Shown: piece after piece, positions 1 through 64,000 of the stretch | How the letters are laid out: each line of letters begins with the position of its first letter | Position numbering within the stretch: the stretch's first letter is position 1 | Assembly: GCA_002709835.1 (NCBI GenBank) | Contig: PAQX01000076.1 | Coordinates: forward strand, 2,985-66,984 | From: Deltaproteobacteria bacterium | GTDB taxonomy: Bacteria > Myxococcota_A > UBA9160 > UBA4427 | Length of the DNA stretch: 64,000 bases | Direction of reading: 5' to 3' | Made by a program: the position numbers and the translations under genes | The notes under the pieces: model-generated | What the model was told of the DNA's origin: nothing | The model's input: the letters and a program-made list of their open reading frames with translations, nothing else | Databases searched by the model: none

Positions 1-1187
1 CCGATTCGGAGCGAATCGAAGTCGAAGCGATCCGTCCGGTTCCAGAGATGCTTGTCGATGAACGCTTCCTGGAGCGTGAAGTGGTAGTCGAGGCGGTCGT
101 CGCCGGCCTTCGGGTCGAGCTTGACGGCGCCCAGCTGCTGGACCCAGACCTTGTTGACGTTGAGCGCCGGCGTGACCCGGATCTCCCAGTCCGGCGGCCG
201 GAAGGTCGTGTCGCCCTGGATCAGCGCGACGGACGTGAGCAGCGTCGTCTGGCTCTCCCAGGCGACGCCGTCGCCGAAGAGGTCGACCTCCTGATCGTTG
301 TCCCCCACCGCGCCCGTCGGGATCGGGATCCGCCGCGGCTCGAAGAGCTGATCCGCGACGACGCTCACGTTCACAAACCAGTCCTTGGTCCCCGGGATCG
401 GACGATCCGCCTTGAGCGTGTTCTGGTTGTACGGGTCGTACCACTTCTCGTTGACGCCGAGGTTCTCGACGATCCGCCAGCGGTCGGGCAGCGCGACGAA
501 CTCGTAGTCCGGAAGCTCGTTCTCGTAGGTCGGGGCGTTCCGGCGGCTCGGCCGCTTGCCGTCGCTCCGACGCGGCGGAGGCTCACCGGGCACCCACTCG
601 GAGCGCGGGATCGAACGCGGCTCGGGCTCGGCCCCGGGCGTCGAGCCCGAGTCCTGATCCGACTCCGCCCCCGGCCGCACGGGCGCGGGCCGGCGCGGCG
701 GAGGCGGCGGTTGCTGCTGGCGCGGCGCCGGCGTCCAGGAACCCTCGTCGAGGGGCGGCTCGGGCGCCGGCTGGACCGGCGCCGGAGGCGGCGCAACGGG
801 CGCGGGCTCGACCGGCGTCGGAACGCCGCCGGAGGACGTGTCGGGCTCCAGCGGTGCGACGGGCTGCTGGGTCGGCGCCGGCGGCGGTGCGGGCGGTCGC
901 TCCTGCCCGGCATCCCCCTGGCGACTCCCGCCGGGTCGCCGGCCGCGCGGCCGCCGTCGTCGGCGCGCCCGGGCGCCGTCGTCTTCGACGTCGGCCTGGG
1001 CCAGGAGCAGCTCGAAGACGGTCGGGGGCCTGAGCGTCTCTTCGACCGCCGCGACGTCGAGTCCGGGATCGGTCTCGGGATCGTCCGCGGGGCGCGAAGC
1101 GAAGCCCGCGTCCGCGCCGAGCATGGCGAGGGCGGTGACGCCAACGAAGAGGGAGCGGGAAAGTCCGGGTACGCGCTTCGCCCTCAT
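1..1187 (-). CDS. Secreted proline-rich protein (possible outer-membrane protein); 3' end lies beyond the window edge
   Basis: The ATG at 1187 overlaps the TGA of the upstream gene (ATGA). This minus frame is open down to position 1. It is codon-aligned with the spurious + ORF 48..1388, which contains no TTA, CTA or TCA codons. It is missing from the ORF track only because it has no stop in the window. The N-terminus MRAKRVPGLSRSLFVGVTALAMLGADAGFA looks like a signal peptide. About 130 aa of P/A/R-rich low complexity follow, then ordinary sequence (..WYDPYNQNTLKADRPIPGTKDWFVNVSVVADQLFEPRR..). No family recognised. Confidence 0.55.
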   Translation of the reverse strand, partial: MRAKRVPGLSRSLFVGVTALAMLGADAGFASRPADDPETDPGLDVAAVEETLRPPTVFELLLAQADVEDDGARARRRRRPRGRRPGGSRQGDAGQERPPAPPPAPTQQPVAPLEPDTSSGGVPTPVEPAPVAPPPAPVQPAPEPPLDEGSWTPAPRQQQPPPPPRRPAPVRPGAESDQDSGSTPGAEPEPRSIPRSEWVPGEPPPRRSDGKRPSRRNAPTYENELPDYEFVALPDRWRIVENLGVNEKWYDPYNQNTLKADRPIPGTKDWFVNVSVVADQLFEPRRIPIPTGAVGDNDQEVDLFGDGVAWESQTTLLTSVALIQGDTTFRPPDWEIRVTPALNVNKVWVQQLGAVKLDPKAGDDRLDYHFTLQEAFIDKHLWNRTDRFDFDSLRI

Positions 1188-3745
1188 CATCGTCCCTCGC
1201 ATCCGTTCTGCTCGTTGCTGCTCAGGAAGGGAGCGACCGGGCAGACCACGTATCGCAGGAACACGTTCTGGACGGAGATGTTGTCCGCGCGTTGGACGTC
1301 TGGGCGGCCATCGACGGGGGTCGTATCGACGCCGATCCGCGGCGAGTTCCCGATCGGGTTCGCGATGCTCCGCGGCGCGCGGGCCTGATCCCGGCCGACT
1401 TCGTCGAGCGCCACGAAGGGGACGAAGTCGTCCTGCTCGGCGCCATCGCCCGACACGCCGTAGGCCCCGACCAGGACCGCATCGCCCGTCGTGGAGTCGG
1501 TGCGGTAGATCGGAACCGCGCCCTGAAAGATGTGGAAGCCGTTCTGGAGGCCGGTGATGTTGCCCGAGCCAGCGGGGAAGTCCTGGGCCCCCTGGATGCA
1601 GTCGAGCTGGGCGCCCGCATCCGCCGAGCCGATCAGAAGGGTCCGGACGCCGTCGCAGAACGTGTCGCGCTGACCCACGTCGGTGAAGAGCGCGGCGCGA
1701 CCCCCGGGCGGCGGCGCGACGCCGAGGCCCGCGGCCGCGTTCAGGTCGAAGAGCACCCCCGCGAGATCCGGCACCTCTTCGCAGAGGCCGACGGCGATCC
1801 CGGGCAGCACGGTCTCGGTCTGGATCCCCGTCGAGAAAATGCTCCACTCGTCGACGTCGGGATTGCGGCTGAGGGGCCCGTTCTGGCCGGAGGCGACGCC
1901 GGGCGGGAAGTCAGGATTCGCGATCCCGCCTAGGGCGATCGAGGACCAGGCGAACTCCCCTTCGAAGAGCGGATCGGCGAGATCGAGTCCGAGGAAGGCT
2001 CGCGTATCGGCGAGGTACTGGTCGAAGGAGCGCGTGTTGAGCAGGTTGCCGTTGTTGCCGAGGGGATCGAACGCATCCTCGAGCTGGGTACGCGTGTCGT
2101 CCTTCGACCAGAACGCCGCCTGCCTCGTTTTCGCGATCGTGACGTCGACGCCGTCGAGGAGCGCGTCCTGGGAGCGCGCGAAACCGAGGACGTTGCCGTC
2201 GAGGTCGACGACCGCGACGTCGATCCGGGCCTGCCCGCCAAGCGGGCGGCGGGTCTGGGCGCGCGTGTTCTCCGCGAGCAGCAGCGCCTCGATCAGCAGC
2301 TCCTGCACGTCGGCGGCGGAGAGCCCGTCCGCCGGCGCCGGGTTCGCGGGATCCGCGGGCGGCGGGGGATTCATGCTGTCGATCGCGGGATACCGATCGG
2401 CTCCAACGGCATCGACGAGCTTCTCGCCGTTCGCCGTGCCGACGTAGCCGTTGCCAACGGCGACGTCGGTGTCGGCGAAGGTGTTGCCGACGACGCCCGA
2501 GGTCGGGTCGAGGAAGAAGACACCGGCGCGCGGTTCGGTGAAGGGGAAGAAGAACTGGTCGGAGACGAACTGGCCGGACCCCGAGCCGAGGGTGATCAGG
2601 CCGTTCAGGCGCGCGTTGATGGCGCCGATGTTGGCGACGTCCGCCGGGCTGATGACCGGCGCGGTCGCGCGCGAGGCCCGCCGCCCGGTGTCGTCGACCC
2701 AGCGAAGGGCGCGACCGGCGACGGTGATCCGGGAGGCCCGCCGCTCGGCGTCGGCATCGAAGCTCTCGGCGGCGGTCGCTCCGATCGTCGCGCCGTAGGC
2801 GATCCGCTCCTCGAGGTTGCGGTCGCGATCCGTGCCGTCGTTGTCGAGCCCGTAGATGCCGTTGAACTCGATGCCGACGGCGCCGACGACGACCTTGCCG
2901 ACGCGCCCGGTCGGCGTCCCACCAAGGAAGACCGGTGCGTCGAGCTCGGCGATGTTGTCCTTGTAAAGGGAGATCCCGCCCGGGTCCGCGGCGAAGCCGA
3001 CGGGCAGCCGGCGCGGGCCGATCAGATCGTTCGGGTCGTCCGCGACCGTCTCGTCGGCGATCTGGTTGACGCTCTGGCGCGTGTTGATGTCGCTGCAGAC
3101 GAGCTGGGCGATCTGGACCGCGAAGAGCGGGCCGCCCGGTCGATCGGTCTCGCCCGGGAAGAAGTTCTGCTGGATCAGCGTGCTCGCGGTCCGCGAGGTG
3201 AATGCGTTGCCCTGTGTGGAGAAGTAGTTGGAGGTCCCCGCCTTGCTGATCGCGGCATAGCCCGCCGGAATGAAGATCCCGTCGAGGGCCGTCTGGAGGG
3301 AGGTCAGGCCCGCGGTCGTCGCGACGGCCGCGAAGTCCGCGGAGCCCCCGTTGCTCTCGACGATGAAGGGCGTGTTCGCCGTGCGGTCCGGCGACTCGAC
3401 GGAGGTGATGAGGGAGTAGTTGGTCGTCGCCGCGTCGGTGTCGTAGACCGCGAGCACGTTCGAGAGGTGATCGAGGACGACGACCGTGATGTCCGGGATG
3501 CCGTTCGCTTCGGCTTCGTGGATCGCGTTCGCGATCACCTGCACGACGTCCTGGACGGTCAGCCGCGCTTCGACCCCGGCCGCTTCCGCCGGATACCCCA
3601 GCTCGGTCCCGTCCTGCGTGTAGTTGCATTGGAACTGGCAGACCTGGTTGTTCGACACGTTGCCGTCGGGGCAGCCGAGCAAGAGGCCCGTACCGAGGAG
3701 CGACGCGACGAGGGCGAGCGCGCCACGCGGGGAACGGGGGGTCAT
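1187..3745 (-). CDS. Lipoprotein with two GlcG/HbpS-like (DUF336, haem-binding family) modules
   Basis: Track ORF is 1187..3991. The internal ATG at 3745 gives MTPRSPRGALALVASLLGTGLLLGC, a signal peptide plus lipobox-like LLGC. DUF336-like strings occur twice. First copy: ITVVVLDHLSNVLAVYDTD ... PGGISLY ... VGAVGIE. Second copy: RIDVAVVDLDGNVLGFARSQDALLDGVDVTIAKTRQAAFWS ... GAVPIY ... LVGAYGVSGDGAEQDD. No CxxCH motif is present. Confidence 0.6.
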   Translation of the reverse strand: MTPRSPRGALALVASLLGTGLLLGCPDGNVSNNQVCQFQCNYTQDGTELGYPAEAAGVEARLTVQDVVQVIANAIHEAEANGIPDITVVVLDHLSNVLAVYDTDAATTNYSLITSVESPDRTANTPFIVESNGGSADFAAVATTAGLTSLQTALDGIFIPAGYAAISKAGTSNYFSTQGNAFTSRTASTLIQQNFFPGETDRPGGPLFAVQIAQLVCSDINTRQSVNQIADETVADDPNDLIGPRRLPVGFAADPGGISLYKDNIAELDAPVFLGGTPTGRVGKVVVGAVGIEFNGIYGLDNDGTDRDRNLEERIAYGATIGATAAESFDADAERRASRITVAGRALRWVDDTGRRASRATAPVISPADVANIGAINARLNGLITLGSGSGQFVSDQFFFPFTEPRAGVFFLDPTSGVVGNTFADTDVAVGNGYVGTANGEKLVDAVGADRYPAIDSMNPPPPADPANPAPADGLSAADVQELLIEALLLAENTRAQTRRPLGGQARIDVAVVDLDGNVLGFARSQDALLDGVDVTIAKTRQAAFWSKDDTRTQLEDAFDPLGNNGNLLNTRSFDQYLADTRAFLGLDLADPLFEGEFAWSSIALGGIANPDFPPGVASGQNGPLSRNPDVDEWSIFSTGIQTETVLPGIAVGLCEEVPDLAGVLFDLNAAAGLGVAPPPGGRAALFTDVGQRDTFCDGVRTLLIGSADAGAQLDCIQGAQDFPAGSGNITGLQNGFHIFQGAVPIYRTDSTTGDAVLVGAYGVSGDGAEQDDFVPFVALDEVGRDQARAPRSIANPIGNSPRIGVDTTPVDGRPDVQRADNISVQNVFLRYVVCPVAPFLSSNEQNGCEGR

Positions 3746-3921
3746 CGGGCGCCTCCAACCGGAACCCACCGGACCGGAACACGCCGCGCGTTCGATCGGC
3801 TCGCACGACGGGGCACCGGCGGTTCCAACATCCACTCGAGAACGCGCGGCCTGGGGGCGCGCACGACTCGCTGCTTCGTTCGTCGACGGGTTCGAAGCGC
3901 GCGCGTCGTTTCTCGGCTTTT

Positions 3922-3955
3922 CTTGACGCGAACGACGAACATCGTCCGCGTCAAG
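3922..3955 (-). terminator. Strong intergenic stem-loop (CTTGACGCG...CGCGTCAAG) about 80 nt downstream of the cytochrome gene; possible intrinsic terminator or operator
   Basis: A perfect 9-bp inverted repeat lies at 3922-3930 and 3947-3955. An inner GACGA/TCGTC pairing extends the stem. There is no U-tract after the stem on the minus-strand transcript, so the terminator function is uncertain. Confidence 0.3.
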
Positions 3956-4034
3956 AGAAAAGGCAGGAGAACGATCTGGCACGTCCCTCACGCGTCCCGA
4001 TCGATTCTACATGTCCTGAACGAAATTGCCGGGC

Positions 4035-5951
4035 CTAATTCAGGCGGTCGAAAGGCGGATGGCGGACGTCACGCCAGCGGGATCCGGCCGAGTCCCGGTG
4101 CGCGCCGAAGCCGTTTCGGAAGAGCGCACGATGGATCGCCGCGCTGTCTCCGGACTCGATCTCCCCGGCGCCTTCCGCGGCGTCGGCGTCGGGCGTCGGC
4201 GGGACGAATGCGGGCTCGGCGTCGGCGATCGTGCCCATCGGTCCATTCGCCCGCACGTGAAAGGGATGACACATCGAGCACGGGCTCGGGACCTTCTCGC
4301 CCCCGCTCGCCGTCGCGCCCGCGTGACAATCCCGGCAGACCGCCACATCGGGAATCAGGATGTCCCCCGAGACCGTACTCACCCCGGTCGTCGGCTCGCG
4401 CGGGATCAGCTCGTACGGAATCGCGCCCTCGAGCGACCAGGACGGCCGAGCGAGGGAGGTGTCTTCCTCCGGATCGAAGACCCCGGCCGCCGGGTGGCAT
4501 TTCACGCACGCGAAGGGCGCATGGGAGCCGTGGCTGAAGATCGAGCCGGGGACCCAGACTTCCTGGACCTGGACCGGCGCAATCCCAATGCCCCCGTCGC
4601 TCGCCGCGCCCGGCGCGAGCGTATGACAGAGATCGCACGTACCCGGTCGCTCGTAGAAGCGCCGCTCCGCCGCGGCGACCTTGCCGTCGACCCATTTCCG
4701 GGAGAGCTCCGCCTCGTCGGCGGTCAGCCGCTTGCCCGGGCGCCGCAGACGCAGGCGGCGCGGGGCCGCGGGATCCTTCACATCGCCGTCGAGGACGCGA
4801 TTCGCGTAGAACCCGCGGATCCGATCCCGGATGACCGCGGGATCGCCATGGGGCACCGCGTTCTTCGGCGCGGTCGCGTCGAAGTCGAGCTGATGGCAGT
4901 CCTCGCAGTGATCCTCGAAGACGACGGGCTTCATATAGAGCCCCCCGGCATCGGGCTGATGACAGGCGCCGCACTGGAGGTATTGCTTCTCGTCGCCGCG
5001 CCCGCTGACCGCCTTGCCTACGTGTCGCAGGTGGCTGAACTCGAGACCCGAGACCTCGACGAGGTCCGGCGTGACGTCGACCGAGACGGCCTCCTCGGCG
5101 GGGTCCGTCACGAGGGCCAGCTGGAAGGGCGGATGGTCATCGCCAAAGTCGCTCGCGTTGCGGAGCGCCGTCGCGGGCAGCGTCGACGCGAGGTCGGAGT
5201 GGCAGTCGGCGCAGAATCCGGCCCCGAGGTCGGCGAGGTCAACCTGACGACCGCGATGCTCGAGATGGCAGGTCGCGCAGGACGCGTCGTCGAGCGCTTC
5301 CATGCTCATCGTCTGGGGAGCGTGCCGACCGATGTCGTGGTGGCAGGTCATGCAGTCCTGGTTCTGGACCGGGCGGAAGAGACCGGAGTGGCAGCTCTGA
5401 CAGTCGTTCTCGATGTAGGCGTGGCCGCGGCTCACGTCACCGGTGTTCCAGGGCGACTGCGCGCCCTCCCACGCGAGGGGGAGAAGAAGGAAGAGGGACA
5501 GAACCAGGACGATCCCCGCCCAGGCGAGCGGCCGCATCGCGAAGGCCCCGGACTCGAGACCGAGTCGCACCCGCGCGTCGAGGGCTGCACGTTCGTCTTC
5601 ACCGCGGTCGGTCTCTTCGTACTCGAGCGCGACGTCGAACTCACCGACGGACGTCGGCTCGATCACCCGCAGCTCCCACGAGCCGATCTTGAGGACGTCG
5701 CCGATCGCGAGGCGCTCGCCCTGACTCACGAGGCCGTTGCAGTTCACCTCCTGGCCCGGTGCCGCCTCGGCGTAGAGCCTTCCGTCCGCCATGCGAAGGG
5801 TCGCCTGGTGGAGGGAGATCGTGAGGCCCTTGAGGGAGAGGTCGTTGTCGGGACCTCGGCCGATGAAGAGCGATTCGACGTCGAGATCGCGATCGAGCCG
5901 GACCTTCTTTCCCGTCGGGCGCAGGCGGATCTCTGTCAGGCGTACGCGCAT
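4035..5951 (-). CDS. FHA domain - single TM - decahaem c-type cytochrome
   Basis: The N-terminal FHA signature is FIGRGPDNDLSLKGLTISLHQATL (G-R...S-x-x-H). A hydrophobic span follows at aa 139-161 (PLAWAGIVLVLSLFLLLPLAW). Ten CxxCH motifs then occur at aa 184, 200, 225, 247, 327, 349, 439, 482, 539 and 558: CQSCH, CMTCH, CATCH, CADCH, CGACH, CEDCH, CDLCH, CVKCH, CRDCH, CSMCH. The start ATG at 5951 overlaps the upstream stop (ATGA). Confidence 0.85.
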   Translation of the reverse strand: MRVRLTEIRLRPTGKKVRLDRDLDVESLFIGRGPDNDLSLKGLTISLHQATLRMADGRLYAEAAPGQEVNCNGLVSQGERLAIGDVLKIGSWELRVIEPTSVGEFDVALEYEETDRGEDERAALDARVRLGLESGAFAMRPLAWAGIVLVLSLFLLLPLAWEGAQSPWNTGDVSRGHAYIENDCQSCHSGLFRPVQNQDCMTCHHDIGRHAPQTMSMEALDDASCATCHLEHRGRQVDLADLGAGFCADCHSDLASTLPATALRNASDFGDDHPPFQLALVTDPAEEAVSVDVTPDLVEVSGLEFSHLRHVGKAVSGRGDEKQYLQCGACHQPDAGGLYMKPVVFEDHCEDCHQLDFDATAPKNAVPHGDPAVIRDRIRGFYANRVLDGDVKDPAAPRRLRLRRPGKRLTADEAELSRKWVDGKVAAAERRFYERPGTCDLCHTLAPGAASDGGIGIAPVQVQEVWVPGSIFSHGSHAPFACVKCHPAAGVFDPEEDTSLARPSWSLEGAIPYELIPREPTTGVSTVSGDILIPDVAVCRDCHAGATASGGEKVPSPCSMCHPFHVRANGPMGTIADAEPAFVPPTPDADAAEGAGEIESGDSAAIHRALFRNGFGAHRDSAGSRWRDVRHPPFDRLN

Positions 5952-6787
5952 CAGTGGTACCAGAAGACGACGAAGATGTGGACGAGGAGCGCTGCGCAGG
6001 TCGCGAACGCGAAGGGCACGTGGACGATCAGCCAGAGGTCGAGCAGGCTCTTGAAGCGGACGTCACGCCGGATCTGCTTGAGGAGCAGCTCCTTGCGCGC
6101 GATCAGCTCCACGAGCTTCCGCTCCTGCTCCTTCGCGTCGCCCGCGAGATCGATCTTGGACATCCGCAGACTCTTGAGCGCCAGGCTCGTTCCGCAGTCG
6201 GGATCGTGCCCCGAGAGCTGCGCGCGGACGGAGCCGCCGATCCGGGTCTCGTCGATCGAGGTCACGACCGCCTGGGCGTAGTAGTCGGGCAGTCCGTCCG
6301 CCGCCATCCGACACTCCGCGTCGATCTCCGCGATCCGCTCGAGCATCGCGTCGAGGGTGATGTTGTTCCGGTTGCGCGTTATCGAGGTCGGGACGAGGGC
6401 ATAGAACGCGACGCCCAGGATTCCGCTGAAGCAGACGACGAGCATGAGCACGTAGGCCAGCGTGTGGACGTTCCAGCCGAACTCGAAGGCCGAATGGAGC
6501 GGCACGAGGAAGATCAGCATCGTCCCGAGATAGACGTGCGCCGAGGTCCAGCCCTTGAGCGGCGCTCCCGCCGACGCGTAGTCGCGCTTCCTCACGCCGA
6601 GCCACATCAGCCAGAAGATGATCGCCGCGGCGATCGTCCCCAGGCCGTAGCCGGTCCAGGAGGAGCCGCTCCGGCCACCCGGCGGATCGTCGAAGACATA
6701 GGCCGCGAGCGAGAGGAAGAAGATCGCGAGGGCGACCTTCAGGTAGCGGTAGTTCTGGTATTCGAGGAAGGTGCGCGGCCCGATCAC
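5951..6787 (-). CDS. Integral membrane protein (5 predicted TM) with two H-x13-H helices; putative di-haem b-type electron-transfer subunit
   Basis: Track ORF is 5951..6853. A GTG at 6787 lies 4 nt after the TAG of the upstream gene (6792-6794). Hydrophobic spans are LKVALAIFFLSLAAYVF, GTIAAAIIFWLMWLGV, HVYLGTMLIFLVPLH, TLAYVLMLVVCFSGILGVAFYALV and WLIVHVPFAFATCAALLVHIFVVFW. His106/His120 and His278/His292 (ORF-track numbering) are each 14 residues apart. A hydrophilic, partly coiled loop of about 110 aa sits between TM4 and TM5. Confidence 0.7.
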   Translation of the reverse strand: MIGPRTFLEYQNYRYLKVALAIFFLSLAAYVFDDPPGGRSGSSWTGYGLGTIAAAIIFWLMWLGVRKRDYASAGAPLKGWTSAHVYLGTMLIFLVPLHSAFEFGWNVHTLAYVLMLVVCFSGILGVAFYALVPTSITRNRNNITLDAMLERIAEIDAECRMAADGLPDYYAQAVVTSIDETRIGGSVRAQLSGHDPDCGTSLALKSLRMSKIDLAGDAKEQERKLVELIARKELLLKQIRRDVRFKSLLDLWLIVHVPFAFATCAALLVHIFVVFWYH

Positions 6788-6791
6788 GCGA

Positions 6792-9700
6792 CTAGCCCTG
6801 TCTTTCGTAGATCTCGTCGACGTACTCGCCGGGATCGATGCGGACGATGGCACCAGTCGGGCAGGATGCGACGCAGGCGGCCCGCGCCGCGCCGCTCTTC
6901 TTGGCCGGGAGCTCCCGGCAGAGGTCGCACTTCACGGCCTTCTTGATCGCCGCCGCACCGCCCTCTTCCGGCTTCGGCGCATCGGCCTTCTTCGTCGCGC
7001 GACGCGGGAAGAGCAGACGCATCAGGAGACCCGGTCCCGGATCGTCGTCCACCTTCGCCATCTTGATCACGTCGTAGGGGCAGTAGGCCTCGCAGTTGCC
7101 GCAGCCGATGCAGGTCTCGTCGTTGATCCAGACCTCGCCGTTCGGATCGCGGTTGAGCGCGTCCGGCGGACAGTCGGTCATGCACTTCGGGTTCTCGCAG
7201 TGCTGACACGCGGTCGGCAGATGGAGCGCGCTGCCCGCGCTCGTCATGTAGGTCGCGCCCGCTTCGCGGTTCAGTCGCGATACGCCGCCGTGGGTCTCGG
7301 CGCAGGCCTTCTCGCAGTTGTCGCACCGGACGCAGAGCGTCTCGTCGATAATCAGGAGGTCGGTCGCTTCTTTCCCGCCCGCCTTCTGCAGCCACATCAT
7401 CGTCCCGCGCCCGTGCTGACGACGCGCATCCGCGATGATGAACTCCTGCTCCTTGAGTTCGAGGAACTCGCGCAGCTCGCGATGCTGCTCGACGAGCTGG
7501 ATCATCACGTCCTTCGGGAAGAGGACGGTCTCGCAGTCCACGCCGGCCCGCGCCGTCGCCGAGCGCGCCTGATCCGGATGGAGCACGGCCATCTCGCCGA
7601 GGGTCGAGCCCGCTCGAAGGGAGTCGATCTGCTCCTCGACGCCCTCGTGCTTCTTGTAGACCTCGGCCGTGCCGCGGCGGATGAGATGGAGCCCGTCCGG
7701 ATCGTCCCCCTCGGAGAAGATCGTCTCTCCGGCGCGGTGAAGGATCGTCTCGGATCGGCTCGCGAGGAGCTTGCGTGCGCTGGCGTCGAGACTCGGGAAG
7801 AGCGTGGCGAGGGCGGTGTTCACGTAGGCCGCATCGATCACCCGCTTCACGTCCTCGACGGACCGGATGAGCTTCGCCATCGAGCTGCGCGGCGTCTCGA
7901 TCAGGATGCAGGGCGAGGTCGTCGTCACGGTCTCGCCCCGACGTCGCCCCGAGATCAGGCCGTCTTCGCCGAAGAACTGCCCCGTGCCCCGGGTCGCCTT
8001 GCGCTCCGCCCGAAGCTCCTCGGGAATCGTCGGGTCGGAGTTGTCGACCCAGGCGAGCTCGACGTCGCCCTCGATGATCGAGAAGAAGGTGTTGTCGAAG
8101 TCGGCGCGCTGGTAGACGACGGTGCCGGGCGGGACGATCCGGATCTTCGACTCGAAGATCAACTGACGGAGCTGGACCGACGTGAGGGGCGCGAGAGTCG
8201 GGATCGTGTTCTGGATCCGGTCGAGGTTCTCGCTGACGCTGCCTCCGACCTCACGGAACTTCTGGGCCAGGACCGGCTCGTCGGCGGGCTTCACGTCGGC
8301 GCCGAGGATGTGCTCGACGACCTCGAATCCCTGGTTCATGCAGTTCTTGATCAGCGGATAACCGACCAGGGCACCGACCATGTAGATGCCCGGGATGTTC
8401 GACTCGTACTTGTCCGAGACGTCCGGGATGGCCTCCTTGTCGTTGCTCGGGAACGAGATGCCCGTCGTCTCGAGGAAGGCCCGCGGCGGCGTCGCGCCGA
8501 GACGACCGATCACGAGGTCGCAGGGAACCGTGACCTCTTCGCCGTCCTTCGTCTTGAAGACCGCCGTGTCGCTCTCGAACCGGTCCGCGCTCGCGTTCGT
8601 GAGATAGGCGATCTCCCCCGACTTGATCTTCGCTTCGATCGCGGCCTTGTTCATCGGCTTCGCGCGGTCGAACTCGTCGCGGCGGTTCACGATCGTGACT
8701 TCGTTGCCGTTCTCCGCGAGGGCGATCGCGTTCTCGATCCCCGCGTCGCCGACGCCGACGACGATCACGCGCTTGTCTTCGTATGCCTTGGGATCGTCGA
8801 GCTGATAGGTCACCCAGGGCTGATCGTCGCCTGGTACCCCGAACTTCCGCAGGTCGCCCTGGACGCCGATCGAGAGGACGATGTGGGTCGCCTCGACGGT
8901 CTCGGCGCCGTTCGGGCCCCGCACCGAAATCCGGAACGCGCCCTTCTCGCCTTCGATCGCGAGGATCTCGGTCGCTTCGACGAGGTTCGTCCCGGCGTCG
9001 CGAACGGCCGTCTCCCACCACTTGAGCACCTGTTCGCGGACGGCCTCCTCGAAGATCATCTTGAGGTCCGACTGCAGCGGCAGCTGCGGCGGCTCGGCCA
9101 TCACGAACTTGCCCTTCTGGTACTTCACGATCGTGTCCGCGAGGACCGACCGCTCGTAGAGGGCATGGTTCACCCCGCGCTCCGCCGCGCGGACCCCGGC
9201 GGCGATGCCGGCGGGACCGGCGCCGATGATCGCGAGCGAAACGCTCGACGGATCCGGCGGTGGCTCGTCGACCGAGACCGGGCGCATGATGAAAGCGCTC
9301 GTGACTTCGGGCCCTTCGGCCGCTTCGATCGTCGCCATCGGCGCCGGCGCCGCGCGCACGGGCGCGACCGTCTCGGGCTCGGGCGAGGGCGAGGGCGAGG
9401 GCGAGGGCGGGACCGGTTCCGGCGGCGCTTCGACGGGCTCGGCCGCCGCGGCGACCGGCTCCGGCGGATCGTCGACCCGACCGACCCGGGTCTCGTCCAC
9501 GCTCGCCGGGGTGGCGTCCCCAGTCTCCGAAGGCGCGTCCTCCGCCGCCTCGATGCGCAGTCGCAGGACGACGCGGTCCGCGAGTTGGATCTCTTCGCCG
9601 CCCGCGAGCTCGAGGCGGTCGGTGATCTGCACGCCGTTCACCAGGGTGCGGTTCACCTGGCTCTTGTGGACGAGAACGAGGGTCTCGCCCTCCCAGACGA

Positions 9701-9848
9701 GCTCGGCGTGGAGGCGCGAGATGCTCTGGTCCGCGAGCTGGATGTCGCAGGCGAGTCCGCGACCGAGGGTGGTCGTCTCCGGACCGACGTCGAACGACTG
9801 TCCCGCCTGGTCCGGCAGACCACCCATGATGGTCAACGTGGCGCGCAT
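6792..9848 (-). CDS. Multidomain redox sensor protein: FHA, P/A/E-rich linker, TrxR-like FAD/NAD(P)H oxidoreductase (no CxxC), 2x cyclic-nucleotide-binding-like domains, 4x[4Fe-4S] ferredoxin domain
   Basis: Track ORF is 6792..9854 (TTG start). The ATG at 9848 gives MRATLTIMGG.
- FHA: LGRGLACDIQLADQSISRLHAELV (about nt 9854-9555).
- Rossmann 1: IIGAGPAGIAAG (about nt 9224).
- Rossmann 2: VIVVGVGDAGIENAIALAENGNEVTIVNRR.
- cNMP-like segments: ..FFGEDGLISGRRRGETVTT.. and ..LGEMAVLHPDQARSATARA.. (about nt 8192-7455).
- Cys clusters (about nt 7343-6840): CVRCDNCEKAC, CQHCENPKCMTDCP, CIGCGNCEAYCP, CDLC..CVASCP. Confidence 0.85.
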   Translation of the reverse strand: MRATLTIMGGLPDQAGQSFDVGPETTTLGRGLACDIQLADQSISRLHAELVWEGETLVLVHKSQVNRTLVNGVQITDRLELAGGEEIQLADRVVLRLRIEAAEDAPSETGDATPASVDETRVGRVDDPPEPVAAAAEPVEAPPEPVPPSPSPSPSPEPETVAPVRAAPAPMATIEAAEGPEVTSAFIMRPVSVDEPPPDPSSVSLAIIGAGPAGIAAGVRAAERGVNHALYERSVLADTIVKYQKGKFVMAEPPQLPLQSDLKMIFEEAVREQVLKWWETAVRDAGTNLVEATEILAIEGEKGAFRISVRGPNGAETVEATHIVLSIGVQGDLRKFGVPGDDQPWVTYQLDDPKAYEDKRVIVVGVGDAGIENAIALAENGNEVTIVNRRDEFDRAKPMNKAAIEAKIKSGEIAYLTNASADRFESDTAVFKTKDGEEVTVPCDLVIGRLGATPPRAFLETTGISFPSNDKEAIPDVSDKYESNIPGIYMVGALVGYPLIKNCMNQGFEVVEHILGADVKPADEPVLAQKFREVGGSVSENLDRIQNTIPTLAPLTSVQLRQLIFESKIRIVPPGTVVYQRADFDNTFFSIIEGDVELAWVDNSDPTIPEELRAERKATRGTGQFFGEDGLISGRRRGETVTTTSPCILIETPRSSMAKLIRSVEDVKRVIDAAYVNTALATLFPSLDASARKLLASRSETILHRAGETIFSEGDDPDGLHLIRRGTAEVYKKHEGVEEQIDSLRAGSTLGEMAVLHPDQARSATARAGVDCETVLFPKDVMIQLVEQHRELREFLELKEQEFIIADARRQHGRGTMMWLQKAGGKEATDLLIIDETLCVRCDNCEKACAETHGGVSRLNREAGATYMTSAGSALHLPTACQHCENPKCMTDCPPDALNRDPNGEVWINDETCIGCGNCEAYCPYDVIKMAKVDDDPGPGLLMRLLFPRRATKKADAPKPEEGGAAAIKKAVKCDLCRELPAKKSGAARAACVASCPTGAIVRIDPGEYVDEIYERQG
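9375..9410. repeat. In-frame hexanucleotide tandem repeat (GGGCGA x4 with imperfect flanking copies) encoding PSPSPSPSPEPE in the linker of the FHA-flavoprotein
   Basis: The direct read is gggctc gggcga gggcga gggcga gggcga gggcgg at 9375-9410. Confidence 0.8.
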
Positions 9849-10358
9849 GGACAAGCTGACTCACCCCTCTAGCCGCGCGATTCCGAAACAGGAAGGGCGG
9901 CCCCCGAACGATTCTATGCCACGTGGACCGAGGAAATCACCTGCGCGTGGAGCGCACGGGACCCTCGGAGCACACCCGCACGGCGCGCACGAATCGAGTC
10001 GGTACCCGCGACGCGCCGGAGGGAGTCCATGGGACCGCACCCGGCGCGGGAGCACATGAAGGGAAGGCGGTCTAGGCCGACCCGCCGTCCACGGGGAGTG
10101 CCGGAGCGGTCCCGCCCGTTCCGCCCCCGCCGCTCGGCTCGGATCCCGCCCCGTCGCCTCCGCTCGCGCTCCCGGCCCACCCCTCGACCCTTATGAGAAT
10201 CTTTCAGCCTCCTCGGCGCCCGCTCCGGCCAAGCAAGTCCGCTCCTCGGAATAATTGTGGCAAAAAGCCTCCTGCCAATCCTCAAGGGAGCCCCTCGGCC
10301 GGTCGATTTCTCGTGCGAATCCGACAGTTTGGCCCTGGCCCGCGAGTCGGGAGGAAAC

Positions 10359-11474
10359 GTGTCCGCCCACCTGAAGTTCTTCGAGCTCGAGCAGTCCCCC
10401 TTCGAAGGGAAGGCCCAGAGCAAGGTCGTCCTCGGGACGCGCGCCCTGCGTGAAGCGTTCGGCACGATTCGAAGCGGCATCGACGAGGGGGCCTCGCGCC
10501 TCTGTGTGAGCGGCAACGCCGGCCTCGGCAAGACCAGCCTCGCCCGGGCGCTCCCCAAGCTCCTCGGTGACGCGGCTCGCGTGGCGAACGTCCTCGATGC
10601 CAGGGTCGAATGGCCCGCCTGCCGCGAACTCATCGCGCGCCAGTGGGACCTCGACGCGGGTCGCCTCTCGCGCGCCGCGCTCATCGAGGCCCGTACGGAC
10701 CGCCGCCTGGTGCTCGTGATCGACCAGGCCGAGCGGGCCAGCGAAGACTTCCTCGACCATCTCGACGTCCTGCTCAGCTACCGCACCGAGACCGACACGC
10801 CCGTCGTCCAGAGCGTGCTGCTCGCGAACCTCGAGACCCGCGAAGGCGGCACGCCCGTCCCGCTCCTCTGCTGGCTCGATCGGACCCAGACGCTTCAACT
10901 CGAATTCGCGCCGCTCCCCCGCGACGGCGTCGCGTCCTACATCGCCAAACATCTCCGGCGCGCCGGCTGGCGCGGCGAAGCCCTGTTCAGCGAGGACGCG
11001 GGCTTCGCGATCCACGACTACGCGGGCGGCGTACCCGGCGAGATCTCCGCGCTCTGCGAACGACTGCTCGTTGAGGCGGCCTCGGTCGAGCCCGCGGTGC
11101 CGCTCGCCTCCCCGGAGAAGGGCTTCGTCGATGCCGACGCGCTCGCGCAGCTTCCGCCGGAGGTGCTCGCCAACGCGATCGCCGCGGCCGAGGCCCTCGC
11201 GCCGATCGTCGAGAGCGAGCCCGAATCCGCACGCCTCGCGCGAGTTGAACCGCCGGTCACGCAAGCGACGCCCGAAAAGAACGAACCGGCGGTCAGGGTC
11301 GTAGCGAGCGAGGCGAGCGACCCGGACGCCGGAAACGGGGAATCTCCCCTCGGCGGAGCGAACGAGACCGCCGCGCCGGCGGAAGCCCAGACGAGTAACC
11401 CCGAGAGGTCGGATTCGATTCCGGCCTCGCCAGAGCCTCTCCCTGCCGTTCCGGACGAGGAGCGTTTCTGGTAG
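10359..11474 (+). CDS. ExeA/GspA-like AAA ATPase with acidic P/A/E-rich C-terminal tail
   Basis: Track ORF is 10257..11474. A GTG at 10359 is preceded by GGAGGAAAC. The N-terminus ..HLKFFELEQSPFEGKAQSKVVLGTRALREAFGTIRSGIDEGASRLCVSGNAGLGKTSLARAL matches the ExeA pattern (FGL.e.PF ... then Walker A GxxGxGKT). The last roughly 110 aa are low complexity. Confidence 0.65.
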   Translation: MSAHLKFFELEQSPFEGKAQSKVVLGTRALREAFGTIRSGIDEGASRLCVSGNAGLGKTSLARALPKLLGDAARVANVLDARVEWPACRELIARQWDLDAGRLSRAALIEARTDRRLVLVIDQAERASEDFLDHLDVLLSYRTETDTPVVQSVLLANLETREGGTPVPLLCWLDRTQTLQLEFAPLPRDGVASYIAKHLRRAGWRGEALFSEDAGFAIHDYAGGVPGEISALCERLLVEAASVEPAVPLASPEKGFVDADALAQLPPEVLANAIAAAEALAPIVESEPESARLARVEPPVTQATPEKNEPAVRVVASEASDPDAGNGESPLGGANETAAPAEAQTSNPERSDSIPASPEPLPAVPDEERFW

Positions 11475-11585
11475 ACACATCGGTGCGTCGCTCGACACCG
11501 AGGCGGCTCAGGCCTCGGGAGCGGCGGTCGATCCAAACTTCCGTTCGACGCAGGTCGAACGATCCACCTCCCGGTCTGACTCGTA

Positions 11586-11620
11586 GTCGGGTCCGGGGAA
11601 TTTAGATTCCCGACCCCGAC
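11586..11620 (+). terminator. Interrupted stem-loop between the ExeA-like gene and the acyl-CoA dehydrogenase gene (terminator or 5' leader structure)
   Basis: GTCGGG (11586-11591) pairs with CCCGAC (11615-11620). GGGAAT (11596-11601) pairs with ATTCCC (11606-11611). No clear U-tract. It ends 31 nt before the ATG at 11652. Confidence 0.25.
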
Positions 11621-11651
11621 ATCTTCGTCGGCCCACCCTCTGGAGAACATC

Positions 11652-13391
11652 ATGAGCGCATTCATGGACGACGCCGTCCTCCTCTATGTGCAGGAGCTGA
11701 TCGATTGGGAGTCCTACTTCAACTGGCGTAAGGGCGAAGACGGCGACGTCGATGCCGATCGTGCCGCACTCCAGGAAATTCTCGAGACCGCCGCCGCGAT
11801 CTGCGAAGAGCACGCCCCGGCGCTGCGCGAAGGCTGGGATGACGAGGTGAAGCTCGTCGACGACCAGGTCGTCTACCCGAAGCACATCAAGGAGGCGCTC
11901 GATGCGCTGACCGAAGCAGGTCTCATCAGCTTCGGCGTCGAAGAAGAGTACGGCGGCTTCGGCCTGCCCTCGTTTGTCGCGAACGTGATTCTCCAGATGG
12001 TGTCCCGCGCCGACGCCGGCCTCATGACGATCCTCGGCCTCCAGGCGGGTGTCGCGGAGGACATCCAGAAATACGCGTCCGACGAACTCAAGCAGCAGTA
12101 CCTGCCCCGCTTCGCCTCGGGCGAGGTCGCTGGCGCGATGGATCTGACCGAACCCCAGGCCGGCTCGGACCTCGGCGCGATTCAGACCCGCGCGACGGAA
12201 AAGGATGGCCGCTACTTCCTCGATGGCAACAAGATCTTCATCACCAACGGAGGCTGCAACATCCACCTCGTGCTGGCGCGCGATCACGCGACCTTCGACG
12301 ACAGCAAGGGTACGACGAAGGGCCTGTCTCTCTACCTCGTCCCGCGCGTCCTCGACTCCGGCGAAAACAACAAGGTCCACGTGACGCGCCTCGAAGAGAA
12401 GCTCGGCATCCACGGTTCGCCCACCGCCGCGATCACCTTCGACCACTCGGAAGGTTTCCTCGTCGGCGAGCAAGGAGAAGGTTTCAAGGCGATGCTCTCG
12501 CTGATGAACAACGCACGCCTCGGCGTCGCGGCCCAGGGTGTCGGCATCGCGGAGGCCGCCCTCCAAGAAGCACTGCAATACGCGAAGGATCGCGTGCAGT
12601 TCGGCGTCCCGATCGCGACGCAGCCCCTGATGAAGGATCGCCTCGCGAAGATGACGCTCGAGCTCGAAGGCAGCCGCGCCCTCCTCTACCGCGCCTGCTC
12701 GCTCGTCGATCAGAATGCCGCGATCGAAAAGGTCATGGCGAGGATCGCCGACGGTTCGACGGAGCTCTCGAACGCCGAGCAGATCGAGCTGCAGGCCCTC
12801 TACGAGCGCAACGCGACCCGCATCCGACTGCTCACCCCGCTCGCCAAGTACATGGGGACGGAAGCCGCAGACTCGATCAGCCGCGATGCGATCCAGATCC
12901 ATGGCGGCCTCGGCTTCATGGCCGAGTCCACCGTGGGGAAGCTCCACGCCGATGCCATCATCACCACGATCTACGAGGGAACGTCCGAGATCCAGGTCTC
13001 CTTCGCGCTCAAGGAGCTTGCGAAGGGCGCGCTCACCGTCGTCTTCGAGTCCCTCGAGCAGGAGCTCAAGACCTTCGACGAGCCGAAGATGAAAGAGCAG
13101 GCCGACAAGGTCCTGCAGGGCATGAACCAGATCCTCGGTGCCTCCGGGGCGCTCCTCGCGGACTTCAACTACGCGCTGATGTCCGCGCAGAGCCTCGCCG
13201 AGGTGGTCGCGAGCGTGATCGCTGGCGCCGAGCTGCTCAAGCAGGCGAAGGCCGATCCGCGCCGCTTCGACCTGGCCGCGAGCTGGATTAGCCGCCGCAT
13301 GAACGACCTCGAAAGCCGCTGCAAGCGGATCAAGGAAGGCTCGGTCGACCGACTGGATTGCGCGGACGCGATCATCGACCTGAAGGCCTAG
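11652..13391 (+). CDS. Acyl-CoA dehydrogenase (long, about 580 aa type)
   Basis: A 579-aa ORF with family strings: GLISFGVEEEYGGFGLP, MDLTEPQAGSDLGAIQTRA, KIFITNGG, IQIHGGLGFMAES, IYEGTSEIQ. Confidence 0.9.
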   Translation: MSAFMDDAVLLYVQELIDWESYFNWRKGEDGDVDADRAALQEILETAAAICEEHAPALREGWDDEVKLVDDQVVYPKHIKEALDALTEAGLISFGVEEEYGGFGLPSFVANVILQMVSRADAGLMTILGLQAGVAEDIQKYASDELKQQYLPRFASGEVAGAMDLTEPQAGSDLGAIQTRATEKDGRYFLDGNKIFITNGGCNIHLVLARDHATFDDSKGTTKGLSLYLVPRVLDSGENNKVHVTRLEEKLGIHGSPTAAITFDHSEGFLVGEQGEGFKAMLSLMNNARLGVAAQGVGIAEAALQEALQYAKDRVQFGVPIATQPLMKDRLAKMTLELEGSRALLYRACSLVDQNAAIEKVMARIADGSTELSNAEQIELQALYERNATRIRLLTPLAKYMGTEAADSISRDAIQIHGGLGFMAESTVGKLHADAIITTIYEGTSEIQVSFALKELAKGALTVVFESLEQELKTFDEPKMKEQADKVLQGMNQILGASGALLADFNYALMSAQSLAEVVASVIAGAELLKQAKADPRRFDLAASWISRRMNDLESRCKRIKEGSVDRLDCADAIIDLKA

Positions 13392-13400
13392 CCCGCAATT

Positions 13401-14123
13401 TCAGGCGAATGGCTCCGTCTGACGGAGCCATTCGCCAAGCAGCATGCTCGTGGCCGCCTGCACGTTGTAGGACGGAATGAATCCGCGCGTAGGAATGCGA
13501 ACGGTCTCGTCCGCCTCCGCGAGACGTAACTCCGGGATCCCCTCGGCCTCGCCCCCGACGACGATCAAGGTCGGTCGCGTGAGATCGAGCGACCAAGGGG
13601 TGGCCTCGCCGCTGGTCTCGACCGCGACGATGCAACGTCCCGCGGCGCGCGCCGCCTGAAACACGCGGGCGGTCTCTGCCTCGACGACGGGCAGGAAGCG
13701 CTCCGCGTGGATCGATGCGCGCCGAGCGGCCGCGTGCTCCTTCTCGGTCCACTCGACGTCGAGGGCGACGCCGGCGGCGCCGGCGACCTCTGCCGCCCGC
13801 AGGATGAAGCCGACGTTGCCTGGATAGCGGAGACGACAGAGGTGAAGCGCCAGCCCGGGGCCCGTCATGACCGCTGCGAGCGTCTTCTCCGGCGGCGGAC
13901 CCACGAGCGCGATCGCCCGTTCGATCCCGTCGCCTTCGGTCATCCGCTGCATCTCGCGCGGCGGCTCGGCCACCACTTCGACGCCCCGTTCGGTCGCCAA
14001 GGCGACGAGATCGGCGAGCGCTTCATCGTCTTCTCGAACGAGGAGCCTGGCGATCGGCGTGCCCTTCGCGAGGGCACCCTCGATCGCAGCGACGCCGGAG
14101 AGGCGACGGCGGTTCGGGGGCAC
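13401..14123 (-). CDS. TrmH/SpoU-family RNA 2'-O-methyltransferase
   Basis: The C-terminal 240 aa of track ORF 13401..14546 carry the family strings: YPGNVGFILRAAEVAGAAGVAL, LIVVGGEAEGIP, VRIPTRGFIPSYNVQAATSMLL. An in-frame GTG at 14123 lies directly after the TetR stop (14126-14128). The upstream part of the ORF overlaps the TetR gene and is rejected. Confidence 0.75.
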   Translation of the reverse strand: MPPNRRRLSGVAAIEGALAKGTPIARLLVREDDEALADLVALATERGVEVVAEPPREMQRMTEGDGIERAIALVGPPPEKTLAAVMTGPGLALHLCRLRYPGNVGFILRAAEVAGAAGVALDVEWTEKEHAAARRASIHAERFLPVVEAETARVFQAARAAGRCIVAVETSGEATPWSLDLTRPTLIVVGGEAEGIPELRLAEADETVRIPTRGFIPSYNVQAATSMLLGEWLRQTEPFA

Positions 14124-14125
14124 GC

Positions 14126-14905
14126 TCAGTAGCGGCCCGGGTTGCGACGCGGGATCAACTCCAGGATCGCCTGGAAGCTCGCGCGCCGCTGCTCGACCGA
14201 TCGGGTCGAAGCATCGAAGTACGAGAGGAAGACGCCCCCGTCGAGCATGAGCAGGAGACCGGTCGCGATCGCGTGAGGGTCGTACCCGGGCGGCACGATC
14301 TCGGAGATCGTCTCGGCGAGGGCCCCGCCGAAGCGGTTGTGAAGATCGAAGAGCGAGCGCGTCAGCCACTCGCGAAAGTTCGGGTGCTCCATCGCCCAGC
14401 GGATGAAGCCGTCGACGTCGGTGCGGCGTTGAGCGACGAAGCTCTGATAGAGCTCGACCTGTTCCTGGAGGCGCTTCTCCGGCGGAAGATTCGACTGGTC
14501 GCGGGCGAGGGAGATGCGGAAGGGCTCGCAGAGACGGTTGAAGCACTCGCGGAAGAGCGACTCCTTGTCGCTGAAATGCCAGAAGACCGTCGCGCGGGAG
14601 ACTTCGGCGTGCTCGGCGACCTGCGCGATGGTGGTGTTGTCGTAACCCCGGGTGAGGAAGAGCTCTGAAGCGGCGGCGAGGATCCGCTCCTGGGTCGCGG
14701 CCTTGCCGGTCAAGGGCTCGCTCGGCGCGGCCTCGGGGGCGAGCGCATCTTCGACGGCGACGTTCGAATCATCGGGGGTCAAGGCATGTCTCCTGGGCGG
14801 CGAGGCCACCGGCGACCGCGGGGCGCTCGGGGCAGCTCCGCCGGTAGCTCGGATTCTACCCAGCTCGGAAGTGCCGCGCGCTTCCCGCGGGTTCCGCCGA
14901 ACCAC
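14126..14905 (-). CDS. TetR/AcrR-family transcriptional regulator
   Basis: The HTH region reads ERILAAASELFLTRGYDNTTIAQVAEHAEVSRATVFWHFSDKESLF. The true start may lie downstream of 14905, because the N-terminal roughly 60 aa are low complexity. Confidence 0.8.
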   Translation of the reverse strand: MVRRNPREARGTSELGRIRATGGAAPSAPRSPVASPPRRHALTPDDSNVAVEDALAPEAAPSEPLTGKAATQERILAAASELFLTRGYDNTTIAQVAEHAEVSRATVFWHFSDKESLFRECFNRLCEPFRISLARDQSNLPPEKRLQEQVELYQSFVAQRRTDVDGFIRWAMEHPNFREWLTRSLFDLHNRFGGALAETISEIVPPGYDPHAIATGLLLMLDGGVFLSYFDASTRSVEQRRASFQAILELIPRRNPGRY

Positions 14906-14989
14906 AGAAACACCGAGGACCCGAACGATCGTTCGCGGTCTTCCCGAGGCCCCGCGCTAGCCTGAGCGCGCCCCCGGGAGGCTCCTTGC

Positions 14990-15994
14990 ATGCGAGAATC
15001 GATCTCCTCCACGCCCCCCGCTTCGTCATCGTGCCCTGCCTCAGCCGCGGAGCGCCTCGCTCGACGCGCGCGCGGCGACGCAATCGGACGCGGCGAGGCC
15101 GTCCTGGTCGGCACCGTGGACGGTGTGGTCGAATGGACGGATGGAGCGTGGACCCGCCTGACCGGGTTCCCCCTCGACGAAACACTCGATAAGCCGATCA
15201 CCCATTTCCTCGACCGCGCCGGCCTCGAACGCGAGTTGGTCGAGTTCGTCGCCCACAACTTTCTGGAGGGGCGCTCGTGCACCGTCGCCCTCCCCTTCGA
15301 CACCTTCGACGGCCGCCACATCGACGTCCAGCTCGAAGTCGACCGGTGGCGATACGGCGAAGACGACACGCCCCGGTTCATCGCGGTCGCGCGGGACGTC
15401 ACCGGGGAAGCCGATGGAACGAACACGGCCGAGCGCGGGAAAGCGATCGAACCGCCTTCGAGACACACCGGCGGAGCCACGGCCCTGCTCGAGCCGATCG
15501 TCCTGGCCGCGGCGGATGAAGGCCGTCCCGACCCAAGCACCGTCCGCGCCTTCGACGTCCACCTCGCTCCGGCCGCCGGCCTGCTTGCGACCCCGACCGA
15601 GCCGATTCCGGAAATTCTCGGTGCCCTGCTCCAGGCGAGTCGCGCCGCCACGGACGCGGGCCCGACCTTCATCTCCGTCGTCGCCGGCGCCCTGGAAGCG
15701 GGCCGAAGCCATCACTCCCTCGTCCATCCGATCCCAAGCCGAGGCGTCGCGGCCCGAGCTCGGGACGGATGTTATGTCGAGGTCCACGACACCGCGCCCC
15801 ACCTCGACGCCCAGGCCCTCGCAGCTATTCGAGTCGGCGCACCGGGGCCGAACGCACGTGAGCGGGCGATCGCTCGGGCGCTCTCCCTCGCGGAAGACGC
15901 CGGGCTCGACCTCGACCTCGACAGCACCCCGGGCTGTGGCACCCAGGCGCTCCTGGTCCTCGACCGCGCCGCCCCGGAGGCGGCCCGGCGCTAG
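14990..15994 (+). CDS. PAS-domain protein with a degenerate HATPase-like C-terminal region
   Basis: The PAS-like segment is AVLVGTVDGVVEWTDGAWTRLTGFPLDETLDKPITHFL...RFIAVARDVTGE. The C-terminus (..YVEVHDTAPHLD....AEDAGLDLDLDSTPGCGTQALLVL) resembles a GHKL ATPase fold but lacks clear G1/G2 boxes. No H-box/DHp segment is visible. Confidence 0.55.
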   Translation: MRESISSTPPASSSCPASAAERLARRARGDAIGRGEAVLVGTVDGVVEWTDGAWTRLTGFPLDETLDKPITHFLDRAGLERELVEFVAHNFLEGRSCTVALPFDTFDGRHIDVQLEVDRWRYGEDDTPRFIAVARDVTGEADGTNTAERGKAIEPPSRHTGGATALLEPIVLAAADEGRPDPSTVRAFDVHLAPAAGLLATPTEPIPEILGALLQASRAATDAGPTFISVVAGALEAGRSHHSLVHPIPSRGVAARARDGCYVEVHDTAPHLDAQALAAIRVGAPGPNARERAIARALSLAEDAGLDLDLDSTPGCGTQALLVLDRAAPEAARR

Positions 15995-16797
15995 GCCATG
16001 TACATCCCGCCATTCGCGGCGAAGACCTGACCGGTCGTGTACCCGGAGACCATCGGACAGGCCATTCCGACGACGGTCGCCGCCAACTCGTGCGGCTCCG
16101 CGACCTTGCCGAGCAGGGTCGTCTTCTTCATCGCCTCGATCCCCTGCTCGCCAACCCCCGCGAGCATCGGCGTATTCACCGGCCCCGGCGCGATCGCGTT
16201 CACGCGCACGCGGTAGCCCGAGTACTCGCGCGCCGTCGTTCGCGTCACCGACTCGATGGCGCCCTTGGCGGCGGTGTAGTCGACCTGACCGACGTTGCCA
16301 TTCTGGGCCGAGACGGAGGAGAAGTTCACGATGAAGCGGTTCACGGCGTCGTCGAGCGGCTGGTTGCCATTCTCCTTGAAGAGCGGATGCCAATGCTGGT
16401 TCGCCACTTCGCGCGTGAAGAGGAAGGTGCCGCCGAGATGCACCGACATCACCAGGTTGAAGTCGTCGTAGCTCTTCTTGGTGATCCGGGTGTCGCGGGT
16501 GATGCCCGCGACGTTCACTACGCCATTGATCTGGCCGGTCTCTTCTAGGACCTTGCCGACCGCCGCGACGACGTCGTCCTCCTGAGACACGTTCGCGGCG
16601 ATCGCGATCGGCTTGACCGCGGCGCCTTCCACCTGACCGGCAGCCTCTTCGACGCGCCTCTGATCGAGGTCGACCATCGCGACCTGCGCTCCGTGAAGCG
16701 CGAGAGACTGCGCGACGGCGAAGCCGATGCCCTGAGCGGCACCGGTCACGATGTGGGTTTCTCCGAGGAACGCGTTCTCGCGCAGAATCAGGTCCAT
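15991..16797 (-). CDS. SDR-family oxidoreductase (3-oxoacyl-ACP reductase-like)
   Basis: The internal ATG at 16797 is preceded by AAGGAAGAAAG. Family strings: THIVTGAAQGIG, NVAGI, YTAAKGAIES, NAIAPGPVNTPM. The upstream 29 codons of track ORF 15991..16884 are rejected. Confidence 0.85.
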   Translation of the reverse strand: MDLILRENAFLGETHIVTGAAQGIGFAVAQSLALHGAQVAMVDLDQRRVEEAAGQVEGAAVKPIAIAANVSQEDDVVAAVGKVLEETGQINGVVNVAGITRDTRITKKSYDDFNLVMSVHLGGTFLFTREVANQHWHPLFKENGNQPLDDAVNRFIVNFSSVSAQNGNVGQVDYTAAKGAIESVTRTTAREYSGYRVRVNAIAPGPVNTPMLAGVGEQGIEAMKKTTLLGKVAEPHELAATVVGMACPMVSGYTTGQVFAANGGMYMA

Positions 16798-16834
16798 CTT
16801 TCTTCCTTGGTTCTTTCTACTTGCGGCGACCGGT

Positions 16835-17485
16835 TCAGACGTCGACGCCGATCGGACAGCTGACGCCCGTCCCGCCGAGCCCACAGTAACCGTTGGGGTT
16901 CTTCGCGAGGTACTGCTGGTGGTAGTCCTCTGCGAAATAGTATTCAGGCACGGATTCGACCTCGGTCGTGATCTCGCCGAAGCCCGCCGCCGAGAGCTTC
17001 GCCTGAAACGCCTCGCGCGAGCGCGACGCCAGCTCTTTCTGCTCGTCGTCGTAGTAATAGAGGCCGGACCGGTACTGGGTGCCGACGTCGTTGCCCTGCC
17101 GCATGCCCTGCGTCGGGTCGTGATTCTCCCAGAACACCCGAAGCATCGTTTCGTAGCTCGTGACCTCGGGGTCGAAGATCGCGACCAGTGCTTCGGTGTG
17201 CCCGGTCAACCCGCTGCAAACCTCTTCGTAAGTCGGGTTCGGGGTGAAGCCGTTCACGTAGCCGACGCTCGTGCTGATTACGCCGGGCGCCTCCCAGAAT
17301 TTCCGCTCCGCGCCCCAGAAGCAGCCCATCGCGCACATGATTCGACCCATTCGCTCGAAGGACGCGTCGAGGGGCTCGCCGGTCACGTAGTGGGCCCGCG
17401 GCACGGGCATGCGTGCGTCGCGGCCGGGCAGCGCCTGGTCCGCGGTGATCATCTCTGCCTTCTTTCCGAAACCGAAGAGCGCCAT
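16835..17485 (-). CDS. msrA: Peptide-methionine (S)-S-oxide reductase
   Basis: The active-site string is AMGCFWGAE. Also present: [26 protein letters not shown] and [10 protein letters not shown]. Confidence 0.9.
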
Positions 17486-17676
17486 CGGACAACCTCCGTA
17501 TCCGCCGGACGGGCGAGCCGGCAGGAGCGCGAAGATAGCCGCCCGGACCCGCGATGGGTGGGCGCGGGGCGGCCCCCGCCGTCCGCACCGTAGGCCGCCG
17601 AAGGGGGGCAGCCCGTGATACGCTGGCCGGCGCTCTGCCGCCGCGGAGCCGTATTCCCCCTGCCGAGAGGATCGCC

Positions 17677-18465
17677 GTGCAGCTCGCGACCTGGAACATC
17701 AACGGCCTCCGGGCCCGACTCGACTACATCAAGCTCTGGCTCGCCGAGCGCGCGCCCGACGTCGTCGGCTTCCAGGAACTCAAAATGGAGGACGACAAGT
17801 TTCCTCACGAGGAGTTCGAAGCGCTCGGCTATCGCTGCGTGACCCACGGACAGAAGAGCTGGAACGGCGTCGCCATTCTCTCGCGCCTGCCGATCGAGCA
17901 CATCGAGTCGGGCCTTCCCGGGCAGGCGGACTTCGGAGCGCGACTGATCCGCGCGCGGGTCGGCGAAGGAGACGCGACCGTCGACTTCACGACGCTCTAC
18001 TGCCCTAATGGGAAGAACCTCGACCACGACGATTACCCGCGGAAGCTGGCCTGGTTCGATGCCCTGAAAGATTGGGCGATGGGATTCGTGGACCCGAGCC
18101 AGTCGGCGATTCTCTGCGGCGACTTCAACATCGTGCCGACCGCCCTCGACACCTGGGACGAAGAGAAGTGGGCCGGGGACATCTTTCATACGGACGAAGA
18201 GCGCGCGCGCCTCGCCGCCGTCGTCGAAACGGGCCTTCGTGACCTGTACCGCGAGCGCGAACCCGAAACCCAGGCCTTCAGCTGGTGGGACTACCGGGGC
18301 GGCGCCTTCCACCGCAAGCACGGCCTGAGAATCGACTTCCTGCTGGGGACCGACGCGGTCGTCTCCCGGCTGAAGGGCGTCGAGATCGACCGGGACTTCC
18401 GCAAGAAGAAGGATGGCATGACGGCGTCGGACCACGCTCCGGTGATCGCGACCCTGACGGACTGA
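17677..18465 (+). CDS. xth: Exodeoxyribonuclease III
   Basis: A GTG at 17677 follows GAGAGGA. Strings: [54 protein letters not shown]. The upstream part of track ORF 17554..18465 is rejected. Confidence 0.85.
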
Positions 18466-18920
18466 GCCGCTAGAACTCGGTCGAACCGAAATTCACCGCG
18501 CAGGCGCCTACGGTCGAAAGGCCGTCGACCGCGGTCCCGGTCCAGGTCGCGGTGCAACCGCGGGCGCTGGCGACGACCCCAGCGGTTCGGTGAGATGAAG
18601 CCCCAGATCTGCGGCGCCTCGTGGAAAGACGCACCGGACTACGCTCCGCCGAGTCGCTTGAGGACTTCGTCCCGCGACTCGACGTCGGCGCCACGACTCA
18701 CGCGGGCGACGCCCATCGCGAGTCGGCTGCAGACCCCGTCGGCATTGTCGACGCCGCGGGCGACCAGCTCTCCGGGGAGCACCTTCTCGAGCACGACGCG
18801 CATCTGATCGGGCCGGACGCTCCCTTGGGACCGGAATCGAGGCGCGGGGTCTCTGAAGAGCCCAGCGCATCTGAATTGACGGCTTTTAGCCGGGCCTCGA
18901 GAGGTGCGCGCGAATCGGGC

Positions 18921-20606
18921 CTATCCCCGGCGTTCGACGAGCGCGTCCCGAATGTCCCGCTTCAGGATCTTGCCCGAGGCGTTCCGCGGGAGCGGCTCTT
19001 CGTAGACCTCGACGATCGTGGGCACCTTGAACTTCGCGACCTTCGACGCGACGAAATCGGTCAACGCGTCGACGTCGATCGACTGGCCCTTCTTGGGCAT
19101 GACCGCGACCGCAACCTCCTCGCCGAGTCGGTCGTGCGGCATTCCGAAGACCGCCGCCTCGTGGACCGCTTCGAACTCGTAGATGACCGCTTCCACCTCG
19201 GCGCAGTAGATGTTTTCGCCGCCGCGCAAGACCATGTCCTTCGCGCGATCCTCGACGAAGACGAAACCTTCTTCATCGATTCGCCCGAGGTCCCCGCTCT
19301 TGAGCCAACCGTCGACGATCGTCTCGGCCGTCGCCTCCGGCTTGTTCCAGTAGCCACGAATCAGGTTGGGGCCGCGGAAGCAGATCTCGCCGACCTCGCC
19401 TCGCGGAACCGGGTTCATGTTCTCGTCGAAGCACTCGACCTGCAGGACCGGCACGGCGCGGCCCGAGCTGCGCGGCTTACGGAGGTAGTCGGCCCCGGCG
19501 TTCTGAGGACCGTAGGCATTCGTCTCGGTCATCCCGTAGCCGAGGCCCGGGCGCGCGTTCTTGAAGCTCTTGTCGACGCGGCCGACCATCTCGGGCGGAG
19601 CCGGCGCACCGCCGCCACCGACCGACGCGAGGCTGGAGGTGTCCCGGTTCGGGAAGTCGGGGCATTCGAGCAGGTCGATCGTCATCGTCGGCACACCGAC
19701 GAACTGGGTCACCCGCTCGCGCTCGACGAGCTCCAGGGCCCTCTCCGGCGTCCACTTGTACATGATCACGAGCTTGAACCCGTTGCTGAAGCACGAGAGC
19801 ATGACCGGCACGAGTCCGGTCACGTGGAAGAGCGGCACGGCCAGGATGAAACAGGTGTCGAAGGGGCTCGGCTCCTTCGGCGGCTGGATCATCGCGCCGA
19901 CGAGCGCACGGCAAGCGAAGGCCCTCAGGCCCGATAGCACCGCCCGATGAGCCGAAACGGCGCCCTTAGGGAACCCGGTCGTCCCCGACGTGTAGAGGAT
20001 CGTCGCATCGTCCTCGGGACCGACCTCGACCTGGGGCATCGTCGCGCCCGCGGTCAGCACTTCGTCGAGTCGATCCACGCCCTCAGGCAGACTGCCGTCG
20101 TGGCGAACGCAGACGGCCTGCATGCCGAAGCGCGCGAGGTTCGGCGCTGCGGTCGTGATTCGCTCGATGTCGGCCATGAGCACCTTGCAGCCGGAATCCT
20201 CGAGGCCGTAGGCCATCTCGTCTTCCTTCCACCAGGCATTCATGCAGACGGCGATCGCACCGACGCTCGTGATCGCGGCGAAGGAGAAGATCCACTCGGG
20301 GTAGTTGCGCATCGCGATGGCGACGCGGTCGCCCTTCTCGACGCCGTACCGGTTGACGAGCAGATCCGCGATCTCGTCGACCCGGTTCATCGTCTCGGCG
20401 AACGTCCACGTCTCGTCTTCGTAGACGAGGAAGGTCTTGTCGCCGTTCAGCCGCGCCGCCGCGAAGACTTCGCGAAGGGAGGAAGGCAGATTCTTCCAGA
20501 CCTTCATGGCCTGCCCGTCCACTTCCGCTTCGGCAATCTCGAAGGGCGAGCCCTCTGCGCTGGTCAGAGCGGCGAGTGCCTGTTCGAAGTTCGGTTGATC
20601 GGCCAT
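18921..20606 (-). CDS. AMP-dependent acyl-CoA synthetase/ligase
   Basis: The internal ATG at 20606 gives MADQPNFEQ... AMP-binding motif: ILYTSGTTGFPKGAV. Also present: GYGMTET, GDLGRIDEEGFVFVEDRAKD and LPRNASGKILKR. Confidence 0.9.
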   Translation of the reverse strand: MADQPNFEQALAALTSAEGSPFEIAEAEVDGQAMKVWKNLPSSLREVFAAARLNGDKTFLVYEDETWTFAETMNRVDEIADLLVNRYGVEKGDRVAIAMRNYPEWIFSFAAITSVGAIAVCMNAWWKEDEMAYGLEDSGCKVLMADIERITTAAPNLARFGMQAVCVRHDGSLPEGVDRLDEVLTAGATMPQVEVGPEDDATILYTSGTTGFPKGAVSAHRAVLSGLRAFACRALVGAMIQPPKEPSPFDTCFILAVPLFHVTGLVPVMLSCFSNGFKLVIMYKWTPERALELVERERVTQFVGVPTMTIDLLECPDFPNRDTSSLASVGGGGAPAPPEMVGRVDKSFKNARPGLGYGMTETNAYGPQNAGADYLRKPRSSGRAVPVLQVECFDENMNPVPRGEVGEICFRGPNLIRGYWNKPEATAETIVDGWLKSGDLGRIDEEGFVFVEDRAKDMVLRGGENIYCAEVEAVIYEFEAVHEAAVFGMPHDRLGEEVAVAVMPKKGQSIDVDALTDFVASKVAKFKVPTIVEVYEEPLPRNASGKILKRDIRDALVERRG

Positions 20607-20878
20607 GGCGACGGGTCCTCGGGTGCACATGTTCGGGCGCGCAGATCCCCTCCCGTGGGGGCGCGCGGCGGCGGAGGGTACCCGAACCACGGCGGCCGGA
20701 TCACTCACCGGACGGCACGCCGGGTCACGACCCGAGCGCGTTTCGGCGCTCGGCCGGCTCCGAGCGGCCTCGAAAACGTCGATTGACGGCGGCCCGGGAT
20801 CTTTCCATGATTACGGCCGAACCTGTTTTTCCGCGCCGACCCCACAGGCGCCGCAGACCCACGAATGGAGGCCGACCC

Positions 20879-22606
20879 ATGGGCGACCAGATGATCCGCG
20901 TCGACATGACGAACCAGACCGCGACCGTCGAGGACTTCCCGGACAAGTGGAAGTACCTGGGGGGCCGGGCTCTCTCCGCACGCATCCTCGTCGAGGAATG
21001 TGACGCCGCCTGTGACCCCCTCGGACCCGACAACATCCTCGTTCTCGCACCCGGCGTCCTCTCGGGAACCGCCGCGCCGACCTCCGGCCGCATGAGCGTG
21101 GGCGGCAAGAGCCCCCTTACGGGCGGGATCAAGGAAGCGAACGCCGGCGGCAACCCCGCCCAGGACATGATGAAGCTCGGCTACCGGGTCATCGTCGTGA
21201 CCGGCCAGCCGGCCGATACCGAAGCGCGGTACGCCCTCGACGTCACGACCGACGGCGTGACCCTGAAGGAAGTCCCGGACTGCAAGGGGATGTGGAACTA
21301 CGCGCTCATCGACCATCTCGCCCAGAGCTATTCCGCGAACGCCTCCTTCGTCTCGATCGGCCCGGCGGGTGAGCGACAGATGAAGGGCGCCTCGGTCTGC
21401 TGCACGGACCAGGACGACGTCCGACGCCCCGCACGCCACGCGGCCCGCGGTGGCCTCGGCGCCGTGATGGGCAGCAAGGGCCTGAAGTACGTCGCCGTCG
21501 ACGCGGGCAAGGCCGGCGTGCGGCACGGCGCCGACAAGAAGGCGTTCATGCAGCTCTGCAAGGGCATGAGCAAGACCTACCTCGATGGGCCGCAACCGAT
21601 GCAGTACGGCACGAGCCCGAGCGTCGACATGGCACAGATGCTGAACACCTTTCCCTACAAGAACCGCGTCGAGGGCCAGAGCCCTGACGCGGCCACGCTC
21701 ACGGGCACCGGCATCATCGCGAGCTTCGAGGAGCGTGGCGGCGGCATGCACAACTGCATGACCGGCTGCATCGTCTCCTGCTCGAACGTCGTCCACGACG
21801 CCGACGGCAACTACAAGACGAGTGCCCTCGAGTTCGAGACCCTGACCCTGCTCGGCGCCAACTGCGCGGTCGACACCTGGGACAAGGTCGCGGCACTCGA
21901 CCGGCTCTGCGACGAAGTCGGCCTCGACACGATCGAGACCGGGGCCGCCATCGGCATCCTGATGGACTCCGGCGGCATGGAATGGGGAGACAACGTCGCC
22001 ATGGAGAAGCTGATCGCGGAGGTGGCCGAGGGCGGCGACCTCGCCGACGCGATCGGACACGGTGCGGACGCCACTGGCGAGAAGACCGGCCACCATCGCG
22101 TGCCGACCGTCCACGGCCAGGCGATCCCGGCCTGGGATCCGCGCCCGCTCAAGGCGACGGGCGTGACCTACGTGACGAGCGCGATGGGCGCCGACCATAC
22201 GGCCGGACTCGTCGTGAACCCGGGCGCGACGCCGGATCAGCTCGCCCGACTGTCCCAGGAGCAGCAGCACATCAACGCGGCGATCGACGCGTCGGGCTTC
22301 TGCATGTTCCTCATGCCCAACATGGAGCAGATCCGCGAGTTCTATTCCGCCTACTTCGGCGAAGAGATCTCCCGGGAGCAGTTCCTCGACCTGACGTGGC
22401 AATGCCTCCAGGACGAGTGGGACTTCAACAAGCAGGCCGGCTGGACCGCGGCGGACGACAAGATGCCCGAGTGCATGCAGACCGACGCCGTGGGACCGGA
22501 GGGCGCGAAGGTCGTCTTCGACATCGAGGACGACGTCATCCAGGCGACCTACGAGCGCATGATCGAACCGACCGAAGAGGTCTTCGCCAAGGCGGGCGCC
22601 GCCTAG
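20879..22606 (+). CDS. Aldehyde:ferredoxin oxidoreductase (AOR) family, tungsto/molybdopterin + [4Fe-4S]
   Basis: The ATG at 20879 follows GGAGG. N-terminal AOR pattern: IRVDMTNQTATVEDFPDKWKYLGGRALSARIL...GKSPLTGG. Cluster Cys region: HNCMTGCIVSC. Also present: ...LCDEVGLDTIETG...AMGADHT. Confidence 0.85.
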   Translation: MGDQMIRVDMTNQTATVEDFPDKWKYLGGRALSARILVEECDAACDPLGPDNILVLAPGVLSGTAAPTSGRMSVGGKSPLTGGIKEANAGGNPAQDMMKLGYRVIVVTGQPADTEARYALDVTTDGVTLKEVPDCKGMWNYALIDHLAQSYSANASFVSIGPAGERQMKGASVCCTDQDDVRRPARHAARGGLGAVMGSKGLKYVAVDAGKAGVRHGADKKAFMQLCKGMSKTYLDGPQPMQYGTSPSVDMAQMLNTFPYKNRVEGQSPDAATLTGTGIIASFEERGGGMHNCMTGCIVSCSNVVHDADGNYKTSALEFETLTLLGANCAVDTWDKVAALDRLCDEVGLDTIETGAAIGILMDSGGMEWGDNVAMEKLIAEVAEGGDLADAIGHGADATGEKTGHHRVPTVHGQAIPAWDPRPLKATGVTYVTSAMGADHTAGLVVNPGATPDQLARLSQEQQHINAAIDASGFCMFLMPNMEQIREFYSAYFGEEISREQFLDLTWQCLQDEWDFNKQAGWTAADDKMPECMQTDAVGPEGAKVVFDIEDDVIQATYERMIEPTEEVFAKAGAA

Positions 22607-22663
22607 GCACTCCGCACGTTCGACCCACGCGACCCCGGCCACGTTTTCCGTGGCCGGGGTCGC

Positions 22664-23968
22664 TTGTCATCGGGCCCCGCGCCCCAGAGAGAAGCAACCT
22701 TGCCCGAAACCCTCCGGATCACCGACCTCGCCGACCCCGAATACACCGACGCCGCGAAGGCCGGCTTCCAGATGATCGAGCAGATCCCCTTCGACCTCTC
22801 CGTCGACGGCGTGATCGCGGCGGCGCGCGATCAACTCGATCAGGAAGGTGGATCCCCCCTCTTCGAGGACGAGGCCTGGAATGAACGGCTGCGCTTCTAC
22901 ATCGAGTGCGTCGGCGAGGACGCCCACTACACGACGATGGGGCGCTTCAACACGTACAACTCCCTCGTTCGCTATCTCGTCCAGCGCAGCCGCCTCGAAG
23001 CGCTCTACGCGGCGCACCCCGAGATCGACGATCTCGAGATCGAGCGTCCGCTGATCATCGCGGGTCTCCCGCGCTCTGGGACGACCCATCTCCTCAATCT
23101 GATCGGCGCCGACCCCCGTCTGCGCGCCCTGCGACGCTGGGAGTCCCAGGAGCCGATCCCCTCGGCCGCTGCACGAGCGGGAACCGTCGCGGACGATCGG
23201 ATCGCCAACGGTCAGACCGGCCTCGACCAGATCGACCTCGTCATGCCGCTCATGACGAACATGTACGACGTGCCCAATGACGGGATCCACGAAGAGGTGG
23301 ATCTCCAGCACATGTGCCTGTCGTCCCTGCTGATGGCGGCCGGCCAGCCGGTCACGCGCTGGATGGACGCCTACTTCGAAGAGGATCAGCGTCCCCATTA
23401 CGCGTTCCTGAAACGCGCGCTCAAGGCCCTGCAGTTCCTCGAATCGAAGGAGCGCTGGGTCCTGAAGAGTCCGCAGCACCTGGGCTGGCTCCCGGCCCTC
23501 GTCGAGACCTTCCCGGACGCGACCTTCGTCTGCACCCACCGCGACCCCGTCTCGGTCTTCACCTCCTGGATCACGATGACCGTCTACGCAGCGCGCATGT
23601 CCCGCCAGCCGATCGTGTTCGACGAGATCATCCCCCACGCCGAGAAGCTCCAGAAGTACCTGCTCGACGGCGTCGTCCGCGATCGTTCGGTCCTTCCCGA
23701 GGCGCAGACCGAGCACGTCTACTTCCACGAGTTCATGGCGGACGACATGGGGACCCTCGAGCGGATCTACGACCGCGCCGGGCTCGGCATGAGCGACGCC
23801 GCCCGCGCCGAGATCGACCACTACATCGAGACCCATCCGCGAGGCCGCCACGGCAAGGTCGTCTACGATCTGGAGGGCGACTTCGGGATCACCCGCGATG
23901 CCATGTACGAAGTCTTCGAGAACTACATGGACGCGTTCCCGGTCCAGCGCGAGACGCCCAACGCGTGA
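22664..23968 (+). CDS. Sulfotransferase-family protein (paralogue 1 of 3)
   Basis: The PAPS 5'-phosphosulfate-binding-like loop is LIIAGLPRSGTTHLLNLI. RWVLKSPQHL and THRDPV are also present. The C-terminal region is alignable with those of 44909..46108 and 63765..64000. The exact start is uncertain. Confidence 0.8.
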   Translation: MSSGPAPQREATLPETLRITDLADPEYTDAAKAGFQMIEQIPFDLSVDGVIAAARDQLDQEGGSPLFEDEAWNERLRFYIECVGEDAHYTTMGRFNTYNSLVRYLVQRSRLEALYAAHPEIDDLEIERPLIIAGLPRSGTTHLLNLIGADPRLRALRRWESQEPIPSAAARAGTVADDRIANGQTGLDQIDLVMPLMTNMYDVPNDGIHEEVDLQHMCLSSLLMAAGQPVTRWMDAYFEEDQRPHYAFLKRALKALQFLESKERWVLKSPQHLGWLPALVETFPDATFVCTHRDPVSVFTSWITMTVYAARMSRQPIVFDEIIPHAEKLQKYLLDGVVRDRSVLPEAQTEHVYFHEFMADDMGTLERIYDRAGLGMSDAARAEIDHYIETHPRGRHGKVVYDLEGDFGITRDAMYEVFENYMDAFPVQRETPNA

Positions 23969-24010
23969 CCTGCCCCCGGGGCAGCCCGGCACGCCCCAGT
24001 CCTCACGAGT

Positions 24011-24236
24011 GCTCCACCGCGCGCTTAGTCTGGTACTACGGCTGGAGGAGGTCGACGACGACCAGGACGAAGATCGCGGCCGCCAGAACGAAGAACACGT
24101 CGGTGATCGCAAGCGCCGACAGGATCGAGTCGAAGGAGAAGATCAGGTTCATGGTCACGATCATCGCGATCACCTGACTCGCGCTCTTCGGGTCGCGCTC
24201 GGCTTCTTCACCGGACTCAAGATGCTCGATCGCCAG
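24011..24236 (-). pseudogene. Decayed partial duplicate of the 3' part of the TerC-family gene at 25113..25931
   Basis: Nucleotide-level similarity of 24011-24236 to 25151-25230 plus 25424-25592, read by eye. The translated piece is LAIEHLESGEEAERDPKSASQVIAMIVTMNLIFSFDSILSALAITDVFFVLAAAI|FVLVVVDLLQP*. The intact gene reads LAIEHLESGEETDREPKSANQVIAMIVTMNLIFSFDSILSALAITDVFFVLAAAI...VLVAVDLLQSKYQ... The copy lacks all N-terminal TMs, carries a 204-nt internal deletion and has an earlier stop. Confidence 0.75.
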
Positions 24237-24244
24237 AGAAAATC

Positions 24245-25084
24245 GTGATAGTTTCGGATTTTCAGTCGTCAACTTGGGGTGTATCTCCAATGCTCTTCTC
24301 CGGAACGAAGACCTTGCGCCAGATCGCCGCCGTTCTCGAGACCGGCAATCTGCTGTTCCTTCGCCTACTTCTGACCAACCCTTCAGCCGCGCGGGTCTTC
24401 CCGGGCGAGATGTACCGCAGCTACCTCGGGCTTTCCGGGGGCGATGCCTGGCCCTGCCGGCCCATTTTCGAGCTGCTACCGAATGCCGGTAGGGTTCGCG
24501 CGACCATCGAGCACATCCCCTCCAACGTGATCGGGACGCCCCTCGAGCAGCTTTCGGCACTCGCCCTCTTCGCGCGCGCTACGAACGCGACTCGCATCTT
24601 CGAGATCGGCACGTTCAGAGGTCGAACGGCCCTGAACTTCGCGCTGAACCTGCCGGAGGGTGGTCGAGTCTTCACGATGGATCTGCCCCCGAGCGAAGAC
24701 GCACGCGGGGACGCGTCGGATAGAACGAACTCTTCGGACGCAACCATCATCAGCGAGAGTACGACCGGATCCGACTACAGAGGAAGCGATGTCGAATCCA
24801 AAATCGAGCAGGTCTACGGCGACTCCTCGGTCTTCGATTTTTCTCCCTACTACGGGTCGATGGACCTGGTGTACGTCGACGGGGCTCACCACTACGACGC
24901 CGTAGTCCGAGACTCCGAACAAGCGATCAAGATGGTCCGTCCGGGCGGTTACGTCCTCTGGGACGAGTTCTGCAACTTCGGCGACTACGCCGACGTGACA
25001 CGCGCCGTATTGGACGTCGTTCCGCGCGGCCAGGTCAGTCACGTAGAAAAGACCCAGCTGGGGGTCTACCGAAAGCCCCTCTGA
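24245..25084 (+). CDS. Class I SAM-dependent methyltransferase (Methyltransf_24/O-methyltransferase-like)
   Basis: Motif I-like string: RIFEIGTFRGRTALNFA. Also present: VFTMDL and LVYVDGAHHYDAVVRDSEQAIKMVRPGGYVLWDEF. An alternative ATG start lies at 24290. G+C is visibly lower than in flanking genes: three 60-nt lines I counted gave 43-53 percent, against 63 percent for a line in the neighbouring sulfotransferase gene. Confidence 0.75.
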   Translation: MIVSDFQSSTWGVSPMLFSGTKTLRQIAAVLETGNLLFLRLLLTNPSAARVFPGEMYRSYLGLSGGDAWPCRPIFELLPNAGRVRATIEHIPSNVIGTPLEQLSALALFARATNATRIFEIGTFRGRTALNFALNLPEGGRVFTMDLPPSEDARGDASDRTNSSDATIISESTTGSDYRGSDVESKIEQVYGDSSVFDFSPYYGSMDLVYVDGAHHYDAVVRDSEQAIKMVRPGGYVLWDEFCNFGDYADVTRAVLDVVPRGQVSHVEKTQLGVYRKPL

Positions 25085-25112
25085 CCGCCCGAACAGCAGG
25101 CGGATGCCTCTC

Positions 25113-25931
25113 CTACGCGCCCCAATCCCCGCGACTGACCGAGCCGTACTGCTCCGCTGCGCGCTTGGCCGCGAGCTTCGTCTGGTACTTCGACTGGAGC
25201 AGGTCGACGGCGACCAGGACGACGATCGCGAAGTAGAAGGTCGCCTTCGAGATCGGCTCGATCGGGAAGCCGGCGATCGTGAGGTGGGACGCGTGCCCAC
25301 CCTCCCCGAGCAGAACGATGGCGACGATCAGCAGAATGAAGAGGCCGAGGACCTCGTACTTGCGGTTGCGCTTGATGAACTCGGAGACCGAGTCGGCGAG
25401 CACGAGCATCATCACGCCGGAAACGACGATCGCGGCCGCCAGGACGAAGAACACGTCTGTGATCGCGAGCGCCGACAGGATCGAGTCGAAGGAAAAGATC
25501 AGGTTCATGGTCACGATCATCGCGATCACCTGATTCGCGCTCTTCGGCTCGCGATCGGTCTCCTCCCCGCTCTCGAGGTGTTCGATCGCCAGCAGGTGGG
25601 AGATCTCCTTCACCGCCGTGTACATGAGGAAGGCACCACCCGCGAGGAAGACGATCGTCGAGAACGTGAACTCGCCTTCCAGCACGCCGGTCCAGTGGAT
25701 CGAGAAGAAGGGCGCCGAGAAGGTCTGGAGAAGCGACATGATCAAGAAGAGCAGCACGACCCGCAGGACGAGCGCGATCGTGATCCCGAGCTTGCGCACG
25801 CGTGCCTGATCCACAGCTGGTGCACGCTGGGACTCGATCGAGATGTAGAGCAGGTTGTCGAAGCCGAGCACGGCCTGCAGAAAGATCAAAACACCCAGGT
25901 TCAGCGCGTTCTCGAGACTGAAGAGCTCCAC
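25113..25931 (-). CDS. TerC-family integral membrane protein
   Basis: A GTG at 25931 lies 6 nt after GAGGAGG. TerC pattern: ELFSLENALNLGVLIFLQAVLGFDNLLYISIE. Multiple TM spans follow. The upstream 53 codons of track ORF 25113..26090 are rejected. Confidence 0.8.
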   Translation of the reverse strand: MELFSLENALNLGVLIFLQAVLGFDNLLYISIESQRAPAVDQARVRKLGITIALVLRVVLLFLIMSLLQTFSAPFFSIHWTGVLEGEFTFSTIVFLAGGAFLMYTAVKEISHLLAIEHLESGEETDREPKSANQVIAMIVTMNLIFSFDSILSALAITDVFFVLAAAIVVSGVMMLVLADSVSEFIKRNRKYEVLGLFILLIVAIVLLGEGGHASHLTIAGFPIEPISKATFYFAIVVLVAVDLLQSKYQTKLAAKRAAEQYGSVSRGDWGA

Positions 25932-26058
25932 GGCTCGCCTCCTCTTCGAGGGAAGGGGAAAGTCTACGCCATCGCAGATGCGAGCCCCGCCTCGTGTGCG
26001 ATCTTCGCGAGGCGCCGACGTACTCACGGCGACAGACCGAACCACCAAAGGAAGCCCG

Positions 26059-26439
26059 ATGAGCCGCGAAGAAAAGAACAAGGCGCTCATGCGCCGCTGG
26101 TACGACGAAATGTGGGCGAATCTCGCCTTCGAGAAGATCCCGGAGCTCGCGGGGCCGACCTACACGCGCCACGACGTCCGCGGCACCCGCGCCGTCACCG
26201 CCGAGGAGTACCGCGACGAGCTCCTCCCCATGAAAGAAGCCTGGACAATCTCCGACTTCAAATACTTCCTGATGGCGGAAGGCGACTACGTGACCGCGAT
26301 CGGCACCTGGAAGATCAACGACCAGATGCAGTGGGACTGGGTCCAGACTTTCCGCGTCGAGGACGGCAAGCTCGTCGAAACGTGGCTCCCGGCCATGGCG
26401 ACCGAGGGGCGCTGGGCGCTCGACGAGATCCCCGGCTGA
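26059..26439 (+). CDS. SnoaL-like / ester cyclase-family small protein
   Basis: The ATG at 26059 follows AAAGGAAG. MSREEKNKALMRRWYDEMWAN...FRVEDGKLVETW is the typical ester-cyclase pattern. The upstream part of track ORF 25855..26439 is rejected. Confidence 0.7.
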   Translation: MSREEKNKALMRRWYDEMWANLAFEKIPELAGPTYTRHDVRGTRAVTAEEYRDELLPMKEAWTISDFKYFLMAEGDYVTAIGTWKINDQMQWDWVQTFRVEDGKLVETWLPAMATEGRWALDEIPG

Positions 26440-26440
26440 C

Positions 26441-28351
26441 TCAGGGCGTGAACCAGATGGGGCTCGTCCATGCGCGCTCCTGCTGGGTCTTCGGGAAATC
26501 GCTCGTACAGCACGCTTCGTAGCCAGGGCCGATCGTCGAGGGTTCGGCGCAGTCGACGCCGGCGTCAACGCAGAGGTGCTGCTGCCAGCGGCAGGTCGGG
26601 TTTTCGAGCACCCGGGCGTAGTAGAGCGCGCGCTCAGCCGGGTCGAAGTCCGGATCCTGCCAGCGCGAGCACAGGCTCCGCGCGCCGGCGCCGAGGGGCG
26701 TGCACGAATCGAGGTCGACGGTCGCGGTGTTCGGCTCACCGGCCACGTCGTAAACCGTCTCCTTCGCTTCTCCCCCTTCGGTCCAGGCCTTCACGATCTG
26801 GATACGCTGGAGCGGGGTGCCCGGCCGCGAAGGGGTCCCAGGATCCTGGAGCGCGGACACGAGGAAGGTCGGAGCTCCGGCGCCCTCAGGCCGGGACTCG
26901 AGATCGCCCCCCATCGGGACGCCTTTCGAATAGCCCACGCTCGCGAGGCTCCCCGTCGAACAGACGTCCTCGGGATAGTCCCAACCGCCGAAGAAGCGAA
27001 CCTCCGGCCTCGTCCCGCTCGTGCCATAGGTCTCGCGACGCGAGAGCGCCTCGAATATCGCGTCACGGGTGTTTTCTTCGGCCCAGACGACCGCCAGGCC
27101 ACCGGGGTTCATCTCGATCCCGTCGGGCAGGCCCGGCGGAATGGAGGTCGAAGCCACGCGGGACGCACCGCCGTGTCCGACGTGGCCGTCTTCGGCGACG
27201 AGGCCTGGGGTTCCGAGATGCGTGTCGGTGCTCGCGATGATCCCGTGCTTCATGGGGTTCACGCCGAGCTCGCCCTCGAGAAGCAGGCCCGTCTTGAGGC
27301 CTTCGCGGACCATCGCTTGTCGCTTCGGGGGAATCCATGCGCGACCGATCGCGCCCGACATGTTGTCGTAGGGCAGCTTCTCGAAGCCGCAGGCTTCGTC
27401 CGTCGTGTCCCCGCCGAGCAGGCACTCGGAATCTCCCTTGTGCTGCATGATCTCGATCACGCGCTCGAAGCGATTCCTGAGACGCGCCGCCTCGGGATCG
27501 AATGCCATGCCGAGCTCGGACTCCGTCACCATCCGGCTCGACTCGAACATGAATCCGTCGGTCGAGAGGTTCGAGTTGTGCGGGATCACGACCGCATCGC
27601 AGCCGGGAAGGCCTTCCACGCACTCCTCCTCGAGAAGTTCGAAGAGGCGGAACGCGCTCTTCGTGTCGTAGGACGACTGGGCGTAGGCCGGAACGATGTG
27701 GTTCCGGAAGAGCACGTTCCGGTGGAGGTTTCCGCCGAGTGCGCTCGTCCACTCGTAGCCGATCAAGCTCGTGAACGAACACGAAGCCGTCCGATCGTAG
27801 GCTTCTTCCGCCGCGGCCTGGATGTCCTTCCAGGCGCTGCGCGCGGCGGCCCGACAGAGCTCGGCACCCTCCCCACACATCTTGTGTCGCTCTCCGGCCT
27901 GCGGGCGCGCGAGAAATCCGAACAGCGCGAGGGGCGCGTTCCGCTTGTTCCAACAGACGTCGCTGTCGTACTCCGGATGGTCAGGATCGTCGCAGATGCG
28001 GACCTCACCGAGCATCTCCGAGTGGTCGGAGAGTGCAGTCCAGTCGAGCGGACGATGGAGTCGGACGGTGCGGCCACCCTTTCCGTTCCCGTCGAAGGGC
28101 TGGATCCCGAGCGCCTCGCCCTTCGCGAAGCGGTAGGCGTCGCGCGGAATGGCGCGCGTGTCTTGAGTGCTCGCGTCGTGGGAGTAGGCGGTATGAACGT
28201 GGGTGTCTCCGAAGAGCGGGCGCCGAAGCGGGTCATAGGCGCGACAGGGCTCGCGCTCCTCGGTCACGGGATAGGGACGATCCGCAGCGTTCGCTGCGAA
28301 AGCGATCCCCGCACACAGTAGGCCGACGAAGAAGGCGATCGAATGACGCAT
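26441..28351 (-). CDS. DUF3604-family exported protein (paralogue 1 of 2)
   Basis: The ATG at 28351 follows GGAGGG. Signal peptide: [22 protein letters not shown]. Family strings: [37 protein letters not shown], ends ..WTSPIWFTP. It aligns along its length with 57043..58965. The upstream 185 codons of the track ORF are rejected. Confidence 0.8.
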
Positions 28352-28380
28352 GAGACCCTCCGGAGGAGAACGAATGGAGA

Positions 28381-29400
28381 CTACGGGTGAAGTGCTTCGC
28401 CGACGAGCGCCGCCGCCATGGACTGAATCCGGCGCGCACGGTGCGGCGAACCCAGGAAGCCGTGGAGCGCGTCTTCGCGGTGGAGCGTGACGGGGACGCC
28501 CGCGGCCTCGAGGCGGCGGGCATATGCCTCCCCCTGGTCCCGGAGCGGATCGAAGAGCGCAGTCACGACTAGCGCCGGCGGCAAACCCTCGAGTCGACCT
28601 TCGAGGAGCGGGCTCACGTAGGGATTCATCCGCTCCTGGGCCTCCGGCACGTAGGCCTCGATCATCCTTTCGATCCCCGGGACCGTCAGGACGTAGCCCT
28701 CGTAGGCTTCTTCGTAGGAGTGCCACTCGCGTGTGCCCGAGAGGTCGGTCGCCGGGACTTGCAGATACTGGAAAGCGATCGCCGGACCACCCTCGTCGCG
28801 CATCTTGAGCGCAAGGGCCGCGGCCAGGTTTCCGCCCGCGCTCGCGCCGCCGACCGCCAGACGCGAGGGGTCCCCACCGAGGCGTTCTCCGTGCTCGGCC
28901 ATCCAACGCAGCACCGCTTCACAGTCCTCGATCGCCGCCGGGAATGGATGTTCCGGCGCGAGTCGGTAGTCGACGGAAACGACGATCGCAGGGATCTGAC
29001 CCGCGAAGGCGAGCATCCCGTCGTGGAAGGGGAAGCCGTTTCCCATCCACCAGCCGCCCCCGTGAATGTCGAGAAAGAGCGGCAGCGGGCCTGGCGCATC
29101 GGGCGTATAGATCCGAACCGGAATGTCGCCTCCCGGTCCGGAAATCGCCCGGTCCTCGAACACGACGGCCCCCTCCGCATCGAGGTCGCCGCGCATCCGG
29201 CGGGTCATCTGATTCGCTGCCTCCCGCGCCGCGGGCGTCATCTCCATCTCGGACGTGCCCTGCAGACTCGCGATCCTCGCGAGGATCGACGCCTGAAGAT
29301 CGAGGCGACCGAGAGGGGTGAAGGTCCAGCTCCACACCACAGCGGTCAGCGCGCCGACGAGGACGCCGAGCGCGATCGCGAGACGGGTGGGCATACGCAT
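28381..29400 (-). CDS. Alpha/beta hydrolase, hormone-sensitive-lipase-like esterase
   Basis: Oxyanion-hole motif: [10 protein letters not shown]. Nucleophile elbow: [12 protein letters not shown]. An N-terminal hydrophobic anchor or signal is present. Confidence 0.85.
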
Positions 29401-29415
29401 CGAGCAGTGACGCCT

Positions 29416-30282
29416 TCAGCTCATCTTCGCGATGACGTCGTCGGAGAAGCGCTTGATCCCATCAACCTTCTTGTCGAGCTCGTCGGTCATCCCGTGATAG
29501 AAGACCCAAGGAATCGTCAGGATGTGGTTCACGCCCCCGTCTCCAAGCCGCGCGTAGCCGTCGATCCCCGCTGCATCCGAGGCGCTCGCCATCACGTCGC
29601 AGTCCTCGCTCTTGCCGAGGTCCTTACGGTAGGCGCGCACCTTCCGGATGCACTCGAGGATCTCCTCTGTCGTCTGCAGGTCTGAGAGCCAGCCGTCGTT
29701 CCGCGCCGCACGCTTGAGAGCGAAGTCGGAGATCCCGCCGACCCAGATCGGGATCGGCGCCTTCGGAATCGGCGGCGTCAGCTTGAGCCGGTCGAATTGA
29801 TAGAACTCTCCGTCGTGGTCGATCCACTCGCCGCTCCAGGCCTTCTTCATGACCTCGAGCATCTCGTCGCAGCGCCCGCCCCGGCGCTTGAACGGCTGCT
29901 CGACGAGCTGGAACTCGAGGTTCGACCAGCCGACGCCGATCGTCACGGTCACCCGATCGTTCGAGAGCGCGGCGGCGGTCGCGATCTCCTTCGCAGCCAT
30001 GAACGGGTTGCGCATCGGCAGGACGTACACGTTCGTCGTGAACCGGATCCGCTTCGTCACCGTCGCGAGCGCGCCTGCGAGGACCCACGGCGAAGGGAAG
30101 TGGGACGTCTCGTCATACCGCCGGGTGCCGTCCTCGGTGTAAGGATAGGGCGTGTCGAGGGTCTCGGGATACACGGCGTGATCGGATGAGGCGATCGCCT
30201 CATAGCCCGCTTCGTCCGCGGCACGCGCGATCTCGACGAGGTGCTCCGGCGGCTGAAAGGCGGCAGAGATGACGAACTTCAT
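29416..30282 (-). CDS. LLM-class (luciferase-like) flavin/F420-dependent oxidoreductase
   Basis: A 288-aa ORF. Strings: MKFVISAAF...YEAIASSDH, VLPMRNP, IPIWVGG. Confidence 0.75.
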   Translation of the reverse strand: MKFVISAAFQPPEHLVEIARAADEAGYEAIASSDHAVYPETLDTPYPYTEDGTRRYDETSHFPSPWVLAGALATVTKRIRFTTNVYVLPMRNPFMAAKEIATAAALSNDRVTVTIGVGWSNLEFQLVEQPFKRRGGRCDEMLEVMKKAWSGEWIDHDGEFYQFDRLKLTPPIPKAPIPIWVGGISDFALKRAARNDGWLSDLQTTEEILECIRKVRAYRKDLGKSEDCDVMASASDAAGIDGYARLGDGGVNHILTIPWVFYHGMTDELDKKVDGIKRFSDDVIAKMS

Positions 30283-30334
30283 GAATGGGCACTCCTGGGC
30301 AGCGATGGGGTGTACGGCGCGCGTTCGATTCTTG

Positions 30335-30757
30335 CTAGGCGCTCGGTTGGAAGAGGACGAGAGTCTCGGGACCGAGGTCCTCGAAGGTCGCTTCGACGGC
30401 CATGCCGACCTGAACGTCCTCTGGCGCGCAGCCGATGACGTTCGAGGTCATGCGCGGTCCCTCCTCGAGCTCGACGATCGCGACGACGAGGGGAAGCCGT
30501 TCGCGCTGGGTCGGGTCGAGGCCGACACGGTCGACGGTGTAGGAATAGACGCGACCGCGGCCACTCGCCTCTTGCCACGTCCAGTCGTCGCCGAGACAGA
30601 CGGGACAGCGAGGACGGGGGTAGAAGAAGAAGCCGTCCCGAGGACAGCGCTGAAGCCTCAGCTTTCCCTCGCGGGCCCCGTCGAGAAAGGGCGCGCTCGT
30701 GGGCGTCCGGCGCGGGATTGGTCGTCCGGCTTCCGAGAAGGGCTGTTCGACCCGCAT
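30335..30757 (-). CDS. Zn-ribbon/OB-fold protein (DUF35 family), thiolase partner
   Basis: Strings: GKLRLQRCPRDGFFFYPRPRCPVCLG and GRVYSYTV. Its start shares nt 30757 with the last stop-codon base of the upstream thiolase-like gene. Confidence 0.8.
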   Translation of the reverse strand: MRVEQPFSEAGRPIPRRTPTSAPFLDGAREGKLRLQRCPRDGFFFYPRPRCPVCLGDDWTWQEASGRGRVYSYTVDRVGLDPTQRERLPLVVAIVELEEGPRMTSNVIGCAPEDVQVGMAVEATFEDLGPETLVLFQPSA

Positions 30758-31950
30758 CAGGCCCCCTCCAGGACGAGACCCACATTGGAGGCCATAAGGC
30801 CTCCGACTCCGGTCACGAACGCCTTGTCCGCGCTCGCGAGCTGCCTGTCTTCCGCTCGGCCCTGCAGCTGGGTCAGCGCATCGACGACGTGGGAGAGGCC
30901 GCCCGCGGCGCCCCCCTGTCCCATCCCGAGCTGACCGCCATGCGTGTTGAGCGGGAAGTCTCCGGCGAAGGACAGGTCGCGTTCCGCGACCCAGGGCCCA
31001 CCCTGCCCCTTCGGCGCGAACCCGGTGTCTTCGAGGGTCGCGAGCACCGTAATCGTGAAGCAGTCATAGAAGGAGCAGAGATCGATGTCGGCGCGGTCGA
31101 CCCCCGCCATCCCGAAAGCCTGATCGGCAGCCGGCTTCGCCGGCGTGACGGTGATGTCCTTCATGTTCGTGACCGTCTTGTGGCTCACGTACTCGCCATA
31201 GCCCGAGAGAAAGACCGGCCGGTGTTTCGCCGTCTTCGCGCGCTCCGCGTTCGTCACGACGACGGCGCCGCCGCCGAAACAGGGCATCACCATCTCGAGC
31301 AGGTGAACCGGATCACAGACCATCGGCGACGCCAGCACGTCGTCCACGGTGATCGGCTTGTCCTTGAAGACCGCCTTCGGGTTCTTGAGCGCGCTGTTCC
31401 GCTCGTCGACGGCGATCTTCGCGAGCTGCTCCGGCGTCACTCCGTAGGCGTCCATGTAGGCCGTCGCGACCATCGCGAAGGACGGTGCCGCCGCGACCAG
31501 GCCGTAGGGGATGTCGTAGATGCTCTGCGGCGAGCCCCAGGCGTCGCCGGCGAGATAGGGTGGCATCACCATCTTGCGCGCTTCGTCTCCGGCCTGTGAC
31601 GGAGACGGCGTCGACGGGACGAGCACGAGGACCGTATCGCAGAGACCGACTTCGATCGCCGCCGCTGCGCGCCAGATCATTCCGGCGGAGCTCGCACCGC
31701 CGATGTCGACCTGCTCGCTGAAATGAGTCTGGATGTCGAGGTACTCTGCCAGCGCGAGAGGCCCGAACATCGGCGAATCCTGCAGCCCCCCGGTCACGAG
31801 ACCGTCGATCGCATCTTTCTCGATCCCGGCGTCGGCGAGCGCCTCCGCCGCGAGCACGGCGCAAGCCTCCATGCCGAACATCGGTCGTTCCCATTTTCGT
31901 TCCGGGGCCCACTCGGTGAAACCGACGAGGGCGGCAGCGCGTTTACCCAT
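30757..31950 (-). CDS. Thiolase-like protein (SCP-x / lipid-transfer-protein type acetyl-CoA acetyltransferase family)
   Basis: The ATG at 31950 follows GAGAGGAA. MGKRAAALVGFTEW... Strings: GGASSAG and LNTHGGQLGMGQGGAAG. The upstream 46 codons of the track ORF are rejected. Confidence 0.8.
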   Translation of the reverse strand: MGKRAAALVGFTEWAPERKWERPMFGMEACAVLAAEALADAGIEKDAIDGLVTGGLQDSPMFGPLALAEYLDIQTHFSEQVDIGGASSAGMIWRAAAAIEVGLCDTVLVLVPSTPSPSQAGDEARKMVMPPYLAGDAWGSPQSIYDIPYGLVAAAPSFAMVATAYMDAYGVTPEQLAKIAVDERNSALKNPKAVFKDKPITVDDVLASPMVCDPVHLLEMVMPCFGGGAVVVTNAERAKTAKHRPVFLSGYGEYVSHKTVTNMKDITVTPAKPAADQAFGMAGVDRADIDLCSFYDCFTITVLATLEDTGFAPKGQGGPWVAERDLSFAGDFPLNTHGGQLGMGQGGAAGGLSHVVDALTQLQGRAEDRQLASADKAFVTGVGGLMASNVGLVLEGA

Positions 31951-31988
31951 GTATTCCTCTCGAATGCCGAGTCCCGTCGGGCCGACGG

Positions 31989-33173
31989 TCAATCGCGCAG
32001 GCGAACCGGCAGGGTCCGGAGCCCGCGCGCGAAGGCGGGGCCGTTGATCGGAAGCGGGCCTTCCGTCGCTCGCTCGAGACTCGGCCACTTCTCGAGCAGT
32101 TTCTCGAAAGCGAGCCGCAGCTCGAGCCGCGCAATGTTCGCGCCCATGCAGAAGTGAGTGCCGATCCCGAAGGACACGTGGGGGTTCGGGTCTCGCGTGA
32201 TGTCGAAGGTCTGCGGATTTTCGAAGACCGTCTCATCCCGATTCGCGGCGGCGTACATCAGCAGCACCTGATCGCCGGCCTTCAGCGGAACGCCCTGGAT
32301 CTCCAGATCCTCGGTCACCGTTCTGCTCATGTTGAGCAGCGGCGTGACCCAACGGATCATCTCCTCGATCGCGACCGGCAGTCGCTCGGGCTCGCGCTTC
32401 AGCAACTCGAACTGCTCCGGGTGCTCGAGCAGCGCCAGCGTGCCACCGGCGATCACGTGCCTCGTCGTATCGCTCCCCCCGTTCAGGAAGAGCAACGACT
32501 CCGACGCGATCATCGCATCGTCCCGTGCGGCATCGCCGTTCTCCGCGTTCGCGATGATCTTCGAGAACCAGTCCTCGCCGAGGCCCGCCTCCCGCCGCTG
32601 AGCCACGACGCCCATCGCTTCCTGGAAGAAGCCCGTGGCCGTGTTCATCATGTGCTCGTCGGCGTATTTCGGCCCGCCCCCGGCGGCCATTGTCACTTCG
32701 GCGATCTCGGCGTAGCGCGGCCACTCTTCGTCCCGCAGCCCGAGGGCCTCTACGATCACCCGCACCGGAAGCGGAATCGCCAGCTCCTTCACGAGGTCGA
32801 ACTCGGTCTGCCCCTCGAGGCCTGCAAAGAGGTCGTCGACGATCCGCTGGATCCGATCGATGAACTGCTTCGCGCCCCGCGGCGTGATCTCCTTCTGGAA
32901 GATCCGCCGGTAGGCGAGGTGCTTCGGATCGTCGTTGTCGATCATCGATCCGGAGCCCGGGATGTTCGGGCGCGATCCCTGCGCGCTGGAAAAGCGCTGG
33001 GGGTCCCGGGAGATCGCGACGATGTCCGCATGATGCGAAATCCCCCAGATCCCATTCGTCTCGTCCCAGTAGACCGGCGCGTTCTCACGGAGCCAGGTGT
33101 AGGCCGGCTGGGGGTCGCCCTCGTAGAGCGCGCGATCGAGGAGATCGATGGTGCGGGATTCGGCGGCAGACAT
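31989..33173 (-). CDS. Cytochrome P450
   Basis: The ATG at 33173 gives MSAAESRTIDLLD... Haem-binding loop: FGIGTHFCMGANIARLE. I-helix: LNGGSDTT. ExxR: EEMIRW. Confidence 0.9.
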   Translation of the reverse strand: MSAAESRTIDLLDRALYEGDPQPAYTWLRENAPVYWDETNGIWGISHHADIVAISRDPQRFSSAQGSRPNIPGSGSMIDNDDPKHLAYRRIFQKEITPRGAKQFIDRIQRIVDDLFAGLEGQTEFDLVKELAIPLPVRVIVEALGLRDEEWPRYAEIAEVTMAAGGGPKYADEHMMNTATGFFQEAMGVVAQRREAGLGEDWFSKIIANAENGDAARDDAMIASESLLFLNGGSDTTRHVIAGGTLALLEHPEQFELLKREPERLPVAIEEMIRWVTPLLNMSRTVTEDLEIQGVPLKAGDQVLLMYAAANRDETVFENPQTFDITRDPNPHVSFGIGTHFCMGANIARLELRLAFEKLLEKWPSLERATEGPLPINGPAFARGLRTLPVRLRD

Positions 33174-33431
33174 CGGACGGAGCCTCTCGGTGTGGGAGCC
33201 CGGAACCCCGGTTCGGGTCGGGCGGGCCCCCAATCCTAGGGCGCCGGGACGGGCTCCGCTGCGGCCGCGCTCCCCTCGAGAAGGATGGATTTCACGCCGC
33301 TACTCGTCCTCCGATTCGTACTCTCCCGCGGCGGCCTGAGCTTCCGGTCGGGGCGATTCGAAGATCTCGCGGCGGCGAGACGGCATCGACGGCGAGCATA
33401 GCGTCGACCGCCTCCTCGAGGCGGCCGCGCT

Positions 33432-33881
33432 CTACTTCAACTTCTGAAGCATCGCGCCCATGTTCGCGTGGACCCTCTGGATCGCCTTCAGCGGACGGAT
33501 CATGACCTTGAACTCGACGATCTTTCCCTCGTCGTTCCATTTGATCATGTCGACCCCATTCACGAAGATCCCGTCCATCTCGGTCTCGAACTCGAGCACC
33601 GCGTCGTGGCTCCCGAGAACTTCACGCACGTACTTGAACGCGCCCTGCGGCTTCTCACCGCCCGCGCCACCGACCTGCTTCGCCTGCGCGTCGTCGCCCG
33701 GGAACACGTTGAAAGCCGCCATCAGGTACATCTTAGTCGCGGGCTTCCCCGCTTGCGGCGTGTGAACGACGGGCGAAAGGAAGACCACGTCGTCGGCGAG
33801 GATCTCGTCGAGGGTCTCTTCCTTCACGTCACGAACATAGGCATGCCAGGCTTCGACGCCGGTCTTCGCGGGACCTTCCAT
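33432..33881 (-). CDS. NTF2/SnoaL-like fold protein
   Basis: A 149-aa ORF with high third-position GC. The pattern DDVVFLSPVVHTPQAGK...GIFVNGVDMIKWNDEGKIVEFKVMIRP is typical of this fold. Confidence 0.6.
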   Translation of the reverse strand: MEGPAKTGVEAWHAYVRDVKEETLDEILADDVVFLSPVVHTPQAGKPATKMYLMAAFNVFPGDDAQAKQVGGAGGEKPQGAFKYVREVLGSHDAVLEFETEMDGIFVNGVDMIKWNDEGKIVEFKVMIRPLKAIQRVHANMGAMLQKLK

Positions 33882-33926
33882 GGAAATTCTCCGGTCTTGG
33901 GGGTCCCGACGCGCGGCCGGGACGAG

Positions 33927-34184
33927 TCAGAGGAAGCGGCCGGGAACGGTACACGCCGCCGCGTAGGCCGTGAAGGCCAGGGTTCCCGCGATCAGGACAC
34001 CCGGAGTCGCATCCGGGAAGATCATCTTCAGGATGACCGGCGCGACCACCAGCAGCGTCGCGCAGGTGATCCAGGCAGCCGGGCGGGCTTTGAGCTCCGC
34101 GAGGATGCGCGCACCGAGTCTGGTTCGCTCGATCGTCTCGTCTCGTTGCCCATCGGCCTCGTTGCCGGTGCTCTGCTCGGTCAT
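33927..34184 (-). CDS. Small membrane protein (2 predicted TM)
   Basis: The ATG follows GGGGAGG and third-position GC is high. Hydrophobic spans: AAWITCATLLVVAPVILKMIF and GVLIAGTLAFTAYAAA. Confidence 0.55.
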   Translation of the reverse strand: MTEQSTGNEADGQRDETIERTRLGARILAELKARPAAWITCATLLVVAPVILKMIFPDATPGVLIAGTLAFTAYAAACTVPGRFL

Positions 34185-34327
34185 TGTGGCCTCCCCCAGC
34201 GCCTCCCGGCGCTCCTCCCGGACGGCCTCAAGTTACCTGGCGGTAACCGGTCCTCGCATGCAACCGCGGGCTGCCCGGTGCGACAGAGCGTCACGCCCTC
34301 GAAGCGCAAGCAGAACCTCGGCCGGGA

Positions 34328-34909
34328 TCAGTCCGGAAGTGAAGCGACGATCCGCTCGGCCAATGCCGAGATCGCCGCATCGTGGGCCGCGACGAGCGCC
34401 GTGTTTCCGCTTCCATCAAGCGGAATGCTCTCTTCCATCACGTCCACCACCGGCGCCGCACCGTCGGTCAACGGGATCATCGCCCACCGGATACGGGCCC
34501 GGAGCGTGTCCCCTTCGACGACGAGATCGTCGACGTGGAGACGGATCCGCGCATCGAAGGGGAACGGCGCGTTGGAGGGCGTCGAAGCGATCCGGATCGA
34601 ACCGGTCCGGTTCGCGAGTTCGAGGGACAATGCGCGCAGAAAGTTCTCTTCGAAGCCCCCGAGCCAACGAGCGAACTCGTCGAGTTCGATCTCGCCCTCC
34701 CCTTCGAGTCGCGCGAACTGCGGTCGATCGAGATAGGCCGGCAGCCGGACCGGCCCGACGAGCAGCGCGACGTCGGGCGCTTCTTCCATTCGAGTGCCGT
34801 CGGCGTTCGTGCCGAGCATGTAATGCTCTGGCGTCGGACTGCGGCCGAGGCAGGCCGTCGTCAATACGAGGACGGCCAGGATCGCGAGCCCGGTTCGACG
34901 CATGGTCAT
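34328..34909 (-). CDS. pqiC: PqiC/YmbA-like lipoprotein (ABC-type transport auxiliary component, DUF330)
   Basis: MTMRRTGLAILAVLVLTTAC has a lipobox. The ATG overlaps the pqiB stop (ATGA at 34906-34909). The position after pqiB supports the call. Confidence 0.7.
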   Translation of the reverse strand: MTMRRTGLAILAVLVLTTACLGRSPTPEHYMLGTNADGTRMEEAPDVALLVGPVRLPAYLDRPQFARLEGEGEIELDEFARWLGGFEENFLRALSLELANRTGSIRIASTPSNAPFPFDARIRLHVDDLVVEGDTLRARIRWAMIPLTDGAAPVVDVMEESIPLDGSGNTALVAAHDAAISALAERIVASLPD

Positions 34910-36516
34910 TCGCTCTTTCCTCTCAACAGCTCTTCCGGATGTTCTTGCAACCGCTCAGCCATGATGCGGAGCGAGTCGGCGGCCTGGGAGAGATCGCTGA
35001 CGAGCGATTCGAGTTCGAGCGCCATCGACGAATCCGGCGAGATCATGGCGTCCGCCGACGCCAGGGTCTGTTCGAGACGCGCGAGGGTCGCGGTCATCCC
35101 AGGCAGCAGTTCGGCGTTCGCCAAGGCGGTCGCGTCTTCGATCGAACTCATCGTCGAAGCCAGGCTCGCGAAGACCTCGTCGAGGTTGGCGCCAATCGAC
35201 TCGATGGGGAGCTTGTCGACGCGATCGACGATGCGCGCGACACGGGTCGTGATCGCATCGAGCCCGCCGGTCGCCGTCGGCAGGATCGGATATGCGCGGC
35301 CGTAGAGGATCTCCTGCTCACGGGCGCCTTCGAGGAAATCGAAGTCGACGGCTTTCTGGCCCGTGAGGAGGTTGTTCGTCGCCAGCCGTGCGCGGAAGCC
35401 CTGGGCGACCATGCTCTCGACCCGCGCCCTCGGATCGCTCTCGAGCTCCTCGAGGGTCAACCCCAGTCGCTCCGGTTCGATCTCGATCACGACCGGGATC
35501 CGCATCGCATTCGTCTCGCGATCGAGCTCGACGTCCACGTCGAGAACCTCGCCGAGCTTGATCCCGCGGAACTCGACGGGCGAACCCGGAACGAGTCCCG
35601 AGACCGAGTCTTCGAAGTAGAGCAGGTAACGAGTCTTGAGCGAGTAGCGCGGACGCCGCGTTGCCTGCTTGTTCGGGTAGAGTTCGAAGACCATGTTCTC
35701 GGGAACGTCCTGCGCCACGGTTACCGTCGGCGGCGTCTCGAACGCGATCCCGCCGACCAGCATCGCCATCACCGAAGGCGTGTCGACCTGAATCCCTTCG
35801 GCGGTCACGACCGCATCGAGGCCCGAGGCATTCCAGAAGCGCGTCGTCGAGCGCACCCGTTCGTCGTGGGGCGCCTCGATGAAGACCTGGACACGGACCG
35901 ACTCGCCCTCCTCGTCGAGCTGGTAGCCCGCGATCTGGCCGACCCGGATCCATCGGTAATAGACCGGCGAGCCGACGTCGACGGAGCCGAGCTCCCTCGC
36001 CCGCAGCTGGAAGAGCGTGCCCGCCTTGTCCGGCCGGATGATCGGCGCCTTCTCGAGCCCCTGAAAGAGCCGCGTCCGCTTGCCTTCCTCGGAAGGCGCC
36101 ATGCCGATGTAGGCACCCGAGAGGATCGTATCGACCGCGGTGATCTCGCTCGCGGAGACCTCGGCCTTCACGACCCAGAAGCTCGCTTCGTCCGTCAGGT
36201 ACCCGGAGAGTTCCTTGACCATGCTGGCCGTCACCCGGACCTCCGAGAGATCTTCCTCGAGTTCGACGCTCTCGACGAGGCCGACGTCGACGTCCTTGTA
36301 CTTGATCACGGTGGTTCCAGCGACGATTCCCGCCGCGCTGTCGAACGCGATCGTGATCGTTGGGCCTCGCTCGGACCAGGCCCAGAACGCGAGATAGAGG
36401 CCGACGAACGCAGCGACTGCCGGGATCAGCCAGACGATCGATACCCTCGACCGCGTCCGGACGATCGCGCGGGGCGCGTCCGGCGCCTCGCTCGACCCCA
36501 CCGGTTCATCCGCCAT
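34906..36516 (-). CDS. pqiB: PqiB-family protein (N-terminal TM plus multiple MCE/MlaD domains)
   Basis: A 536-aa ORF with TM segment VSIVWLIPAVAAFVGLYLAFWAW. MCE-like segments repeat (..AGIVAGTTVIKYKDVDVGLVESVEL.., ..VGSPVYYRWIRVGQIAGYQL.., ..LVPGSPVEFRGIKLGEVLDVDVEL..). It overlaps the upstream gene by 11 nt. Confidence 0.85.
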   Translation of the reverse strand: MADEPVGSSEAPDAPRAIVRTRSRVSIVWLIPAVAAFVGLYLAFWAWSERGPTITIAFDSAAGIVAGTTVIKYKDVDVGLVESVELEEDLSEVRVTASMVKELSGYLTDEASFWVVKAEVSASEITAVDTILSGAYIGMAPSEEGKRTRLFQGLEKAPIIRPDKAGTLFQLRARELGSVDVGSPVYYRWIRVGQIAGYQLDEEGESVRVQVFIEAPHDERVRSTTRFWNASGLDAVVTAEGIQVDTPSVMAMLVGGIAFETPPTVTVAQDVPENMVFELYPNKQATRRPRYSLKTRYLLYFEDSVSGLVPGSPVEFRGIKLGEVLDVDVELDRETNAMRIPVVIEIEPERLGLTLEELESDPRARVESMVAQGFRARLATNNLLTGQKAVDFDFLEGAREQEILYGRAYPILPTATGGLDAITTRVARIVDRVDKLPIESIGANLDEVFASLASTMSSIEDATALANAELLPGMTATLARLEQTLASADAMISPDSSMALELESLVSDLSQAADSLRIMAERLQEHPEELLRGKSE

Positions 36517-37186
36517 CGTCGTCTCCCCCTGCCTTTTGCGCGTCGCGGTCCGCGTCGTCGATCAGCTGATCCCAGATGAGTCGGGGGTCGAAGCTCTCCG
36601 CCGCGAACATCGTGAGGACGACCACCGCCCCGAAATAGAAGCCCCCGACCCGCGCCTCCACGTTGGCGAGCGAGCCGAGATGGACGAGGGCGACGAGGAT
36701 CGTGACGACGTAGACGTCGACCATCGACCAGCGTCCGACCTGCTCGACTATCCGATAGAGTCGCGCACGATCGCGCGGGCGCCACTGGCTCGCGCGCTGC
36801 ACCGAAAGCGCGAGGTATCCGAGGGCGACGATCTTGGCGACGGGAACAATGACGCTCGCGATGAAGACGATGACTGCGAGGGGCCAGGTTCCGTGCGCGG
36901 CCAGGTAGATGACCCCGGACAGGATGGTGTCGGCCTGGCTCACGCCGAGGGTCGTGACCTCCATGACCGGATACAGGTTCGCGGGCACATAACAGATCGC
37001 CGCGGCGATCAGCAGCGACCAGGTCCGCGAGAGGCTCTCGGGCTTGCGGCGATGGAGCGCGGTCCGGCAGCGCGGACAGGCGAGACCGTCGGTCGGCCCC
37101 TCGGGCACGCCAACGACCAGATTGCAGACGTGACACTGGGCATGGGGCCCGATCGCGGAGGTCAGCGTCGGATCCAGCGCGCTCAA
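36506..37186 (-). CDS. pqiA: PqiA-family membrane protein, second half-size gene
   Basis: The C-terminal 226 aa of track ORF 36506..38128. Cys pairs: CHVCNLV...LACPRCRTAL, then LIAAAICYVPANLYPVM.. and RWSMVDVYVV. The candidate TTG start at 37186 overlaps the stop of the first half (37183-37185). There is no in-frame ATG near the N-terminus. Confidence 0.7.
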   Translation of the reverse strand: MSALDPTLTSAIGPHAQCHVCNLVVGVPEGPTDGLACPRCRTALHRRKPESLSRTWSLLIAAAICYVPANLYPVMEVTTLGVSQADTILSGVIYLAAHGTWPLAVIVFIASVIVPVAKIVALGYLALSVQRASQWRPRDRARLYRIVEQVGRWSMVDVYVVTILVALVHLGSLANVEARVGGFYFGAVVVLTMFAAESFDPRLIWDQLIDDADRDAQKAGGDDDGG

Positions 37187-37782
37187 TCGAGATCTCCGAT
37201 CTCGCGCCACACGAGTTCCGCGTCGAGAAAAGAGGTCCCGCCCGCCAGGATGGGAATCAGCAGGCCGAACGCCCAGAGCGCGATCCCGGGCACGATCTCC
37301 GCCATGTCCGAGAGCTTCACGACGGCGACGAAGATCCCGATCAGGAACACCTCGATCATGCTCCAGGGGCGGCACCGCTCGACCAGTCGGAACGCCTCGA
37401 CCGCGAACGGCGCCGGCCGGTGGAAGTGGAGCGGCGCCAGCACGTAGAGCATCAGGCCGATCTGCAGCGCCGGGGCGATCACCGTCGTCCCGAGAACGAG
37501 CAGCGCGATGACGTATCGGCCCCCGTCCCAGAGCGCGAAGACCCCGGAAGACAACGTCGTCCGCGTCGTCTGCCCCTGCATCTCGAAGGAAAGGAAGGGG
37601 TAGGCGTTCGCAACCACGAAGAGAATCGCCGCCGCCGTCGAGAGGGCGAGGGTGATCTCGACGGTCGCGCGCTGCCTGCGAAAGAGCGTTCCACCGCAGC
37701 GCTGGCAGATCGCTGCTCCCCCGTCGGGCACCTCGGGCTCGACGAGCACGGCATCGCAGTGGTGGCATCCGACCAGGGGCAA
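37183..37782 (-). CDS. pqiA: PqiA-family membrane protein, first half-size gene
   Basis: Track ORF is 37183..37926. Cys pairs: CHHCDAVLV...AICQRCGGTL, then AAILFVVANAYPFLSF and RPWSMIEVFLIG. The candidate TTG at 37782 is preceded by GGAGA. The start is uncertain anywhere within 37782-37926. Confidence 0.7.
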   Translation of the reverse strand: MPLVGCHHCDAVLVEPEVPDGGAAICQRCGGTLFRRQRATVEITLALSTAAAILFVVANAYPFLSFEMQGQTTRTTLSSGVFALWDGGRYVIALLVLGTTVIAPALQIGLMLYVLAPLHFHRPAPFAVEAFRLVERCRPWSMIEVFLIGIFVAVVKLSDMAEIVPGIALWAFGLLIPILAGGTSFLDAELVWREIGDLD

Positions 37783-37950
37783 GACGTCCAGGTCTCCTCG
37801 AGTGGACGATAGTGAACTCGCCCGCCGTGCCCTCCCTGCGACAGGACGGGCAGTATCTCCCCACGGGATGAGCCGCCCTCTCGCCACGGGGCTCCGGGCC
37901 TTCCGCCAGAGGACGACGAGCGGCAACGCCTTCAGTCGCGAGACCGGGAC

Positions 37951-38826
37951 CTACGCGGGGAGGCCCGTCGCGGCCGCCGCGCGCACCCTCTCGATCGCAT
38001 CGTCCTTCGCGCGCCAGCGCTCGTCGAGCCACGCCGCGAGGGCATCGCGCCCCTGCGGCAACGCGCTCGATGGAACCCGCTCGGCTCTGACCTCGATCGG
38101 CGAGAGTCGGCCGGCCAGGAACGGCCATAAGGCCGGATGTTCCGGCGACACGATCGTGACGTCGATGATCGACACGAGATCGTCCTCGAGTGCCGAAAAG
38201 AGCGAAGCGAAGCCGCCGATCCGCGGCTTCAGGAGATGACGATGGGGGCCGCCGCGGGAGGCGATCTTCTCCGGCGTGGCGCGCGTCCCCTCGGCGAAGA
38301 TCGTGAGTGCCGCCGGGCGCCGCCGTACCGAATCGCAGGCCGCGTCGAGTGCGGCCGCGTCGGCGGCCCGGCGAGCGGCTTCATCTTCGCCCGCCTTCGT
38401 CGTTCGCCGAAGCAGCGGGAAGTCGAAAGCCCAGAAGATGATCCCGAAGATCGGGATGTAGGCGAGCTCGCGCTTCGTCAGAAACTTGAGTAGGGGCCCC
38501 TGCCGCGCGACCGCGCTCTGGAGGATCAGGATGTCGGCCCAGGATGCGTGATTCGCGAGCACGAGGCAGAGCTCGTCCCGGGGCAGCACGAGATCCGGGT
38601 TCTGCCAACGAACGCCCATCACGCGCCTGAGCCAGAAGTCGTGGACGGCGATCGCCGCGCGATAGCAGCCGTCGAGCACGCGATCGACGGTGGGGCGCGC
38701 AGGTCCTGCGATCGCCTTCGCGAGTCCGAGCACGACCAGAAGGATCACCCAGAACGTGAGGTTCAGGGTGATCACCGCGAGCGACGCGGCACTCCTCACA
38801 TGATCGAGCCAGCCCATCTTCATCAT
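37951..38826 (-). CDS. Lysophospholipid/1-acyl-glycerol-3-phosphate acyltransferase-like (PlsC family)
   Basis: The ATG at 38826 gives MMKMGWLDHV... An N-terminal TM is present. The HX4D motif is in LVLANHASWADILIL. Also FAEGTR. The upstream 128 codons of track ORF 37951..39210 are rejected. Confidence 0.8.
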   Translation of the reverse strand: MMKMGWLDHVRSAASLAVITLNLTFWVILLVVLGLAKAIAGPARPTVDRVLDGCYRAAIAVHDFWLRRVMGVRWQNPDLVLPRDELCLVLANHASWADILILQSAVARQGPLLKFLTKRELAYIPIFGIIFWAFDFPLLRRTTKAGEDEAARRAADAAALDAACDSVRRRPAALTIFAEGTRATPEKIASRGGPHRHLLKPRIGGFASLFSALEDDLVSIIDVTIVSPEHPALWPFLAGRLSPIEVRAERVPSSALPQGRDALAAWLDERWRAKDDAIERVRAAAATGLPA

Positions 38827-39008
38827 CCGACTCACGCTCCCGCGCGTACGTTTCTGCGAGAACCACGCCCTGCGAGCAATCGGGGTGGGTACGGTTCCGG
38901 GCGAGAGGGGCGCTCGCCGAGGGAGGGCATGCATCAGGTGCTCGGGCTTTCCGCGCGACCTCGGAAACGATAACCGCTCCCGCCCAGCGGTCTCACAGCC
39001 TCCGCGCG

Positions 39009-39221
39009 CTAGGCCAGGACGCCTTTCGCATCGACTTCGCGAGCGGCCGCGCGGAGGACATCCCGCTCCTCGGGCGCCGCGAGATCCTCCCAGTCGTCTC
39101 GCTGACCGAGCGCGTGCAGGAAGGCCTTCGGCTGCCCCGGCCCCAGAGGGATCCCGAGACGATCGACGGGTTCGAGTCGGGCAGCGGCTTCCGAGGCGGA
39201 GACGGGGCACGGTGTACTCAT
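39009..39221 (-). pseudogene. Possible N-terminal remnant of an acetyl-CoA hydrolase/CoA-transferase-family gene
   Basis: From the ATG at 39221: MSTPCPVSASEAAARLEPVDRLGIPLGPGQPKAFLHALGQRDDWEDL.. This matches the N-terminal pattern of that family (SA.EA...I..GD.......G.P.AL..AL..R). The ORF stops after 70 codons, whereas family members run to about 430-500 aa. Confidence 0.35.
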
Positions 39222-39340
39222 CGCACCGATGATCCCCGAGGCCCGGAGGATCGCCAACCGCGCGGGAAACGAGGCGAATTCGTTACGCATCAGGCGACAT
39301 GGGGCGCGCAGGAGCCATGGCGGCCCGGTAGACTGGGCAC

Positions 39341-41785
39341 ATGGCCACCCCGGACCCGCCGCCGCAGGCTTCGCATCCGTCCGACGGATGGCGCGGCCCG
39401 GTGTCGGCGTGGCCCGAGGTCGAGCAAGGCGGACGCGTCGTCTTCCTCGTGGACGCTTCGAGTCGACTGGAACGTCGACTCCTCCGACGCTGGATCGAAG
39501 CGAATCGCCCCGACGATTTCAGCGACGACCGGATCGAGACGGTCGCCCTGCCCCCTTCACGCCGGGGCCGTCGCAAACGACTCGACCCGGCGCTCGAGGC
39601 GACGCTCGCTTCGCCCGGGGATCCGACGATGGCCCCGCTCCGCGTGATCTGGCGCGGCGCGCTTCGTGAAGACGGCCGACGCACGCCGAGCCTGCTCTCG
39701 CTGCTCACGGTGGGGGATCCGCGCGACCCCTCGTGGCTACGCCAGCTCTTCGTGCGTTGGCGCGCCGCCGACCGATGCCTGATCGTCGCCGGTGAACCCG
39801 CCACCCGAGCGAATCTACACGGCCGATGGCTCGAAGCCGCCGGCAGCGGGGTCGCCGAGACCGCCGGCTTCGCCGAATTCGTCGCCCAGAAGGCCGCGCT
39901 CGCCCTCGAACGCGCGGAGCGGCGGGTCCGCGGCGCGCGCTACAAGGTGCCCCGACTCGTCCACGAACAGATTCTCTCGCGACCGGCTTTCCGCGGCGGT
40001 CTCGACCAGCTCGTTTCCCAACAACGCGCCGAAGGCAAGAGCGACGCGTCGCACACCGCCCTGGCCGCGGAAGCCGCGAGCGACCTCCGAGAGATCGCCG
40101 CGACCCACAGCCGCTTCGTGATCGACCTCGTGATCTCGATCATCCGCTGGCTCTACACCCAGGGCTACGACGAAGAGCTCGCCTACTCCGACGAGCAGAT
40201 GCGCGGCATCGCCGCGCTTCAGGAGCGACACCCGGTCGTCTTTCTTCCGACTCACAAGCACAATCTCGATCACCTCGTGCTCCAGTACGCCCTCCACGAG
40301 CACGGGCTACCGCCGAACCACACCGCCGGCGGGATCAACATGAACTTCTTCCCGGTCGGTCAGCTGGTCCGGCGCGCTGGTGTCTTCTTCATCCGTCGGA
40401 CCTTCAAGGACGACGACGTCTACAAGCATGTTCTCTCCCACTACATCGACTACCTGATCGAGAAGCGGTTCCCCCTCGAGTGGTACATCGAGGGCGGGCG
40501 CTCTCGCTCCGGCAAGCTCCTGCCTCCGCGCTACGGACTCCTCGCGAACGTGGTCGACGCCTACCGGCGCGGAAAGAGCGACGACGTCCACCTCGTCCCC
40601 GTGTCGATCGCCTACGACCAGATCCAGGGCCTCGGCAGCTACGTCGACGAACAGCGGGGCGGCGAGAAGCAGGCGGAGAGTTTCGGCTGGTTTCTCGGGA
40701 TGATCCGCCAGATGCGACGGCGCTATGGCCGCATCCACCTCGCCTTCGGTGATCCCGTCTCGCTCCGGGAGCAGCTCGGCGATCCCGCTTCGGCCCTCGC
40801 GCCGGGCGAGCGATACGACCTCGAAAAGTTGGCGTTCGAGGTGTGTGTGCGGATCAACCAGGTCACTCCGATCACGCCCACCTCACTCGTGACCCTCGCC
40901 CTTCTCGGAACGACGGGACAGGCACTCACGATCGAAGGGACCCGTCGCTCCCTCGAGAACCTGCTCGAGAACGTGCGCCTCCGCGGCCTGCCGACGACCG
41001 CCGACCTCGATCATCTGAAGGAGGACGCAGGCGTCGCCCGGACCCTGGACGCGCTCGTCGAGAACGACGTCGTGACCCGCTTCGACGAGGGGCGAGAGCC
41101 CGTCTTCGGAATCGCCGATGATCAACAGCTCTCCGCCGCTTACTACCGCAACACGATCGTGCACTTCTTCGTGTCTGGAGCGATCGCGGAGCTCGCCCTC
41201 CTCCACGCGATCGAGGGCGAACGCGACGAGGTCCTCCCCCGCTTCTGGGACGAGGTCATGCGCCTGCGCGACCTCCTGAAGTTCGAGTTCTTCTTTCCGG
41301 AGAAGGAGGCGTTCCGGTCGGAGATCCGGGAGACGGTCGAGCTCAACCACCGCACCTGGGAGAAGCGGATCGCCGACTACGAGCTCGACCCCCAGGACAT
41401 GATCCGTCGAAGCCGCCCCTATCTGGCCCACCGCGTTCTCCGCCCCTTCCTCGAGAGCTACCGCGTGGTAGCAGACCAGCTCGAGGATCTCGCGCCCGAG
41501 ACCCCCTTCGAGGAGAAGCGTTTCCTCAAGGAATGCCTCGGACTCGGCCGTCAGTACGAGCTCCAGCAGCGGATCCACGCGGCGGACTCCGTCTCCAAGG
41601 CCCTCTTCCAGACCGCACTGCGACTCGCGGCGAATCGAGGCCTCCTCGAGACCGCCGAGCCGGGTGGCCACGACGCGCTCGCGCGAGGACGGCGGGATTT
41701 CGCGGCGGAGGTCGCCGACGCGGTCCGTCGGGTCGACATCATCGTCGCCCTCGCCGCCCAACGCCGCGCGGGCTTCATCTCCTAG
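39341..41785 (+). CDS. plsB: Glycerol-3-phosphate acyltransferase
   Basis: An 814-aa ORF. The HX4D motif is in VVFLPTHKHNLDHLVLQY. Also present: FFIRRTFKDD and YIEGGRSRSGKLLPPRYGLL. The size is typical of PlsB. Confidence 0.85.
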   Translation: MATPDPPPQASHPSDGWRGPVSAWPEVEQGGRVVFLVDASSRLERRLLRRWIEANRPDDFSDDRIETVALPPSRRGRRKRLDPALEATLASPGDPTMAPLRVIWRGALREDGRRTPSLLSLLTVGDPRDPSWLRQLFVRWRAADRCLIVAGEPATRANLHGRWLEAAGSGVAETAGFAEFVAQKAALALERAERRVRGARYKVPRLVHEQILSRPAFRGGLDQLVSQQRAEGKSDASHTALAAEAASDLREIAATHSRFVIDLVISIIRWLYTQGYDEELAYSDEQMRGIAALQERHPVVFLPTHKHNLDHLVLQYALHEHGLPPNHTAGGINMNFFPVGQLVRRAGVFFIRRTFKDDDVYKHVLSHYIDYLIEKRFPLEWYIEGGRSRSGKLLPPRYGLLANVVDAYRRGKSDDVHLVPVSIAYDQIQGLGSYVDEQRGGEKQAESFGWFLGMIRQMRRRYGRIHLAFGDPVSLREQLGDPASALAPGERYDLEKLAFEVCVRINQVTPITPTSLVTLALLGTTGQALTIEGTRRSLENLLENVRLRGLPTTADLDHLKEDAGVARTLDALVENDVVTRFDEGREPVFGIADDQQLSAAYYRNTIVHFFVSGAIAELALLHAIEGERDEVLPRFWDEVMRLRDLLKFEFFFPEKEAFRSEIRETVELNHRTWEKRIADYELDPQDMIRRSRPYLAHRVLRPFLESYRVVADQLEDLAPETPFEEKRFLKECLGLGRQYELQQRIHAADSVSKALFQTALRLAANRGLLETAEPGGHDALARGRRDFAAEVADAVRRVDIIVALAAQRRAGFIS

Positions 41786-41857
41786 AACCGGCGTTCCCGT
41801 TGCCGATCTGAGCGCGCGCGCGTGGTAGGCTCTGCGGCCCCTCAGGAGGAAGCCCCG

Positions 41858-42325
41858 ATGCCCGACGCCAAGACCGATGCCCTCCGCTTGATCCAGGATC
41901 GCCGCGAGATCGAAGAGTTGATGTACCGCTATGCGGAGATGGTCGACCAGCGCGACTGGAAGGAGATGGATCGCATCTTCGCCCTGGAAGCGACCATCGA
42001 CTACACCTCGACCGGCGGCGTCGCCGGCCCGTTCCGCGAGACTCTCGCCTGGCTCGACCGCGCCCTCGAGAGCTGGCCGGTCAACCTCCACATCGTGACC
42101 AACCTGATGATCGAGATCGAAGGCGATACCGCCCGCACGCGATGTTATTTCCATGCTCCGATGGGCCGGAACGTCTCGGACGGGCAGCAGCTGATCATCA
42201 CGAATGCCGGGCGATACGAAGATCGCCTCGCGCGCACCTCGGACGGATGGCGGATCGTCGAGCGCGTCTGCCATCAGACGATCATGCAGGGCGCGCTGCC
42301 CGAGGGTTACGAGATCCCGAGCTGA
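41858..42325 (+). CDS. SnoaL_4/NTF2-like protein
   Basis: The ATG at 41858 follows AGGAGGA. IQDRREIEELMYRYAEMVDQRDWKEMDRIFALEATIDY is the typical SnoaL_4 N-terminus. Confidence 0.7.
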   Translation: MPDAKTDALRLIQDRREIEELMYRYAEMVDQRDWKEMDRIFALEATIDYTSTGGVAGPFRETLAWLDRALESWPVNLHIVTNLMIEIEGDTARTRCYFHAPMGRNVSDGQQLIITNAGRYEDRLARTSDGWRIVERVCHQTIMQGALPEGYEIPS

Positions 42326-42450
42326 GAGGTAAAGGACGGAGCGCGGAAGCCCTGCTCCGCCCTTCGATCGCCAGGCGCGAACGCGCAGTTGCGCCGACGA
42401 GAGGGGCGGGGGCGCGAAGGATGCACCTGCGCTGCGCATGAAGGGGCCAA

Positions 42451-44706
42451 TTGACCCGCTACCTTATCCGCGTGTCCGATACAGCGCGCGCCCCGCTCGA
42501 AGCCACACCGCTGCTCTCTGCCGTTCTCGTCTCGGGAGCAGCAGGACTCAGCTGGGAAGTCCTCTACCAGCACCATGCCGCGCTCGCGCTCGGCGTCTCC
42601 GCCTATGGGACCGCCGTCACCCTCGCCGCCATGATGGCGGGCATGAGCCTCGGCGGCTGGCTGGCCGCGCGGCTCGCGCGGGCCGGCGCCCTGTCCCGGC
42701 CACTCCGGGCCTACGGTGTCGCCGAAATCGTGATCGGCCTTGCGAGCCTCGCGGTCCCGCCGCTCCTCGACCTGCTCGCCTCCCTCGACGTCGTCGTCTG
42801 GCGCAGCGCTCAGGGCCTCGCGCCGGTGGTTCGACTGCTCGGCACGTTTCTGATCCTGATCGTCCCGGCGACCGCGATGGGCGCGACCATCCCGATCATC
42901 GCGCCTGCCGCGCGCCGCGCCGGAACGAACGTCTCCGCGGCCTATGCTCTCAATACGGCGGGCGCCGTCCTCGGCATTCTGGCCGTCACCTTCGTGATCT
43001 TGCCGGAAGTCGGTGTGATGCGGACCGCTTGGGTCGCGGCGGCGCTCAATCTCGCCGTCGGCGTCTACGGGATTGCCGTGGGCGGCCGCGGCGGCGAGCA
43101 CGAAGCTGAGTCCGATGGGAGCTGGCCGGCGCCTCGCGCCCTCGCCCTCGCCTTCCTGAGCGGCGCTGCGATCTTCGCCCTCGAAGTCTCGTGGTTCCGC
43201 TCGATTCGCGCGGCCCTGCAATCGACGACCGAAGCCTTCGCGATCACGATCGCTGCCTTCCTGACCGCACTCTCGATCGGCGCCGCGCTCGCGAGCCTCG
43301 CGCGGCGGCGCGGGCTCGACTTGATCGGGCTCGTCCTTCCGCTCGCGGGAGGCGCGATCCTCATCGCCACGCCGATGATCGATGCCCTCGATCGGTTCAC
43401 GACGCCGACGCTCGAAGCGTCCGTGGCGCCGACTCTCTTCTCTGCCGGGCTTGGACTCCAGCGCTTCGCCTGGGTCATGGGCCTGTGTGGCCTGCCCGCG
43501 GCGCTCCTTGGGACGATTTTCCCTTCCCTGCTCGCCCGTCACGACTCGACCGGAGGCTCGGGGCGCCTCTACGTCGTGAACTCCGCGGGCGCCGTCCTCG
43601 GCTCACTCACCGCAGGCTTCCTCCTTCTCCCCACGATCGGAGCGACGCGGACGAGCTGGGGCGTCGGCCTCGCGATTTGCGCCGCCACTCTGCTCGTACC
43701 GTCCGTCCCTCGGCGCGCACTCGCCGGTGCACTCGTCGCGGCAGTGCTCGGGCTCGGCGTCGCCACGACCATGGAAGGCAGCTCCGGGCGCAACCGCGTT
43801 CAGGGCCATGGTTGGCCGGAGGACGGCGAGGTCGACTTCGTGCGGGAAGGCGCGGACGCCACGACGTGGGTCGTCGACGTCGACGGAACCCACCTGCTCG
43901 TGATCGACGGATTCATCGCCTCCCTCGAACACACGACGAGCAACTACATGCCCTGGATGGGCCACCTCCCCGCCCTCGCCGCTCGAGAACTCGACCGGAC
44001 CCTGGTCATCTGCATGGGCACGGGGCAGACCGCCGACGCCGTCCGTGACCACGGGCCCGGACACCTCGAAGTCGTCGATCTCAACCGCGCCGTCTTCGAC
44101 GCGGCTCCGTTGTTCGAGACGAACGAGGGGGTCCTCGAAGACCCTCGCGTCGATACGAGCGTCATGGACGGACGCGCCTTCTTGCGACGGACGGAAGAGC
44201 GCTTCGACCTGATCACCCTGGAACCCATGCCTCCGAACTTCGCGGGGAGCAACCATCTCTATTCGACGGAGTTCTACGAGCTCGCCCGCGATCGCCTCGC
44301 GCCGGGCGGCACCGCAGCGCAATGGCTTCCCATCCACCTGACCGGCGAGACCGACACCCGTGCCATCATCGGCAGCTTCGCCGAGGTCTTTCCCTACACG
44401 CGTCTATGGCAGGACCCCGTCACGAAGACCGGCGTGCTCGTCGGCGGGCTCGAGCCCTGGACGTTTTCCGAGCCGGCGATCCCTCTCGACTACTCGCTCG
44501 AGCAGATCGAGCGGCAGGTGCTCCTCGACTTCGACGAGATCCGTTTCCTCGTCGCCGGCGGCCCGCGCGTGACCGACGACAACCAGCGACTCTCCTACGG
44601 CCGCGACCGCTTCGAGAGAGGGGCCGCCTCAGGGACTGCCTGGGCGACGGCGCTCAGCGCGCGCAACACGCGCATGCTGCTCCAGAGCCGACTCCATCCG
44701 CGCTGA
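42451..44706 (+). CDS. Fused polytopic membrane domain + spermidine synthase-like methyltransferase-fold protein
   Basis: The N-terminal roughly 430 aa contain many hydrophobic spans. The C-terminal part reads LVICMGTGQTADAVRDHGPGHLEVVDLNRAVFDAA...DGRAFLRRTEERFDLITLEP, which is spermidine-synthase-like. Confidence 0.65.
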   Translation: MTRYLIRVSDTARAPLEATPLLSAVLVSGAAGLSWEVLYQHHAALALGVSAYGTAVTLAAMMAGMSLGGWLAARLARAGALSRPLRAYGVAEIVIGLASLAVPPLLDLLASLDVVVWRSAQGLAPVVRLLGTFLILIVPATAMGATIPIIAPAARRAGTNVSAAYALNTAGAVLGILAVTFVILPEVGVMRTAWVAAALNLAVGVYGIAVGGRGGEHEAESDGSWPAPRALALAFLSGAAIFALEVSWFRSIRAALQSTTEAFAITIAAFLTALSIGAALASLARRRGLDLIGLVLPLAGGAILIATPMIDALDRFTTPTLEASVAPTLFSAGLGLQRFAWVMGLCGLPAALLGTIFPSLLARHDSTGGSGRLYVVNSAGAVLGSLTAGFLLLPTIGATRTSWGVGLAICAATLLVPSVPRRALAGALVAAVLGLGVATTMEGSSGRNRVQGHGWPEDGEVDFVREGADATTWVVDVDGTHLLVIDGFIASLEHTTSNYMPWMGHLPALAARELDRTLVICMGTGQTADAVRDHGPGHLEVVDLNRAVFDAAPLFETNEGVLEDPRVDTSVMDGRAFLRRTEERFDLITLEPMPPNFAGSNHLYSTEFYELARDRLAPGGTAAQWLPIHLTGETDTRAIIGSFAEVFPYTRLWQDPVTKTGVLVGGLEPWTFSEPAIPLDYSLEQIERQVLLDFDEIRFLVAGGPRVTDDNQRLSYGRDRFERGAASGTAWATALSARNTRMLLQSRLHPR

Positions 44707-44815
44707 GCAAAGCCCGCACCTCGTCGGCTCGAAGGCGCTCTGGACTCCTTCTCGAGCAACGAAGAACGAGCAGAGGCTGCGTCCCGGCTGTCCGCTTCGC
44801 TCGAGGATGGAGTTG

Positions 44816-44843
44816 CCCCTGAGCTCTCCCTTCGGCTGAGGGG
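44816..44843. terminator. Imperfect hairpin between convergent genes (possible bidirectional terminator)
   Basis: CCCCTGAGC (44816-44824) pairs with GCTGAGGGG (44835-44843), 8 of 9 pairs, with a 10-nt loop. No U-tract. Confidence 0.2.
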
Positions 44844-44908
44844 GTGGGTCCACAACCCCTTCCCTCCGAAGGAATCCCAGGCGCCAACGAGCCCTTCAGC
44901 CCTCGGAG

Positions 44909-46108
44909 CTAGCCGAGCCGAGGCTCGATGAATGCCGTTCGGTAGTCGGCGAAGTCGGCCTTGATCCCTTCCTCGGAGAGACCGTACTCGTCGAGCGTGT
45001 ACTCGTGGGGCGGCCGCTTCTCGCGCGGGTTGTCGGCGCGCCACTGCTCCATGCCGGCGCGGGCTTCTTCGGTCATCTCGATCCCGAACTGCGCGTAGGC
45101 GCGGGTCAACTCTTCGATCGGGCTCTTGAGCGCATCGAGGAACCAGAGGTCCGCGAAGCGGTGATCACCGTGACGCTTGCGGGCCTCCATACACCGATTC
45201 GTCGACCACGCCATCCGGTCCTTCCACTGGCTTCCGGCCTGGGCCATCTGCGCAGGCGAGGGATCGCCGTAGAGCGCCCAGTAGGACCCGTTCATCGACG
45301 CCGCGGAGGCGACCGTCTCGACGGGATCCCGATGGGTCAGGATCACGTTGGCGCCTTCGAAGACTTCGAAGAGAGAGTCGATGAAACCGAGGTGATTGGG
45401 GGCCTTCAGGACCCAGCGCTCGCGGACGTTGCCGCGCTGGCGCTTCTGCCACTGGAGCGACTGGATCAGCTTCTTGAGATAGCGGTAGCTGGGCGTCCAG
45501 TCCTGCTCGCTGATCCAGTTTCGATAGGTCGGGATGTTGCAGAAGGCCTCGGGCACGTAGGAGAGGAAGGAATGCTCCATGAGCATGATCTCTTCATCGG
45601 GCGCGAGGGCATCCCAAGGATGAATCGACTTCTGACGCGGGTCCGCTTCGAGGATCGCGGCGACCTCCGCCTCGGCGATCGGGATTCGCGGATCCGGCTT
45701 GTTCCAGTCCGTGTCCGCGTGCGGCGCGGGGAATCGCGTCTCCCACCACATGCAGGCGTGGTTGCGCGGATCGCTCGCGATGATCCGCTGGAGCATCGTC
45801 GTCCCCGTCCGCGCCTGACCGATCACGACGATCGGAGCGCCGATCTCCTCCTCGAGGATCTCCGGGTGGCGCGTGATCCAGTGCTGTATCCGGAGCCGCG
45901 TCTCGAGACTCTCGATCACCCGCGTGCGCAGGATCTGACGGCCGAGATCGTTGAGGGGCGCTTCCTCGCGGAGCGACCAGGTGAGCTTCTCGAAGGCCGG
46001 CCGGAACTCGTCGGGACCGAAGTCCGAGAGGCCGGCGTTGGACTGCGCTTCGTCCAACAGCTCCGCGTCCTGAAAGGCGGCCTGATTCTCGGCGGATCCA
46101 CTGCTCAT
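44909..46108 (-). CDS. Sulfotransferase-family protein (paralogue 2 of 3)
   Basis: The ATG at 46108 follows AGGAG. MSSGSAENQ... PAPS-loop-like string: VVIGQARTGTTMLQRII. Also RWVLKAPNHL and THRDPV. The upstream 222 codons of the track ORF are rejected. Confidence 0.8.
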   Translation of the reverse strand: MSSGSAENQAAFQDAELLDEAQSNAGLSDFGPDEFRPAFEKLTWSLREEAPLNDLGRQILRTRVIESLETRLRIQHWITRHPEILEEEIGAPIVVIGQARTGTTMLQRIIASDPRNHACMWWETRFPAPHADTDWNKPDPRIPIAEAEVAAILEADPRQKSIHPWDALAPDEEIMLMEHSFLSYVPEAFCNIPTYRNWISEQDWTPSYRYLKKLIQSLQWQKRQRGNVRERWVLKAPNHLGFIDSLFEVFEGANVILTHRDPVETVASAASMNGSYWALYGDPSPAQMAQAGSQWKDRMAWSTNRCMEARKRHGDHRFADLWFLDALKSPIEELTRAYAQFGIEMTEEARAGMEQWRADNPREKRPPHEYTLDEYGLSEEGIKADFADYRTAFIEPRLG

Positions 46109-46363
46109 CGTCTTTGCTCCTGGGAGTGACCGGCCTACGCGACAGGGCACGCCGGGAGCGTCAGGGTAGGAACCCCGACTCGGTGCTTCAATCGCCCCGA
46201 GAGATCCGCGACGCACGGGTCCTTCCGCCCGATCGTGCCGCATCTCGTGCCGCTCGACCGGCCGTCCGGAACGCCCTGCGTCTCGATGGGGGTGGCCTCC
46301 ACCCCCGCCTCCAGACCTCGTCCGGCTATGCGAGACTGGAGGAGTCCGACCGAGGAGCCCCCG

Positions 46364-47737
46364 ATGACCCACCCGCACGAAAGCCCCGCACTCGAATCCA
46401 TGGAGGCGCGCACCGACAAGGTCGTGCGCTGGATCGAGGAGCACCTCGGCGGGCGCGTCACCCACATCGATCCGCAGGCGCGTTGGCGTCCGGTGTGGTT
46501 CGCCGAGGTCGAGCGGGACGCCGAGAAACTCGAGCTCTGCGTGCGCGGCGACCGTCTCGACTGCGTCCACGGCTTTCCCCTCGAGAACGAAATGAAGTTC
46601 CAGGCCCTCCTGCACGATGCAGGGATCCCCGTCGCGAAGGTCCACGGCTGGATCGACGACCCGCGGGCCTACGTCATGGACCGGATCGACGGGGTCGAGC
46701 ACTTCCGAAACATCGACGACGCCGAACGCGACGACGTGATGCGCCATTACATGGAGCTCCTCGCGAAGATCCACGCGCTCCCGATCGACCGCTTCGTGGA
46801 AGCGGATCTGCTCCGAGCAGACACACCCGCCCGGTCCGGATGGGTCGGGATGCAGACCTACTGGGACGCCTATCGGGCGGCAAAGAAGCGGCCGGATCCG
46901 CTACTCGAGTTCTGCTTCGCCTGGCTTCGCCGCAACCCGATCGGGGGCGAGGTCCGAGAAACTCCGATCGTCTGGGACTCGGGCCAGCTGATGCATCGAG
47001 ATGGGCGCGTCCAGGCGGTGATCGATCTCGAGCTTGGGCACATCGGCGACCCGATGATGGATCTCGCGGGGTTCCGGATGCGAACCAGCGTCCTCAACTA
47101 CGGCGACTTCGAAGCCCTCTACGACCACTACGAAGCGCACGGCGGCCAGAGGATCGATCGCCGCGCGATTCAGTACCACCACTTCTGCTTCACGCTCTCC
47201 AACCAGCTCGCCTTCCACGATGCGCTCGCGGAGCCGCCGGAAGGCTCCGACTACATGACGAACATGCAGTGGTGCGCCGAGACCAACATCTACGCGATGG
47301 AGGCAATGGGGGAGATTCTGGGAATCGAGCTGACGCCGCCCGAGATGCCCGAAGCGCGGGTCTCGACGGGGGCCGCGGGACACGACCACCTGATCCGATG
47401 GCTGCGCTCGACGGAAGCCCACGACGAGTACACCCAGCACCAGTTCCGCATCTTCTTCCGGCTCGCGCGCCATCTCCAGCGAACCGACGAGATTGGCGCC
47501 GCGGTCGACGAAGCGAATCTCGACGAGCTCGCGCCGCTGCTGGGCTTCCGCCCGACCACCTGGCAGGAAGGGGACGCCGCCCTCGAGCGTCTGGTCCAGG
47601 AGGACGACGGGACCCACGACGAGGCCCTCGTCCGCCTTTTCCATGCGCGTACGTGGCGCTACCTCATGCTGTGCGGACCCGAGGGCTCGGCCATCGCCCG
47701 CCACAACCCGATCCCGGAGTTCCGGGTCGACCGCTAG
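46364..47737 (+). CDS. Phosphotransferase-family protein (APH/choline-kinase-like fold)
   Basis: The ATG at 46364 follows GAGGAG. Strings: DSGQLMHRDGRVQAVIDLELGHIGDPMMDLAGF (catalytic-loop and D-x-E region) and LHDAGIPVAKVHGW. Confidence 0.7.
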   Translation: MTHPHESPALESMEARTDKVVRWIEEHLGGRVTHIDPQARWRPVWFAEVERDAEKLELCVRGDRLDCVHGFPLENEMKFQALLHDAGIPVAKVHGWIDDPRAYVMDRIDGVEHFRNIDDAERDDVMRHYMELLAKIHALPIDRFVEADLLRADTPARSGWVGMQTYWDAYRAAKKRPDPLLEFCFAWLRRNPIGGEVRETPIVWDSGQLMHRDGRVQAVIDLELGHIGDPMMDLAGFRMRTSVLNYGDFEALYDHYEAHGGQRIDRRAIQYHHFCFTLSNQLAFHDALAEPPEGSDYMTNMQWCAETNIYAMEAMGEILGIELTPPEMPEARVSTGAAGHDHLIRWLRSTEAHDEYTQHQFRIFFRLARHLQRTDEIGAAVDEANLDELAPLLGFRPTTWQEGDAALERLVQEDDGTHDEALVRLFHARTWRYLMLCGPEGSAIARHNPIPEFRVDR

Positions 47738-47749
47738 CCGGAGAATCCC

Positions 47750-48550
47750 ATGCCGAAGATCGAATATCCCGCCTACGACCTGATCGAGGTCGACGTCGAC
47801 GAGACGACCCATGTGGGTCAGCTGACCCTGAACGCTCCGAAGAAGCTGAACGCACTCGGGGTCGCCATGCTGACCGAGATGCGCGACGGGGTGAACCGGC
47901 TCAACGCCGACCGGAACGTCCGCGTCGTGATTCTGACCGGCGCGGGCCGAGCGTTCTCCGCCGGGGCAGACCTGACCGAAGGCGCGACGGGAACGGGTGT
48001 CGCGGACCACCTCCAGCAGGACCACCGCCCCGTCCTCGAGGCGATCCTACGTGCGCCCAAGCCGTGGATCAGCGCCATCAACGGCGCCTGCGCCGGCGTC
48101 GGCAGCGCCTACGGCATGATCTGCGACCTCTCCGTCATGGCGGAAGACGCTTACATCTACCAGGCCTTCGCCGGGATCGGCCTGATCCCGGACGGCGGCG
48201 CGACCTGGCTGCTGGCGAACGCCCTCGGCCGCAAGCGCGCGTACGAGATCATCGCGACCGGCGAGAAGGTCGCAGCCGACAAGTGCCTCGACTGGGGACT
48301 CGTGAATCGGGTCGTCCCGAGCGATGCGCTCCTGGCGGAAACCCGGGCTTGGGCCGAGGAGCTTGCCCAGCGCGCCCCGCTCTCGCTCCGTTATGCGAAG
48401 GCCTCGCTCCGGACGGCCTCCACCAGCGACTACGGAGCGGCCTACGACCGGGAGGTCGAGCTCCAGGCGATCGCGGGCAGCAGCCACGATTCCCAGGAGG
48501 CGATCAAGGCATTCCGGGAGAAGCGGACGCCGACCTTCGAAGGGCGCTAG
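47750..48550 (+). CDS. Enoyl-CoA hydratase/isomerase family
   Basis: Strings: VVILTGAGRAFSAGADL, INGACAGVGSAYGMICD, FREKRTPTFEGR. Confidence 0.9.
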   Translation: MPKIEYPAYDLIEVDVDETTHVGQLTLNAPKKLNALGVAMLTEMRDGVNRLNADRNVRVVILTGAGRAFSAGADLTEGATGTGVADHLQQDHRPVLEAILRAPKPWISAINGACAGVGSAYGMICDLSVMAEDAYIYQAFAGIGLIPDGGATWLLANALGRKRAYEIIATGEKVAADKCLDWGLVNRVVPSDALLAETRAWAEELAQRAPLSLRYAKASLRTASTSDYGAAYDREVELQAIAGSSHDSQEAIKAFREKRTPTFEGR

Positions 48551-49094
48551 CCCGACGTTCTGTGACCCTTTCCAATCGTTCCTTGACCATGCTCGATCTT
48601 TCGGCGGACGCGTTCCCGGTTCTTTGGTGACTTTTTTCGAGAGTTCCGGTGATCGACACGAACCGTGACCGGTCGACCCTCGTCCTCGGAGACCAGAAAC
48701 GGAGAGCCCACTCGCATCGCGGCGAGCGCATCCCCCCTCTTCCCGAAATGCCTCCAGGATCTCCGGGTCGAGCTTCGCCTCCACGGTCCGCCGATCGAGT
48801 CGGAGGATGCGCGACGCCGTTTCCCAGGAAGCGACCGTCGCGTAGACCCGCGCCACCGACTCGCCAAACACCTCGACGGCACTCACCTTTCCCACGAAGC
48901 GCGCGGGCACGACCGCAGCAGCCGCACGGAGCGCCGCAGCTTCGCCGGTGCGCGGCGCCGAGTGGATCCCTCCGGAGTCCTCCGTCACGCGATCGCAAGA
49001 CGGACTCCCGATCTCGCTCGCGCGGTTCGCAGGGACGCGCATCAGAAGTGGACGAGCCGCTACCCTCGGCCGCCCCGTTTCCAGAGGAATCCCC

Positions 49095-50642
49095 ATGAAC
49101 GGTGCAGAGAGTCTTCTTCGCTCCCTCGTCGCAAGCGACGTCGAGGTCTGTTTCACCAACCCCGGAACATCGGAGATGCATTTCGTCGCAGCGCTCGATC
49201 GCGTCCCCGGCATGCGCACGGTACTCGGCCTCCAGGAGAACGTCGTCACCGGCGCCGCCGACGGCTACGGTCGGATGGCCGACAAGCCGGCGTCCACCCT
49301 CCTCCACCTCGGCCCCGGCCTCGCGAACGGACTGGCGAATCTGCACAACGCACGACGCGCGCACACGCCGATCGTGAACGTGATCGGAGACCACGCCGTC
49401 GATCACGCCCACCTCGACGCGCCGCTGACGTCCGACGTCGAAGGCGTCGCGGACCCCTTCTCGCACTGGATCCGCACGTCGAAGACTTCGCGTGCCGTGG
49501 GCCGAGACGCCGCAGAAGCCGTCGCCGCCGCACGCGCACACCCGGGTCGGATCGCGTCGCTGATCCTACCGGCCGACGCCAGCTGGAACGAGCCCGGCGT
49601 CGACGCGAAGTCGATCCCGATTCCGGCGCCGACGAGCGCCCCCGGCGAGGTGATCGAAGAAATCGCGACTCGTTTGCAGCAGAGCGCGCGGCCGGCGCTC
49701 CTCATGAATGGCAAGGCGCTTCGCGGCCGCGCCCTCGAGCTCGCGGCGGCGATCGGGAGGGCGACCGGCGCCCGCGTCATTTCCGACACGTTCTACGGTC
49801 GCCTCGAGCGCGGCGGTGACCGCGCGGCGATCGAGCGCCTCCCCTATTTCCCAGAGCAGGCCGCGGAAGCGATCGCCGACGTGACCGATCTCGTCCTCGT
49901 CCATACGAAGGCGCCCGTCGGTTTCTTCGCCTACCCGGACAAGCCGAGCATCCTGACCGCCGTGACCACCCGGGTGTCGATCCTCGCCGAGCTCGAAGAA
50001 GACGCCGAAGGCGCACTCGAAGTCCTCGCCGACCGACTCGGCGTGCCGGCGTTCTCGCTTGGCGACTTCCGGGCGACCGAGCCGATTCCGGCGATGCCGG
50101 AAGGCGACCTCAATCCCTTCACGCTGGCGCAGGCCGTGGCCGCGACGATGCCCGAGCAGACGATCGTCGTCGACGAAGGCGCAACCGGCAGCGTCTTCGC
50201 CCTGCCGATCACCGCGAGCGCACCGGCCCATGATTGGCTGTCCCTGACCGGCGGCGCGATCGGTTTCGGCATGCCGAGCTCGATCGGCGCAGCGATCGCC
50301 TGCCCGGATCGCCCGGTGCTCAACCTCCAGGCGGATGGCTCGGCCATGTATACGGTCCAGTCGCTCTGGACGCAGGCACGCGAGGACCTGAATGTCACGA
50401 CGCTCATCCTCGCCAATCGGAAATACGGGATCCTGAACGCCGAGCTCGACCGAACCGGCGCGGCCCCCAGCAAGGAAGCGGAGAAGCTCTTCGACCTGTC
50501 GGGACCGGAGCTCGACTTCACGTCCCTTGCGAAGGGCATGGGCGTTCCGGCGGAGCGCGTGACCGATGCCGCGGCGCTCGGAAGGGCTCTCGCTCGCGCT
50601 TACGCCGAGCCGGGACCGCACTTGATCGAAGCGATGCTCTAG
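49095..50642 (+). CDS. Thiamine-diphosphate-dependent enzyme (acetolactate synthase large-subunit-like)
   Basis: The ATG at 49095 follows AGAGGA. Strings: MNGAESLLRSLVASDVEVCFTNPGTSEMHF and GGAIGFGMPSSIGAAIACPDRPVLNLQADGSAMYTVQSLWT, followed by NRKYGILN. Confidence 0.85.
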   Translation: MNGAESLLRSLVASDVEVCFTNPGTSEMHFVAALDRVPGMRTVLGLQENVVTGAADGYGRMADKPASTLLHLGPGLANGLANLHNARRAHTPIVNVIGDHAVDHAHLDAPLTSDVEGVADPFSHWIRTSKTSRAVGRDAAEAVAAARAHPGRIASLILPADASWNEPGVDAKSIPIPAPTSAPGEVIEEIATRLQQSARPALLMNGKALRGRALELAAAIGRATGARVISDTFYGRLERGGDRAAIERLPYFPEQAAEAIADVTDLVLVHTKAPVGFFAYPDKPSILTAVTTRVSILAELEEDAEGALEVLADRLGVPAFSLGDFRATEPIPAMPEGDLNPFTLAQAVAATMPEQTIVVDEGATGSVFALPITASAPAHDWLSLTGGAIGFGMPSSIGAAIACPDRPVLNLQADGSAMYTVQSLWTQAREDLNVTTLILANRKYGILNAELDRTGAAPSKEAEKLFDLSGPELDFTSLAKGMGVPAERVTDAAALGRALARAYAEPGPHLIEAML

Positions 50643-50875
50643 GAGGATTCGCTGAAGGTGCAGCAGAGTCTGCTTCCAGCGGAACCGTTCAAGGGTCGCT
50701 GCAGCCTTTATGATGACGCCTACAGATGTTTCAACCACGAGCCACGCCACACCCATCCTCGTCTTTCTCCTCTCTTACCGCTCGGAATGAGGCGGCCGCG
50801 CCAAGAGCGAAGCAGGCGCACGACCAACGCGACTCCTAGACTGCTCAGGTTCAGGCAACGCGACGAGGAGACGGA

Positions 50876-51286
50876 ATGACGATCGGAAAAGGCGTCGAGC
50901 TCGACACGCTGATCAAGGAAGCCGAGGCGGAAATCGAAGCCGTCGATGCCCAGGAGCTGCAATCGACGATCGAAGACGACGATCTCGTCGTCATCGACCT
51001 CCGGGACATACGGGAACTCCAACGCGAGGGGCACCTGCCCGGTGCCGTCCACATGCCCCGCGGCATGCTCGAGTTCTGGATCTCGCCCGAGAGTCCCTAC
51101 GCTCGCCCGATCTTTCAGGAGGACAAGCGCTTCGTCTTCTACTGCGCGATGGGCTGGCGCTCAGCCCTCGCCTGTCAGGTCGCGACGCGCATGGGTCTCG
51201 AGAGGGCGGCCCACCTCGACGGCGGCTTTGGCGCCTGGAAGGAAGCGGGCTTCGACATCGTGGCCTACGAGAAAAGAAAGAAGTAG
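50876..51286 (+). CDS. Rhodanese-domain protein
   Basis: Active-site loop: FYCAMGWRS. Also VVIDLRDIRE...GHLPGAVHMPRG and GGFGAWKEAG. Confidence 0.8.
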   Translation: MTIGKGVELDTLIKEAEAEIEAVDAQELQSTIEDDDLVVIDLRDIRELQREGHLPGAVHMPRGMLEFWISPESPYARPIFQEDKRFVFYCAMGWRSALACQVATRMGLERAAHLDGGFGAWKEAGFDIVAYEKRKK

Positions 51287-51431
51287 GCGATCCGACCGGA
51301 AGCAGACCCGCAGTTCACCCGCTCCCGCAGCCCTCTGATATTCTGAAGGGGCTCCTCGCGAGCCCGGAATCCGACCCCTCGCCGGCAGGCCCCGCCGCCG
51401 GACGCTCAGTCTCACCTCGGAGAACCCACCC

Positions 51432-53156
51432 ATGCACGATCTCATCATCCGCGGCGGCACCCTCGTCGATGGCACCGGACAGCCCTCCCGCAAGGCCGAC
51501 ATCGCGATCGACGGCGACCGCATCGTCGCCGTCGTCGACGCCAGCGAAGAACTGGGCGAAGCCCGCCGCGAACTCGACGCCACCGGCCACGTCGTCGCCC
51601 CCGGCTGGGTCGACATCCACACCCATTACGACGGACAAGCGACCTGGGATCCGCACCTGACGCCCTCCGGCTGGAACGGCGTGACGACGGTCGTCATGGG
51701 CAACTGCGGGGTCGGCTTCGCGCCGGTTCGCCCGGGCCAGGAAGACTGGCTGATCCAGCTAATGGAAGGCGTAGAAGACATCCCGGGCACAGCCCTCCAC
51801 GAAGGCATCGACTGGAAGTGGGAGAGCTTCCCCGAGTACCTCGACGCGCTCGAGTCGTTCCCTCGCTCCGTCGACATCGCGACCCAGATTCCGCATGGCG
51901 CCGTCCGCGCCTACGTGATGGGCGAGCGCGGCGCGAAGAACGAGAAGGCCGAACCCGGCGAGATCGAAGCGATGTCGCGGATCGTGAAGGAAGGGCTCGA
52001 AGCGGGAGCCCTCGGCTTCTCGACTTCGCGCACGATGCTCCACCGCGCCAAGGACGGCGAAGTCGTCCCGGGCACCTATGCCGAAGACGACGAGCTGATG
52101 GGTATCGGTCGAGCGCTCGGCGAAGTCGGCCACGGTGTCTTCGAGTGTGCGAGTGATCTGGCGCCGGAAGGCAAGGAGCTCGACTGGATGAGCCGCCTCG
52201 GCAAGGAGACCGGCCGGCCCGTCAGCTTCGCGTGCCTCCAGAACCCGATCGACGCGAATCAATTCAAGCGCCTCCTCGAGGCCGTGGACAAGGACGCCGC
52301 CGAGGGCGGCTGCCTGACGCCGCAGGTCGCTCAGCGCCCCGCTGGCCTGCTCTTCGGCTTCGACAGCTCGCTCCACCCCTTCCGACTGAAGCCGGCTTTC
52401 CGCCCGCTCCTGGAGCTGTCCTCGGAAGATCGCCTCGCGGAGCTCCGCAAGCCGGAGGTTCGCCAGGCCGTCCTCGAGCAGGACTCCGCGGCGGGCAACG
52501 TGCCCGGCATGAACGCGCTGGTCACCGAAGGCTGGGATCGCATGTTCCCGCTCGGCACGCCGCCCGTCTACGAGCCCGGACCGGAGGACTCGGTCGCGGC
52601 GAAGGCGAAGGGGGCAGGCAAGACGCCAGCGGAATACGCCTACGACCTGATGCTCGAAGGCGAGTTCATCTACATGCCGATCCTCGGCTACGCGAACGGC
52701 AGCCTCGAAGACATCAAGACGATGATGGAGCACGAGAAGGCGGTCTTCAGCTTGTCGGACGGTGGCGCTCACTGCGCGCTGATCACCGACGCATCGACGC
52801 CGACCTTCCTCCTGACCTACTGGGTCCGCGATCGTGAGAAGGGCGAACGCTTCCCGATCGAATGGATCGTCCACCAGCAGACCCAGAGGACGGCCCGCTT
52901 CTACGGCATGGACGACCGAGGGACCGTCGAGCCCGGCATGCTCGCCGACGTGAACGTCATCGACTTCGACGGACTGACGATCCATGCGCCGGAGATGGTC
53001 GACGACCTCCCCGCCAACGGAAAGCGGCTGATCCAGCAGATCGACGGCTACGCGTACACCGTCAAGAGCGGCGAGGTCACCTACGAGGCAGGCAAGCCGA
53101 CCGGCGCCCTCCCTGGCAGCCTGATCCGCGGCCCCCAGGCCGCCCCGACCGACTAG
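51432..53156 (+). CDS. D-aminoacylase-like amidohydrolase (paralogue 1 of 2)
   Basis: Strings: MHDLIIRGGTLVDGTG...DIAIDGDRIVAV and PGWVDIHTHYDGQATWD..GVTTVVMGNCGVGFAP. Confidence 0.8.
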   Translation: MHDLIIRGGTLVDGTGQPSRKADIAIDGDRIVAVVDASEELGEARRELDATGHVVAPGWVDIHTHYDGQATWDPHLTPSGWNGVTTVVMGNCGVGFAPVRPGQEDWLIQLMEGVEDIPGTALHEGIDWKWESFPEYLDALESFPRSVDIATQIPHGAVRAYVMGERGAKNEKAEPGEIEAMSRIVKEGLEAGALGFSTSRTMLHRAKDGEVVPGTYAEDDELMGIGRALGEVGHGVFECASDLAPEGKELDWMSRLGKETGRPVSFACLQNPIDANQFKRLLEAVDKDAAEGGCLTPQVAQRPAGLLFGFDSSLHPFRLKPAFRPLLELSSEDRLAELRKPEVRQAVLEQDSAAGNVPGMNALVTEGWDRMFPLGTPPVYEPGPEDSVAAKAKGAGKTPAEYAYDLMLEGEFIYMPILGYANGSLEDIKTMMEHEKAVFSLSDGGAHCALITDASTPTFLLTYWVRDREKGERFPIEWIVHQQTQRTARFYGMDDRGTVEPGMLADVNVIDFDGLTIHAPEMVDDLPANGKRLIQQIDGYAYTVKSGEVTYEAGKPTGALPGSLIRGPQAAPTD

Positions 53157-53291
53157 CCAGCCTCTCTTCGCCCGACCGTCCGGACCTTTGGTCCCTCGGT
53201 CGCCCCTGGCGGCAATTCCTGATCGTAGGGCGTCAGCTGGGTACCCTGAGCGCGGGCTGGAGCAGGATCCCAATCGGCAAGGAGAGCGCAG

Positions 53292-54158
53292 GTGTCGGAT
53301 TTTCTCTCGTGGCAGGTCGGCGAAGTCCAGGTCACCCGCATTCAGGAATCCCAGGAAAGCGGGATGACCTGGGTCCTCGGCGACGCCGTCCCCGAAAACC
53401 TGAAGCCGATCTGCTGGCTCGCACCGCATTTCATCGACGAGGTCGGCGAGGCGAAGTGGAGCATCCATGCCCTCGTCGTCGAGATCGGTGACCGAAAGAT
53501 CGTGGTCGACACCTGCGTCGGCAACGACAAGAACCTGCCCGTGAAGTTCTGGAATCACCTCCAGACCTCCTTCATGGAGGATTTCGAGCGGGCCGGCTTC
53601 CATCGGGAAGAGATCGACACGGTCCTCTGCACTCATCTTCACGTCGATCACGTCGGGTGGAACACGATGCTCGTCGACGGCGAGTGGGTCCCGACCTTCC
53701 CGAATGCCCGTTACCTCGTCGCCCGTGAAGAGTGGGACCACTGGCAGAGCGAAGACGACGATTTCACGAAGGCGGTCTTCTCCGAGAGCGTCGATCCGAT
53801 CGAGCGGGCGGGGCTCATCGACGTCGTCGAACAGGACGCGACGGTCTGCGAAGAGATCCGCCTCGAACCGACCCCGGGACACACCCCCGGACACGTGTCG
53901 ATCCTCATCGAATCGAAGGGCGAGAAGGCCGTCATCACCGGCGACCAGACCCATCACCCCTGTCAACTCGCCCACCCCGAGTGGGGTTCCGCGGCGGACT
54001 TCGACTTCGGCCAGGGCATCGAGACCCGACGTGCTTTCTATGCGCGTCACGAAGCCGCCCGGACCCTCGTGATCGGAACCCACTTCGCCACGCCGACCGC
54101 GGGCCGGATCGAGCGCGACGGCGAGGTCTGGAAGCTCGTCGTTCCGGCCGACGCCTAG
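53292..54158 (+). CDS. MBL-fold metallo-hydrolase
   Basis: The GTG at 53292 follows AAGGAGAG. HxHxDH motif: CTHLHVDHVGW. Also PTPGHTPGH. Confidence 0.8.
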   Translation: MSDFLSWQVGEVQVTRIQESQESGMTWVLGDAVPENLKPICWLAPHFIDEVGEAKWSIHALVVEIGDRKIVVDTCVGNDKNLPVKFWNHLQTSFMEDFERAGFHREEIDTVLCTHLHVDHVGWNTMLVDGEWVPTFPNARYLVAREEWDHWQSEDDDFTKAVFSESVDPIERAGLIDVVEQDATVCEEIRLEPTPGHTPGHVSILIESKGEKAVITGDQTHHPCQLAHPEWGSAADFDFGQGIETRRAFYARHEAARTLVIGTHFATPTAGRIERDGEVWKLVVPADA

Positions 54159-55897
54159 CGCTTGCCGCGGATCAGCCGCCCCGGCCGGGCCCCCGTCGGC
54201 TCCCCGTTCCGGAAAGTGATCTCGCCGGCACAGATCGTGGCTTCGAAGCCACTCGCCCGCTGGACGATCCGGGACGCGCCGGTCGGGAGATCGTCGATCA
54301 CCTCCGGCAGCTGGAGTTCGACGGCGTCCAGATCGATTACGTTGAGATCGCCGCGCTTGCCGACCTCGACCGTGCCCCGATCGCCGAGCCCATAGAGGTC
54401 CGCTGCCTCCTTGGACATCATCTTGACCGCAGCTTCGAGGGCGATCTTTTCGCCGCGCGTCCGGTCGCGGACCCAGTGCTGGAGCACGAACGCCGGCCAG
54501 CTCGCGTCGCAGATCATGCTGCAATGGGCGCCGCCGTCTCCGAGTCCGATCACCGAGATTTCATCCCGCATCATCGTCTCGACCGCGTCGAGATTTCCTT
54601 CTGCGTAGCCCGTGAAGAAGACCGCGAGGACCCGCGTCTTTCCGTCCGTCGATTGCTCGGCGAGATCGACCATCGTGTCGTAGAGCAAGTCCATCGGGTC
54701 GACCCCAAGCGCTTCGGCCTTTGCGCCGATCGAATCCCCGACGTCGGGCTCGAAAACGACGCCCTCCTCCATCGCGAAAGTCGAATGGATGGCCGGCCCG
54801 AGGATCAACATGCTCGGGTTGTTTTCCGCGCTCTCCGCGAGAATGGTCGCGCGGGTCTCCGGGACCTTGAGCGCGGCTACGCGTTCGACCGGGGGCAGCG
54901 TCGCGACCCCCTGGTAGGCCGGGGTGAAGGCGAAGGGATTGAAGGTGTCCAGGGAGAGCATGAGTCCCGAGCCACGGGAGAGGACCTGCGGAACCACGTT
55001 CGCACCGGCGGCCTTCGCCTCGTGGCATTTGGCCATGACCTCCTTCCATTCGTCGGGATAGGGATGGTTCTGCGGCGCGGAGAACGTGACCTTCGCGCCG
55101 GTCGACAGGCTGATGTCTCGGTAGAGGTCGACTTCGCGCGGAATCGCGCCCGCCTCTTCGTTGCCTCCGCCGGCCGGCACGGCCTGCAGGATCTCGCCGC
55201 CGCCATCGACGACTGCCTGGGTGAGCACCTTCAGCTCCTCGGCGGGCGCGAAAGTCCCGGGGACCGGCTCCCCGTGGATGCTCGTGTGGCCCGGGAGGCG
55301 GTTCGTCGAGAATGCGAGCGCGCCGGCTTCGACCGCTTCCTTCACGATCGCGGCCATCTGCTCGAGGTCCTCCGCGGTCGCAGGCTCTTGATCGGCACCG
55401 CGCTGTCCCATGACGTAGACACGCAGGGCGCCGTGGGGCACCTGGGTCGCGATGTCGATCGTACGCGGGAGCTTCTCGAGAGCGTCGAGGTATTCCGGAA
55501 AGGTCTCCCAGTCCCAGCGGATCCCTTCGTGGAGCGCCGTCCCGGGGATGTCTTCGACGCCTTCCATGAGTTCGATCAGCCAGCCGCGCTCGTCGGTCTT
55601 CGCCGGCGCGAATCCGACGCCACAGTTGCCCATCACGACCGTCGTCACGCCGTGCCAGGAAGAAGGCGTAAGGACCGGGTCCCAGGTCACTTGCCCGTCG
55701 TAGTGCGTGTGCACATCGACGAAGCCGGGCGTTACGAGCTTGCCCGCCGCCTCGAGCGTCTCTCCCGTATCGCTCGCGAGGGTGCCGGCCTCCGCGATCT
55801 CCGCGATCACGCCGTCGCGCACCCGGATGTCCGCCGCTCGAGCCGGGGCACCGGTTCCGTCGACGAGGTTGGCGTTGCGAATCAGGATCTCACTCAT
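54155..55897 (-). CDS. D-aminoacylase-like amidohydrolase (paralogue 2 of 2)
   Basis: The internal ATG at 55897 gives MSEILIRNANLVDGTG... Strings: PGFVDVHTHYDGQVTWD..GVTTVVMGNCGVGFAP. It aligns throughout with 51432..53156. The upstream 442 codons of track ORF 54155..57223 are antisense to the ADH gene and are rejected. Confidence 0.8.
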   Translation of the reverse strand: MSEILIRNANLVDGTGAPARAADIRVRDGVIAEIAEAGTLASDTGETLEAAGKLVTPGFVDVHTHYDGQVTWDPVLTPSSWHGVTTVVMGNCGVGFAPAKTDERGWLIELMEGVEDIPGTALHEGIRWDWETFPEYLDALEKLPRTIDIATQVPHGALRVYVMGQRGADQEPATAEDLEQMAAIVKEAVEAGALAFSTNRLPGHTSIHGEPVPGTFAPAEELKVLTQAVVDGGGEILQAVPAGGGNEEAGAIPREVDLYRDISLSTGAKVTFSAPQNHPYPDEWKEVMAKCHEAKAAGANVVPQVLSRGSGLMLSLDTFNPFAFTPAYQGVATLPPVERVAALKVPETRATILAESAENNPSMLILGPAIHSTFAMEEGVVFEPDVGDSIGAKAEALGVDPMDLLYDTMVDLAEQSTDGKTRVLAVFFTGYAEGNLDAVETMMRDEISVIGLGDGGAHCSMICDASWPAFVLQHWVRDRTRGEKIALEAAVKMMSKEAADLYGLGDRGTVEVGKRGDLNVIDLDAVELQLPEVIDDLPTGASRIVQRASGFEATICAGEITFRNGEPTGARPGRLIRGKR

Positions 55898-55993
55898 GGC
55901 GCGTTCACTCCGGGCTGGGCGGTTGGCTTCGGCTCTACGATATCGTCTCCGCCGACGGCTTCGAGGCCATTCCGGCCGAGCGGAGAACCCGAA

Positions 55994-57046
55994 ATGTCCG
56001 ACACGATGCGCGCTTTCCGGCTGACCGAATGGCAGGCTCCCCCGGAGCTGGTGGAAATCGAGGTCCCCGAGCCCGGCCCCGGCGAGATCCGAATCAAGGT
56101 GGCGGGCAACGGTCTCTGCCAGAGCGACCTCCACATGCCACACATGCCACCGCAGATGGGCGAGGTCCTCGACTGGCAGATGCCCTTCACCCTCGGCCAT
56201 GAAGTGGGCGGCTGGATCGACCGACTCGGCACCGGGGTCTCCGGCTACGACGAGGGGCAGGCGGTCGCGCTGGTCTCCACTCGTAGCTGCGGTGATTGCT
56301 ACGAGTGCGGGGAAGGTTTCGACAATGCGTGCACGATGAACCAGGTCGGAAGAGGCTACGGGATGAACGGTGGAATCGCCGACTACGTCGTGATCGAGTC
56401 GACGCGCCCGCTCATTCCGATCGAGAACCTCGACCCGAAGCTCGCCGGCCCGCTGACCGACGCGGGAACGACCTCGTACCACGGCGTCCGGCGGGTGAAG
56501 GATAAGCTGGGGCCCGGCCGCACGGCGCTCGTGATCGGTGCCGGCGGCCTCGGCGGCTTCGCCATCCAGTACGTGAAGATCCTGACCGAGGCGAACCTGA
56601 TCGTCGTCGACGTCGCAGAGGACAAGCTGACTCGCGCCAAAGAGCTCGGCGCGGACGAAGTCCTCGATGGAACGCGCGAAGATCTGGTGGCCGAGATCAT
56701 GAAGCTGACCGAAGGCCGTGGCTGTGACGCGGTCCTCGATTTCGTGGGCAGCAACGTCACGATCGCCCACAGCGTGAGCGCCCTCGCGAAGCTCGGAACC
56801 TACGCCGTGATCGGCGCCGACCAGGGCAAGCTCGACATGCCCCTGATGGGCGCGCTCGGCGGCAAGAACGCCTCGATCATCTCGTTCATCGGCGGCACCG
56901 ACGCCGACACCCGCGCCGCCGTCTCCCTCGGCGACCAGGGTGTCCTCCGCAACGACGTCGAGTTCTTCGCCCTCGACGACGCCGCCACCGCCTTCGCCCG
57001 CCTCGAAAAAGGCGAGATCACCGGCCGCGGCATCATCGTCCCTTAG
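55994..57046 (+). CDS. Zinc-type alcohol dehydrogenase (MDR family)
   Basis: The ATG at 55994 gives MSDTMRAFRLTEW... Strings: GNGLCQSDLH, LGHEVGGWI, VIGAGGLGGFAIQY. The rest of track ORF 53732..57046 is rejected. Confidence 0.85.
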   Translation: MSDTMRAFRLTEWQAPPELVEIEVPEPGPGEIRIKVAGNGLCQSDLHMPHMPPQMGEVLDWQMPFTLGHEVGGWIDRLGTGVSGYDEGQAVALVSTRSCGDCYECGEGFDNACTMNQVGRGYGMNGGIADYVVIESTRPLIPIENLDPKLAGPLTDAGTTSYHGVRRVKDKLGPGRTALVIGAGGLGGFAIQYVKILTEANLIVVDVAEDKLTRAKELGADEVLDGTREDLVAEIMKLTEGRGCDAVLDFVGSNVTIAHSVSALAKLGTYAVIGADQGKLDMPLMGALGGKNASIISFIGGTDADTRAAVSLGDQGVLRNDVEFFALDDAATAFARLEKGEITGRGIIVP

Positions 57047-58965
57047 GGCGTGTACCAGATGGGGCTCGTGTACGCGCGATCCTGCGTCGTCATCGGCACT
57101 TCGTCGGGCATCTCGACACCGAAGTGCTTGGCGTCGTATGCGGTCCATCTCGGCTTCGGGATCTCGATCACACGGACGTAGTAGAAGGCGCGCTCGTCCT
57201 TGGCGAAGTCGGGATCCTTCCAAAACGCGGTGAGCGTGGCGGCTCCGATCGTGTTCTTCCAGGTCGCGTTCTCGACGTCGACGGTCGAACCGACGGCGGT
57301 CTTCGCTCGGCCCTTCCGATCGGTCTCACGGTCGTCGCTCAGCGCGACGTCGTAGATCCGTTCGTGCTTCTCGCCGTCGTCGTCTAGCCAACCCTTCACG
57401 ATCTGGACCCGGTCGAGGTTCGCGCCCTCGGGATCCCGGAGTGCCGCGACGAGAAAGGTCGGCGCCCTCTTCCAGCCCCTCGCTCCGTCTCGATCTGCGC
57501 CGGAAAGATCGCCGCCCATCGGTACGCCCTTCGCGTAGCCGAGTCGAGCGAGGGCCGGCGTATCCTCGTCCCCCTCTTCGAAGCCGAAGCCTCCGAAGAA
57601 TCGGACCGTCATGCGCGGCCCCGTCGTCGCATAGGTCTCCCGCCGGCGCATCGCTTCGAAGATCGCTGCCCGCGTATTCTCCGTCGCCCAGACCGCCGCG
57701 TAGCCCGAAGCGGCCATCTCCCACTCGTACCACTGGACCTGCTCCGTCTCCCCCGCGAACTGGTGCAGTACGTCTTCGGGCACGTCGGATGGATCGACCG
57801 TATCTTCCGGGGGCTCGGGAAAGAGCGGCGTGCTCCAGCGCGCCGCCGCCGCCTCGGTCCGGGTCGACTTGCCCCAGTAGTTGTCTTCCCCACCAGCGGC
57901 GAGACCGGTATGAGCATCGGTGCTTCCGATCAGACCGAACTTGAAGGGGTTCACCCCGACGGCCTCTTCTAGCGCGAGGCCGTTCTTCAGCGCGGGGCGC
58001 GCGTACTCGAACTCGTACGAGGCGTCTGCGTGTCCGGCTCGGCCGAGCGCCCCGCGATCCCAGGTCTCGTAATCGGCGAACTCGTCATTCGGGGAGACGA
58101 AGGGGTGGGTCTCGCTGTCCCCCTTGTACTGGGTCACCTCGACGAGCGGCTCGCGCCGAGCCCGTTCTTCGGCGTAGGCGCGATCGATCGCTTCCCCCTT
58201 CGAGTCCTCGAGCGCGAACATGAGCCCGCCGCTCACGTTCGAGTTGTGCGGGATCGCGAGGACGCGTCCGCCTGTCTTCTCTTCGTAGGCGTCCATCCAC
58301 GCCCAAAGCGACTCCGGGGTCGGGTCCTTGATCGAGCTGGTCGGCACGACCTGGCCGGCATACCGGGCGTCGTCGGCGATGATCACGTTGCGATGGAGGT
58401 TGTCGCCCCCGGGTGTCGAGGTCCACTCGTAGCCGATGAAGGCGGTGAACCTGCCGGGATCGTTCCAGCGATCTGCGTTCGCGATTACGCGGCTCCAGTT
58501 CGTCTCTTCGACGGCCTCGCTCCGAATCGCGTCGACCCCCTGGAGGAGCGCGAGACCGAACTCGCCGAAGACCTTCAGGTGCTCCCCGTTCTTCCGCCAC
58601 TTCGACCACCGACGACCGGTCTCGGTCGCAAGCAGGACCGGGTCGTCCTGGTCGAGCATGTTCATCACGCCGAGGTACTCCGCGTGATCGGAGAGAAGAA
58701 GGAAGTCGAGGGGGCGCTTCAGGCGAACCTCTTCGCCGTTGTGCGCCGTCACCGTCTCTCCCCGCGCGAAGCGGTAGACCTCGTCGGGCCCGATCCGGCG
58801 GTTGCCCATGTTGCCTGCGTCCGCGGACCAGGAAGAATGGACGTGGGTATCGCCGAAGTAGACGTTCCGGGGAAAGTCATCGCCCGCATAAGGGGAATAG
58901 CTCTCGGCCTGCGCCAGAGAAGCGGCGAACAGCAGAAGAACGACGAGCGCGTGAACGAACAGCAT
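57043..58965 (-). CDS. DUF3604-family exported protein (paralogue 2 of 2)
   Basis: Signal peptide: MLFVHALVVLLLFAASLAQA. Strings: YFGDTHVHSSWSADAG, LSDHAE, IGYEWTS..GDNLHRNV, ends ..YTSPIWYTP. Confidence 0.85.
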   Translation of the reverse strand: MLFVHALVVLLLFAASLAQAESYSPYAGDDFPRNVYFGDTHVHSSWSADAGNMGNRRIGPDEVYRFARGETVTAHNGEEVRLKRPLDFLLLSDHAEYLGVMNMLDQDDPVLLATETGRRWSKWRKNGEHLKVFGEFGLALLQGVDAIRSEAVEETNWSRVIANADRWNDPGRFTAFIGYEWTSTPGGDNLHRNVIIADDARYAGQVVPTSSIKDPTPESLWAWMDAYEEKTGGRVLAIPHNSNVSGGLMFALEDSKGEAIDRAYAEERARREPLVEVTQYKGDSETHPFVSPNDEFADYETWDRGALGRAGHADASYEFEYARPALKNGLALEEAVGVNPFKFGLIGSTDAHTGLAAGGEDNYWGKSTRTEAAAARWSTPLFPEPPEDTVDPSDVPEDVLHQFAGETEQVQWYEWEMAASGYAAVWATENTRAAIFEAMRRRETYATTGPRMTVRFFGGFGFEEGDEDTPALARLGYAKGVPMGGDLSGADRDGARGWKRAPTFLVAALRDPEGANLDRVQIVKGWLDDDGEKHERIYDVALSDDRETDRKGRAKTAVGSTVDVENATWKNTIGAATLTAFWKDPDFAKDERAFYYVRVIEIPKPRWTAYDAKHFGVEMPDEVPMTTQDRAYTSPIWYTP

Positions 58966-59082
58966 TGGGTCCCTCCGGCCCGGAACGGGCGTCGGGCGAT
59001 ATTACCCCCCCGGCATCCCAATTTGCCCCTCGATCTCACGCGCCCACGCCGATTGCAAGGCGGGCGCGACGAGGGCCGGCAC

Positions 59083-59451
59083 CTAGAAGATTTCGTGCTC
59101 CTCGGTCAGAAACACGTTGCAGTTCGGCAGGTCGAGGAACTTCCCTTCGTCCTCGAGGAGGGCCTTCGCCCCTTCGATCGCCGCCTCGCTTCCATCCCCG
59201 CCCAGAGCTCCGAGGCTGTCGAACCAGACCTCGGTGATCCCGTCGAAGGGAGGCAAGGCGCCGCGGGAGTTCGTGAGCGGTGCGCTCACTTCGTCTGGGA
59301 GCGAGTGGCTCTGGACGTAGCGCTTCATCTCCGGGAGCGCGGACTCCTTGATCTTCTTCACGAGCGGACCGTGGACGTCTTTCCATCGAACGAGGAACTC
59401 CTCCCGGCTGAGCTCCGGCTTGCGCCGACAACAGAAGACGATCTTGATCAT
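59083..59451 (-). CDS. EthD-domain protein
   Basis: MIKIVFCCRRKPELSREEFLVRWKDVHGPLV is the typical EthD N-terminus. The ORF is 122 aa. Confidence 0.75.
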   Translation of the reverse strand: MIKIVFCCRRKPELSREEFLVRWKDVHGPLVKKIKESALPEMKRYVQSHSLPDEVSAPLTNSRGALPPFDGITEVWFDSLGALGGDGSEAAIEGAKALLEDEGKFLDLPNCNVFLTEEHEIF

Positions 59452-59476
59452 GGGATTTCTCCGGTGGCCCGACGGC

Positions 59477-60247
59477 TCAGGCGCGGATGACCGCGCCGCC
59501 GTCGACGTGAAGGGTCTGCCCCGTCATGAAGGACGAGTCGGGGCCAGCCAGGAAAACCGCGACGCGCCCGATGTCGTCTTCGCAATCCCCCCAGCGCTCC
59601 AGGGCCACGCCCTGGAGAGCCTGCGCGGCCGCTTCGGGATTCTCCTCTCGGAAGCGCTTCGTGGCCTCGGTATCCGCAGTCGGGCAGAGCACGTTCACGT
59701 GAATCCCATCCGTCCCCCACTCCTTCGCCGCGACCCCGCTCATCGAGCGAAGCGCCTCCTTCGCCGCGCCGTAGATCATGAAGCCCGGTTGACGTTCGGA
59801 GCCGGCCATGGAGCAGAGGTTGATGACCCGACCATCGCCGCTCGCCTTGAGGTGGGGATGACTCTTCTGCATGAACCAGAACGCCCCCCAGACCTCGACG
59901 CCGAGCTGGAGCTCGATCTGGTCGTCGGTGTGTTCGAGGAAGGTCCGAAAGGCCGTATCCGGCCGTGCGCCGGTCGCGCAGTTCACCAGAATATCCAGTC
60001 GGCCGAACTCGGAGACCGCTCGATCGACGGTCGCCTCGACGTCGGTCTTCTTCGTCACGTCGCACGCAACCCAGAGCGCCGCATGGCCGAGCGCGCGAAT
60101 CTCCGCCTCCGTCGCCGGCCCGGTCTGCGTGTCGATCTCCGCCATCACCACCGTCGCGCCTTCCTTGGCGAAGGCGAGCGAGATTCCGCGACCGACCCCT
60201 CGTGCGCCGCCCGTCACGATCGCGACCTTCCCTTCGAGAACTCCCAT
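59477..60247 (-). CDS. SDR-family oxidoreductase
   Basis: Strings: KVAIVTGGARGVGRG, YGAAKEALRS, VNVLCP. Confidence 0.85.
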   Translation of the reverse strand: MGVLEGKVAIVTGGARGVGRGISLAFAKEGATVVMAEIDTQTGPATEAEIRALGHAALWVACDVTKKTDVEATVDRAVSEFGRLDILVNCATGARPDTAFRTFLEHTDDQIELQLGVEVWGAFWFMQKSHPHLKASGDGRVINLCSMAGSERQPGFMIYGAAKEALRSMSGVAAKEWGTDGIHVNVLCPTADTEATKRFREENPEAAAQALQGVALERWGDCEDDIGRVAVFLAGPDSSFMTGQTLHVDGGAVIRA

Positions 60248-60282
60248 CGCCGGCTCCTTTCCTCTCGAACGCGCGGCTTGCG

Positions 60283-61179
60283 CTAGCCGAGCTTCGCGAT
60301 CACTTCGTCGCGGAAGCGCGCGAGCTCGTCGGGTAGCGCTCCGTCGAGCTCACCCTTCGGCGGCAGCACGACGACACGCTCGGCTCCGAGCTCCTGGCAG
60401 AACTCCGCCGTCTCCAGCGCGGTCTTCGCGTCACTCGTACTGGTGAGCGTGAGGCGGACGGCGTCCCGAGGGCGCCCAACCGCCTCCGCCGCTTCCATTA
60501 CGACCGGCCAGAGCTTCTCGAGCTCTTCCTTGTTCGGACCGCGGGTCGACCAGTGTGGATAGAACTCGTCCCCGTAGGTCCCTGCGCGGCGCGCGGCGGC
60601 TTCGCTGTGCCCCCCGATCATGATCGGAAGCCCGCCCTGCTGTGCGGGGCTCGGATTACTGATGACCGCCTGGAAATCGAAGTAGTCGCCCTTGTAGGAG
60701 GATACGTCGTTGTCCCACAGGATCCGTAGGATCTCGAGCCACTCGTTCGCGCGTTTGCCGCGGTCCGTGAACTCCTGACCGAGATCCTCGACCTCCTCCT
60801 TGACCCAGCCGACGCCCACGCCGAGGGTGATGCGTCCCTTCGAATACTGATCGAGGGTCGCGACCTCCTTCGCGAGGATGATCGGGTGACGCTGGGGCAG
60901 AATCAGCATCGACGTCCCGATCCGAATCCGCTCGGTCGCCGACGCGATCAGCATCATCAGGATCAGCGGATCCGGCATATTCGAGTCGGCGGGCAGCGGC
61001 GTACGGCCCGTCGTCTTGTACGGGTATCTAGAGTCGTACTCCGCGTGCATGACCGCATGATCGATCGTCCAGATCGACTCGAAGCCCATCTCCTCGACGA
61101 GCTGCGAATAGCGCACGACGAAATCGGGATCCCCGATCGGACCCATCTGGGGCGGCGGAATGCGGATACCGAACTTCAT
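60283..61179 (-). CDS. LLM-class (luciferase-like) flavin/F420-dependent oxidoreductase
   Basis: The ATG at 61179 follows GAGGAG. Strings: MKFGIRIPP...FESIWTIDH, ILPQRHP, LPIMIGG. The upstream 48 codons are rejected. Confidence 0.8.
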   Translation of the reverse strand: MKFGIRIPPPQMGPIGDPDFVVRYSQLVEEMGFESIWTIDHAVMHAEYDSRYPYKTTGRTPLPADSNMPDPLILMMLIASATERIRIGTSMLILPQRHPIILAKEVATLDQYSKGRITLGVGVGWVKEEVEDLGQEFTDRGKRANEWLEILRILWDNDVSSYKGDYFDFQAVISNPSPAQQGGLPIMIGGHSEAAARRAGTYGDEFYPHWSTRGPNKEELEKLWPVVMEAAEAVGRPRDAVRLTLTSTSDAKTALETAEFCQELGAERVVVLPPKGELDGALPDELARFRDEVIAKLG

Positions 61180-61216
61180 GAGGCTGTCTCCTCGTCCTAG
61201 GCGCGCTTCGCTTCGA

Positions 61217-61990
61217 TCAGAAGCCGGCGAGGCGCTCGGACGTGTCTTCGATCTCGGGGAACTCGAGGGCGAGTTCGGCTTCGAGCGCTGCTTCGAGGGC
61301 ACGCCCTTCCTGCGCGAGGCCATAGAGCTTCTTCATCGCGGCGACGGCAGCGCGCGAGTTGACGGCGATCGACGCGGCGCGCTCCGCGACCAGCGCGTCG
61401 AGCGCATCCTCGTCTGCGACCGAGGCGTTCGCCACGCCGAGGGCCACGGCTTCGGGGCCCATGAACGTCCGCGCGGTGTACGAGAGTTCCTTCGCCTGCC
61501 GGACGCCGACGGCCTGCGCGAGGGTCTGGCTCATTCCCCAGGTGGGTCGCAGGCCGAACTTCGCGTGGGTGTCCCCGAACTTCGTGCCGTCCGTCGTGAA
61601 TACGAAGTCGCAGTGGAGCGCGATTTCGAGCGCGCCCGTGAAGCAGGCCCCGTGGACCTTCGCGATCACCGGGAGCGCAGAGTGACGGATCGCGAGGTAG
61701 GCATTCCGAGCCGCTTCATCGAAGACGTCGCCGATCTTGCCGCCCTTCGGGTCGATGCCCTGAAGAACCTTGAGGTCGACGCCGGCCGAGAAGGCCCGCC
61801 CTGCCCCTTCGAGCACGATCACCGCGACGTCGTCGTGATCCCCCGCAGCCGTCACGAGCGCTTCGATCCCCACGAGCATCTCGGGTCGGAAGGCGTTGAG
61901 CGCGTCCGGCCGGTTGAGCCGGATCGTGAGCACGCGGGCCGCGTGCTCCACTTCGAGCATGTCGGTGTCGACTTCGAGGGGAAGCGTCAT
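61217..61990 (-). CDS. Enoyl-CoA hydratase/isomerase family
   Basis: The ATG at 61990 gives MTLPLEVDTDMLEVEHAARVLTIRLNRPDALNAF. Strings: VIVLEGAGRAFSAGVDL and VHGACFTGALEIALHCD. Confidence 0.85.
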   Translation of the reverse strand: MTLPLEVDTDMLEVEHAARVLTIRLNRPDALNAFRPEMLVGIEALVTAAGDHDDVAVIVLEGAGRAFSAGVDLKVLQGIDPKGGKIGDVFDEAARNAYLAIRHSALPVIAKVHGACFTGALEIALHCDFVFTTDGTKFGDTHAKFGLRPTWGMSQTLAQAVGVRQAKELSYTARTFMGPEAVALGVANASVADEDALDALVAERAASIAVNSRAAVAAMKKLYGLAQEGRALEAALEAELALEFPEIEDTSERLAGF

Positions 61991-62021
61991 GGCGCTTCGG
62001 TAGCAGACTCGAATGGGGGCG

Positions 62022-62888
62022 TCATTCGCCCTCGGGCCTGCCGTCCCCGTCGCTCGAGAGCGAGGTGACCCGTTGGACGGCCTGCCTCTCGACGGATTCG
62101 TCCGCCGAGCGGCGTCTCGAAGACAGCCGGTTCGCGTGGACGCGTTCGCGGGCCGCAGTCGCCTTCTTCCCGAGCGCATCGACCGCCGCCTCGGCCGTCT
62201 CCCTCGGCAATCCGATCGCACCGGCAGCGACTCCTTCCTCGAGACCAGGAAGGACCGACCGTAGGCCCGGCGTGTTCGTAGGGCCGGGCACGAAGGAAAG
62301 GACGTCGACCCCATGCGGCTGGAACTCGTACCAGAGACTCTCACCGAGGACGAGCTCGAACGCCTTCGTCGCCGCGTAATGGGCGTGGTTCGGCGAGCCC
62401 TGCATCGCGGTCCCGGAGGAGATGAAGATCAGCCCGCCCCGCCCGCGCGCCTTCATCTCACGCCCGAAGAAGTGCGCAAGGGTCGTCGTCGCGCGGCAGC
62501 TGATCGCCTCGGCGCGGTGGAGCTGCTCGACGTCGGCATCGAGGAACGGACCCTCGAGACCGAGGGCCGCATTGCAGATCACGAGGCCGACCTCGATACC
62601 GACCCGCGTACAGATCGCTTCGACACCGCCGAGAAAATCCGGACGGGCGAGATCCGTCGGCACCGCCCACGTCGAAATCTCGTAGGTCTCGGCGACTTCG
62701 CGGGCTGCGGCGTCGAGCGCTTCCTCCTGGACGTCGATCATCAAGACCGACAGACCGCGCGCCGCGACCGAGTTCGCGAAGGCGCGACCGATCCCTTGGG
62801 CCGCGCCGGTCACCAGGGCGACCGGGCCGTACTTCTCCCGGAAGTCTCGGGCCTTCTTGGCGCCGACCTTGATCCGCTCTTCACTCAT
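62022..62888 (-). CDS. SDR-family oxidoreductase
   Basis: The ATG at 62888 overlaps the stop of the upstream SDR gene (ATGA). Strings: VALVTGAAQGIGRAF and YAATKAFEL. Confidence 0.8.
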   Translation of the reverse strand: MSEERIKVGAKKARDFREKYGPVALVTGAAQGIGRAFANSVAARGLSVLMIDVQEEALDAAAREVAETYEISTWAVPTDLARPDFLGGVEAICTRVGIEVGLVICNAALGLEGPFLDADVEQLHRAEAISCRATTTLAHFFGREMKARGRGGLIFISSGTAMQGSPNHAHYAATKAFELVLGESLWYEFQPHGVDVLSFVPGPTNTPGLRSVLPGLEEGVAAGAIGLPRETAEAAVDALGKKATAARERVHANRLSSRRRSADESVERQAVQRVTSLSSDGDGRPEGE

Positions 62889-63742
62889 GGTTCGCTCCTC
62901 TCGGCTGCGCCTTCCTCTGCGAGACGCTCCGCGCGGTCGATGATCTCGGTGGCCGATCGTTCGAGAACGACACCACCGTCCACCGGAAGGATCCGGGCCG
63001 TGACGTAGTCTGCCGCAGGGCTGCACAGGTAGAGCGCAGCGAGCGCGATGTCCCGGGGCTCTCCGAGCCGCGCCCGCGGCGTCCACGCTTCGAGCTTCTC
63101 CCCGATCCCCGGATTACGGGCGAGCAGGTTCTCTCGCATGTTCTCCGTGGTGACCGCTCCTACACGGATCGCGTTCACCCGGACTTCCGGCGCGTACTCC
63201 ATCGCCATCATGCGCGTCATCTGCTCCAGCGCGGCCTTCGCTCCGCCATAGGGGATCGAACCGACGTTCGCGGCACGGGAGAACCCCGAGGAGATGTTCA
63301 CCACAGCGCCGTCGCCGCGCGCCTTCATATGCGGCGCGACCGCCCGGGTCAGATAGAAAGGTGCGCGGAAGTTCAGACCGATCGCCGCTTCGAAGTGCTC
63401 GTCCGCAGCGTACTTCGTCGGCATGTGCCCACCGCCGCCAGCGTTGTTCACGAGAAGATCGACCCCGCCGAAGCGTTCGACCGTCGCGGCGACGACGCGA
63501 TCCCCCGCCTCGGGATCCGTCAGGTCACAGGCGACTGCGAGCCCTTCGCCTCCGACCGACTCGATCTGTGCGACGGTCGCTTCGATCTGCTCCGCGGTCC
63601 GCGCGACACAAACGACCCGGGCCCCGACCTCGGCGAACACCTTCGCGGTCTCCGCGCCGATCCCCCGGCCGGACCCCGTGACGATCGCGACGCGATCATC
63701 GAGACGGAAGGCATCGAGCACATTGCCTGTCGAACCGCTCAT
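62885..63742 (-). CDS. SDR-family oxidoreductase
   Basis: Strings: RVAIVTGSGRGIGAE, NNAGGGG, YGGAKAALEQ. Confidence 0.85.
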   Translation of the reverse strand: MSGSTGNVLDAFRLDDRVAIVTGSGRGIGAETAKVFAEVGARVVCVARTAEQIEATVAQIESVGGEGLAVACDLTDPEAGDRVVAATVERFGGVDLLVNNAGGGGHMPTKYAADEHFEAAIGLNFRAPFYLTRAVAPHMKARGDGAVVNISSGFSRAANVGSIPYGGAKAALEQMTRMMAMEYAPEVRVNAIRVGAVTTENMRENLLARNPGIGEKLEAWTPRARLGEPRDIALAALYLCSPAADYVTARILPVDGGVVLERSATEIIDRAERLAEEGAAERSEP

Positions 63743-63764
63743 ACCGCCTCCCGATCCGCGCTTG

Positions 63765-64000
63765 CTAGGCCGAAGCGCTCTCTCCGTCTTCCGGCGATTC
63801 GTTCTCGTCCCAACCGAAGCGATCGAAGAGGTCGCCCAGCCGCGTGCGGATCTCGTCCGCCTCGAGACCGAACTCCTCGAGACTGTACTCGTGATCGGTC
63901 GTGTGCTTGCGCTCGCGCTTACCCTGCTTGGCGAGCTCTGCGCGATAGTCTTCGGTCATCTCGAGGTCGAGGTCCGCGTAGAGCTTCTCGATCGTCGCCG
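63765..64000 (-). CDS. Sulfotransferase-family protein, C-terminal part only (paralogue 3 of 3; gene start beyond window)
   Basis: The frame stays open upstream of the listed M at 63959 through to the window end (..ATIEKLYADLDLEMTEDYRAELAKQGKRERKHTTDHEYSLEEFGLEADEIRTRL..). It is alignable with the C-termini of 44909..46108 (..FGIEMTEEARAGMEQW..PPHEYTLDEYGLSEEGIKADF..) and 22664..23968. Confidence 0.6.
   Translation of the reverse strand, partial: ATIEKLYADLDLEMTEDYRAELAKQGKRERKHTTDHEYSLEEFGLEADEIRTRLGDLFDRFGWDENESPEDGESASA

Follow-up and report, generated by a model that had tools for sequence, protein, structure and literature searches.

Three adjoining genes on the minus strand of a 64,000-nucleotide stretch of DNA (hereafter the window), here called G1, G2 and G3, look like the inner-membrane input end of a conserved trans-envelope system of six to seven genes. 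Judging from the sequences, this system probably exports electrons, is fed by NADPH and is gated by cyclic nucleotides (cNMP). An earlier note on the window had described a three-gene unit forming an electron path between cytoplasm and periplasm, with cNMP sensors on the input subunit. The trio does exist, its three ORFs lying exactly where the note had placed them (Table 1), and all sequence-based tests of the path and its sensors were passed; the unit, however, is not the trio only, which appears to be the inner-membrane half of the larger cluster. The earlier note knew of no characterised system of this composition, and we likewise found none.

Table 1. Features of the cluster and its surroundings in the window
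Feature	Position (nt)	Strand	Description
G5	1..1190	-	N-terminal 396 aa, cut at window edge; signal peptide
G4	1187..3748	-	853-aa putative lipoprotein with HbpS/GlcG-like domains; outside the region described in the earlier note
G3	4035..5951	-	638 aa; FHA fold, one TM and ten CxxCH
G3 decahaem c domain	4266-5402	-	aa 184-562; periplasmic, after TM
G3 TM	5472-5531	-	aa ~141-160; single hydrophobic segment aa 135-165
G3 FHA-fold domain	5613-5951	-	aa 1-113; cytoplasmic; AF2 and Foldseek
G2	5951..6787	-	278-aa, 5-TM, putative dihaem cytochrome b
G1	6792..9848	-	cytoplasmic input subunit, 1018 aa from ATG 9848; ORF and Pfam/NCBIfam domains
G1 four-cluster ferredoxin domain	6834..7358	-	C-terminal; NrfC/DmsB/HycB type, 16 Cys in four motifs
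G1 tandem cNMP-binding domains	7482..8186	-	CNB-1 ~7860-8186, CNB-2 7482-7736; PF00027
G1 two-Rossmann flavoprotein module	8328..9239	-	YpdA/Bdr- and TrxR-like, no redox-active CxxC
G1 FHA domain	9582..9773	-	PF00498, 47.6 bits (cutoff 20.7)
Upstream intergenic region	9855..10256	.	divergent; gene calls by GC3
Neighbour gene past intergenic region	10257-11474	+	AAA ATPase by Pfam, unrelated to cluster

The genes of the cluster are tightly coupled. The stop codon TAG of G1 (6792-6794) is followed after 4 nt, the spacing previously noted, by the GTG start codon of G2 (6787), from which G2 has the same length as most of the 120 homologues listed. The G2 stop and the G3 start are combined in TGATG and share the single base at 5951, rather than overlapping by the four nucleotides ATGA as had been claimed for this junction; across loci, G3 starts at a median of ~11 nt past the G2 stop. 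An ATGA overlap does join G4 to G5, whose ATG is at 1190. For G1, an alternative TTG start at 9854 has a better spacing to a Shine-Dalgarno-like GAGGGG site. The intergenic region upstream of G1 is presumed to be the operon promoter region; a single weak sigma-70-like match was found at 10278-10251 on the minus strand.

G1 contains neither a hydrophobic segment nor a signal peptide or TM by sequence scan, and the Pfam profiles recovered all the domains that had been proposed for it: FHA, TrxR-like flavoprotein, two cNMP-binding domains and four Fe-S motifs. It has 1210 homologues, the near ones being from Myxococcota MAGs and named 'NAD(P)-binding domain-containing protein'. The FHA domain, followed by a Pro/Ser/Ala/Glu-rich linker, bears the canonical phospho-Thr signature GR ... 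SRLHA ... NG, and its residues G29, R30, S44, H47 and G72 are invariant in the 19 FHA-bearing homologues, down to 46% identity. The domain is clade-specific and absent from most loci, where tblastn matches to G1 start near residue 205. The tandem cNMP-binding domains matched PF00027 (99.6 bits, two stretches), and PDB matches to the regulatory subunits of PKA and PKG cover both; the phosphate-binding-cassette residues of CNB-1 (F-G-E...G-R-R-R..T) and CNB-2 (G-E-M-A...R-S-A-T) are kept among 58 sequences.

The flavin module of G1 matched Pyr_redox_3 (115.6 bits) and Pyr_redox_2 (105.6 bits) and carries two GxGxxG motifs, GAGPAG at residue 209 and GVGDAG at residue 365, both kept in homologues. 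Its NRRDEF motif resembles the NADPH motif HRRD of TrxR and may likewise bind NADPH. In the PDB sequence search, the best matches were 7a76 (E 1.9e-23) and 7a7b (E 5.4e-21), with the TrxR-type FNRs 5ygq, 8c16 and 6gas also matching. Like YpdA/Bdr and the TrxR-like ferredoxin:NADP+ reductases, the module has a two-Rossmann FAD/NADPH fold lacking the TrxR CxxC; consistent with the earlier description, the only CxxC motifs of G1 are the four of the Fe-S domain. Since YpdA/Bdr bacillithiol-disulfide reductases are the best matches of this module, G1 could be thought of as an independent, cNMP-regulated cytoplasmic reductase of disulfides or small molecules, merely co-transcribed with a G2 that serves as a haemless scaffold, so that the cluster would not be one conduit. 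We consider this very improbable. G1 differs from YpdA/Bdr in falling under the YpdA equivalog cutoff (TIGR04018, 153 vs 339.9 bits), in the fusion to two CNB domains and a polyferredoxin, and in having no conserved active-site or other redox Cys in the module, where C443 is present in 45/58 and C503 in 20/58 sequences.

The C-terminal Fe-S domain of G1 matched Fer4_11, Fer4_9 and Fer4_7 in Pfam, HycB- and PsrB-type proteins in the PDB, and the NCBIfam models NrfC, DsrO and DmsB, each under its own cutoff; all of its 16 Cys are invariant in 58/58 sequences. The Hmc, Tmc and DsrMKJOP-type complexes of sulfate reducers build a single transmembrane path out of a multihaem cytochrome c in the periplasm, a cytochrome b in the membrane and an Fe-S protein in the cytoplasm; Hmc and Tmc are generally regarded as working inward, with periplasmic H2 as the source of electrons for sulfate reduction in the cytoplasm. 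The cluster would share this layout, and the G1 Fe-S domain matches the DsrO, HmcB and NrfC models, albeit far below their cutoffs; it differs in that its cytoplasmic subunit is a putative NADPH flavoprotein bearing cNMP and FHA domains instead of an HdrD-like protein, and in being carried mostly by aerobes.

The AF2 model of G2 has five helices of membrane-spanning length (mean pLDDT 80.9), with the pairs H84-x13-H98 on TM3 and H256-x13-H270 on TM5, in keeping with the earlier reading of a 5-TM protein with H-x13-H on two helices. The conservation of these four His, which had been proposed as a check, extends to 82/82 sequences with exact x13 spacing, and a fifth His, H108, is also invariant. 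A helical insert (residues 137-245) is assigned to the cytoplasm and the two H-x13-H helices are assigned the same direction, the topology being derived from loop charges in the sequence and helix boundaries of the model. Such pairs ligate both haems of cytochrome b and NOX/FRD proteins. G2 is a borderline member of PF01292, the dihaem cytochrome b family (30.7-30.9 bits, cutoff 30.1), which was weakly matched by 28/28 G2 members tested; Ferric_reduct (PF01794) was weakly matched by 11/28, with a best E of 0.005. The haemless-scaffold reading would fit the finding that neither structure nor sequence gave a significant match of G2 in the PDB, whereas the five invariant His at fixed spacing, the agreement of all tested members with a cytochrome b family and a gene order kept across several phyla argue against it.

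NOX/FRD proteins pass electrons from cytoplasmic NAD(P)H through a flavin and two bis-His b haems to a far-side acceptor, an electrogenic reaction that conserves no energy, and MsrQ is supplied with electrons by an NAD(P)H flavin reductase in the cytoplasm. G2 would share with NOX/FRD and MsrQ/Fre a membrane-spanning stack of two b haems whose ligands have H-x13-H-type spacing on two helices, and with MsrPQ a flavoprotein that is a separate cytoplasmic protein. Unlike in NOX/FRD, the fold of the flavoprotein is of the TrxR/YpdA type and not of the FNR type, G1 interposes a four-cluster Fe-S wire and two cNMP domains, and G2 has five TM helices, not six, with the weak PF01794 match. Electrons here would go to a decahaem cytochrome instead of O2, Fe(III) or MsrP.

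G3 has exactly ten CxxCH motifs, which contain 20 of its 21 Cys; composition shuffles gave a mean of 0.025 and a maximum of 1. Eight of the motifs are identical in 72/72 aligned sequences and the other two deviate in one sequence each, and a total of ten motifs is counted in 74 of 79 complete homologues. Because G1 lacks a signal peptide and TM and the haems of G3 follow its single TM, the flavin and Fe-S centres would be cytoplasmic and the c-haems periplasmic. The FHA domain scored 22.2 bits in Pfam (cutoff 20.7); its model (residues 1-113, pLDDT ~90) matched the FHA domains of GarA, OdhI and Ki67 in Foldseek (E 2e-5, TM 0.72-0.76), and the fold is universal among homologues, so that the architecture described before, FHA, one TM and ten CxxCH, was recovered in full. 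The earlier note had also put a phospho-Thr reader at both ends of the path. For G1, this would hold in some clades only, where the FHA signature is canonical. For G3, it is doubtful, because Ala takes the place of the canonical Ser in 40/72 sequences and the Ser itself is kept in just 7/72, while G31-R32 is invariant.

The trio, whose co-occurrence in other genomes had been put forward as a check, is largely kept together. G2 and G3 adjoin in 82/84 loci; in the remaining two, the sequence ends no more than ~0.6 kb from G2. A G1 gene is present upstream in 59/75. In the 50 loci with enough downstream DNA, G3 was present in 50, G4 in 44, G5 in 45 and G6 in 45, and the neighbours are kept across Alpha-, Beta- and Gammaproteobacteria, Myxococcota, Binatia and Vicinamibacteria. 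The family has at least 588 matches in a one-genome-per-species collection; Tahibacter soli, Novosphingobium album and Oceanibacterium hippocampi are among its cultured carriers. One natural G1-G2 fusion (P0380, MEO5345780.1, Magnetococcus MAG) joins the Fe-S C-terminus of G1 to the cytoplasmic N-terminus of G2; it is on one contig and could be an assembly or frameshift artefact.

The other 16 of the 75 loci have G2-G6 without an adjoining G1; most of them are from Burkholderiales and Usitatibacter, and the rest comprise some Lysobacter-like MAGs and one Vicinamibacteria. An NAD(P)H input in cis is thus not obligatory, and the membrane module may be fed by the quinone pool as well, or in place of NAD(P)H. 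G2-G3 might accordingly be a quinol dehydrogenase or quinone reductase like CymA, CbcL, ImcH or NapC, linking the quinone pool with periplasmic and outer-membrane cytochromes, with G1 as an accessory, regulatory or redox-balancing protein rather than the bulk electron donor. Two further points favour such a link: PF01292 includes the quinone-reactive subunits FdnI and HyaC, and a Ferrigenium preprint proposes a link to quinone for a related FHA-nonahaem protein (10.64898/2026.01.22.701106). We nevertheless regard it as unlikely, since G1, where present, shows tight coupling to G2, in one case as a fusion protein, and ends in a four-cluster Fe-S wire, the obvious use of which is to hand electrons to a partner. 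Moreover, G2 has H-x13-H on two helices as against the 1+1+2 pattern of FdnI/HyaC, no quinone-site motif was identified, and the genomes lacking G1 at the cluster may encode it elsewhere.

Downstream of G3, the N-terminus of G4 has a signal peptide and the lipobox LLLGC, and the protein matched PF03928 (44.7 bits, two stretches); a lipobox-like motif is present in 38/60 homologues. The N-terminal 396 residues of G5 matched no Pfam family. G5 corresponds to 17049-18851 of another locus (L003), and its homologues, which end in Tyr or Phe in 48 of 49 cases, look like outer-membrane beta-barrels. G6, past the window edge and found in other loci, is a decahaem protein that also has an LVIVD beta-propeller; often the cluster further includes a c554-like multihaem cytochrome, which has five CxxCH-like motifs. 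The G4-G6 module might serve the exit of electrons from the cell. In metal reducers, CbcL/ImcH/CymA with MtrCAB/Pcc/Ext likewise have a b-type and/or multihaem-c entry at the inner membrane, then multihaem cytochromes in the periplasm and outer membrane together with a barrel protein. G3 and G6 weakly match the models for the DmsE decahaem, the MtrC domain and ExtM, with scores far below the cutoffs (TIGR03508, 22.9 vs 192.2; ExtM, 70 vs 800). The input here is apparently NADPH, not quinol; G6 is no lipoprotein and carries the propeller, the HbpS-like G4 is without counterpart, and G5 matches no known porin family.

In the export system that we favour, cytoplasmic NADPH would reduce the FAD of the YpdA/TrxR-like module of G1, and the electrons would pass along the four [4Fe-4S] clusters of its C-terminus into G2, a divergent dihaem cytochrome b with haems held by H84 and H256 near the cytoplasmic face and by H98 and H270 near the periplasmic face. 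They would then reach the ten c-haems of G3, projecting into the periplasm from a one-helix anchor, and move onward to the outer-membrane module of G4, G5, G6 and, often, the c554-like cytochrome. Candidates for the terminal acceptor include Fe(III) or Mn outside the cell or in the periplasm, O2 (yielding superoxide) and a substrate bound to the G6 propeller. Cofactor binding, NADPH use, cNMP binding and complex formation of G1-G3 are all predictions from sequence. The flow should be outward, because NADPH is a low-potential donor and the membrane potential helps electrons across from the negative to the positive side. Such a path conserves no energy and would drain NADPH and depolarise the cell; a switch would therefore be needed. 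The likely switch is the pair of cNMP-binding domains of G1, placed between the flavin and Fe-S modules, where cNMP binding might set the flavin-to-cluster geometry. In G1 of the Myxococcota type, the canonical FHA domain would add a Ser/Thr-kinase input, and the FHA fold of G3 more likely docks or regulates the cytoplasmic partner, much as GarA and OdhI bind enzymes, than reads phospho-Thr.

The opposite direction, in which a donor such as Fe(II), outside the cell or in the periplasm, would deliver electrons to G1 for the reduction of NAD(P)+ or another cytoplasmic acceptor, seems quite improbable to us. Electrons would have to cross the membrane from its positive to its negative side and then climb to NAD(P)+ at ~-320 mV, which on bioenergetic grounds would be doubly uphill, and no coupling site for the proton-motive force is visible. 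Most carriers among 80 fetched loci bear the labels of aerobic heterotrophic taxa, such as Sphingomonadales, Lysobacterales, SAR116, Glaciecola and Oceanibacterium, and not of lithotrophs. Uptake would nevertheless agree with related FHA-multihaem proteins in iron oxidisers: an MMseqs2 cluster with 10 haem motifs occurs in 27/87 Gallionellaceae FeOB genomes (cluster 403, 'Forkhead-associated protein, 10 haem motifs'; PMC9900912, Table 1), Mto/Mtr-type multihaem conduits are regarded as reversible (PMC9900912), and a nonahaem version in Ferrigenium was expressed in all tested conditions (10.64898/2026.01.22.701106).

This Ferrigenium straubiae 'NHC' cluster is a related FHA-nonahaem trio of function stated to be unknown (bioRxiv 10.64898/2026.01.22.701106, section 6.3.2); the homology of it and of the Gallionellaceae proteins to those of the window is inferred from architecture alone. 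According to its authors, FHA domains combined with multihaem cytochromes had not been reported earlier (10.64898/2026.01.22.701106). As in the window, three neighbouring genes encode a [4Fe-4S] protein of the cytosol, a 5-TM protein and a multihaem cytochrome c that has one TM and a cytosolic FHA domain. The NHC protein has nine haems against the ten of G3, the Fe-S protein, unlike G1, is not described as having flavoprotein or cNMP domains, and no G4-G6 module is described, the proposed role being inward, from Fe(II) to quinone. The NHC 5-TM protein, taken as non-redox in contrast to the putative dihaem G2, was suggested to be a scaffold and reportedly has no InterPro motif (10.64898/2026.01.22.701106), which would favour the very improbable haemless reading of G2.

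The earlier note had found no Ser/Thr kinase, PP2C or cyclase in the window and had placed the signalling inputs elsewhere. Pfam scans of G1-G4 and 30 larger ORFs upstream of G1 gave no Ser/Thr kinase, PP2C or nucleotide cyclase, and tblastn with a CHASE2 cyclase query found nothing in the window, in agreement with the first statement. The second is correct for this window. In four others of ~86 loci (L001, L038, L072 and L085), the cluster has a CHASE2 class III cyclase gene next to it; one of these four is without G1. In L085, cyclase and cluster share one strand, and each of the two genes that separate the cyclase from G1 overlaps the next gene downstream by 4 nt. A ccm haem-maturation operon adjoins the cluster in one locus (L020), and a CcmF-like gene lies upstream of it in ten further loci, mostly betaproteobacterial.

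Three open reading frames fill positions 4035-9854 on the minus strand, encoding a 1018-aa flavoprotein with four predicted [4Fe-4S] clusters (G1), a 278-aa five-TM protein (G2) and a cytochrome with an FHA domain and ten CxxCH motifs (G3). Their GC3 values of 0.86-0.91 reflect the strong third-position bias typical of real genes in this genome; the window has a G+C content of ~67%, and its closest relatives are MAGs labelled Myxococcota. The start of G1 is ambiguous: the TTG lies 9 nt and the ATG 15 nt past a Shine-Dalgarno-like GAGGGG site, and the ATG is the start used in the database protein P0001 (1018 aa). The GTG of G2 lies 4 nt beyond the G1 stop and gives the length found in most of the 120 listed homologues. 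G2 and G3 meet in a TGATG, where position 5951 is both the last base of the G2 stop and the first of the G3 start; the ATGA overlap previously assigned to this junction was thus slightly wrong. The next gene upstream is divergently oriented, and the unit therefore begins with G1. The features discussed here are compiled in the table.

Features of the cluster, of homologous loci (L numbers, from other genomes) and of the remaining window
Feature	Coordinates	Strand	Description
G1	ATG 9848 (or TTG 9854) to TAG 6792	-	ORF
G2	5951-6787	-	GTG start
G3	4035-5951	-	
G4	1187-3748	-	Met, signal peptide and LLLGC lipobox, HbpS/GlcG-like domains; putative lipoprotein
G5	1-1190	-	edge-cut, first 396 aa; signal peptide, no Pfam family; barrel-like
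G6	beyond window edge, e.g. L071 16888-20622		secreted, 1240-1310 aa, ten CxxCH and C-terminal LVIVD beta-propeller
Seventh gene	e.g. L085 17990-19309, L014 4946-6037, L020 from 20262		c554-like multihaem cytochrome, ~440 aa, five CxxCH-like motifs
Gene upstream of G1	10257-11474		divergent from G1
Inverted repeat	3918-3959		G3-G4 gap
H108 codon of G2	6463-6465	-	
CHASE2 cyclase loci	L085 590-5759; L001 3332-8605; L038 ~1365-9727; L072 ~2236-6488		
ccmA, ccmB, ccmI	L020 6968-9677		divergent
Signal-peptide ORF, ~150 aa	e.g. L008 12610-13062		between G3 and G4
DUF3604 pair	26441-28906 and 57043-58965 (-)		526 and 778 bits
Luciferase-like monooxygenases	29416-30282, 60283-61323		
Sulfotransfer_3 proteins	22664-23968, 44909-46774		
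Amidohydro_3 proteins	51432-53156, 54155-57223		
Aldehyde:ferredoxin oxidoreductase	20576-22606	+	AFOR_N and AFOR_C

The cluster is real, strongly conserved and so far uncharacterised. A pattern scan with the G2 alignment, taking one genome per species, identified at least 588 confirmed relatives, and 294 clusters at E <= 1e-30 were recovered when 1.84 billion representative proteins were searched with a profile. We compared by tblastn the best 80 of these at least 588 loci together with four further loci. G3 followed G2 in 82 of the 84, the other two (L030 and L053) ending within ~0.6 kb of G2, and G1 lay directly upstream of G2 in 59 of the 75 loci with at least 3 kb of upstream sequence. 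The three genes are thus conserved neighbours in other genomes, as the earlier note had anticipated; with the conserved residues and motifs described below, this synteny left its proposal standing wherever sequence could have spoken against it. The trio is only the inner-membrane half of a larger cluster. Among the 50 loci with at least 9.5 kb of downstream sequence, all contained G3, and the further cluster genes G4, G5 and G6 were found in 44, 45 and 45, respectively. The carriers include Myxococcota-like MAGs, SAR116, Rhodospirillales, Sphingomonadales (Novosphingobium album), Oceanibacterium hippocampi, Burkholderiales, Usitatibacter, Lysobacterales (Tahibacter soli, Dokdonella), Glaciecola, Binatia and Vicinamibacteria. 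The closest of the genome loci compared, L005 and L007 (83-93% G2 identity), were deposited as 'Spirochaetaceae bacterium'; 'MYXO' is part of one isolate's name, the near protein homologues carry Myxococcota labels, and the Spirochaetaceae label of these MAGs is probably a taxonomic mislabel.

In the AF2 model of G2 (mean pLDDT 80.9), five helices are long enough to cross the membrane, and a helical insert lies on the cytoplasmic side. The four G2 histidines H84, H98, H256 and H270, candidate ligands of two b haems, were invariant in 82 of 82 homologues, as the haem-binding proposal had called for. The dihaem cytochrome b family PF01292 (b561/Ni_hydr_CYTB) was matched by all 28 members tested (best E 5.7e-8); on G2 it scored 30.7-30.9 bits against a cutoff of 30.1 and covered TM1-TM4 only. 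The haem-ligating histidines of FdnI follow a 1+1+2 pattern, whereas G2 has two on each of two helices. The paired H-x13-H is common to G2 and the ferric-reductase domain (FRD)/NOX family. As marks of that family we took the Pfam score and six TM helices, of which TM3 and TM5 bear bis-His pairs; with five TM helices in G2 and PF01794 matched by only 11 of 28 members (best E 0.005), we rejected this assignment. No PDB structure resembled the model significantly in Foldseek (lowest E 0.31), NarI, ranked 14th at E 1.2, being uninformative, and the G2 profile yielded chance matches only among PDB sequences. A fifth invariant histidine, H108 (82/82), lies in a WNVHT motif at the periplasmic start of TM4 and is not required by two bis-His haems; it could be a ligand or dock for the first c-haem region of G3, or serve a third cofactor.

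Pfam profiles recovered the whole make-up previously described for G1: an FHA domain, a TrxR-like flavoprotein lacking CxxC, two cNMP-binding (CNB) domains and four Cys clusters. The two-Rossmann flavoprotein (Pyr_redox_3, 115.6 bits) has YpdA/Bdr and TrxR as its closest named relatives, and YpdA/Bdr (7a76, 7a7b) is also the closest solved relative of the flavin module. G1 was rejected as a thioredoxin reductase (TIGR01292, 76 bits where 343 are required; CxxC confined to the Fe-S domain) and as a YpdA/Bdr bacillithiol-disulfide reductase (TIGR04018, equivalog score 153 bits against 339.9). Its NRRDEF motif, a candidate NADPH motif, resembles the HRRD of TrxR. We defined a cNMP-binding domain by a PF00027 score above the cutoff plus the Gly-Glu and Arg residues of the phosphate-binding cassette. 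PF00027 scored 99.6 bits over two stretches (cutoff 27.5), and the G-E...R residues were conserved in both predicted domains in 58 sequences; CNB-1 of the window G1 has RRGET where its relatives have RRSAT. The PDB sequence matches of the CNB pair were the PKA and PKG regulatory subunits, and those of the Fe-S domain were HycB and PsrB-type ferredoxins. The latter domain is of the NrfC/DmsB/HycB type (Fer4_11, PF13247; 42.7 bits against 26.2) with four Cys motifs, all 16 cysteines of which (839/842/845/849, 881/884/889/893, 913/916/919/923 and 974/977/992/996) were invariant in 58 of 58 sequences. None of the specific ferredoxin equivalogs fitted (NrfC, 64.5 against 377.6).

The earlier note had placed phospho-Thr readers at both ends of the conduit. 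As a candidate functional reader we counted an FHA domain scoring above the PF00498 gathering cutoff with conserved G-R, S-x-x-H and N-G residues. The FHA domain of G1 scored 47.6 bits (cutoff 20.7), and G29, R30, S44, H47 and G72 were invariant in 19 homologues. Apart from Myxococcota-type G1 and a few other clades this domain is absent, and tblastn matches to G1 start near residue 205 in most loci. Where it is present, G-R, S-x-x-H and the Gly of the N-G motif are kept without exception, making it a plausible pThr reader, which would fit the kinase-rich Myxococcota. The proposal is doubtful for G3, whose FHA domain is universal but has Ala in 40 and the canonical, phosphate-contacting Ser in only 7 of 72 sequences at the Ser column of S-x-x-H; in the window G3 the His has shifted by one position (TISLHQA). 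The G-R pair was invariant (72/72), and N and G of the N-G motif were found in 41 and 63 of the 72, respectively. Its Pfam score was 22.2 bits against 20.7, and the fold was recovered in the AF2 model (aa 1-113, pLDDT ~90), with Foldseek matches to the FHA domains of GarA, OdhI and Ki67 (E 2e-5, TM 0.72-0.76). Since GarA and OdhI, its best structural matches, bind metabolic enzymes directly, the G3 domain is by analogy more likely a docking or regulatory module at the cytoplasmic face.

The remainder of G3 agreed with the earlier description: after the N-terminal FHA fold come one TM helix and ten CxxCH motifs, against 0.025 expected by chance. Eight of the motifs were present in 72 of 72 sequences, the other two deviating in one sequence each, and ten motifs occurred in 74 of 79 complete homologues. 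Nothing but the count of ten CxxCH is shared with the MtrA/DmsE decahaem family (TIGR03508, 22.9 bits against 192.2), which was rejected. A NapC/NirT/CymA quinol dehydrogenase was likewise rejected, there being no NapC/NirT Pfam or NCBIfam match at E <= 0.01; relative to the NapC/NirT layout, with a tetrahaem domain beside an N-terminal TM helix, G3 has an FHA domain at its N-terminus and ten haems, not four. The multihaem part was modelled with low confidence, and Foldseek returned matches for the FHA domain only, none for the decahaem part.

The outer module begins with G4, whose ORF call (1187-3991) was over-long at the 5' end; the true start is the Met before the signal peptide. The G4 stop and G5 start form an ATGA overlap (1187-1190). 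Of 49 G5 homologues, 48 terminate in Tyr or Phe, as outer-membrane barrels usually do. G6 is the most conserved member of the cluster, with 52-63% identity across classes. A seventh gene occurs in at least 22 loci, directly after G6 or nearby: after G6 mostly in betaproteobacterial loci lacking G1, and a few kb upstream in SAR116 and Rhodospirillaceae. Searches of G3, G4 and G6 against PDB sequences gave nothing significant (best, EfgA/GlcG for G4, E 0.028), and the PDB sequence and fold searches returned no solved or characterised relative of any of G2-G6. The 286-nt G3-G4 gap is the sole sizeable one in the operon. It contains an 18-nt inverted repeat (89% complementary, 6-nt loop); as the hairpin that it would form in the minus-strand RNA is followed by AAAA, this is not a classical terminator, and it may be a processing or stability element that separates expression of the inner- and outer-membrane modules. 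Scans for promoters and terminators, and Rfam, yielded no meaningful match. Between G3 and G4, a signal-peptide ORF is found in 14 loci, mostly labelled Alphaproteobacteria, and is absent from the window.

Our tentative proposal is that G1-G6, in some loci with the seventh gene, form a widespread, hitherto unrecognised six- to seven-gene trans-envelope electron export system, driven directly by cytoplasmic NADPH in place of the quinone pool and switched by cNMP at its input subunit: a second-messenger-gated electron-transport chain and a multi-subunit bacterial analogue of NADPH oxidases and ferric reductases that would supply extracellular reducing power. G1 lacks both an export signal and a TM segment, and in G3 the haem domain follows the TM helix, which places the flavin and Fe-S parts in the cytoplasm and the c haems in the periplasm. 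Electrons would pass from NADPH to the FAD of G1, on to its four [4Fe-4S] clusters, then to a haem b held by H84/H256 and a second held by H98/H270 in G2, and through the ten c haems of G3 to the outer-membrane module. With the i/i+14 spacing, the paired ligands of a helix would share one face at a distance of ~21 Å, an arrangement also seen in cytochrome b and NOX. Outward flow would be favoured by both redox potential and membrane potential; inward flow to NAD(P)+ would be doubly uphill. Such a path would waste reducing power, which would explain why the tandem CNB domains, lying between the flavin and Fe-S modules, might act as an on-board switch. G1 is directly upstream in most loci, but it is absent in cis from 16 of the 75, which makes a quinone-linked mode of the module, in place of the NADPH input, a serious rival, if one that we consider unlikely.

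Two observations on gene arrangement may be supporting hints for the proposed mechanism. In a Magnetococcus sp. YQC-9 MAG, a 1110-aa protein (P0380, MEO5345780.1) joins the flavoprotein, two CNB and Fe-S parts of G1 to G2; found in one contig only, it may be a Rosetta-stone fusion or else an artefact of assembly. The second is a CHASE2 class III cyclase encoded with a FecR-domain protein beside the cluster in four unrelated loci, and with a TPR protein in three of them. In L085 the cyclase is co-directional, and the intervening TPR and FecR genes each overlap the next gene downstream by 4 nt; in L038 the cyclase is present and G1 is not adjacent. All-against-all clustering of flanking ORFs revealed no further universal partner and no conserved kinase, phosphatase or regulator. 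An apparent G2-G3 fusion (P0400) was rejected as a frameshift artefact on account of the garbled sequence between its two parts. Just upstream of G2 in L020 lie the cytochrome c maturation genes ccmA, ccmB and ccmI, and ten further loci, mostly betaproteobacterial and without adjacent G1, have a CcmF-like gene upstream.

The cluster resembles a hybrid of NOX/FRD or MsrQ plus Fre (NAD(P)H to transmembrane dihaem), the Hmc/Tmc-type complexes (Fe-S, cytochrome b and multihaem c) and the Mtr/Pcc porin-cytochrome conduits; it appears to belong to none of them. Set against the porin-cytochrome layout, an outer-membrane beta-barrel around or beside a multihaem cytochrome, G5 has a signal peptide and no Pfam family, and G6 combines ten CxxCH motifs with LVIVD. 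The Mtr, Pcc and Cbc/Imc export routes begin at the quinone pool and have been studied in anaerobic metal reducers. In contrast, the proposed input here is cytoplasmic NADPH; G1 bears its own predicted second-messenger sensor and, in some clades, a predicted phospho-Thr sensor; the membrane, lipoprotein, barrel and propeller-cytochrome parts are without characterised relatives; and the carriers are mainly aerobic Alpha-, Beta- and Gammaproteobacteria and Myxococcota. The input and regulation module of G1 is unprecedented among trans-envelope multihaem conduits. If the proposal is true, the cluster would be the first example of an electron-transfer chain under direct cNMP control and a molecular candidate for extracellular iron/manganese reduction and reactive-oxygen production by ordinary aerobic heterotrophs; in such groups as Sphingomonadales, Lysobacterales and SAR116 it would be a concrete candidate for the NAD(P)H-dependent source of the extracellular reducing power behind Fe/Mn reduction or superoxide.

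A literature search on these domain and organism combinations found no characterised system and two relevant sources only. For Ferrigenium straubiae, a 2026 preprint reports a trio made up of a [4Fe-4S] protein, a 5-TM protein and an FHA-nonahaem protein, with its function given as unknown and the 5-TM protein regarded as non-redox (10.64898/2026.01.22.701106), and a table of the Gallionellaceae pangenome has an unexplained entry, 'Forkhead-associated protein, 10 haems' (PMC9900912). The invariant His pattern of G2 argues that the 5-TM protein is the missing redox link, and the cluster provides a context for the FHA-multihaem cytochromes lately flagged as unexplained in iron oxidisers. These features go unmentioned in a survey of outer-membrane multihaem cytochromes (PMC11475568), and the Tenderiales 'Uet' cluster with an LVIVD protein, considered as a counterpart, is a different system.

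Elsewhere in the window, DUF3604 proteins form a paralogue pair, and luciferase-like monooxygenases, Sulfotransfer_3 proteins and Amidohydro_3 proteins are each duplicated. This apparently Myxococcota genome also encodes a tungsten-type aldehyde:ferredoxin oxidoreductase, close to genes for MsrA, a TetR regulator and an acyl-CoA dehydrogenase.

What the first reader, a model, noticed from the sequence alone, without database searches (positions are those of the whole stretch)
6792..9854. Five-module fusion protein: FHA + disulfide-less TrxR-like flavoprotein + 2x cNMP-binding + 4x[4Fe-4S]
Seen in sequence, approximate domain order along one 1018-aa polypeptide:
- aa 1-100: FHA (GR...S..H signature).
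- aa 101-205: P/A/E-rich linker.
- aa 206-520: flavoprotein with GAGPAG and GVGDAG Rossmann motifs. No CxxC occurs between them.
- aa 555-800: two cNMP-like beta-barrel segments, each with a G-E...R-S/T-A-like phosphate-binding cassette (FGEDGLISGRRRGETV; LGEMAVLHPDQARSATA).
- aa 838-1005: four Cys clusters. The pattern is CxxCxxCxxxC, CxxCx4CxxxCP, CxxCxxCxxxCP and CxxC..CxxxCP, as in DmsB/NrfC/HybA-type subunits.

Those subunits normally dock on membrane quinol-oxidising partners. Inference: NAD(P)H oxidation and Fe-S wire output are joined in one chain, under allosteric control from both cyclic nucleotides and protein phosphorylation. That is an unusual concentration of regulation on a redox enzyme.
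Basis: partly seen in the sequence, partly recalled or inferred. Interest (0 to 1): 0.65.

Follow-up and report, generated by a model that had tools for sequence, protein, structure and literature searches.

The report
Signal-gated NADPH feeder of cytochrome conduit
The five-module protein is real and is probably the regulated cytoplasmic entry point that passes electrons from NADPH, through iron-sulfur clusters, into a conserved chain of haem proteins crossing the cell envelope; the family is widespread, has been noticed in the literature, and has never been tested.

Summary
A 1018-aa minus-strand gene (6792-9848) encodes five modules:
- a canonical FHA domain;
- a disordered Pro/Ala/Glu linker;
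- a YpdA/TrxR-fold flavoprotein with no CxxC;
- two cNMP-binding domains, each above Pfam's threshold, with conserved phosphate-binding cassettes;
- 16 invariant Cys arranged for four [4Fe-4S] clusters.

It is not an isolated oddity. It heads a conserved, translationally coupled cluster:
- a 5-TM protein with four invariant His (two H-x13-H pairs);
- an FHA-TM-decahaem cytochrome c;
- an HbpS-like lipoprotein;
- a secreted protein that looks like an outer-membrane barrel;
- a large multihaem cytochrome.

Among 41 related genomes, the 5-TM gene occurs in exactly the 16 that carry the fusion, and is always adjacent to it.

The core (flavoprotein + 2 CNB + Fe-S, about 810 aa) spans Myxococcota, Acidobacteriota, Proteobacteria and Chloroflexota. 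It was catalogued in 2007 as the 'Bact_Pyrredox' CNB subfamily. Related clusters are mentioned, with function unknown, in two preprints.

Best reading: a cNMP- and phospho-threonine-controlled NADPH-to-periplasm (probably extracellular) electron-export module. It works like NADPH oxidase or Fre-MsrQ but is built from unrelated parts. All functional steps are inferred.

The parts
6792..9848 (-). Whole gene: 1018-aa FHA / linker / flavoprotein / CNB1 / CNB2 / 4x[4Fe-4S] fusion (stop codon 6792-6794).
   Evidence: There is a 100% identical 1018-aa database gene call, P0003.
9549..9848 (-). FHA domain (aa 1-100) with the canonical pThr-binding residues G-R, S-R-x-H and N-x-T.
   Evidence: Pfam PF00498 scores 47.6 bits. 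The residues are conserved in 18 FHA-bearing homologues. AlphaFold pLDDT is 95-97.
9240..9548 (-). Pro/Ala/Glu-rich linker (aa 101-203), including a (PS)n repeat.
   Evidence: Residues 104-178 have pLDDT below 50. Composition is given. Its length varies among homologues, whose totals run from 956 to 1072 aa.
8289..9239 (-). YpdA/TrxR-fold FAD + NAD(P)H flavoprotein (aa 204-520). Motifs: GAGPAG (FAD), GVGDAG and VNRRDEFDRAK (NADPH-type). No CxxC.
   Evidence: Pfam and NCBIfam results are. Foldseek best hit is YpdA/Bdr 7a76/7a7b, TM 0.84. YpdA Cys14 aligns to Ala213.
7809..8216 (-). CNB1 (aa 545-680), with phosphate-binding cassette FFGEDGLISGRRRGETV. The Arg triad is nearly invariant.
   Evidence: PF00027 scores 38.4 bits when scanned alone. 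Conservation is shown. It matches the 'Bact_Pyrredox' cassette consensus GEMGLISGRRRGATVRA.
7419..7781 (-). CNB2 (aa 690-810), with the canonical phosphate-binding cassette GEMAVLHPDQARSATA.
   Evidence: PF00027 scores 70.4 bits when scanned alone. G751 is invariant, and E752, R762 and A764 are kept in at least 90% of 109 homologues. Together with CNB1 it matches the tandem CNBs of PKA regulatory subunits in the PDB.
6795..7376 (-). Four-cluster ferredoxin module (aa 825-1018), with 16 Cys in four [4Fe-4S] motifs. There is no Tat signal, so it is cytoplasmic.
   Evidence: Pfam Fer4_11 and related models are. PDB sequence hits include HycB 7z0s_B, ArrB 6cz7_B and NrfC 2vpw_B. All 16 Cys are invariant in 34 homologues; in 109 homologues 15 are invariant and C845 is at least 90%.
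5951..6787 (-). 278-aa 5-TM membrane protein. Its GTG start lies 4 nt after the fusion's stop. It has four invariant His (H84/H98 and H256/H270, each pair H-x13-H), so it is a candidate di-haem b transmembrane wire. A cytoplasmic insert of about 110 aa lies between TM4 and TM5.
   Evidence: Pfam PF01292 is marginal at 30.7 against a cut-off of 30.1. Co-occurrence and adjacency with the fusion are perfect: 16 of 16 carriers and 0 of 25 non-carriers. A fold search was inconclusive.
4035..5951 (-). 638-aa FHA + one TM + periplasmic decahaem cytochrome c (10 CxxCH). Its ATG overlaps the stop of the preceding gene (TGATG).
   Evidence: It is conserved downstream of the 5-TM gene in L003-L005, L007 and L010-L012.
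1187..3745 (-). 852-aa lipoprotein (lipobox LLGC) with HbpS/GlcG-like modules.
   Evidence: It is syntenic in 7 other loci.
1..1217 (-). 5' part of a gene of about 760 aa: signal peptide, Pro-rich spacer, and a C-terminus ending ...NATFTY, which resembles an outer-membrane barrel. It continues past the window start. A large multihaem cytochrome gene follows on the contig.
   Evidence: L049 is G000:C76:1-4900. The conserved C-terminal part is syntenic in L003-L005, L007 and L010-L012. No Pfam match was found.
9849..10256 (.). 408-nt region between the fusion gene and a divergent ExeA-like AAA ATPase gene; the presumed promoter region.
   Evidence: No CRP-type box was found above chance.

Best explanation
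The protein is the cytoplasmic, regulated electron-input subunit of a trans-envelope cytochrome conduit.

**Proposed path**
1. NADPH reduces FAD in the YpdA/TrxR-fold domain. This domain has no redox disulfide, so it acts as a dehydrogenase rather than a disulfide reductase.
2. Single electrons pass along the four [4Fe-4S] clusters of the C-terminal module.
3. That module docks on the cytoplasmic face of the adjacent 5-TM protein. Its two predicted b haems, held by two H-x13-H pairs on TM3 and TM5, carry electrons across the inner membrane.
4. The membrane-anchored decahaem cytochrome c accepts the electrons.
5. They pass on to the HbpS-like lipoprotein, the barrel-like protein and the large multihaem cytochrome encoded downstream.

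**Direction**: outward flow is favoured both by redox potential and by the membrane potential. An open conduit would drain NADPH and dissipate membrane potential, which would explain the heavy gating.

**Proposed gating**
- The tandem CNB domains lie between the flavin and Fe-S modules. They are proposed to set the flavin-to-cluster geometry in response to a cyclic nucleotide.
- The FHA domain is canonical here. Other FHA copies sit on the cytochrome, or on a separate neighbouring gene in other lineages. FHA is proposed to tie assembly or activity to Ser/Thr-kinase signalling.

**Shown**: domain identities, motif conservation, synteny and co-occurrence.
**Inferred**: cofactor content, electron path and direction, ligand identity and the gating mechanism.
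For: **Domains and motifs**
- Domain assignments.
- No CxxC in the flavoprotein; 16 cluster Cys, all invariant in 34 homologues and 15 invariant plus one at >=90% in 109.
- Flavoprotein fold is closest to YpdA/Bdr (TM 0.84), then to TrxR-type ferredoxin-NADP reductases.
- TrxR-like NADPH motif VNRRDEFDRAK, with N388 invariant and R389 at >=90% in 109 homologues.
- The AlphaFold model is confident (pLDDT 83.8, pTM 0.71), with only the linker disordered.
- Phosphate-binding-cassette residues are conserved in both CNB domains.
- FHA pThr-binding residues are conserved.

**Operon**
- A 4-nt gap, then a TGATG overlap, couple the first three genes.
- The same gene order (fusion, 5-TM, FHA-decahaem, HbpS-like, barrel-like) occurs in loci titled Stellaceae, Thermoanaerobaculia, biocathode Alphaproteobacteria and Proteobacteria, and in three loci (L003-L005) whose phylum the tools did not report. 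A truncated Sulfotelmatobacter locus shows the start of the same order.
- The 5-TM protein has four invariant His.

**Phyletic profile in 41 related genomes**
- A strong 5-TM match occurs in exactly the 16 genomes that carry the fusion, is always adjacent to it, and is duplicated where the fusion is duplicated. It occurs in 0 of 25 others.
- Three apparent orphans (Limnocylindrales, Lysobacter, Thermoflexus) each still have one strong 5-TM homologue elsewhere in the genome.

**Other recurring links**
- Stand-alone homologues of the flavoprotein (about 30% identity) also sit beside 18-34-haem cytochromes.
- FHA recurs in three forms: fused here, a separate upstream gene in L011, and a second C-terminal FHA on the L011 cytochrome.
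- The genome encodes at least 5 Hanks kinases and one FHA-GAF-class III cyclase.
Against: - There is no biochemical or genetic data for any member.
- The 5-TM protein matches Pfam PF01292 only marginally. Its AlphaFold model is weak (pLDDT 70) and found no significant structural neighbour, so 'di-haem b' rests on the His pattern alone.
- CNB1 replaces the usual Ser/Thr-Ala after the cassette Arg with Gly-Glu in this clade and carries an invariant Arg triad, so its ligand may not be cAMP or cGMP.
- The FHA on the cytochrome lacks the conserved Ser/His in many lineages.
- The genus-wide FHA-GAF cyclase is present whether or not the cluster is, so no specific cyclase partner is identified.
- The cluster also occurs in an Fe(II) oxidiser and a biocathode MAG, where inward electron flow might be expected.
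Confidence: 0.6

Rival explanations
1. **Reverse direction.** The conduit brings electrons in from an extracellular or periplasmic donor such as Fe(II), a cathode or a partner cell. The flavoprotein then reduces NAD(P)+ for biosynthesis.
For: Related clusters occur in the Fe(II)-oxidising autotroph Ferrigenium and in a MAG named as coming from a biocathode (L012). TrxR-type FNRs are reversible enzymes (established knowledge).
Against: - Electron transfer from cytochromes c to NADP+ (about -320 mV) is uphill.
- Moving electrons from the positive outer side to the negative inner side through a two-haem wire also works against the membrane potential.
- No energy-coupling element (quinone site, ion pump, bifurcating second flavin) was seen in the cluster.
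Confidence: 0.1
2. **Redox-signalling device rather than a bulk electron conduit.** The haem chain reports extracellular or periplasmic redox state to the cytoplasmic flavo-Fe-S protein. The FHA and CNB domains are outputs or adaptors to kinase and cNMP networks.
For: - HbpS-type proteins act in redox sensing (HbpS-SenS-SenR; established knowledge), and an HbpS-like protein is a conserved cluster member.
- Three different FHA arrangements and two CNB domains make an unusually high signalling content.
Against: - Four Fe-S clusters, two b haems, ten c haems and a further large multihaem cytochrome are far more wire than a sensor needs.
- The NADPH-binding motif is strictly conserved.
- No DNA-binding or kinase output domain is found in the cluster.
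Confidence: 0.1
3. **The CNB domains are not cyclic-nucleotide sensors.** They bind another ligand or serve only as a structural spacer between the flavin and Fe-S modules. Known CNB-fold precedents are haem (CooA), 2-oxoglutarate (NtcA) and c-di-GMP (Clp). The rest of the electron-input model would still hold.
For: - In this clade CNB1 has RRR-G-E where canonical cassettes have R-[ST]-A, and its Arg triad is nearly invariant family-wide.
- No cyclase co-varies with the cluster.
- CNB-fold proteins with other ligands are well known (named's paper).
Against: - CNB2 has a fully canonical cassette (GE.A.L...R-[ST]-A-T) that is conserved across phyla.
- Many FHA-less members have RRRSAT in CNB1, which contains the canonical R-S-A-T.
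- Both domains pass Pfam's threshold.
- Cyclase genes flank the L005 locus.
Confidence: 0.25
4. **A soluble, self-contained NADPH:acceptor oxidoreductase.** Possible roles include a regulated ferredoxin-like reductase or a sulfur or metal reductase. Its proximity to the cytochrome genes would be incidental.
For: In two or three genomes the fusion gene is not adjacent to the membrane genes (L001/L002, L008, L009).
Against: - Those same genomes each retain one strong 5-TM homologue.
- Co-occurrence is perfect in 41 relatives, with adjacency in all 16 carriers.
- The genes are translationally coupled here.
Confidence: 0.05

Closest known systems
'Bact_Pyrredox' CNB subfamily (Kannan et al. 2007, Genome Biol 8:R264, PMC2246266)
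   Same: [quoted passage not shown]
- The published cassette consensus GEMGLISGRRRGATVRA matches CNB1 here, GEDGLISGRRRGETV.
   Different: - The catalogue entry mentions neither the Fe-S module, nor the FHA domain, nor the gene neighbourhood, and gives no function.
- The window protein adds the FHA domain and linker.
ptdABCDEFG cluster of oxygen-deficient-zone Alphaproteobacteria (bioRxiv 10.1101/2023.11.21.568154) and the FHA-nonahaem / 5-TM / [4Fe-4S] trio of Ferrigenium straubiae (bioRxiv 10.64898/2026.01.22.701106)
   Same: - The same cast: an FAD/NAD(P) oxidoreductase, a CNB + Fe-S protein, a transmembrane ferric-reductase-like protein, a decahaem (or FHA-nonahaem) cytochrome and a porin.
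- Function is stated to be unknown in both preprints.
   Different: - In ptd the flavoprotein (PtdC) and the CNB/Fe-S protein (PtdE) are separate genes. Here they are one chain with an extra FHA domain.
- The HbpS-like lipoprotein is not listed for ptd.
- Sequence-level orthology to Ptd proteins could not be tested because no Ptd sequences were available.
YpdA/Bdr bacillithiol-disulfide reductase and TrxR-type ferredoxin-NADP+ reductases (YumC, 2zbw, 3ab1)
   Same: - A two-Rossmann FAD/NADPH fold without the TrxR CxxC.
- Best structural match: TM 0.84 to 7a76/7a7b.
- TrxR-type FNRs exchange electrons with Fe-S ferredoxins, which is what the fused Fe-S module implies here.
   Different: - It scores 153 bits against a TIGR04018 cut-off of 339.9.
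- YpdA Cys14 is Ala213 here.
- It is fused to CNB, Fe-S and FHA modules rather than standing alone as a tetramer.
- The host is Myxococcota, not a bacillithiol-producing Firmicute.
Four-cluster ferredoxin subunits (HycB/HydN, FdnH, NrfC, DmsB) and Fe-S + NADPH-flavoprotein fusions such as AegA/YgfT
   Same: - 16 Cys in four [4Fe-4S] motifs.
- Sequence hits to HycB, ArrB, NrfC and the AegA N-terminus.
- The logic of a linear Fe-S wire that docks on a membrane haem or quinone subunit.
   Different: - It is cytoplasmic and C-terminally fused, with no Tat signal.
- No equivalog cut-off is reached.
- The partner is a new 5-TM protein with four invariant His, not NrfD, DmsC or FdnI.
- AegA has the opposite domain order and a GltD-type flavoprotein.
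NADPH oxidase / ferric reductase (NOX, FRE) and Fre-MsrQ (functional analogues only)
   Same: The proposed path matches: cytoplasmic NAD(P)H, then flavin, then two stacked b haems on His pairs of two TM helices (H-x13-H), then an acceptor outside. NOX enzymes are also tightly regulated (established knowledge).
   Different: - The parts are unrelated. The dehydrogenase has a TrxR fold rather than an FNR fold, and there is an added four-cluster wire.
- The membrane protein shows no detectable fold or sequence match to the ferric-reductase domain.
- The acceptor is a multihaem cytochrome chain, not O2 or MsrP.

Membership tests
Low-Mr thioredoxin reductase (TIGR01292) | Redox-active CxxC (CATC) in the NADPH domain | tested here: not met
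   There is no CxxC in residues 204-520. Only the single Cys 443 and 503 occur there, and neither is invariant.
Low-Mr thioredoxin reductase (TIGR01292) | Family HMM score above the curated cut-off | tested here: not met
   76 bits against a cut-off of 343.45.
Low-Mr thioredoxin reductase (TIGR01292) | FAD GxGxxG and NADPH GxGxxA/G + HRRxxxR motifs | tested here: met
   The motifs are GAGPAG, GVGDAG and VNRRDEFDRAK. N388 is invariant and R389 is kept in at least 90% of 109 homologues.
YpdA/Bdr (TIGR04018) | Family HMM score above the curated cut-off | tested here: not met
   153 bits against a cut-off of 339.9. It is nonetheless the best-scoring NCBIfam model.
YpdA/Bdr (TIGR04018) | Monomer fold of YpdA crystal structures | tested here: met
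   Foldseek against 7a76/7a7b gives E 1e-26 and a target TM of 0.84-0.85.
YpdA/Bdr (TIGR04018) | Conserved Cys14 in GxGPCG. It is needed for activity in S. aureus, though its catalytic role is disputed. | tested here: not met
   It aligns to Ala213; the family consensus is G-x-G-P-[AGS]-G. Background is from the preprint read.
Cyclic nucleotide-binding domain (PF00027), 'Bact_Pyrredox' subfamily | Two CNB domains C-terminal to a Pyr_redox domain, each above the Pfam gathering score | tested here: met
   38.4 and 70.4 bits against a cut-off of 27.5. Both domains are present in every full-length relative scanned.
Cyclic nucleotide-binding domain (PF00027), 'Bact_Pyrredox' subfamily | Phosphate-binding cassette: Gly-Glu and Arg conserved; subfamily signature GLISGRRR | tested here: met
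   G627 and G751 are invariant. E628, R635-R637, E752 and R762 are kept in at least 90% of 109 homologues.
Cyclic nucleotide-binding domain (PF00027), 'Bact_Pyrredox' subfamily | Actual binding of cAMP or cGMP | not testable with these tools
   This needs ITC, DRaCALA or a crystal structure.
FHA domain (PF00498) | HMM above cut-off and pThr-contacting residues (Arg of G-R, Ser and His of S-x-x-H, Asn of N-x-T) | tested here: met
   47.6 bits against a cut-off of 20.7. The residues are conserved in the 18 FHA-bearing homologues aligned.
Four-cluster [4Fe-4S] ferredoxin subunits (Fer4_11; HycB/NrfC/DmsB type) | Sixteen Cys in four CxxCxxCxxxC(P)-type groups | tested here: met
   The positions are 839-849, 881-893, 913-923 and 974-996. 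All 16 are invariant in 34 homologues; in 109 homologues 15 are invariant and C845 is at least 90%.
Four-cluster [4Fe-4S] ferredoxin subunits (Fer4_11; HycB/NrfC/DmsB type) | Membership of a named equivalog (NrfC, DmsB, HybA, HydN, AegA) | tested here: not met
   All scores are 43-65 bits, against cut-offs of 200-1000.
Prokaryotic cytochrome b561 / Ni_hydr_CYTB (PF01292), for the adjacent 5-TM protein | HMM above cut-off, and a di-haem four-His pattern | tested here: inconclusive
   30.7 bits against a cut-off of 30.1. Four His are invariant, as two H-x13-H pairs. The AlphaFold model is weak and Foldseek found nothing at E<=0.001.
ptd cluster (PtdC/E/F/G) | Sequence orthology to the named Ptd proteins | not tested
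   No Ptd sequences were in reach. The resemblance rests on the domain descriptions in the preprint and on split CNB+Fe-S relatives of 460-510 aa.

The most novel reading that the evidence does not exclude
The cluster is a quinone-independent 'electron export valve'. It sends cytoplasmic NADPH electrons straight through Fe-S clusters, two b haems and about 20 or more c haems to the cell surface.

It opens only when two signals coincide: a cyclic nucleotide bound to the CNB pair, and a phospho-threonine mark read by the FHA domains, which assemble the flavo-Fe-S subunit onto the cytochrome and membrane subunits.

This would be a bacterial functional counterpart of NADPH oxidase, built from unrelated parts. 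It would also be the first extracellular electron-transfer route with built-in second-messenger and kinase gating.
Probability: 0.3. Interest if true: 0.8.

Novelty: new variant of a known kind. Interest (0 to 1): 0.6.

Why it matters
- Known routes for extracellular electron transfer start at the quinone pool and are regulated mainly at the level of transcription.
- A widespread conduit fed directly by NADPH, and switched post-translationally by a cyclic nucleotide and Ser/Thr phosphorylation, would be a new way for bacteria to control redox balance, metal or mineral reduction, or periplasmic reducing power.
- The module occurs in Myxococcota, Acidobacteriota, Alpha-, Beta- and Gammaproteobacteria and Chloroflexota, including an Fe(II) oxidiser and a biocathode community, so it may matter for iron cycling and bioelectrochemistry.
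- It is a compact, soluble, testable entry point (one protein with FAD, 4 Fe-S clusters and 2 CNB domains) for studying allosteric gating of intramolecular electron transfer.

Tried and rejected
1. **Fold of the 5-TM protein.** The AlphaFold model from 9 sequences was weak (pLDDT 70). Foldseek against the PDB found nothing at E<=0.001. Membership of a known cytochrome b or ferric-reductase fold could therefore not be shown.
2. **Specific cyclase partner.** The genome's only class III cyclase is an FHA-GAF-cyclase, which looked like a link. It is present in all 25 species of the genus, including the 10 without the cluster. No phyletic link was found.
3. **CRP-type box in the 408-nt upstream region.** None was found. 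Window-wide matches were at or below chance.
4. **TrxR or Bdr membership.** Rejected: no CxxC, Cys14 replaced by Ala, and HMM scores far below the cut-offs.
5. **'Orphan' fusion genes as evidence for a stand-alone enzyme.** Rejected, because those genomes keep a strong 5-TM homologue.
6. **FHA as a single late gain in Myxococcota.** Not supported. On a core-only tree the FHA label needs at least 5-6 changes, and FHA-bearing forms sit on several deep branches. Some changes may be truncated gene calls.
7. **FAD-to-cluster distance in the model.** Not possible, because model coordinates are not exposed.

Full report
**Observation**

The longest frame runs 6792-9854 from a TTG. An identical 1018-aa database gene call and all homologues begin at the ATG at 9848.

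Pfam places the domains as follows:
- FHA at 28-91;
- a pyridine-nucleotide oxidoreductase at 206-509;
- two cNMP-binding domains;
- 4Fe-4S dicluster models over 833-1008.

Scanned on their own, the two CNB segments score 38.4 and 70.4 bits against a gathering score of 27.5.

The protein has 21 Cys. Sixteen form the four quoted motifs, and none forms a CxxC within residues 204-520. An AlphaFold model built on 109 homologues is confident (mean pLDDT 83.8, pTM 0.71). Only the Pro/Ala/Glu linker, residues 104-178, is disordered.

**The modules in detail**

*FHA domain.* It keeps the pThr-contacting Arg (G-R), Ser and His (S-R-x-H) and Asn (N-x-T) in all 18 FHA-bearing homologues aligned.

*Flavoprotein.*
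- Its closest sequence and structure matches are YpdA/Bdr (TIGR04018, 153 bits, below the 339.9 cut-off; Foldseek TM 0.84 to 7a76/7a7b). Thioredoxin reductases and TrxR-type ferredoxin-NADP reductases come next.
- YpdA itself lacks a CxxC. Its debated Cys14 aligns to Ala213 here.
- The NADPH-domain motif GVGDAG...VNRRDEFDRAK resembles the TrxR HRRxxxR 2'-phosphate site. N388 is invariant and R389 is kept in at least 90% of 109 homologues. From this I infer a preference for NADPH.

*CNB domains.*
- CNB2 has a canonical cassette, GE.A.L...R-[ST]-A-T.
- CNB1 has FFGE..LISGRRR. Its Arg triad is nearly invariant. Many FHA-less members read RRRSAT, whereas this clade reads RRRGET.

*Fe-S module.* All 16 cluster Cys are invariant in 34 homologues. 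In 109 homologues 15 are invariant and C845 is kept in at least 90%. The module is most similar to the cytoplasmic four-cluster proteins HycB, HydN and the AegA N-terminus, as well as to NrfC, ArrB and DmsB. No equivalog cut-off is reached.

**Context**

The gene is the first of a same-strand cluster:
- *5-TM protein (5951-6787, 278 aa).* Its GTG start lies four nucleotides after the fusion's stop. It has four invariant His arranged as two H-x13-H pairs on TM3 and TM5, and a cytoplasmic insert of about 110 aa.
- *Cytochrome (4035-5951, 638 aa).* Its ATG overlaps the stop of the 5-TM gene (TGATG). It has a cytoplasmic FHA domain, one TM helix and ten CxxCH motifs.
- *Lipoprotein (852 aa).* It has HbpS/GlcG-like modules.
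- *Secreted Pro-rich protein (about 760 aa).* It ends ...NATFTY, which resembles an outer-membrane barrel.
- *Large multihaem cytochrome.* It is cut off by the contig end.

The same five-gene order follows the fusion in loci titled Stellaceae, a biocathode Alphaproteobacterium, a Proteobacteria MAG and Thermoanaerobaculia, and in three loci (L003-L005) whose phylum the tools did not report. A truncated Sulfotelmatobacter locus shows the start of the same order.

In Thermoflexus (Chloroflexota), multihaem cytochrome genes lie directly upstream instead.

**Co-occurrence tests**

- In 41 related genomes, the fusion is present in 16: 15 of 25 species of the genus and 1 of 16 other genera of the order.
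- A strong match to the 5-TM protein (E below 1e-100) occurs in exactly those 16. It is always adjacent to the fusion, and it is present twice in the one genome that has two fusion genes. The other 25 genomes have none, or only remote paralogues.
- Three genomes in which the fusion looked orphaned (Limnocylindrales, Lysobacter, Thermoflexus) each still carry one strong 5-TM homologue elsewhere.
- Stand-alone homologues of the flavoprotein (about 30% identity) also sit next to cytochromes with 18-34 haem motifs in Planctomycetota, Nitrospirae, Alphaproteobacteria and Hydrogenophilales MAGs.

These results make a physical or functional partnership between the flavo-Fe-S protein, the 5-TM protein and multihaem cytochromes the best-supported conclusion of this work.

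**Distribution and prior knowledge**

- The word-indexed search returned more than 2300 significant hits. They comprise FHA-bearing forms at 43-98% identity and FHA-less cores of about 810 aa at about 50% identity. Some are named only 'NAD(P)-binding domain-containing protein' or 'cyclic nucleotide-binding domain-containing protein'.
- The exhaustive search of 50%-identity representatives gave 611 clusters at E<=1e-30. These include dozens of full-length cores and also split CNB+Fe-S proteins of 460-510 aa.
- On a tree built from core columns only, FHA presence needs at least 5-6 changes and occurs on several deep branches.
- In a Thermoanaerobaculia locus, the FHA is a separate gene just upstream of the core. 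The cytochrome there has a second TM helix and a second, canonical C-terminal FHA. FHA control is therefore a recurrent trait of the system.
- Kannan et al. 2007 catalogued the flavoprotein + tandem-CNB architecture as 'Bact_Pyrredox', with the cassette consensus GEMGLISGRRRGATVRA.
- A 2024 preprint named a related ptdABCDEFG operon with split PtdC and PtdE proteins.
- A 2026 preprint on Ferrigenium noted an FHA-nonahaem cytochrome next to a 5-TM protein and a [4Fe-4S] protein.
- None of these sources reports a function. Further literature searches found no characterisation.

**Mechanism proposed**

1. NADPH reduces FAD.
2. With no redox disulfide available, electrons leave one at a time into the four-cluster wire.
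3. The wire docks on the cytoplasmic face of the 5-TM protein.
4. Two b haems, ligated by H84/H256 and H98/H270, carry electrons across the membrane.
5. The decahaem cytochrome and the outer components carry them onward.

Outward flow is downhill in redox potential, and it is assisted by the membrane potential. Inward flow to NADP+ would be uphill on both counts, and no coupling device is visible in the cluster. An open conduit would waste NADPH and membrane potential, which gives a rationale for the gating modules.

The CNB pair sits between the flavin and the wire. It resembles the tandem CNBs of PKA regulatory subunits, which undergo large ligand-driven rearrangements (established knowledge). 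FHA domains would tie assembly or activity to Hanks kinases, of which this 77%-complete genome encodes at least five.

Shown: domain identities, motif conservation, synteny and co-occurrence. Everything about cofactors, direction, ligand and gating is inference.

**Weak points**

- The 5-TM protein matches PF01292 only marginally (30.7 against a cut-off of 30.1). Its model was weak and had no structural neighbour.
- The CNB1 cassette is atypical in this clade.
- The cytochrome's FHA lacks the conserved Ser/His in many lineages.
- The genome's single class III cyclase is an FHA-GAF-cyclase, but it is genus-wide regardless of whether the cluster is present.
- No CRP-like box lies upstream.

**Verdict**

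The protein is best understood as the input subunit of a larger, conserved, uncharacterised electron conduit.

It is a new (FHA-fused, single-chain) variant of a family already catalogued by sequence and mentioned in preprints. It is not a new kind. Interest is moderate to high, because the system is widespread, mechanistically unusual (NADPH-fed, apparently quinone-independent and second-messenger-gated) and directly testable.

Noticed in passing
own genome, G000:C19 (locus L048:1360-3147): The only class III nucleotide cyclase found in this 77%-complete genome is a 595-aa FHA-GAF-cyclase. It is conserved in all 25 species of the genus, so it is a core gene and not specific to the electron-conduit cluster.
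   Followed up: yes
L011:8505-9461 and L011:13202-15586 (Thermoanaerobaculia MAG): The FHA-less core gene here is preceded by a separate gene whose product carries a canonical C-terminal FHA domain. The decahaem cytochrome has a second TM helix and a second, canonical C-terminal FHA domain (FHA-TM-10 haem-TM-FHA).
   Followed up: partly
window 4035-5951 (minus strand), aa 1-98: The cytochrome's own FHA keeps the G-R Arg. The canonical S-x-x-H Ser/His is not conserved across phyla; this copy reads ISLHQA. It may be a phospho-independent docking module.
   Followed up: partly
window 10257-11474 (+): An ExeA/GspA-like AAA ATPase (best match the XrtA/PEP-CTERM-associated ATPase model, 97.6 bits, below its cut-off) is divergently transcribed from the fusion gene. 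The same arrangement is seen in a close relative (L003) but not in distant ones.
   Followed up: no
They are a possible local source of the cyclic nucleotide.
   Followed up: no
L014-L018; also G005:C8:4039-4836 and 8184-8480: A second, more distant cluster type pairs a stand-alone YpdA-like flavoprotein (about 30-36% identity) with cytochromes of 18-34 haem motifs, and in some loci with a remote paralogue of the 5-TM protein. Some genomes of the window's genus carry both types.
   Followed up: partly
window 7250-7330 (minus strand), aa 846-864: The segment CEKACAETHGGVSRLNREAG between the first and second Cys groups is almost invariant family-wide (T852, H853, R858, R861, G864). It is a family-specific signature and a possible docking or flavin-proximal surface.
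   Followed up: no
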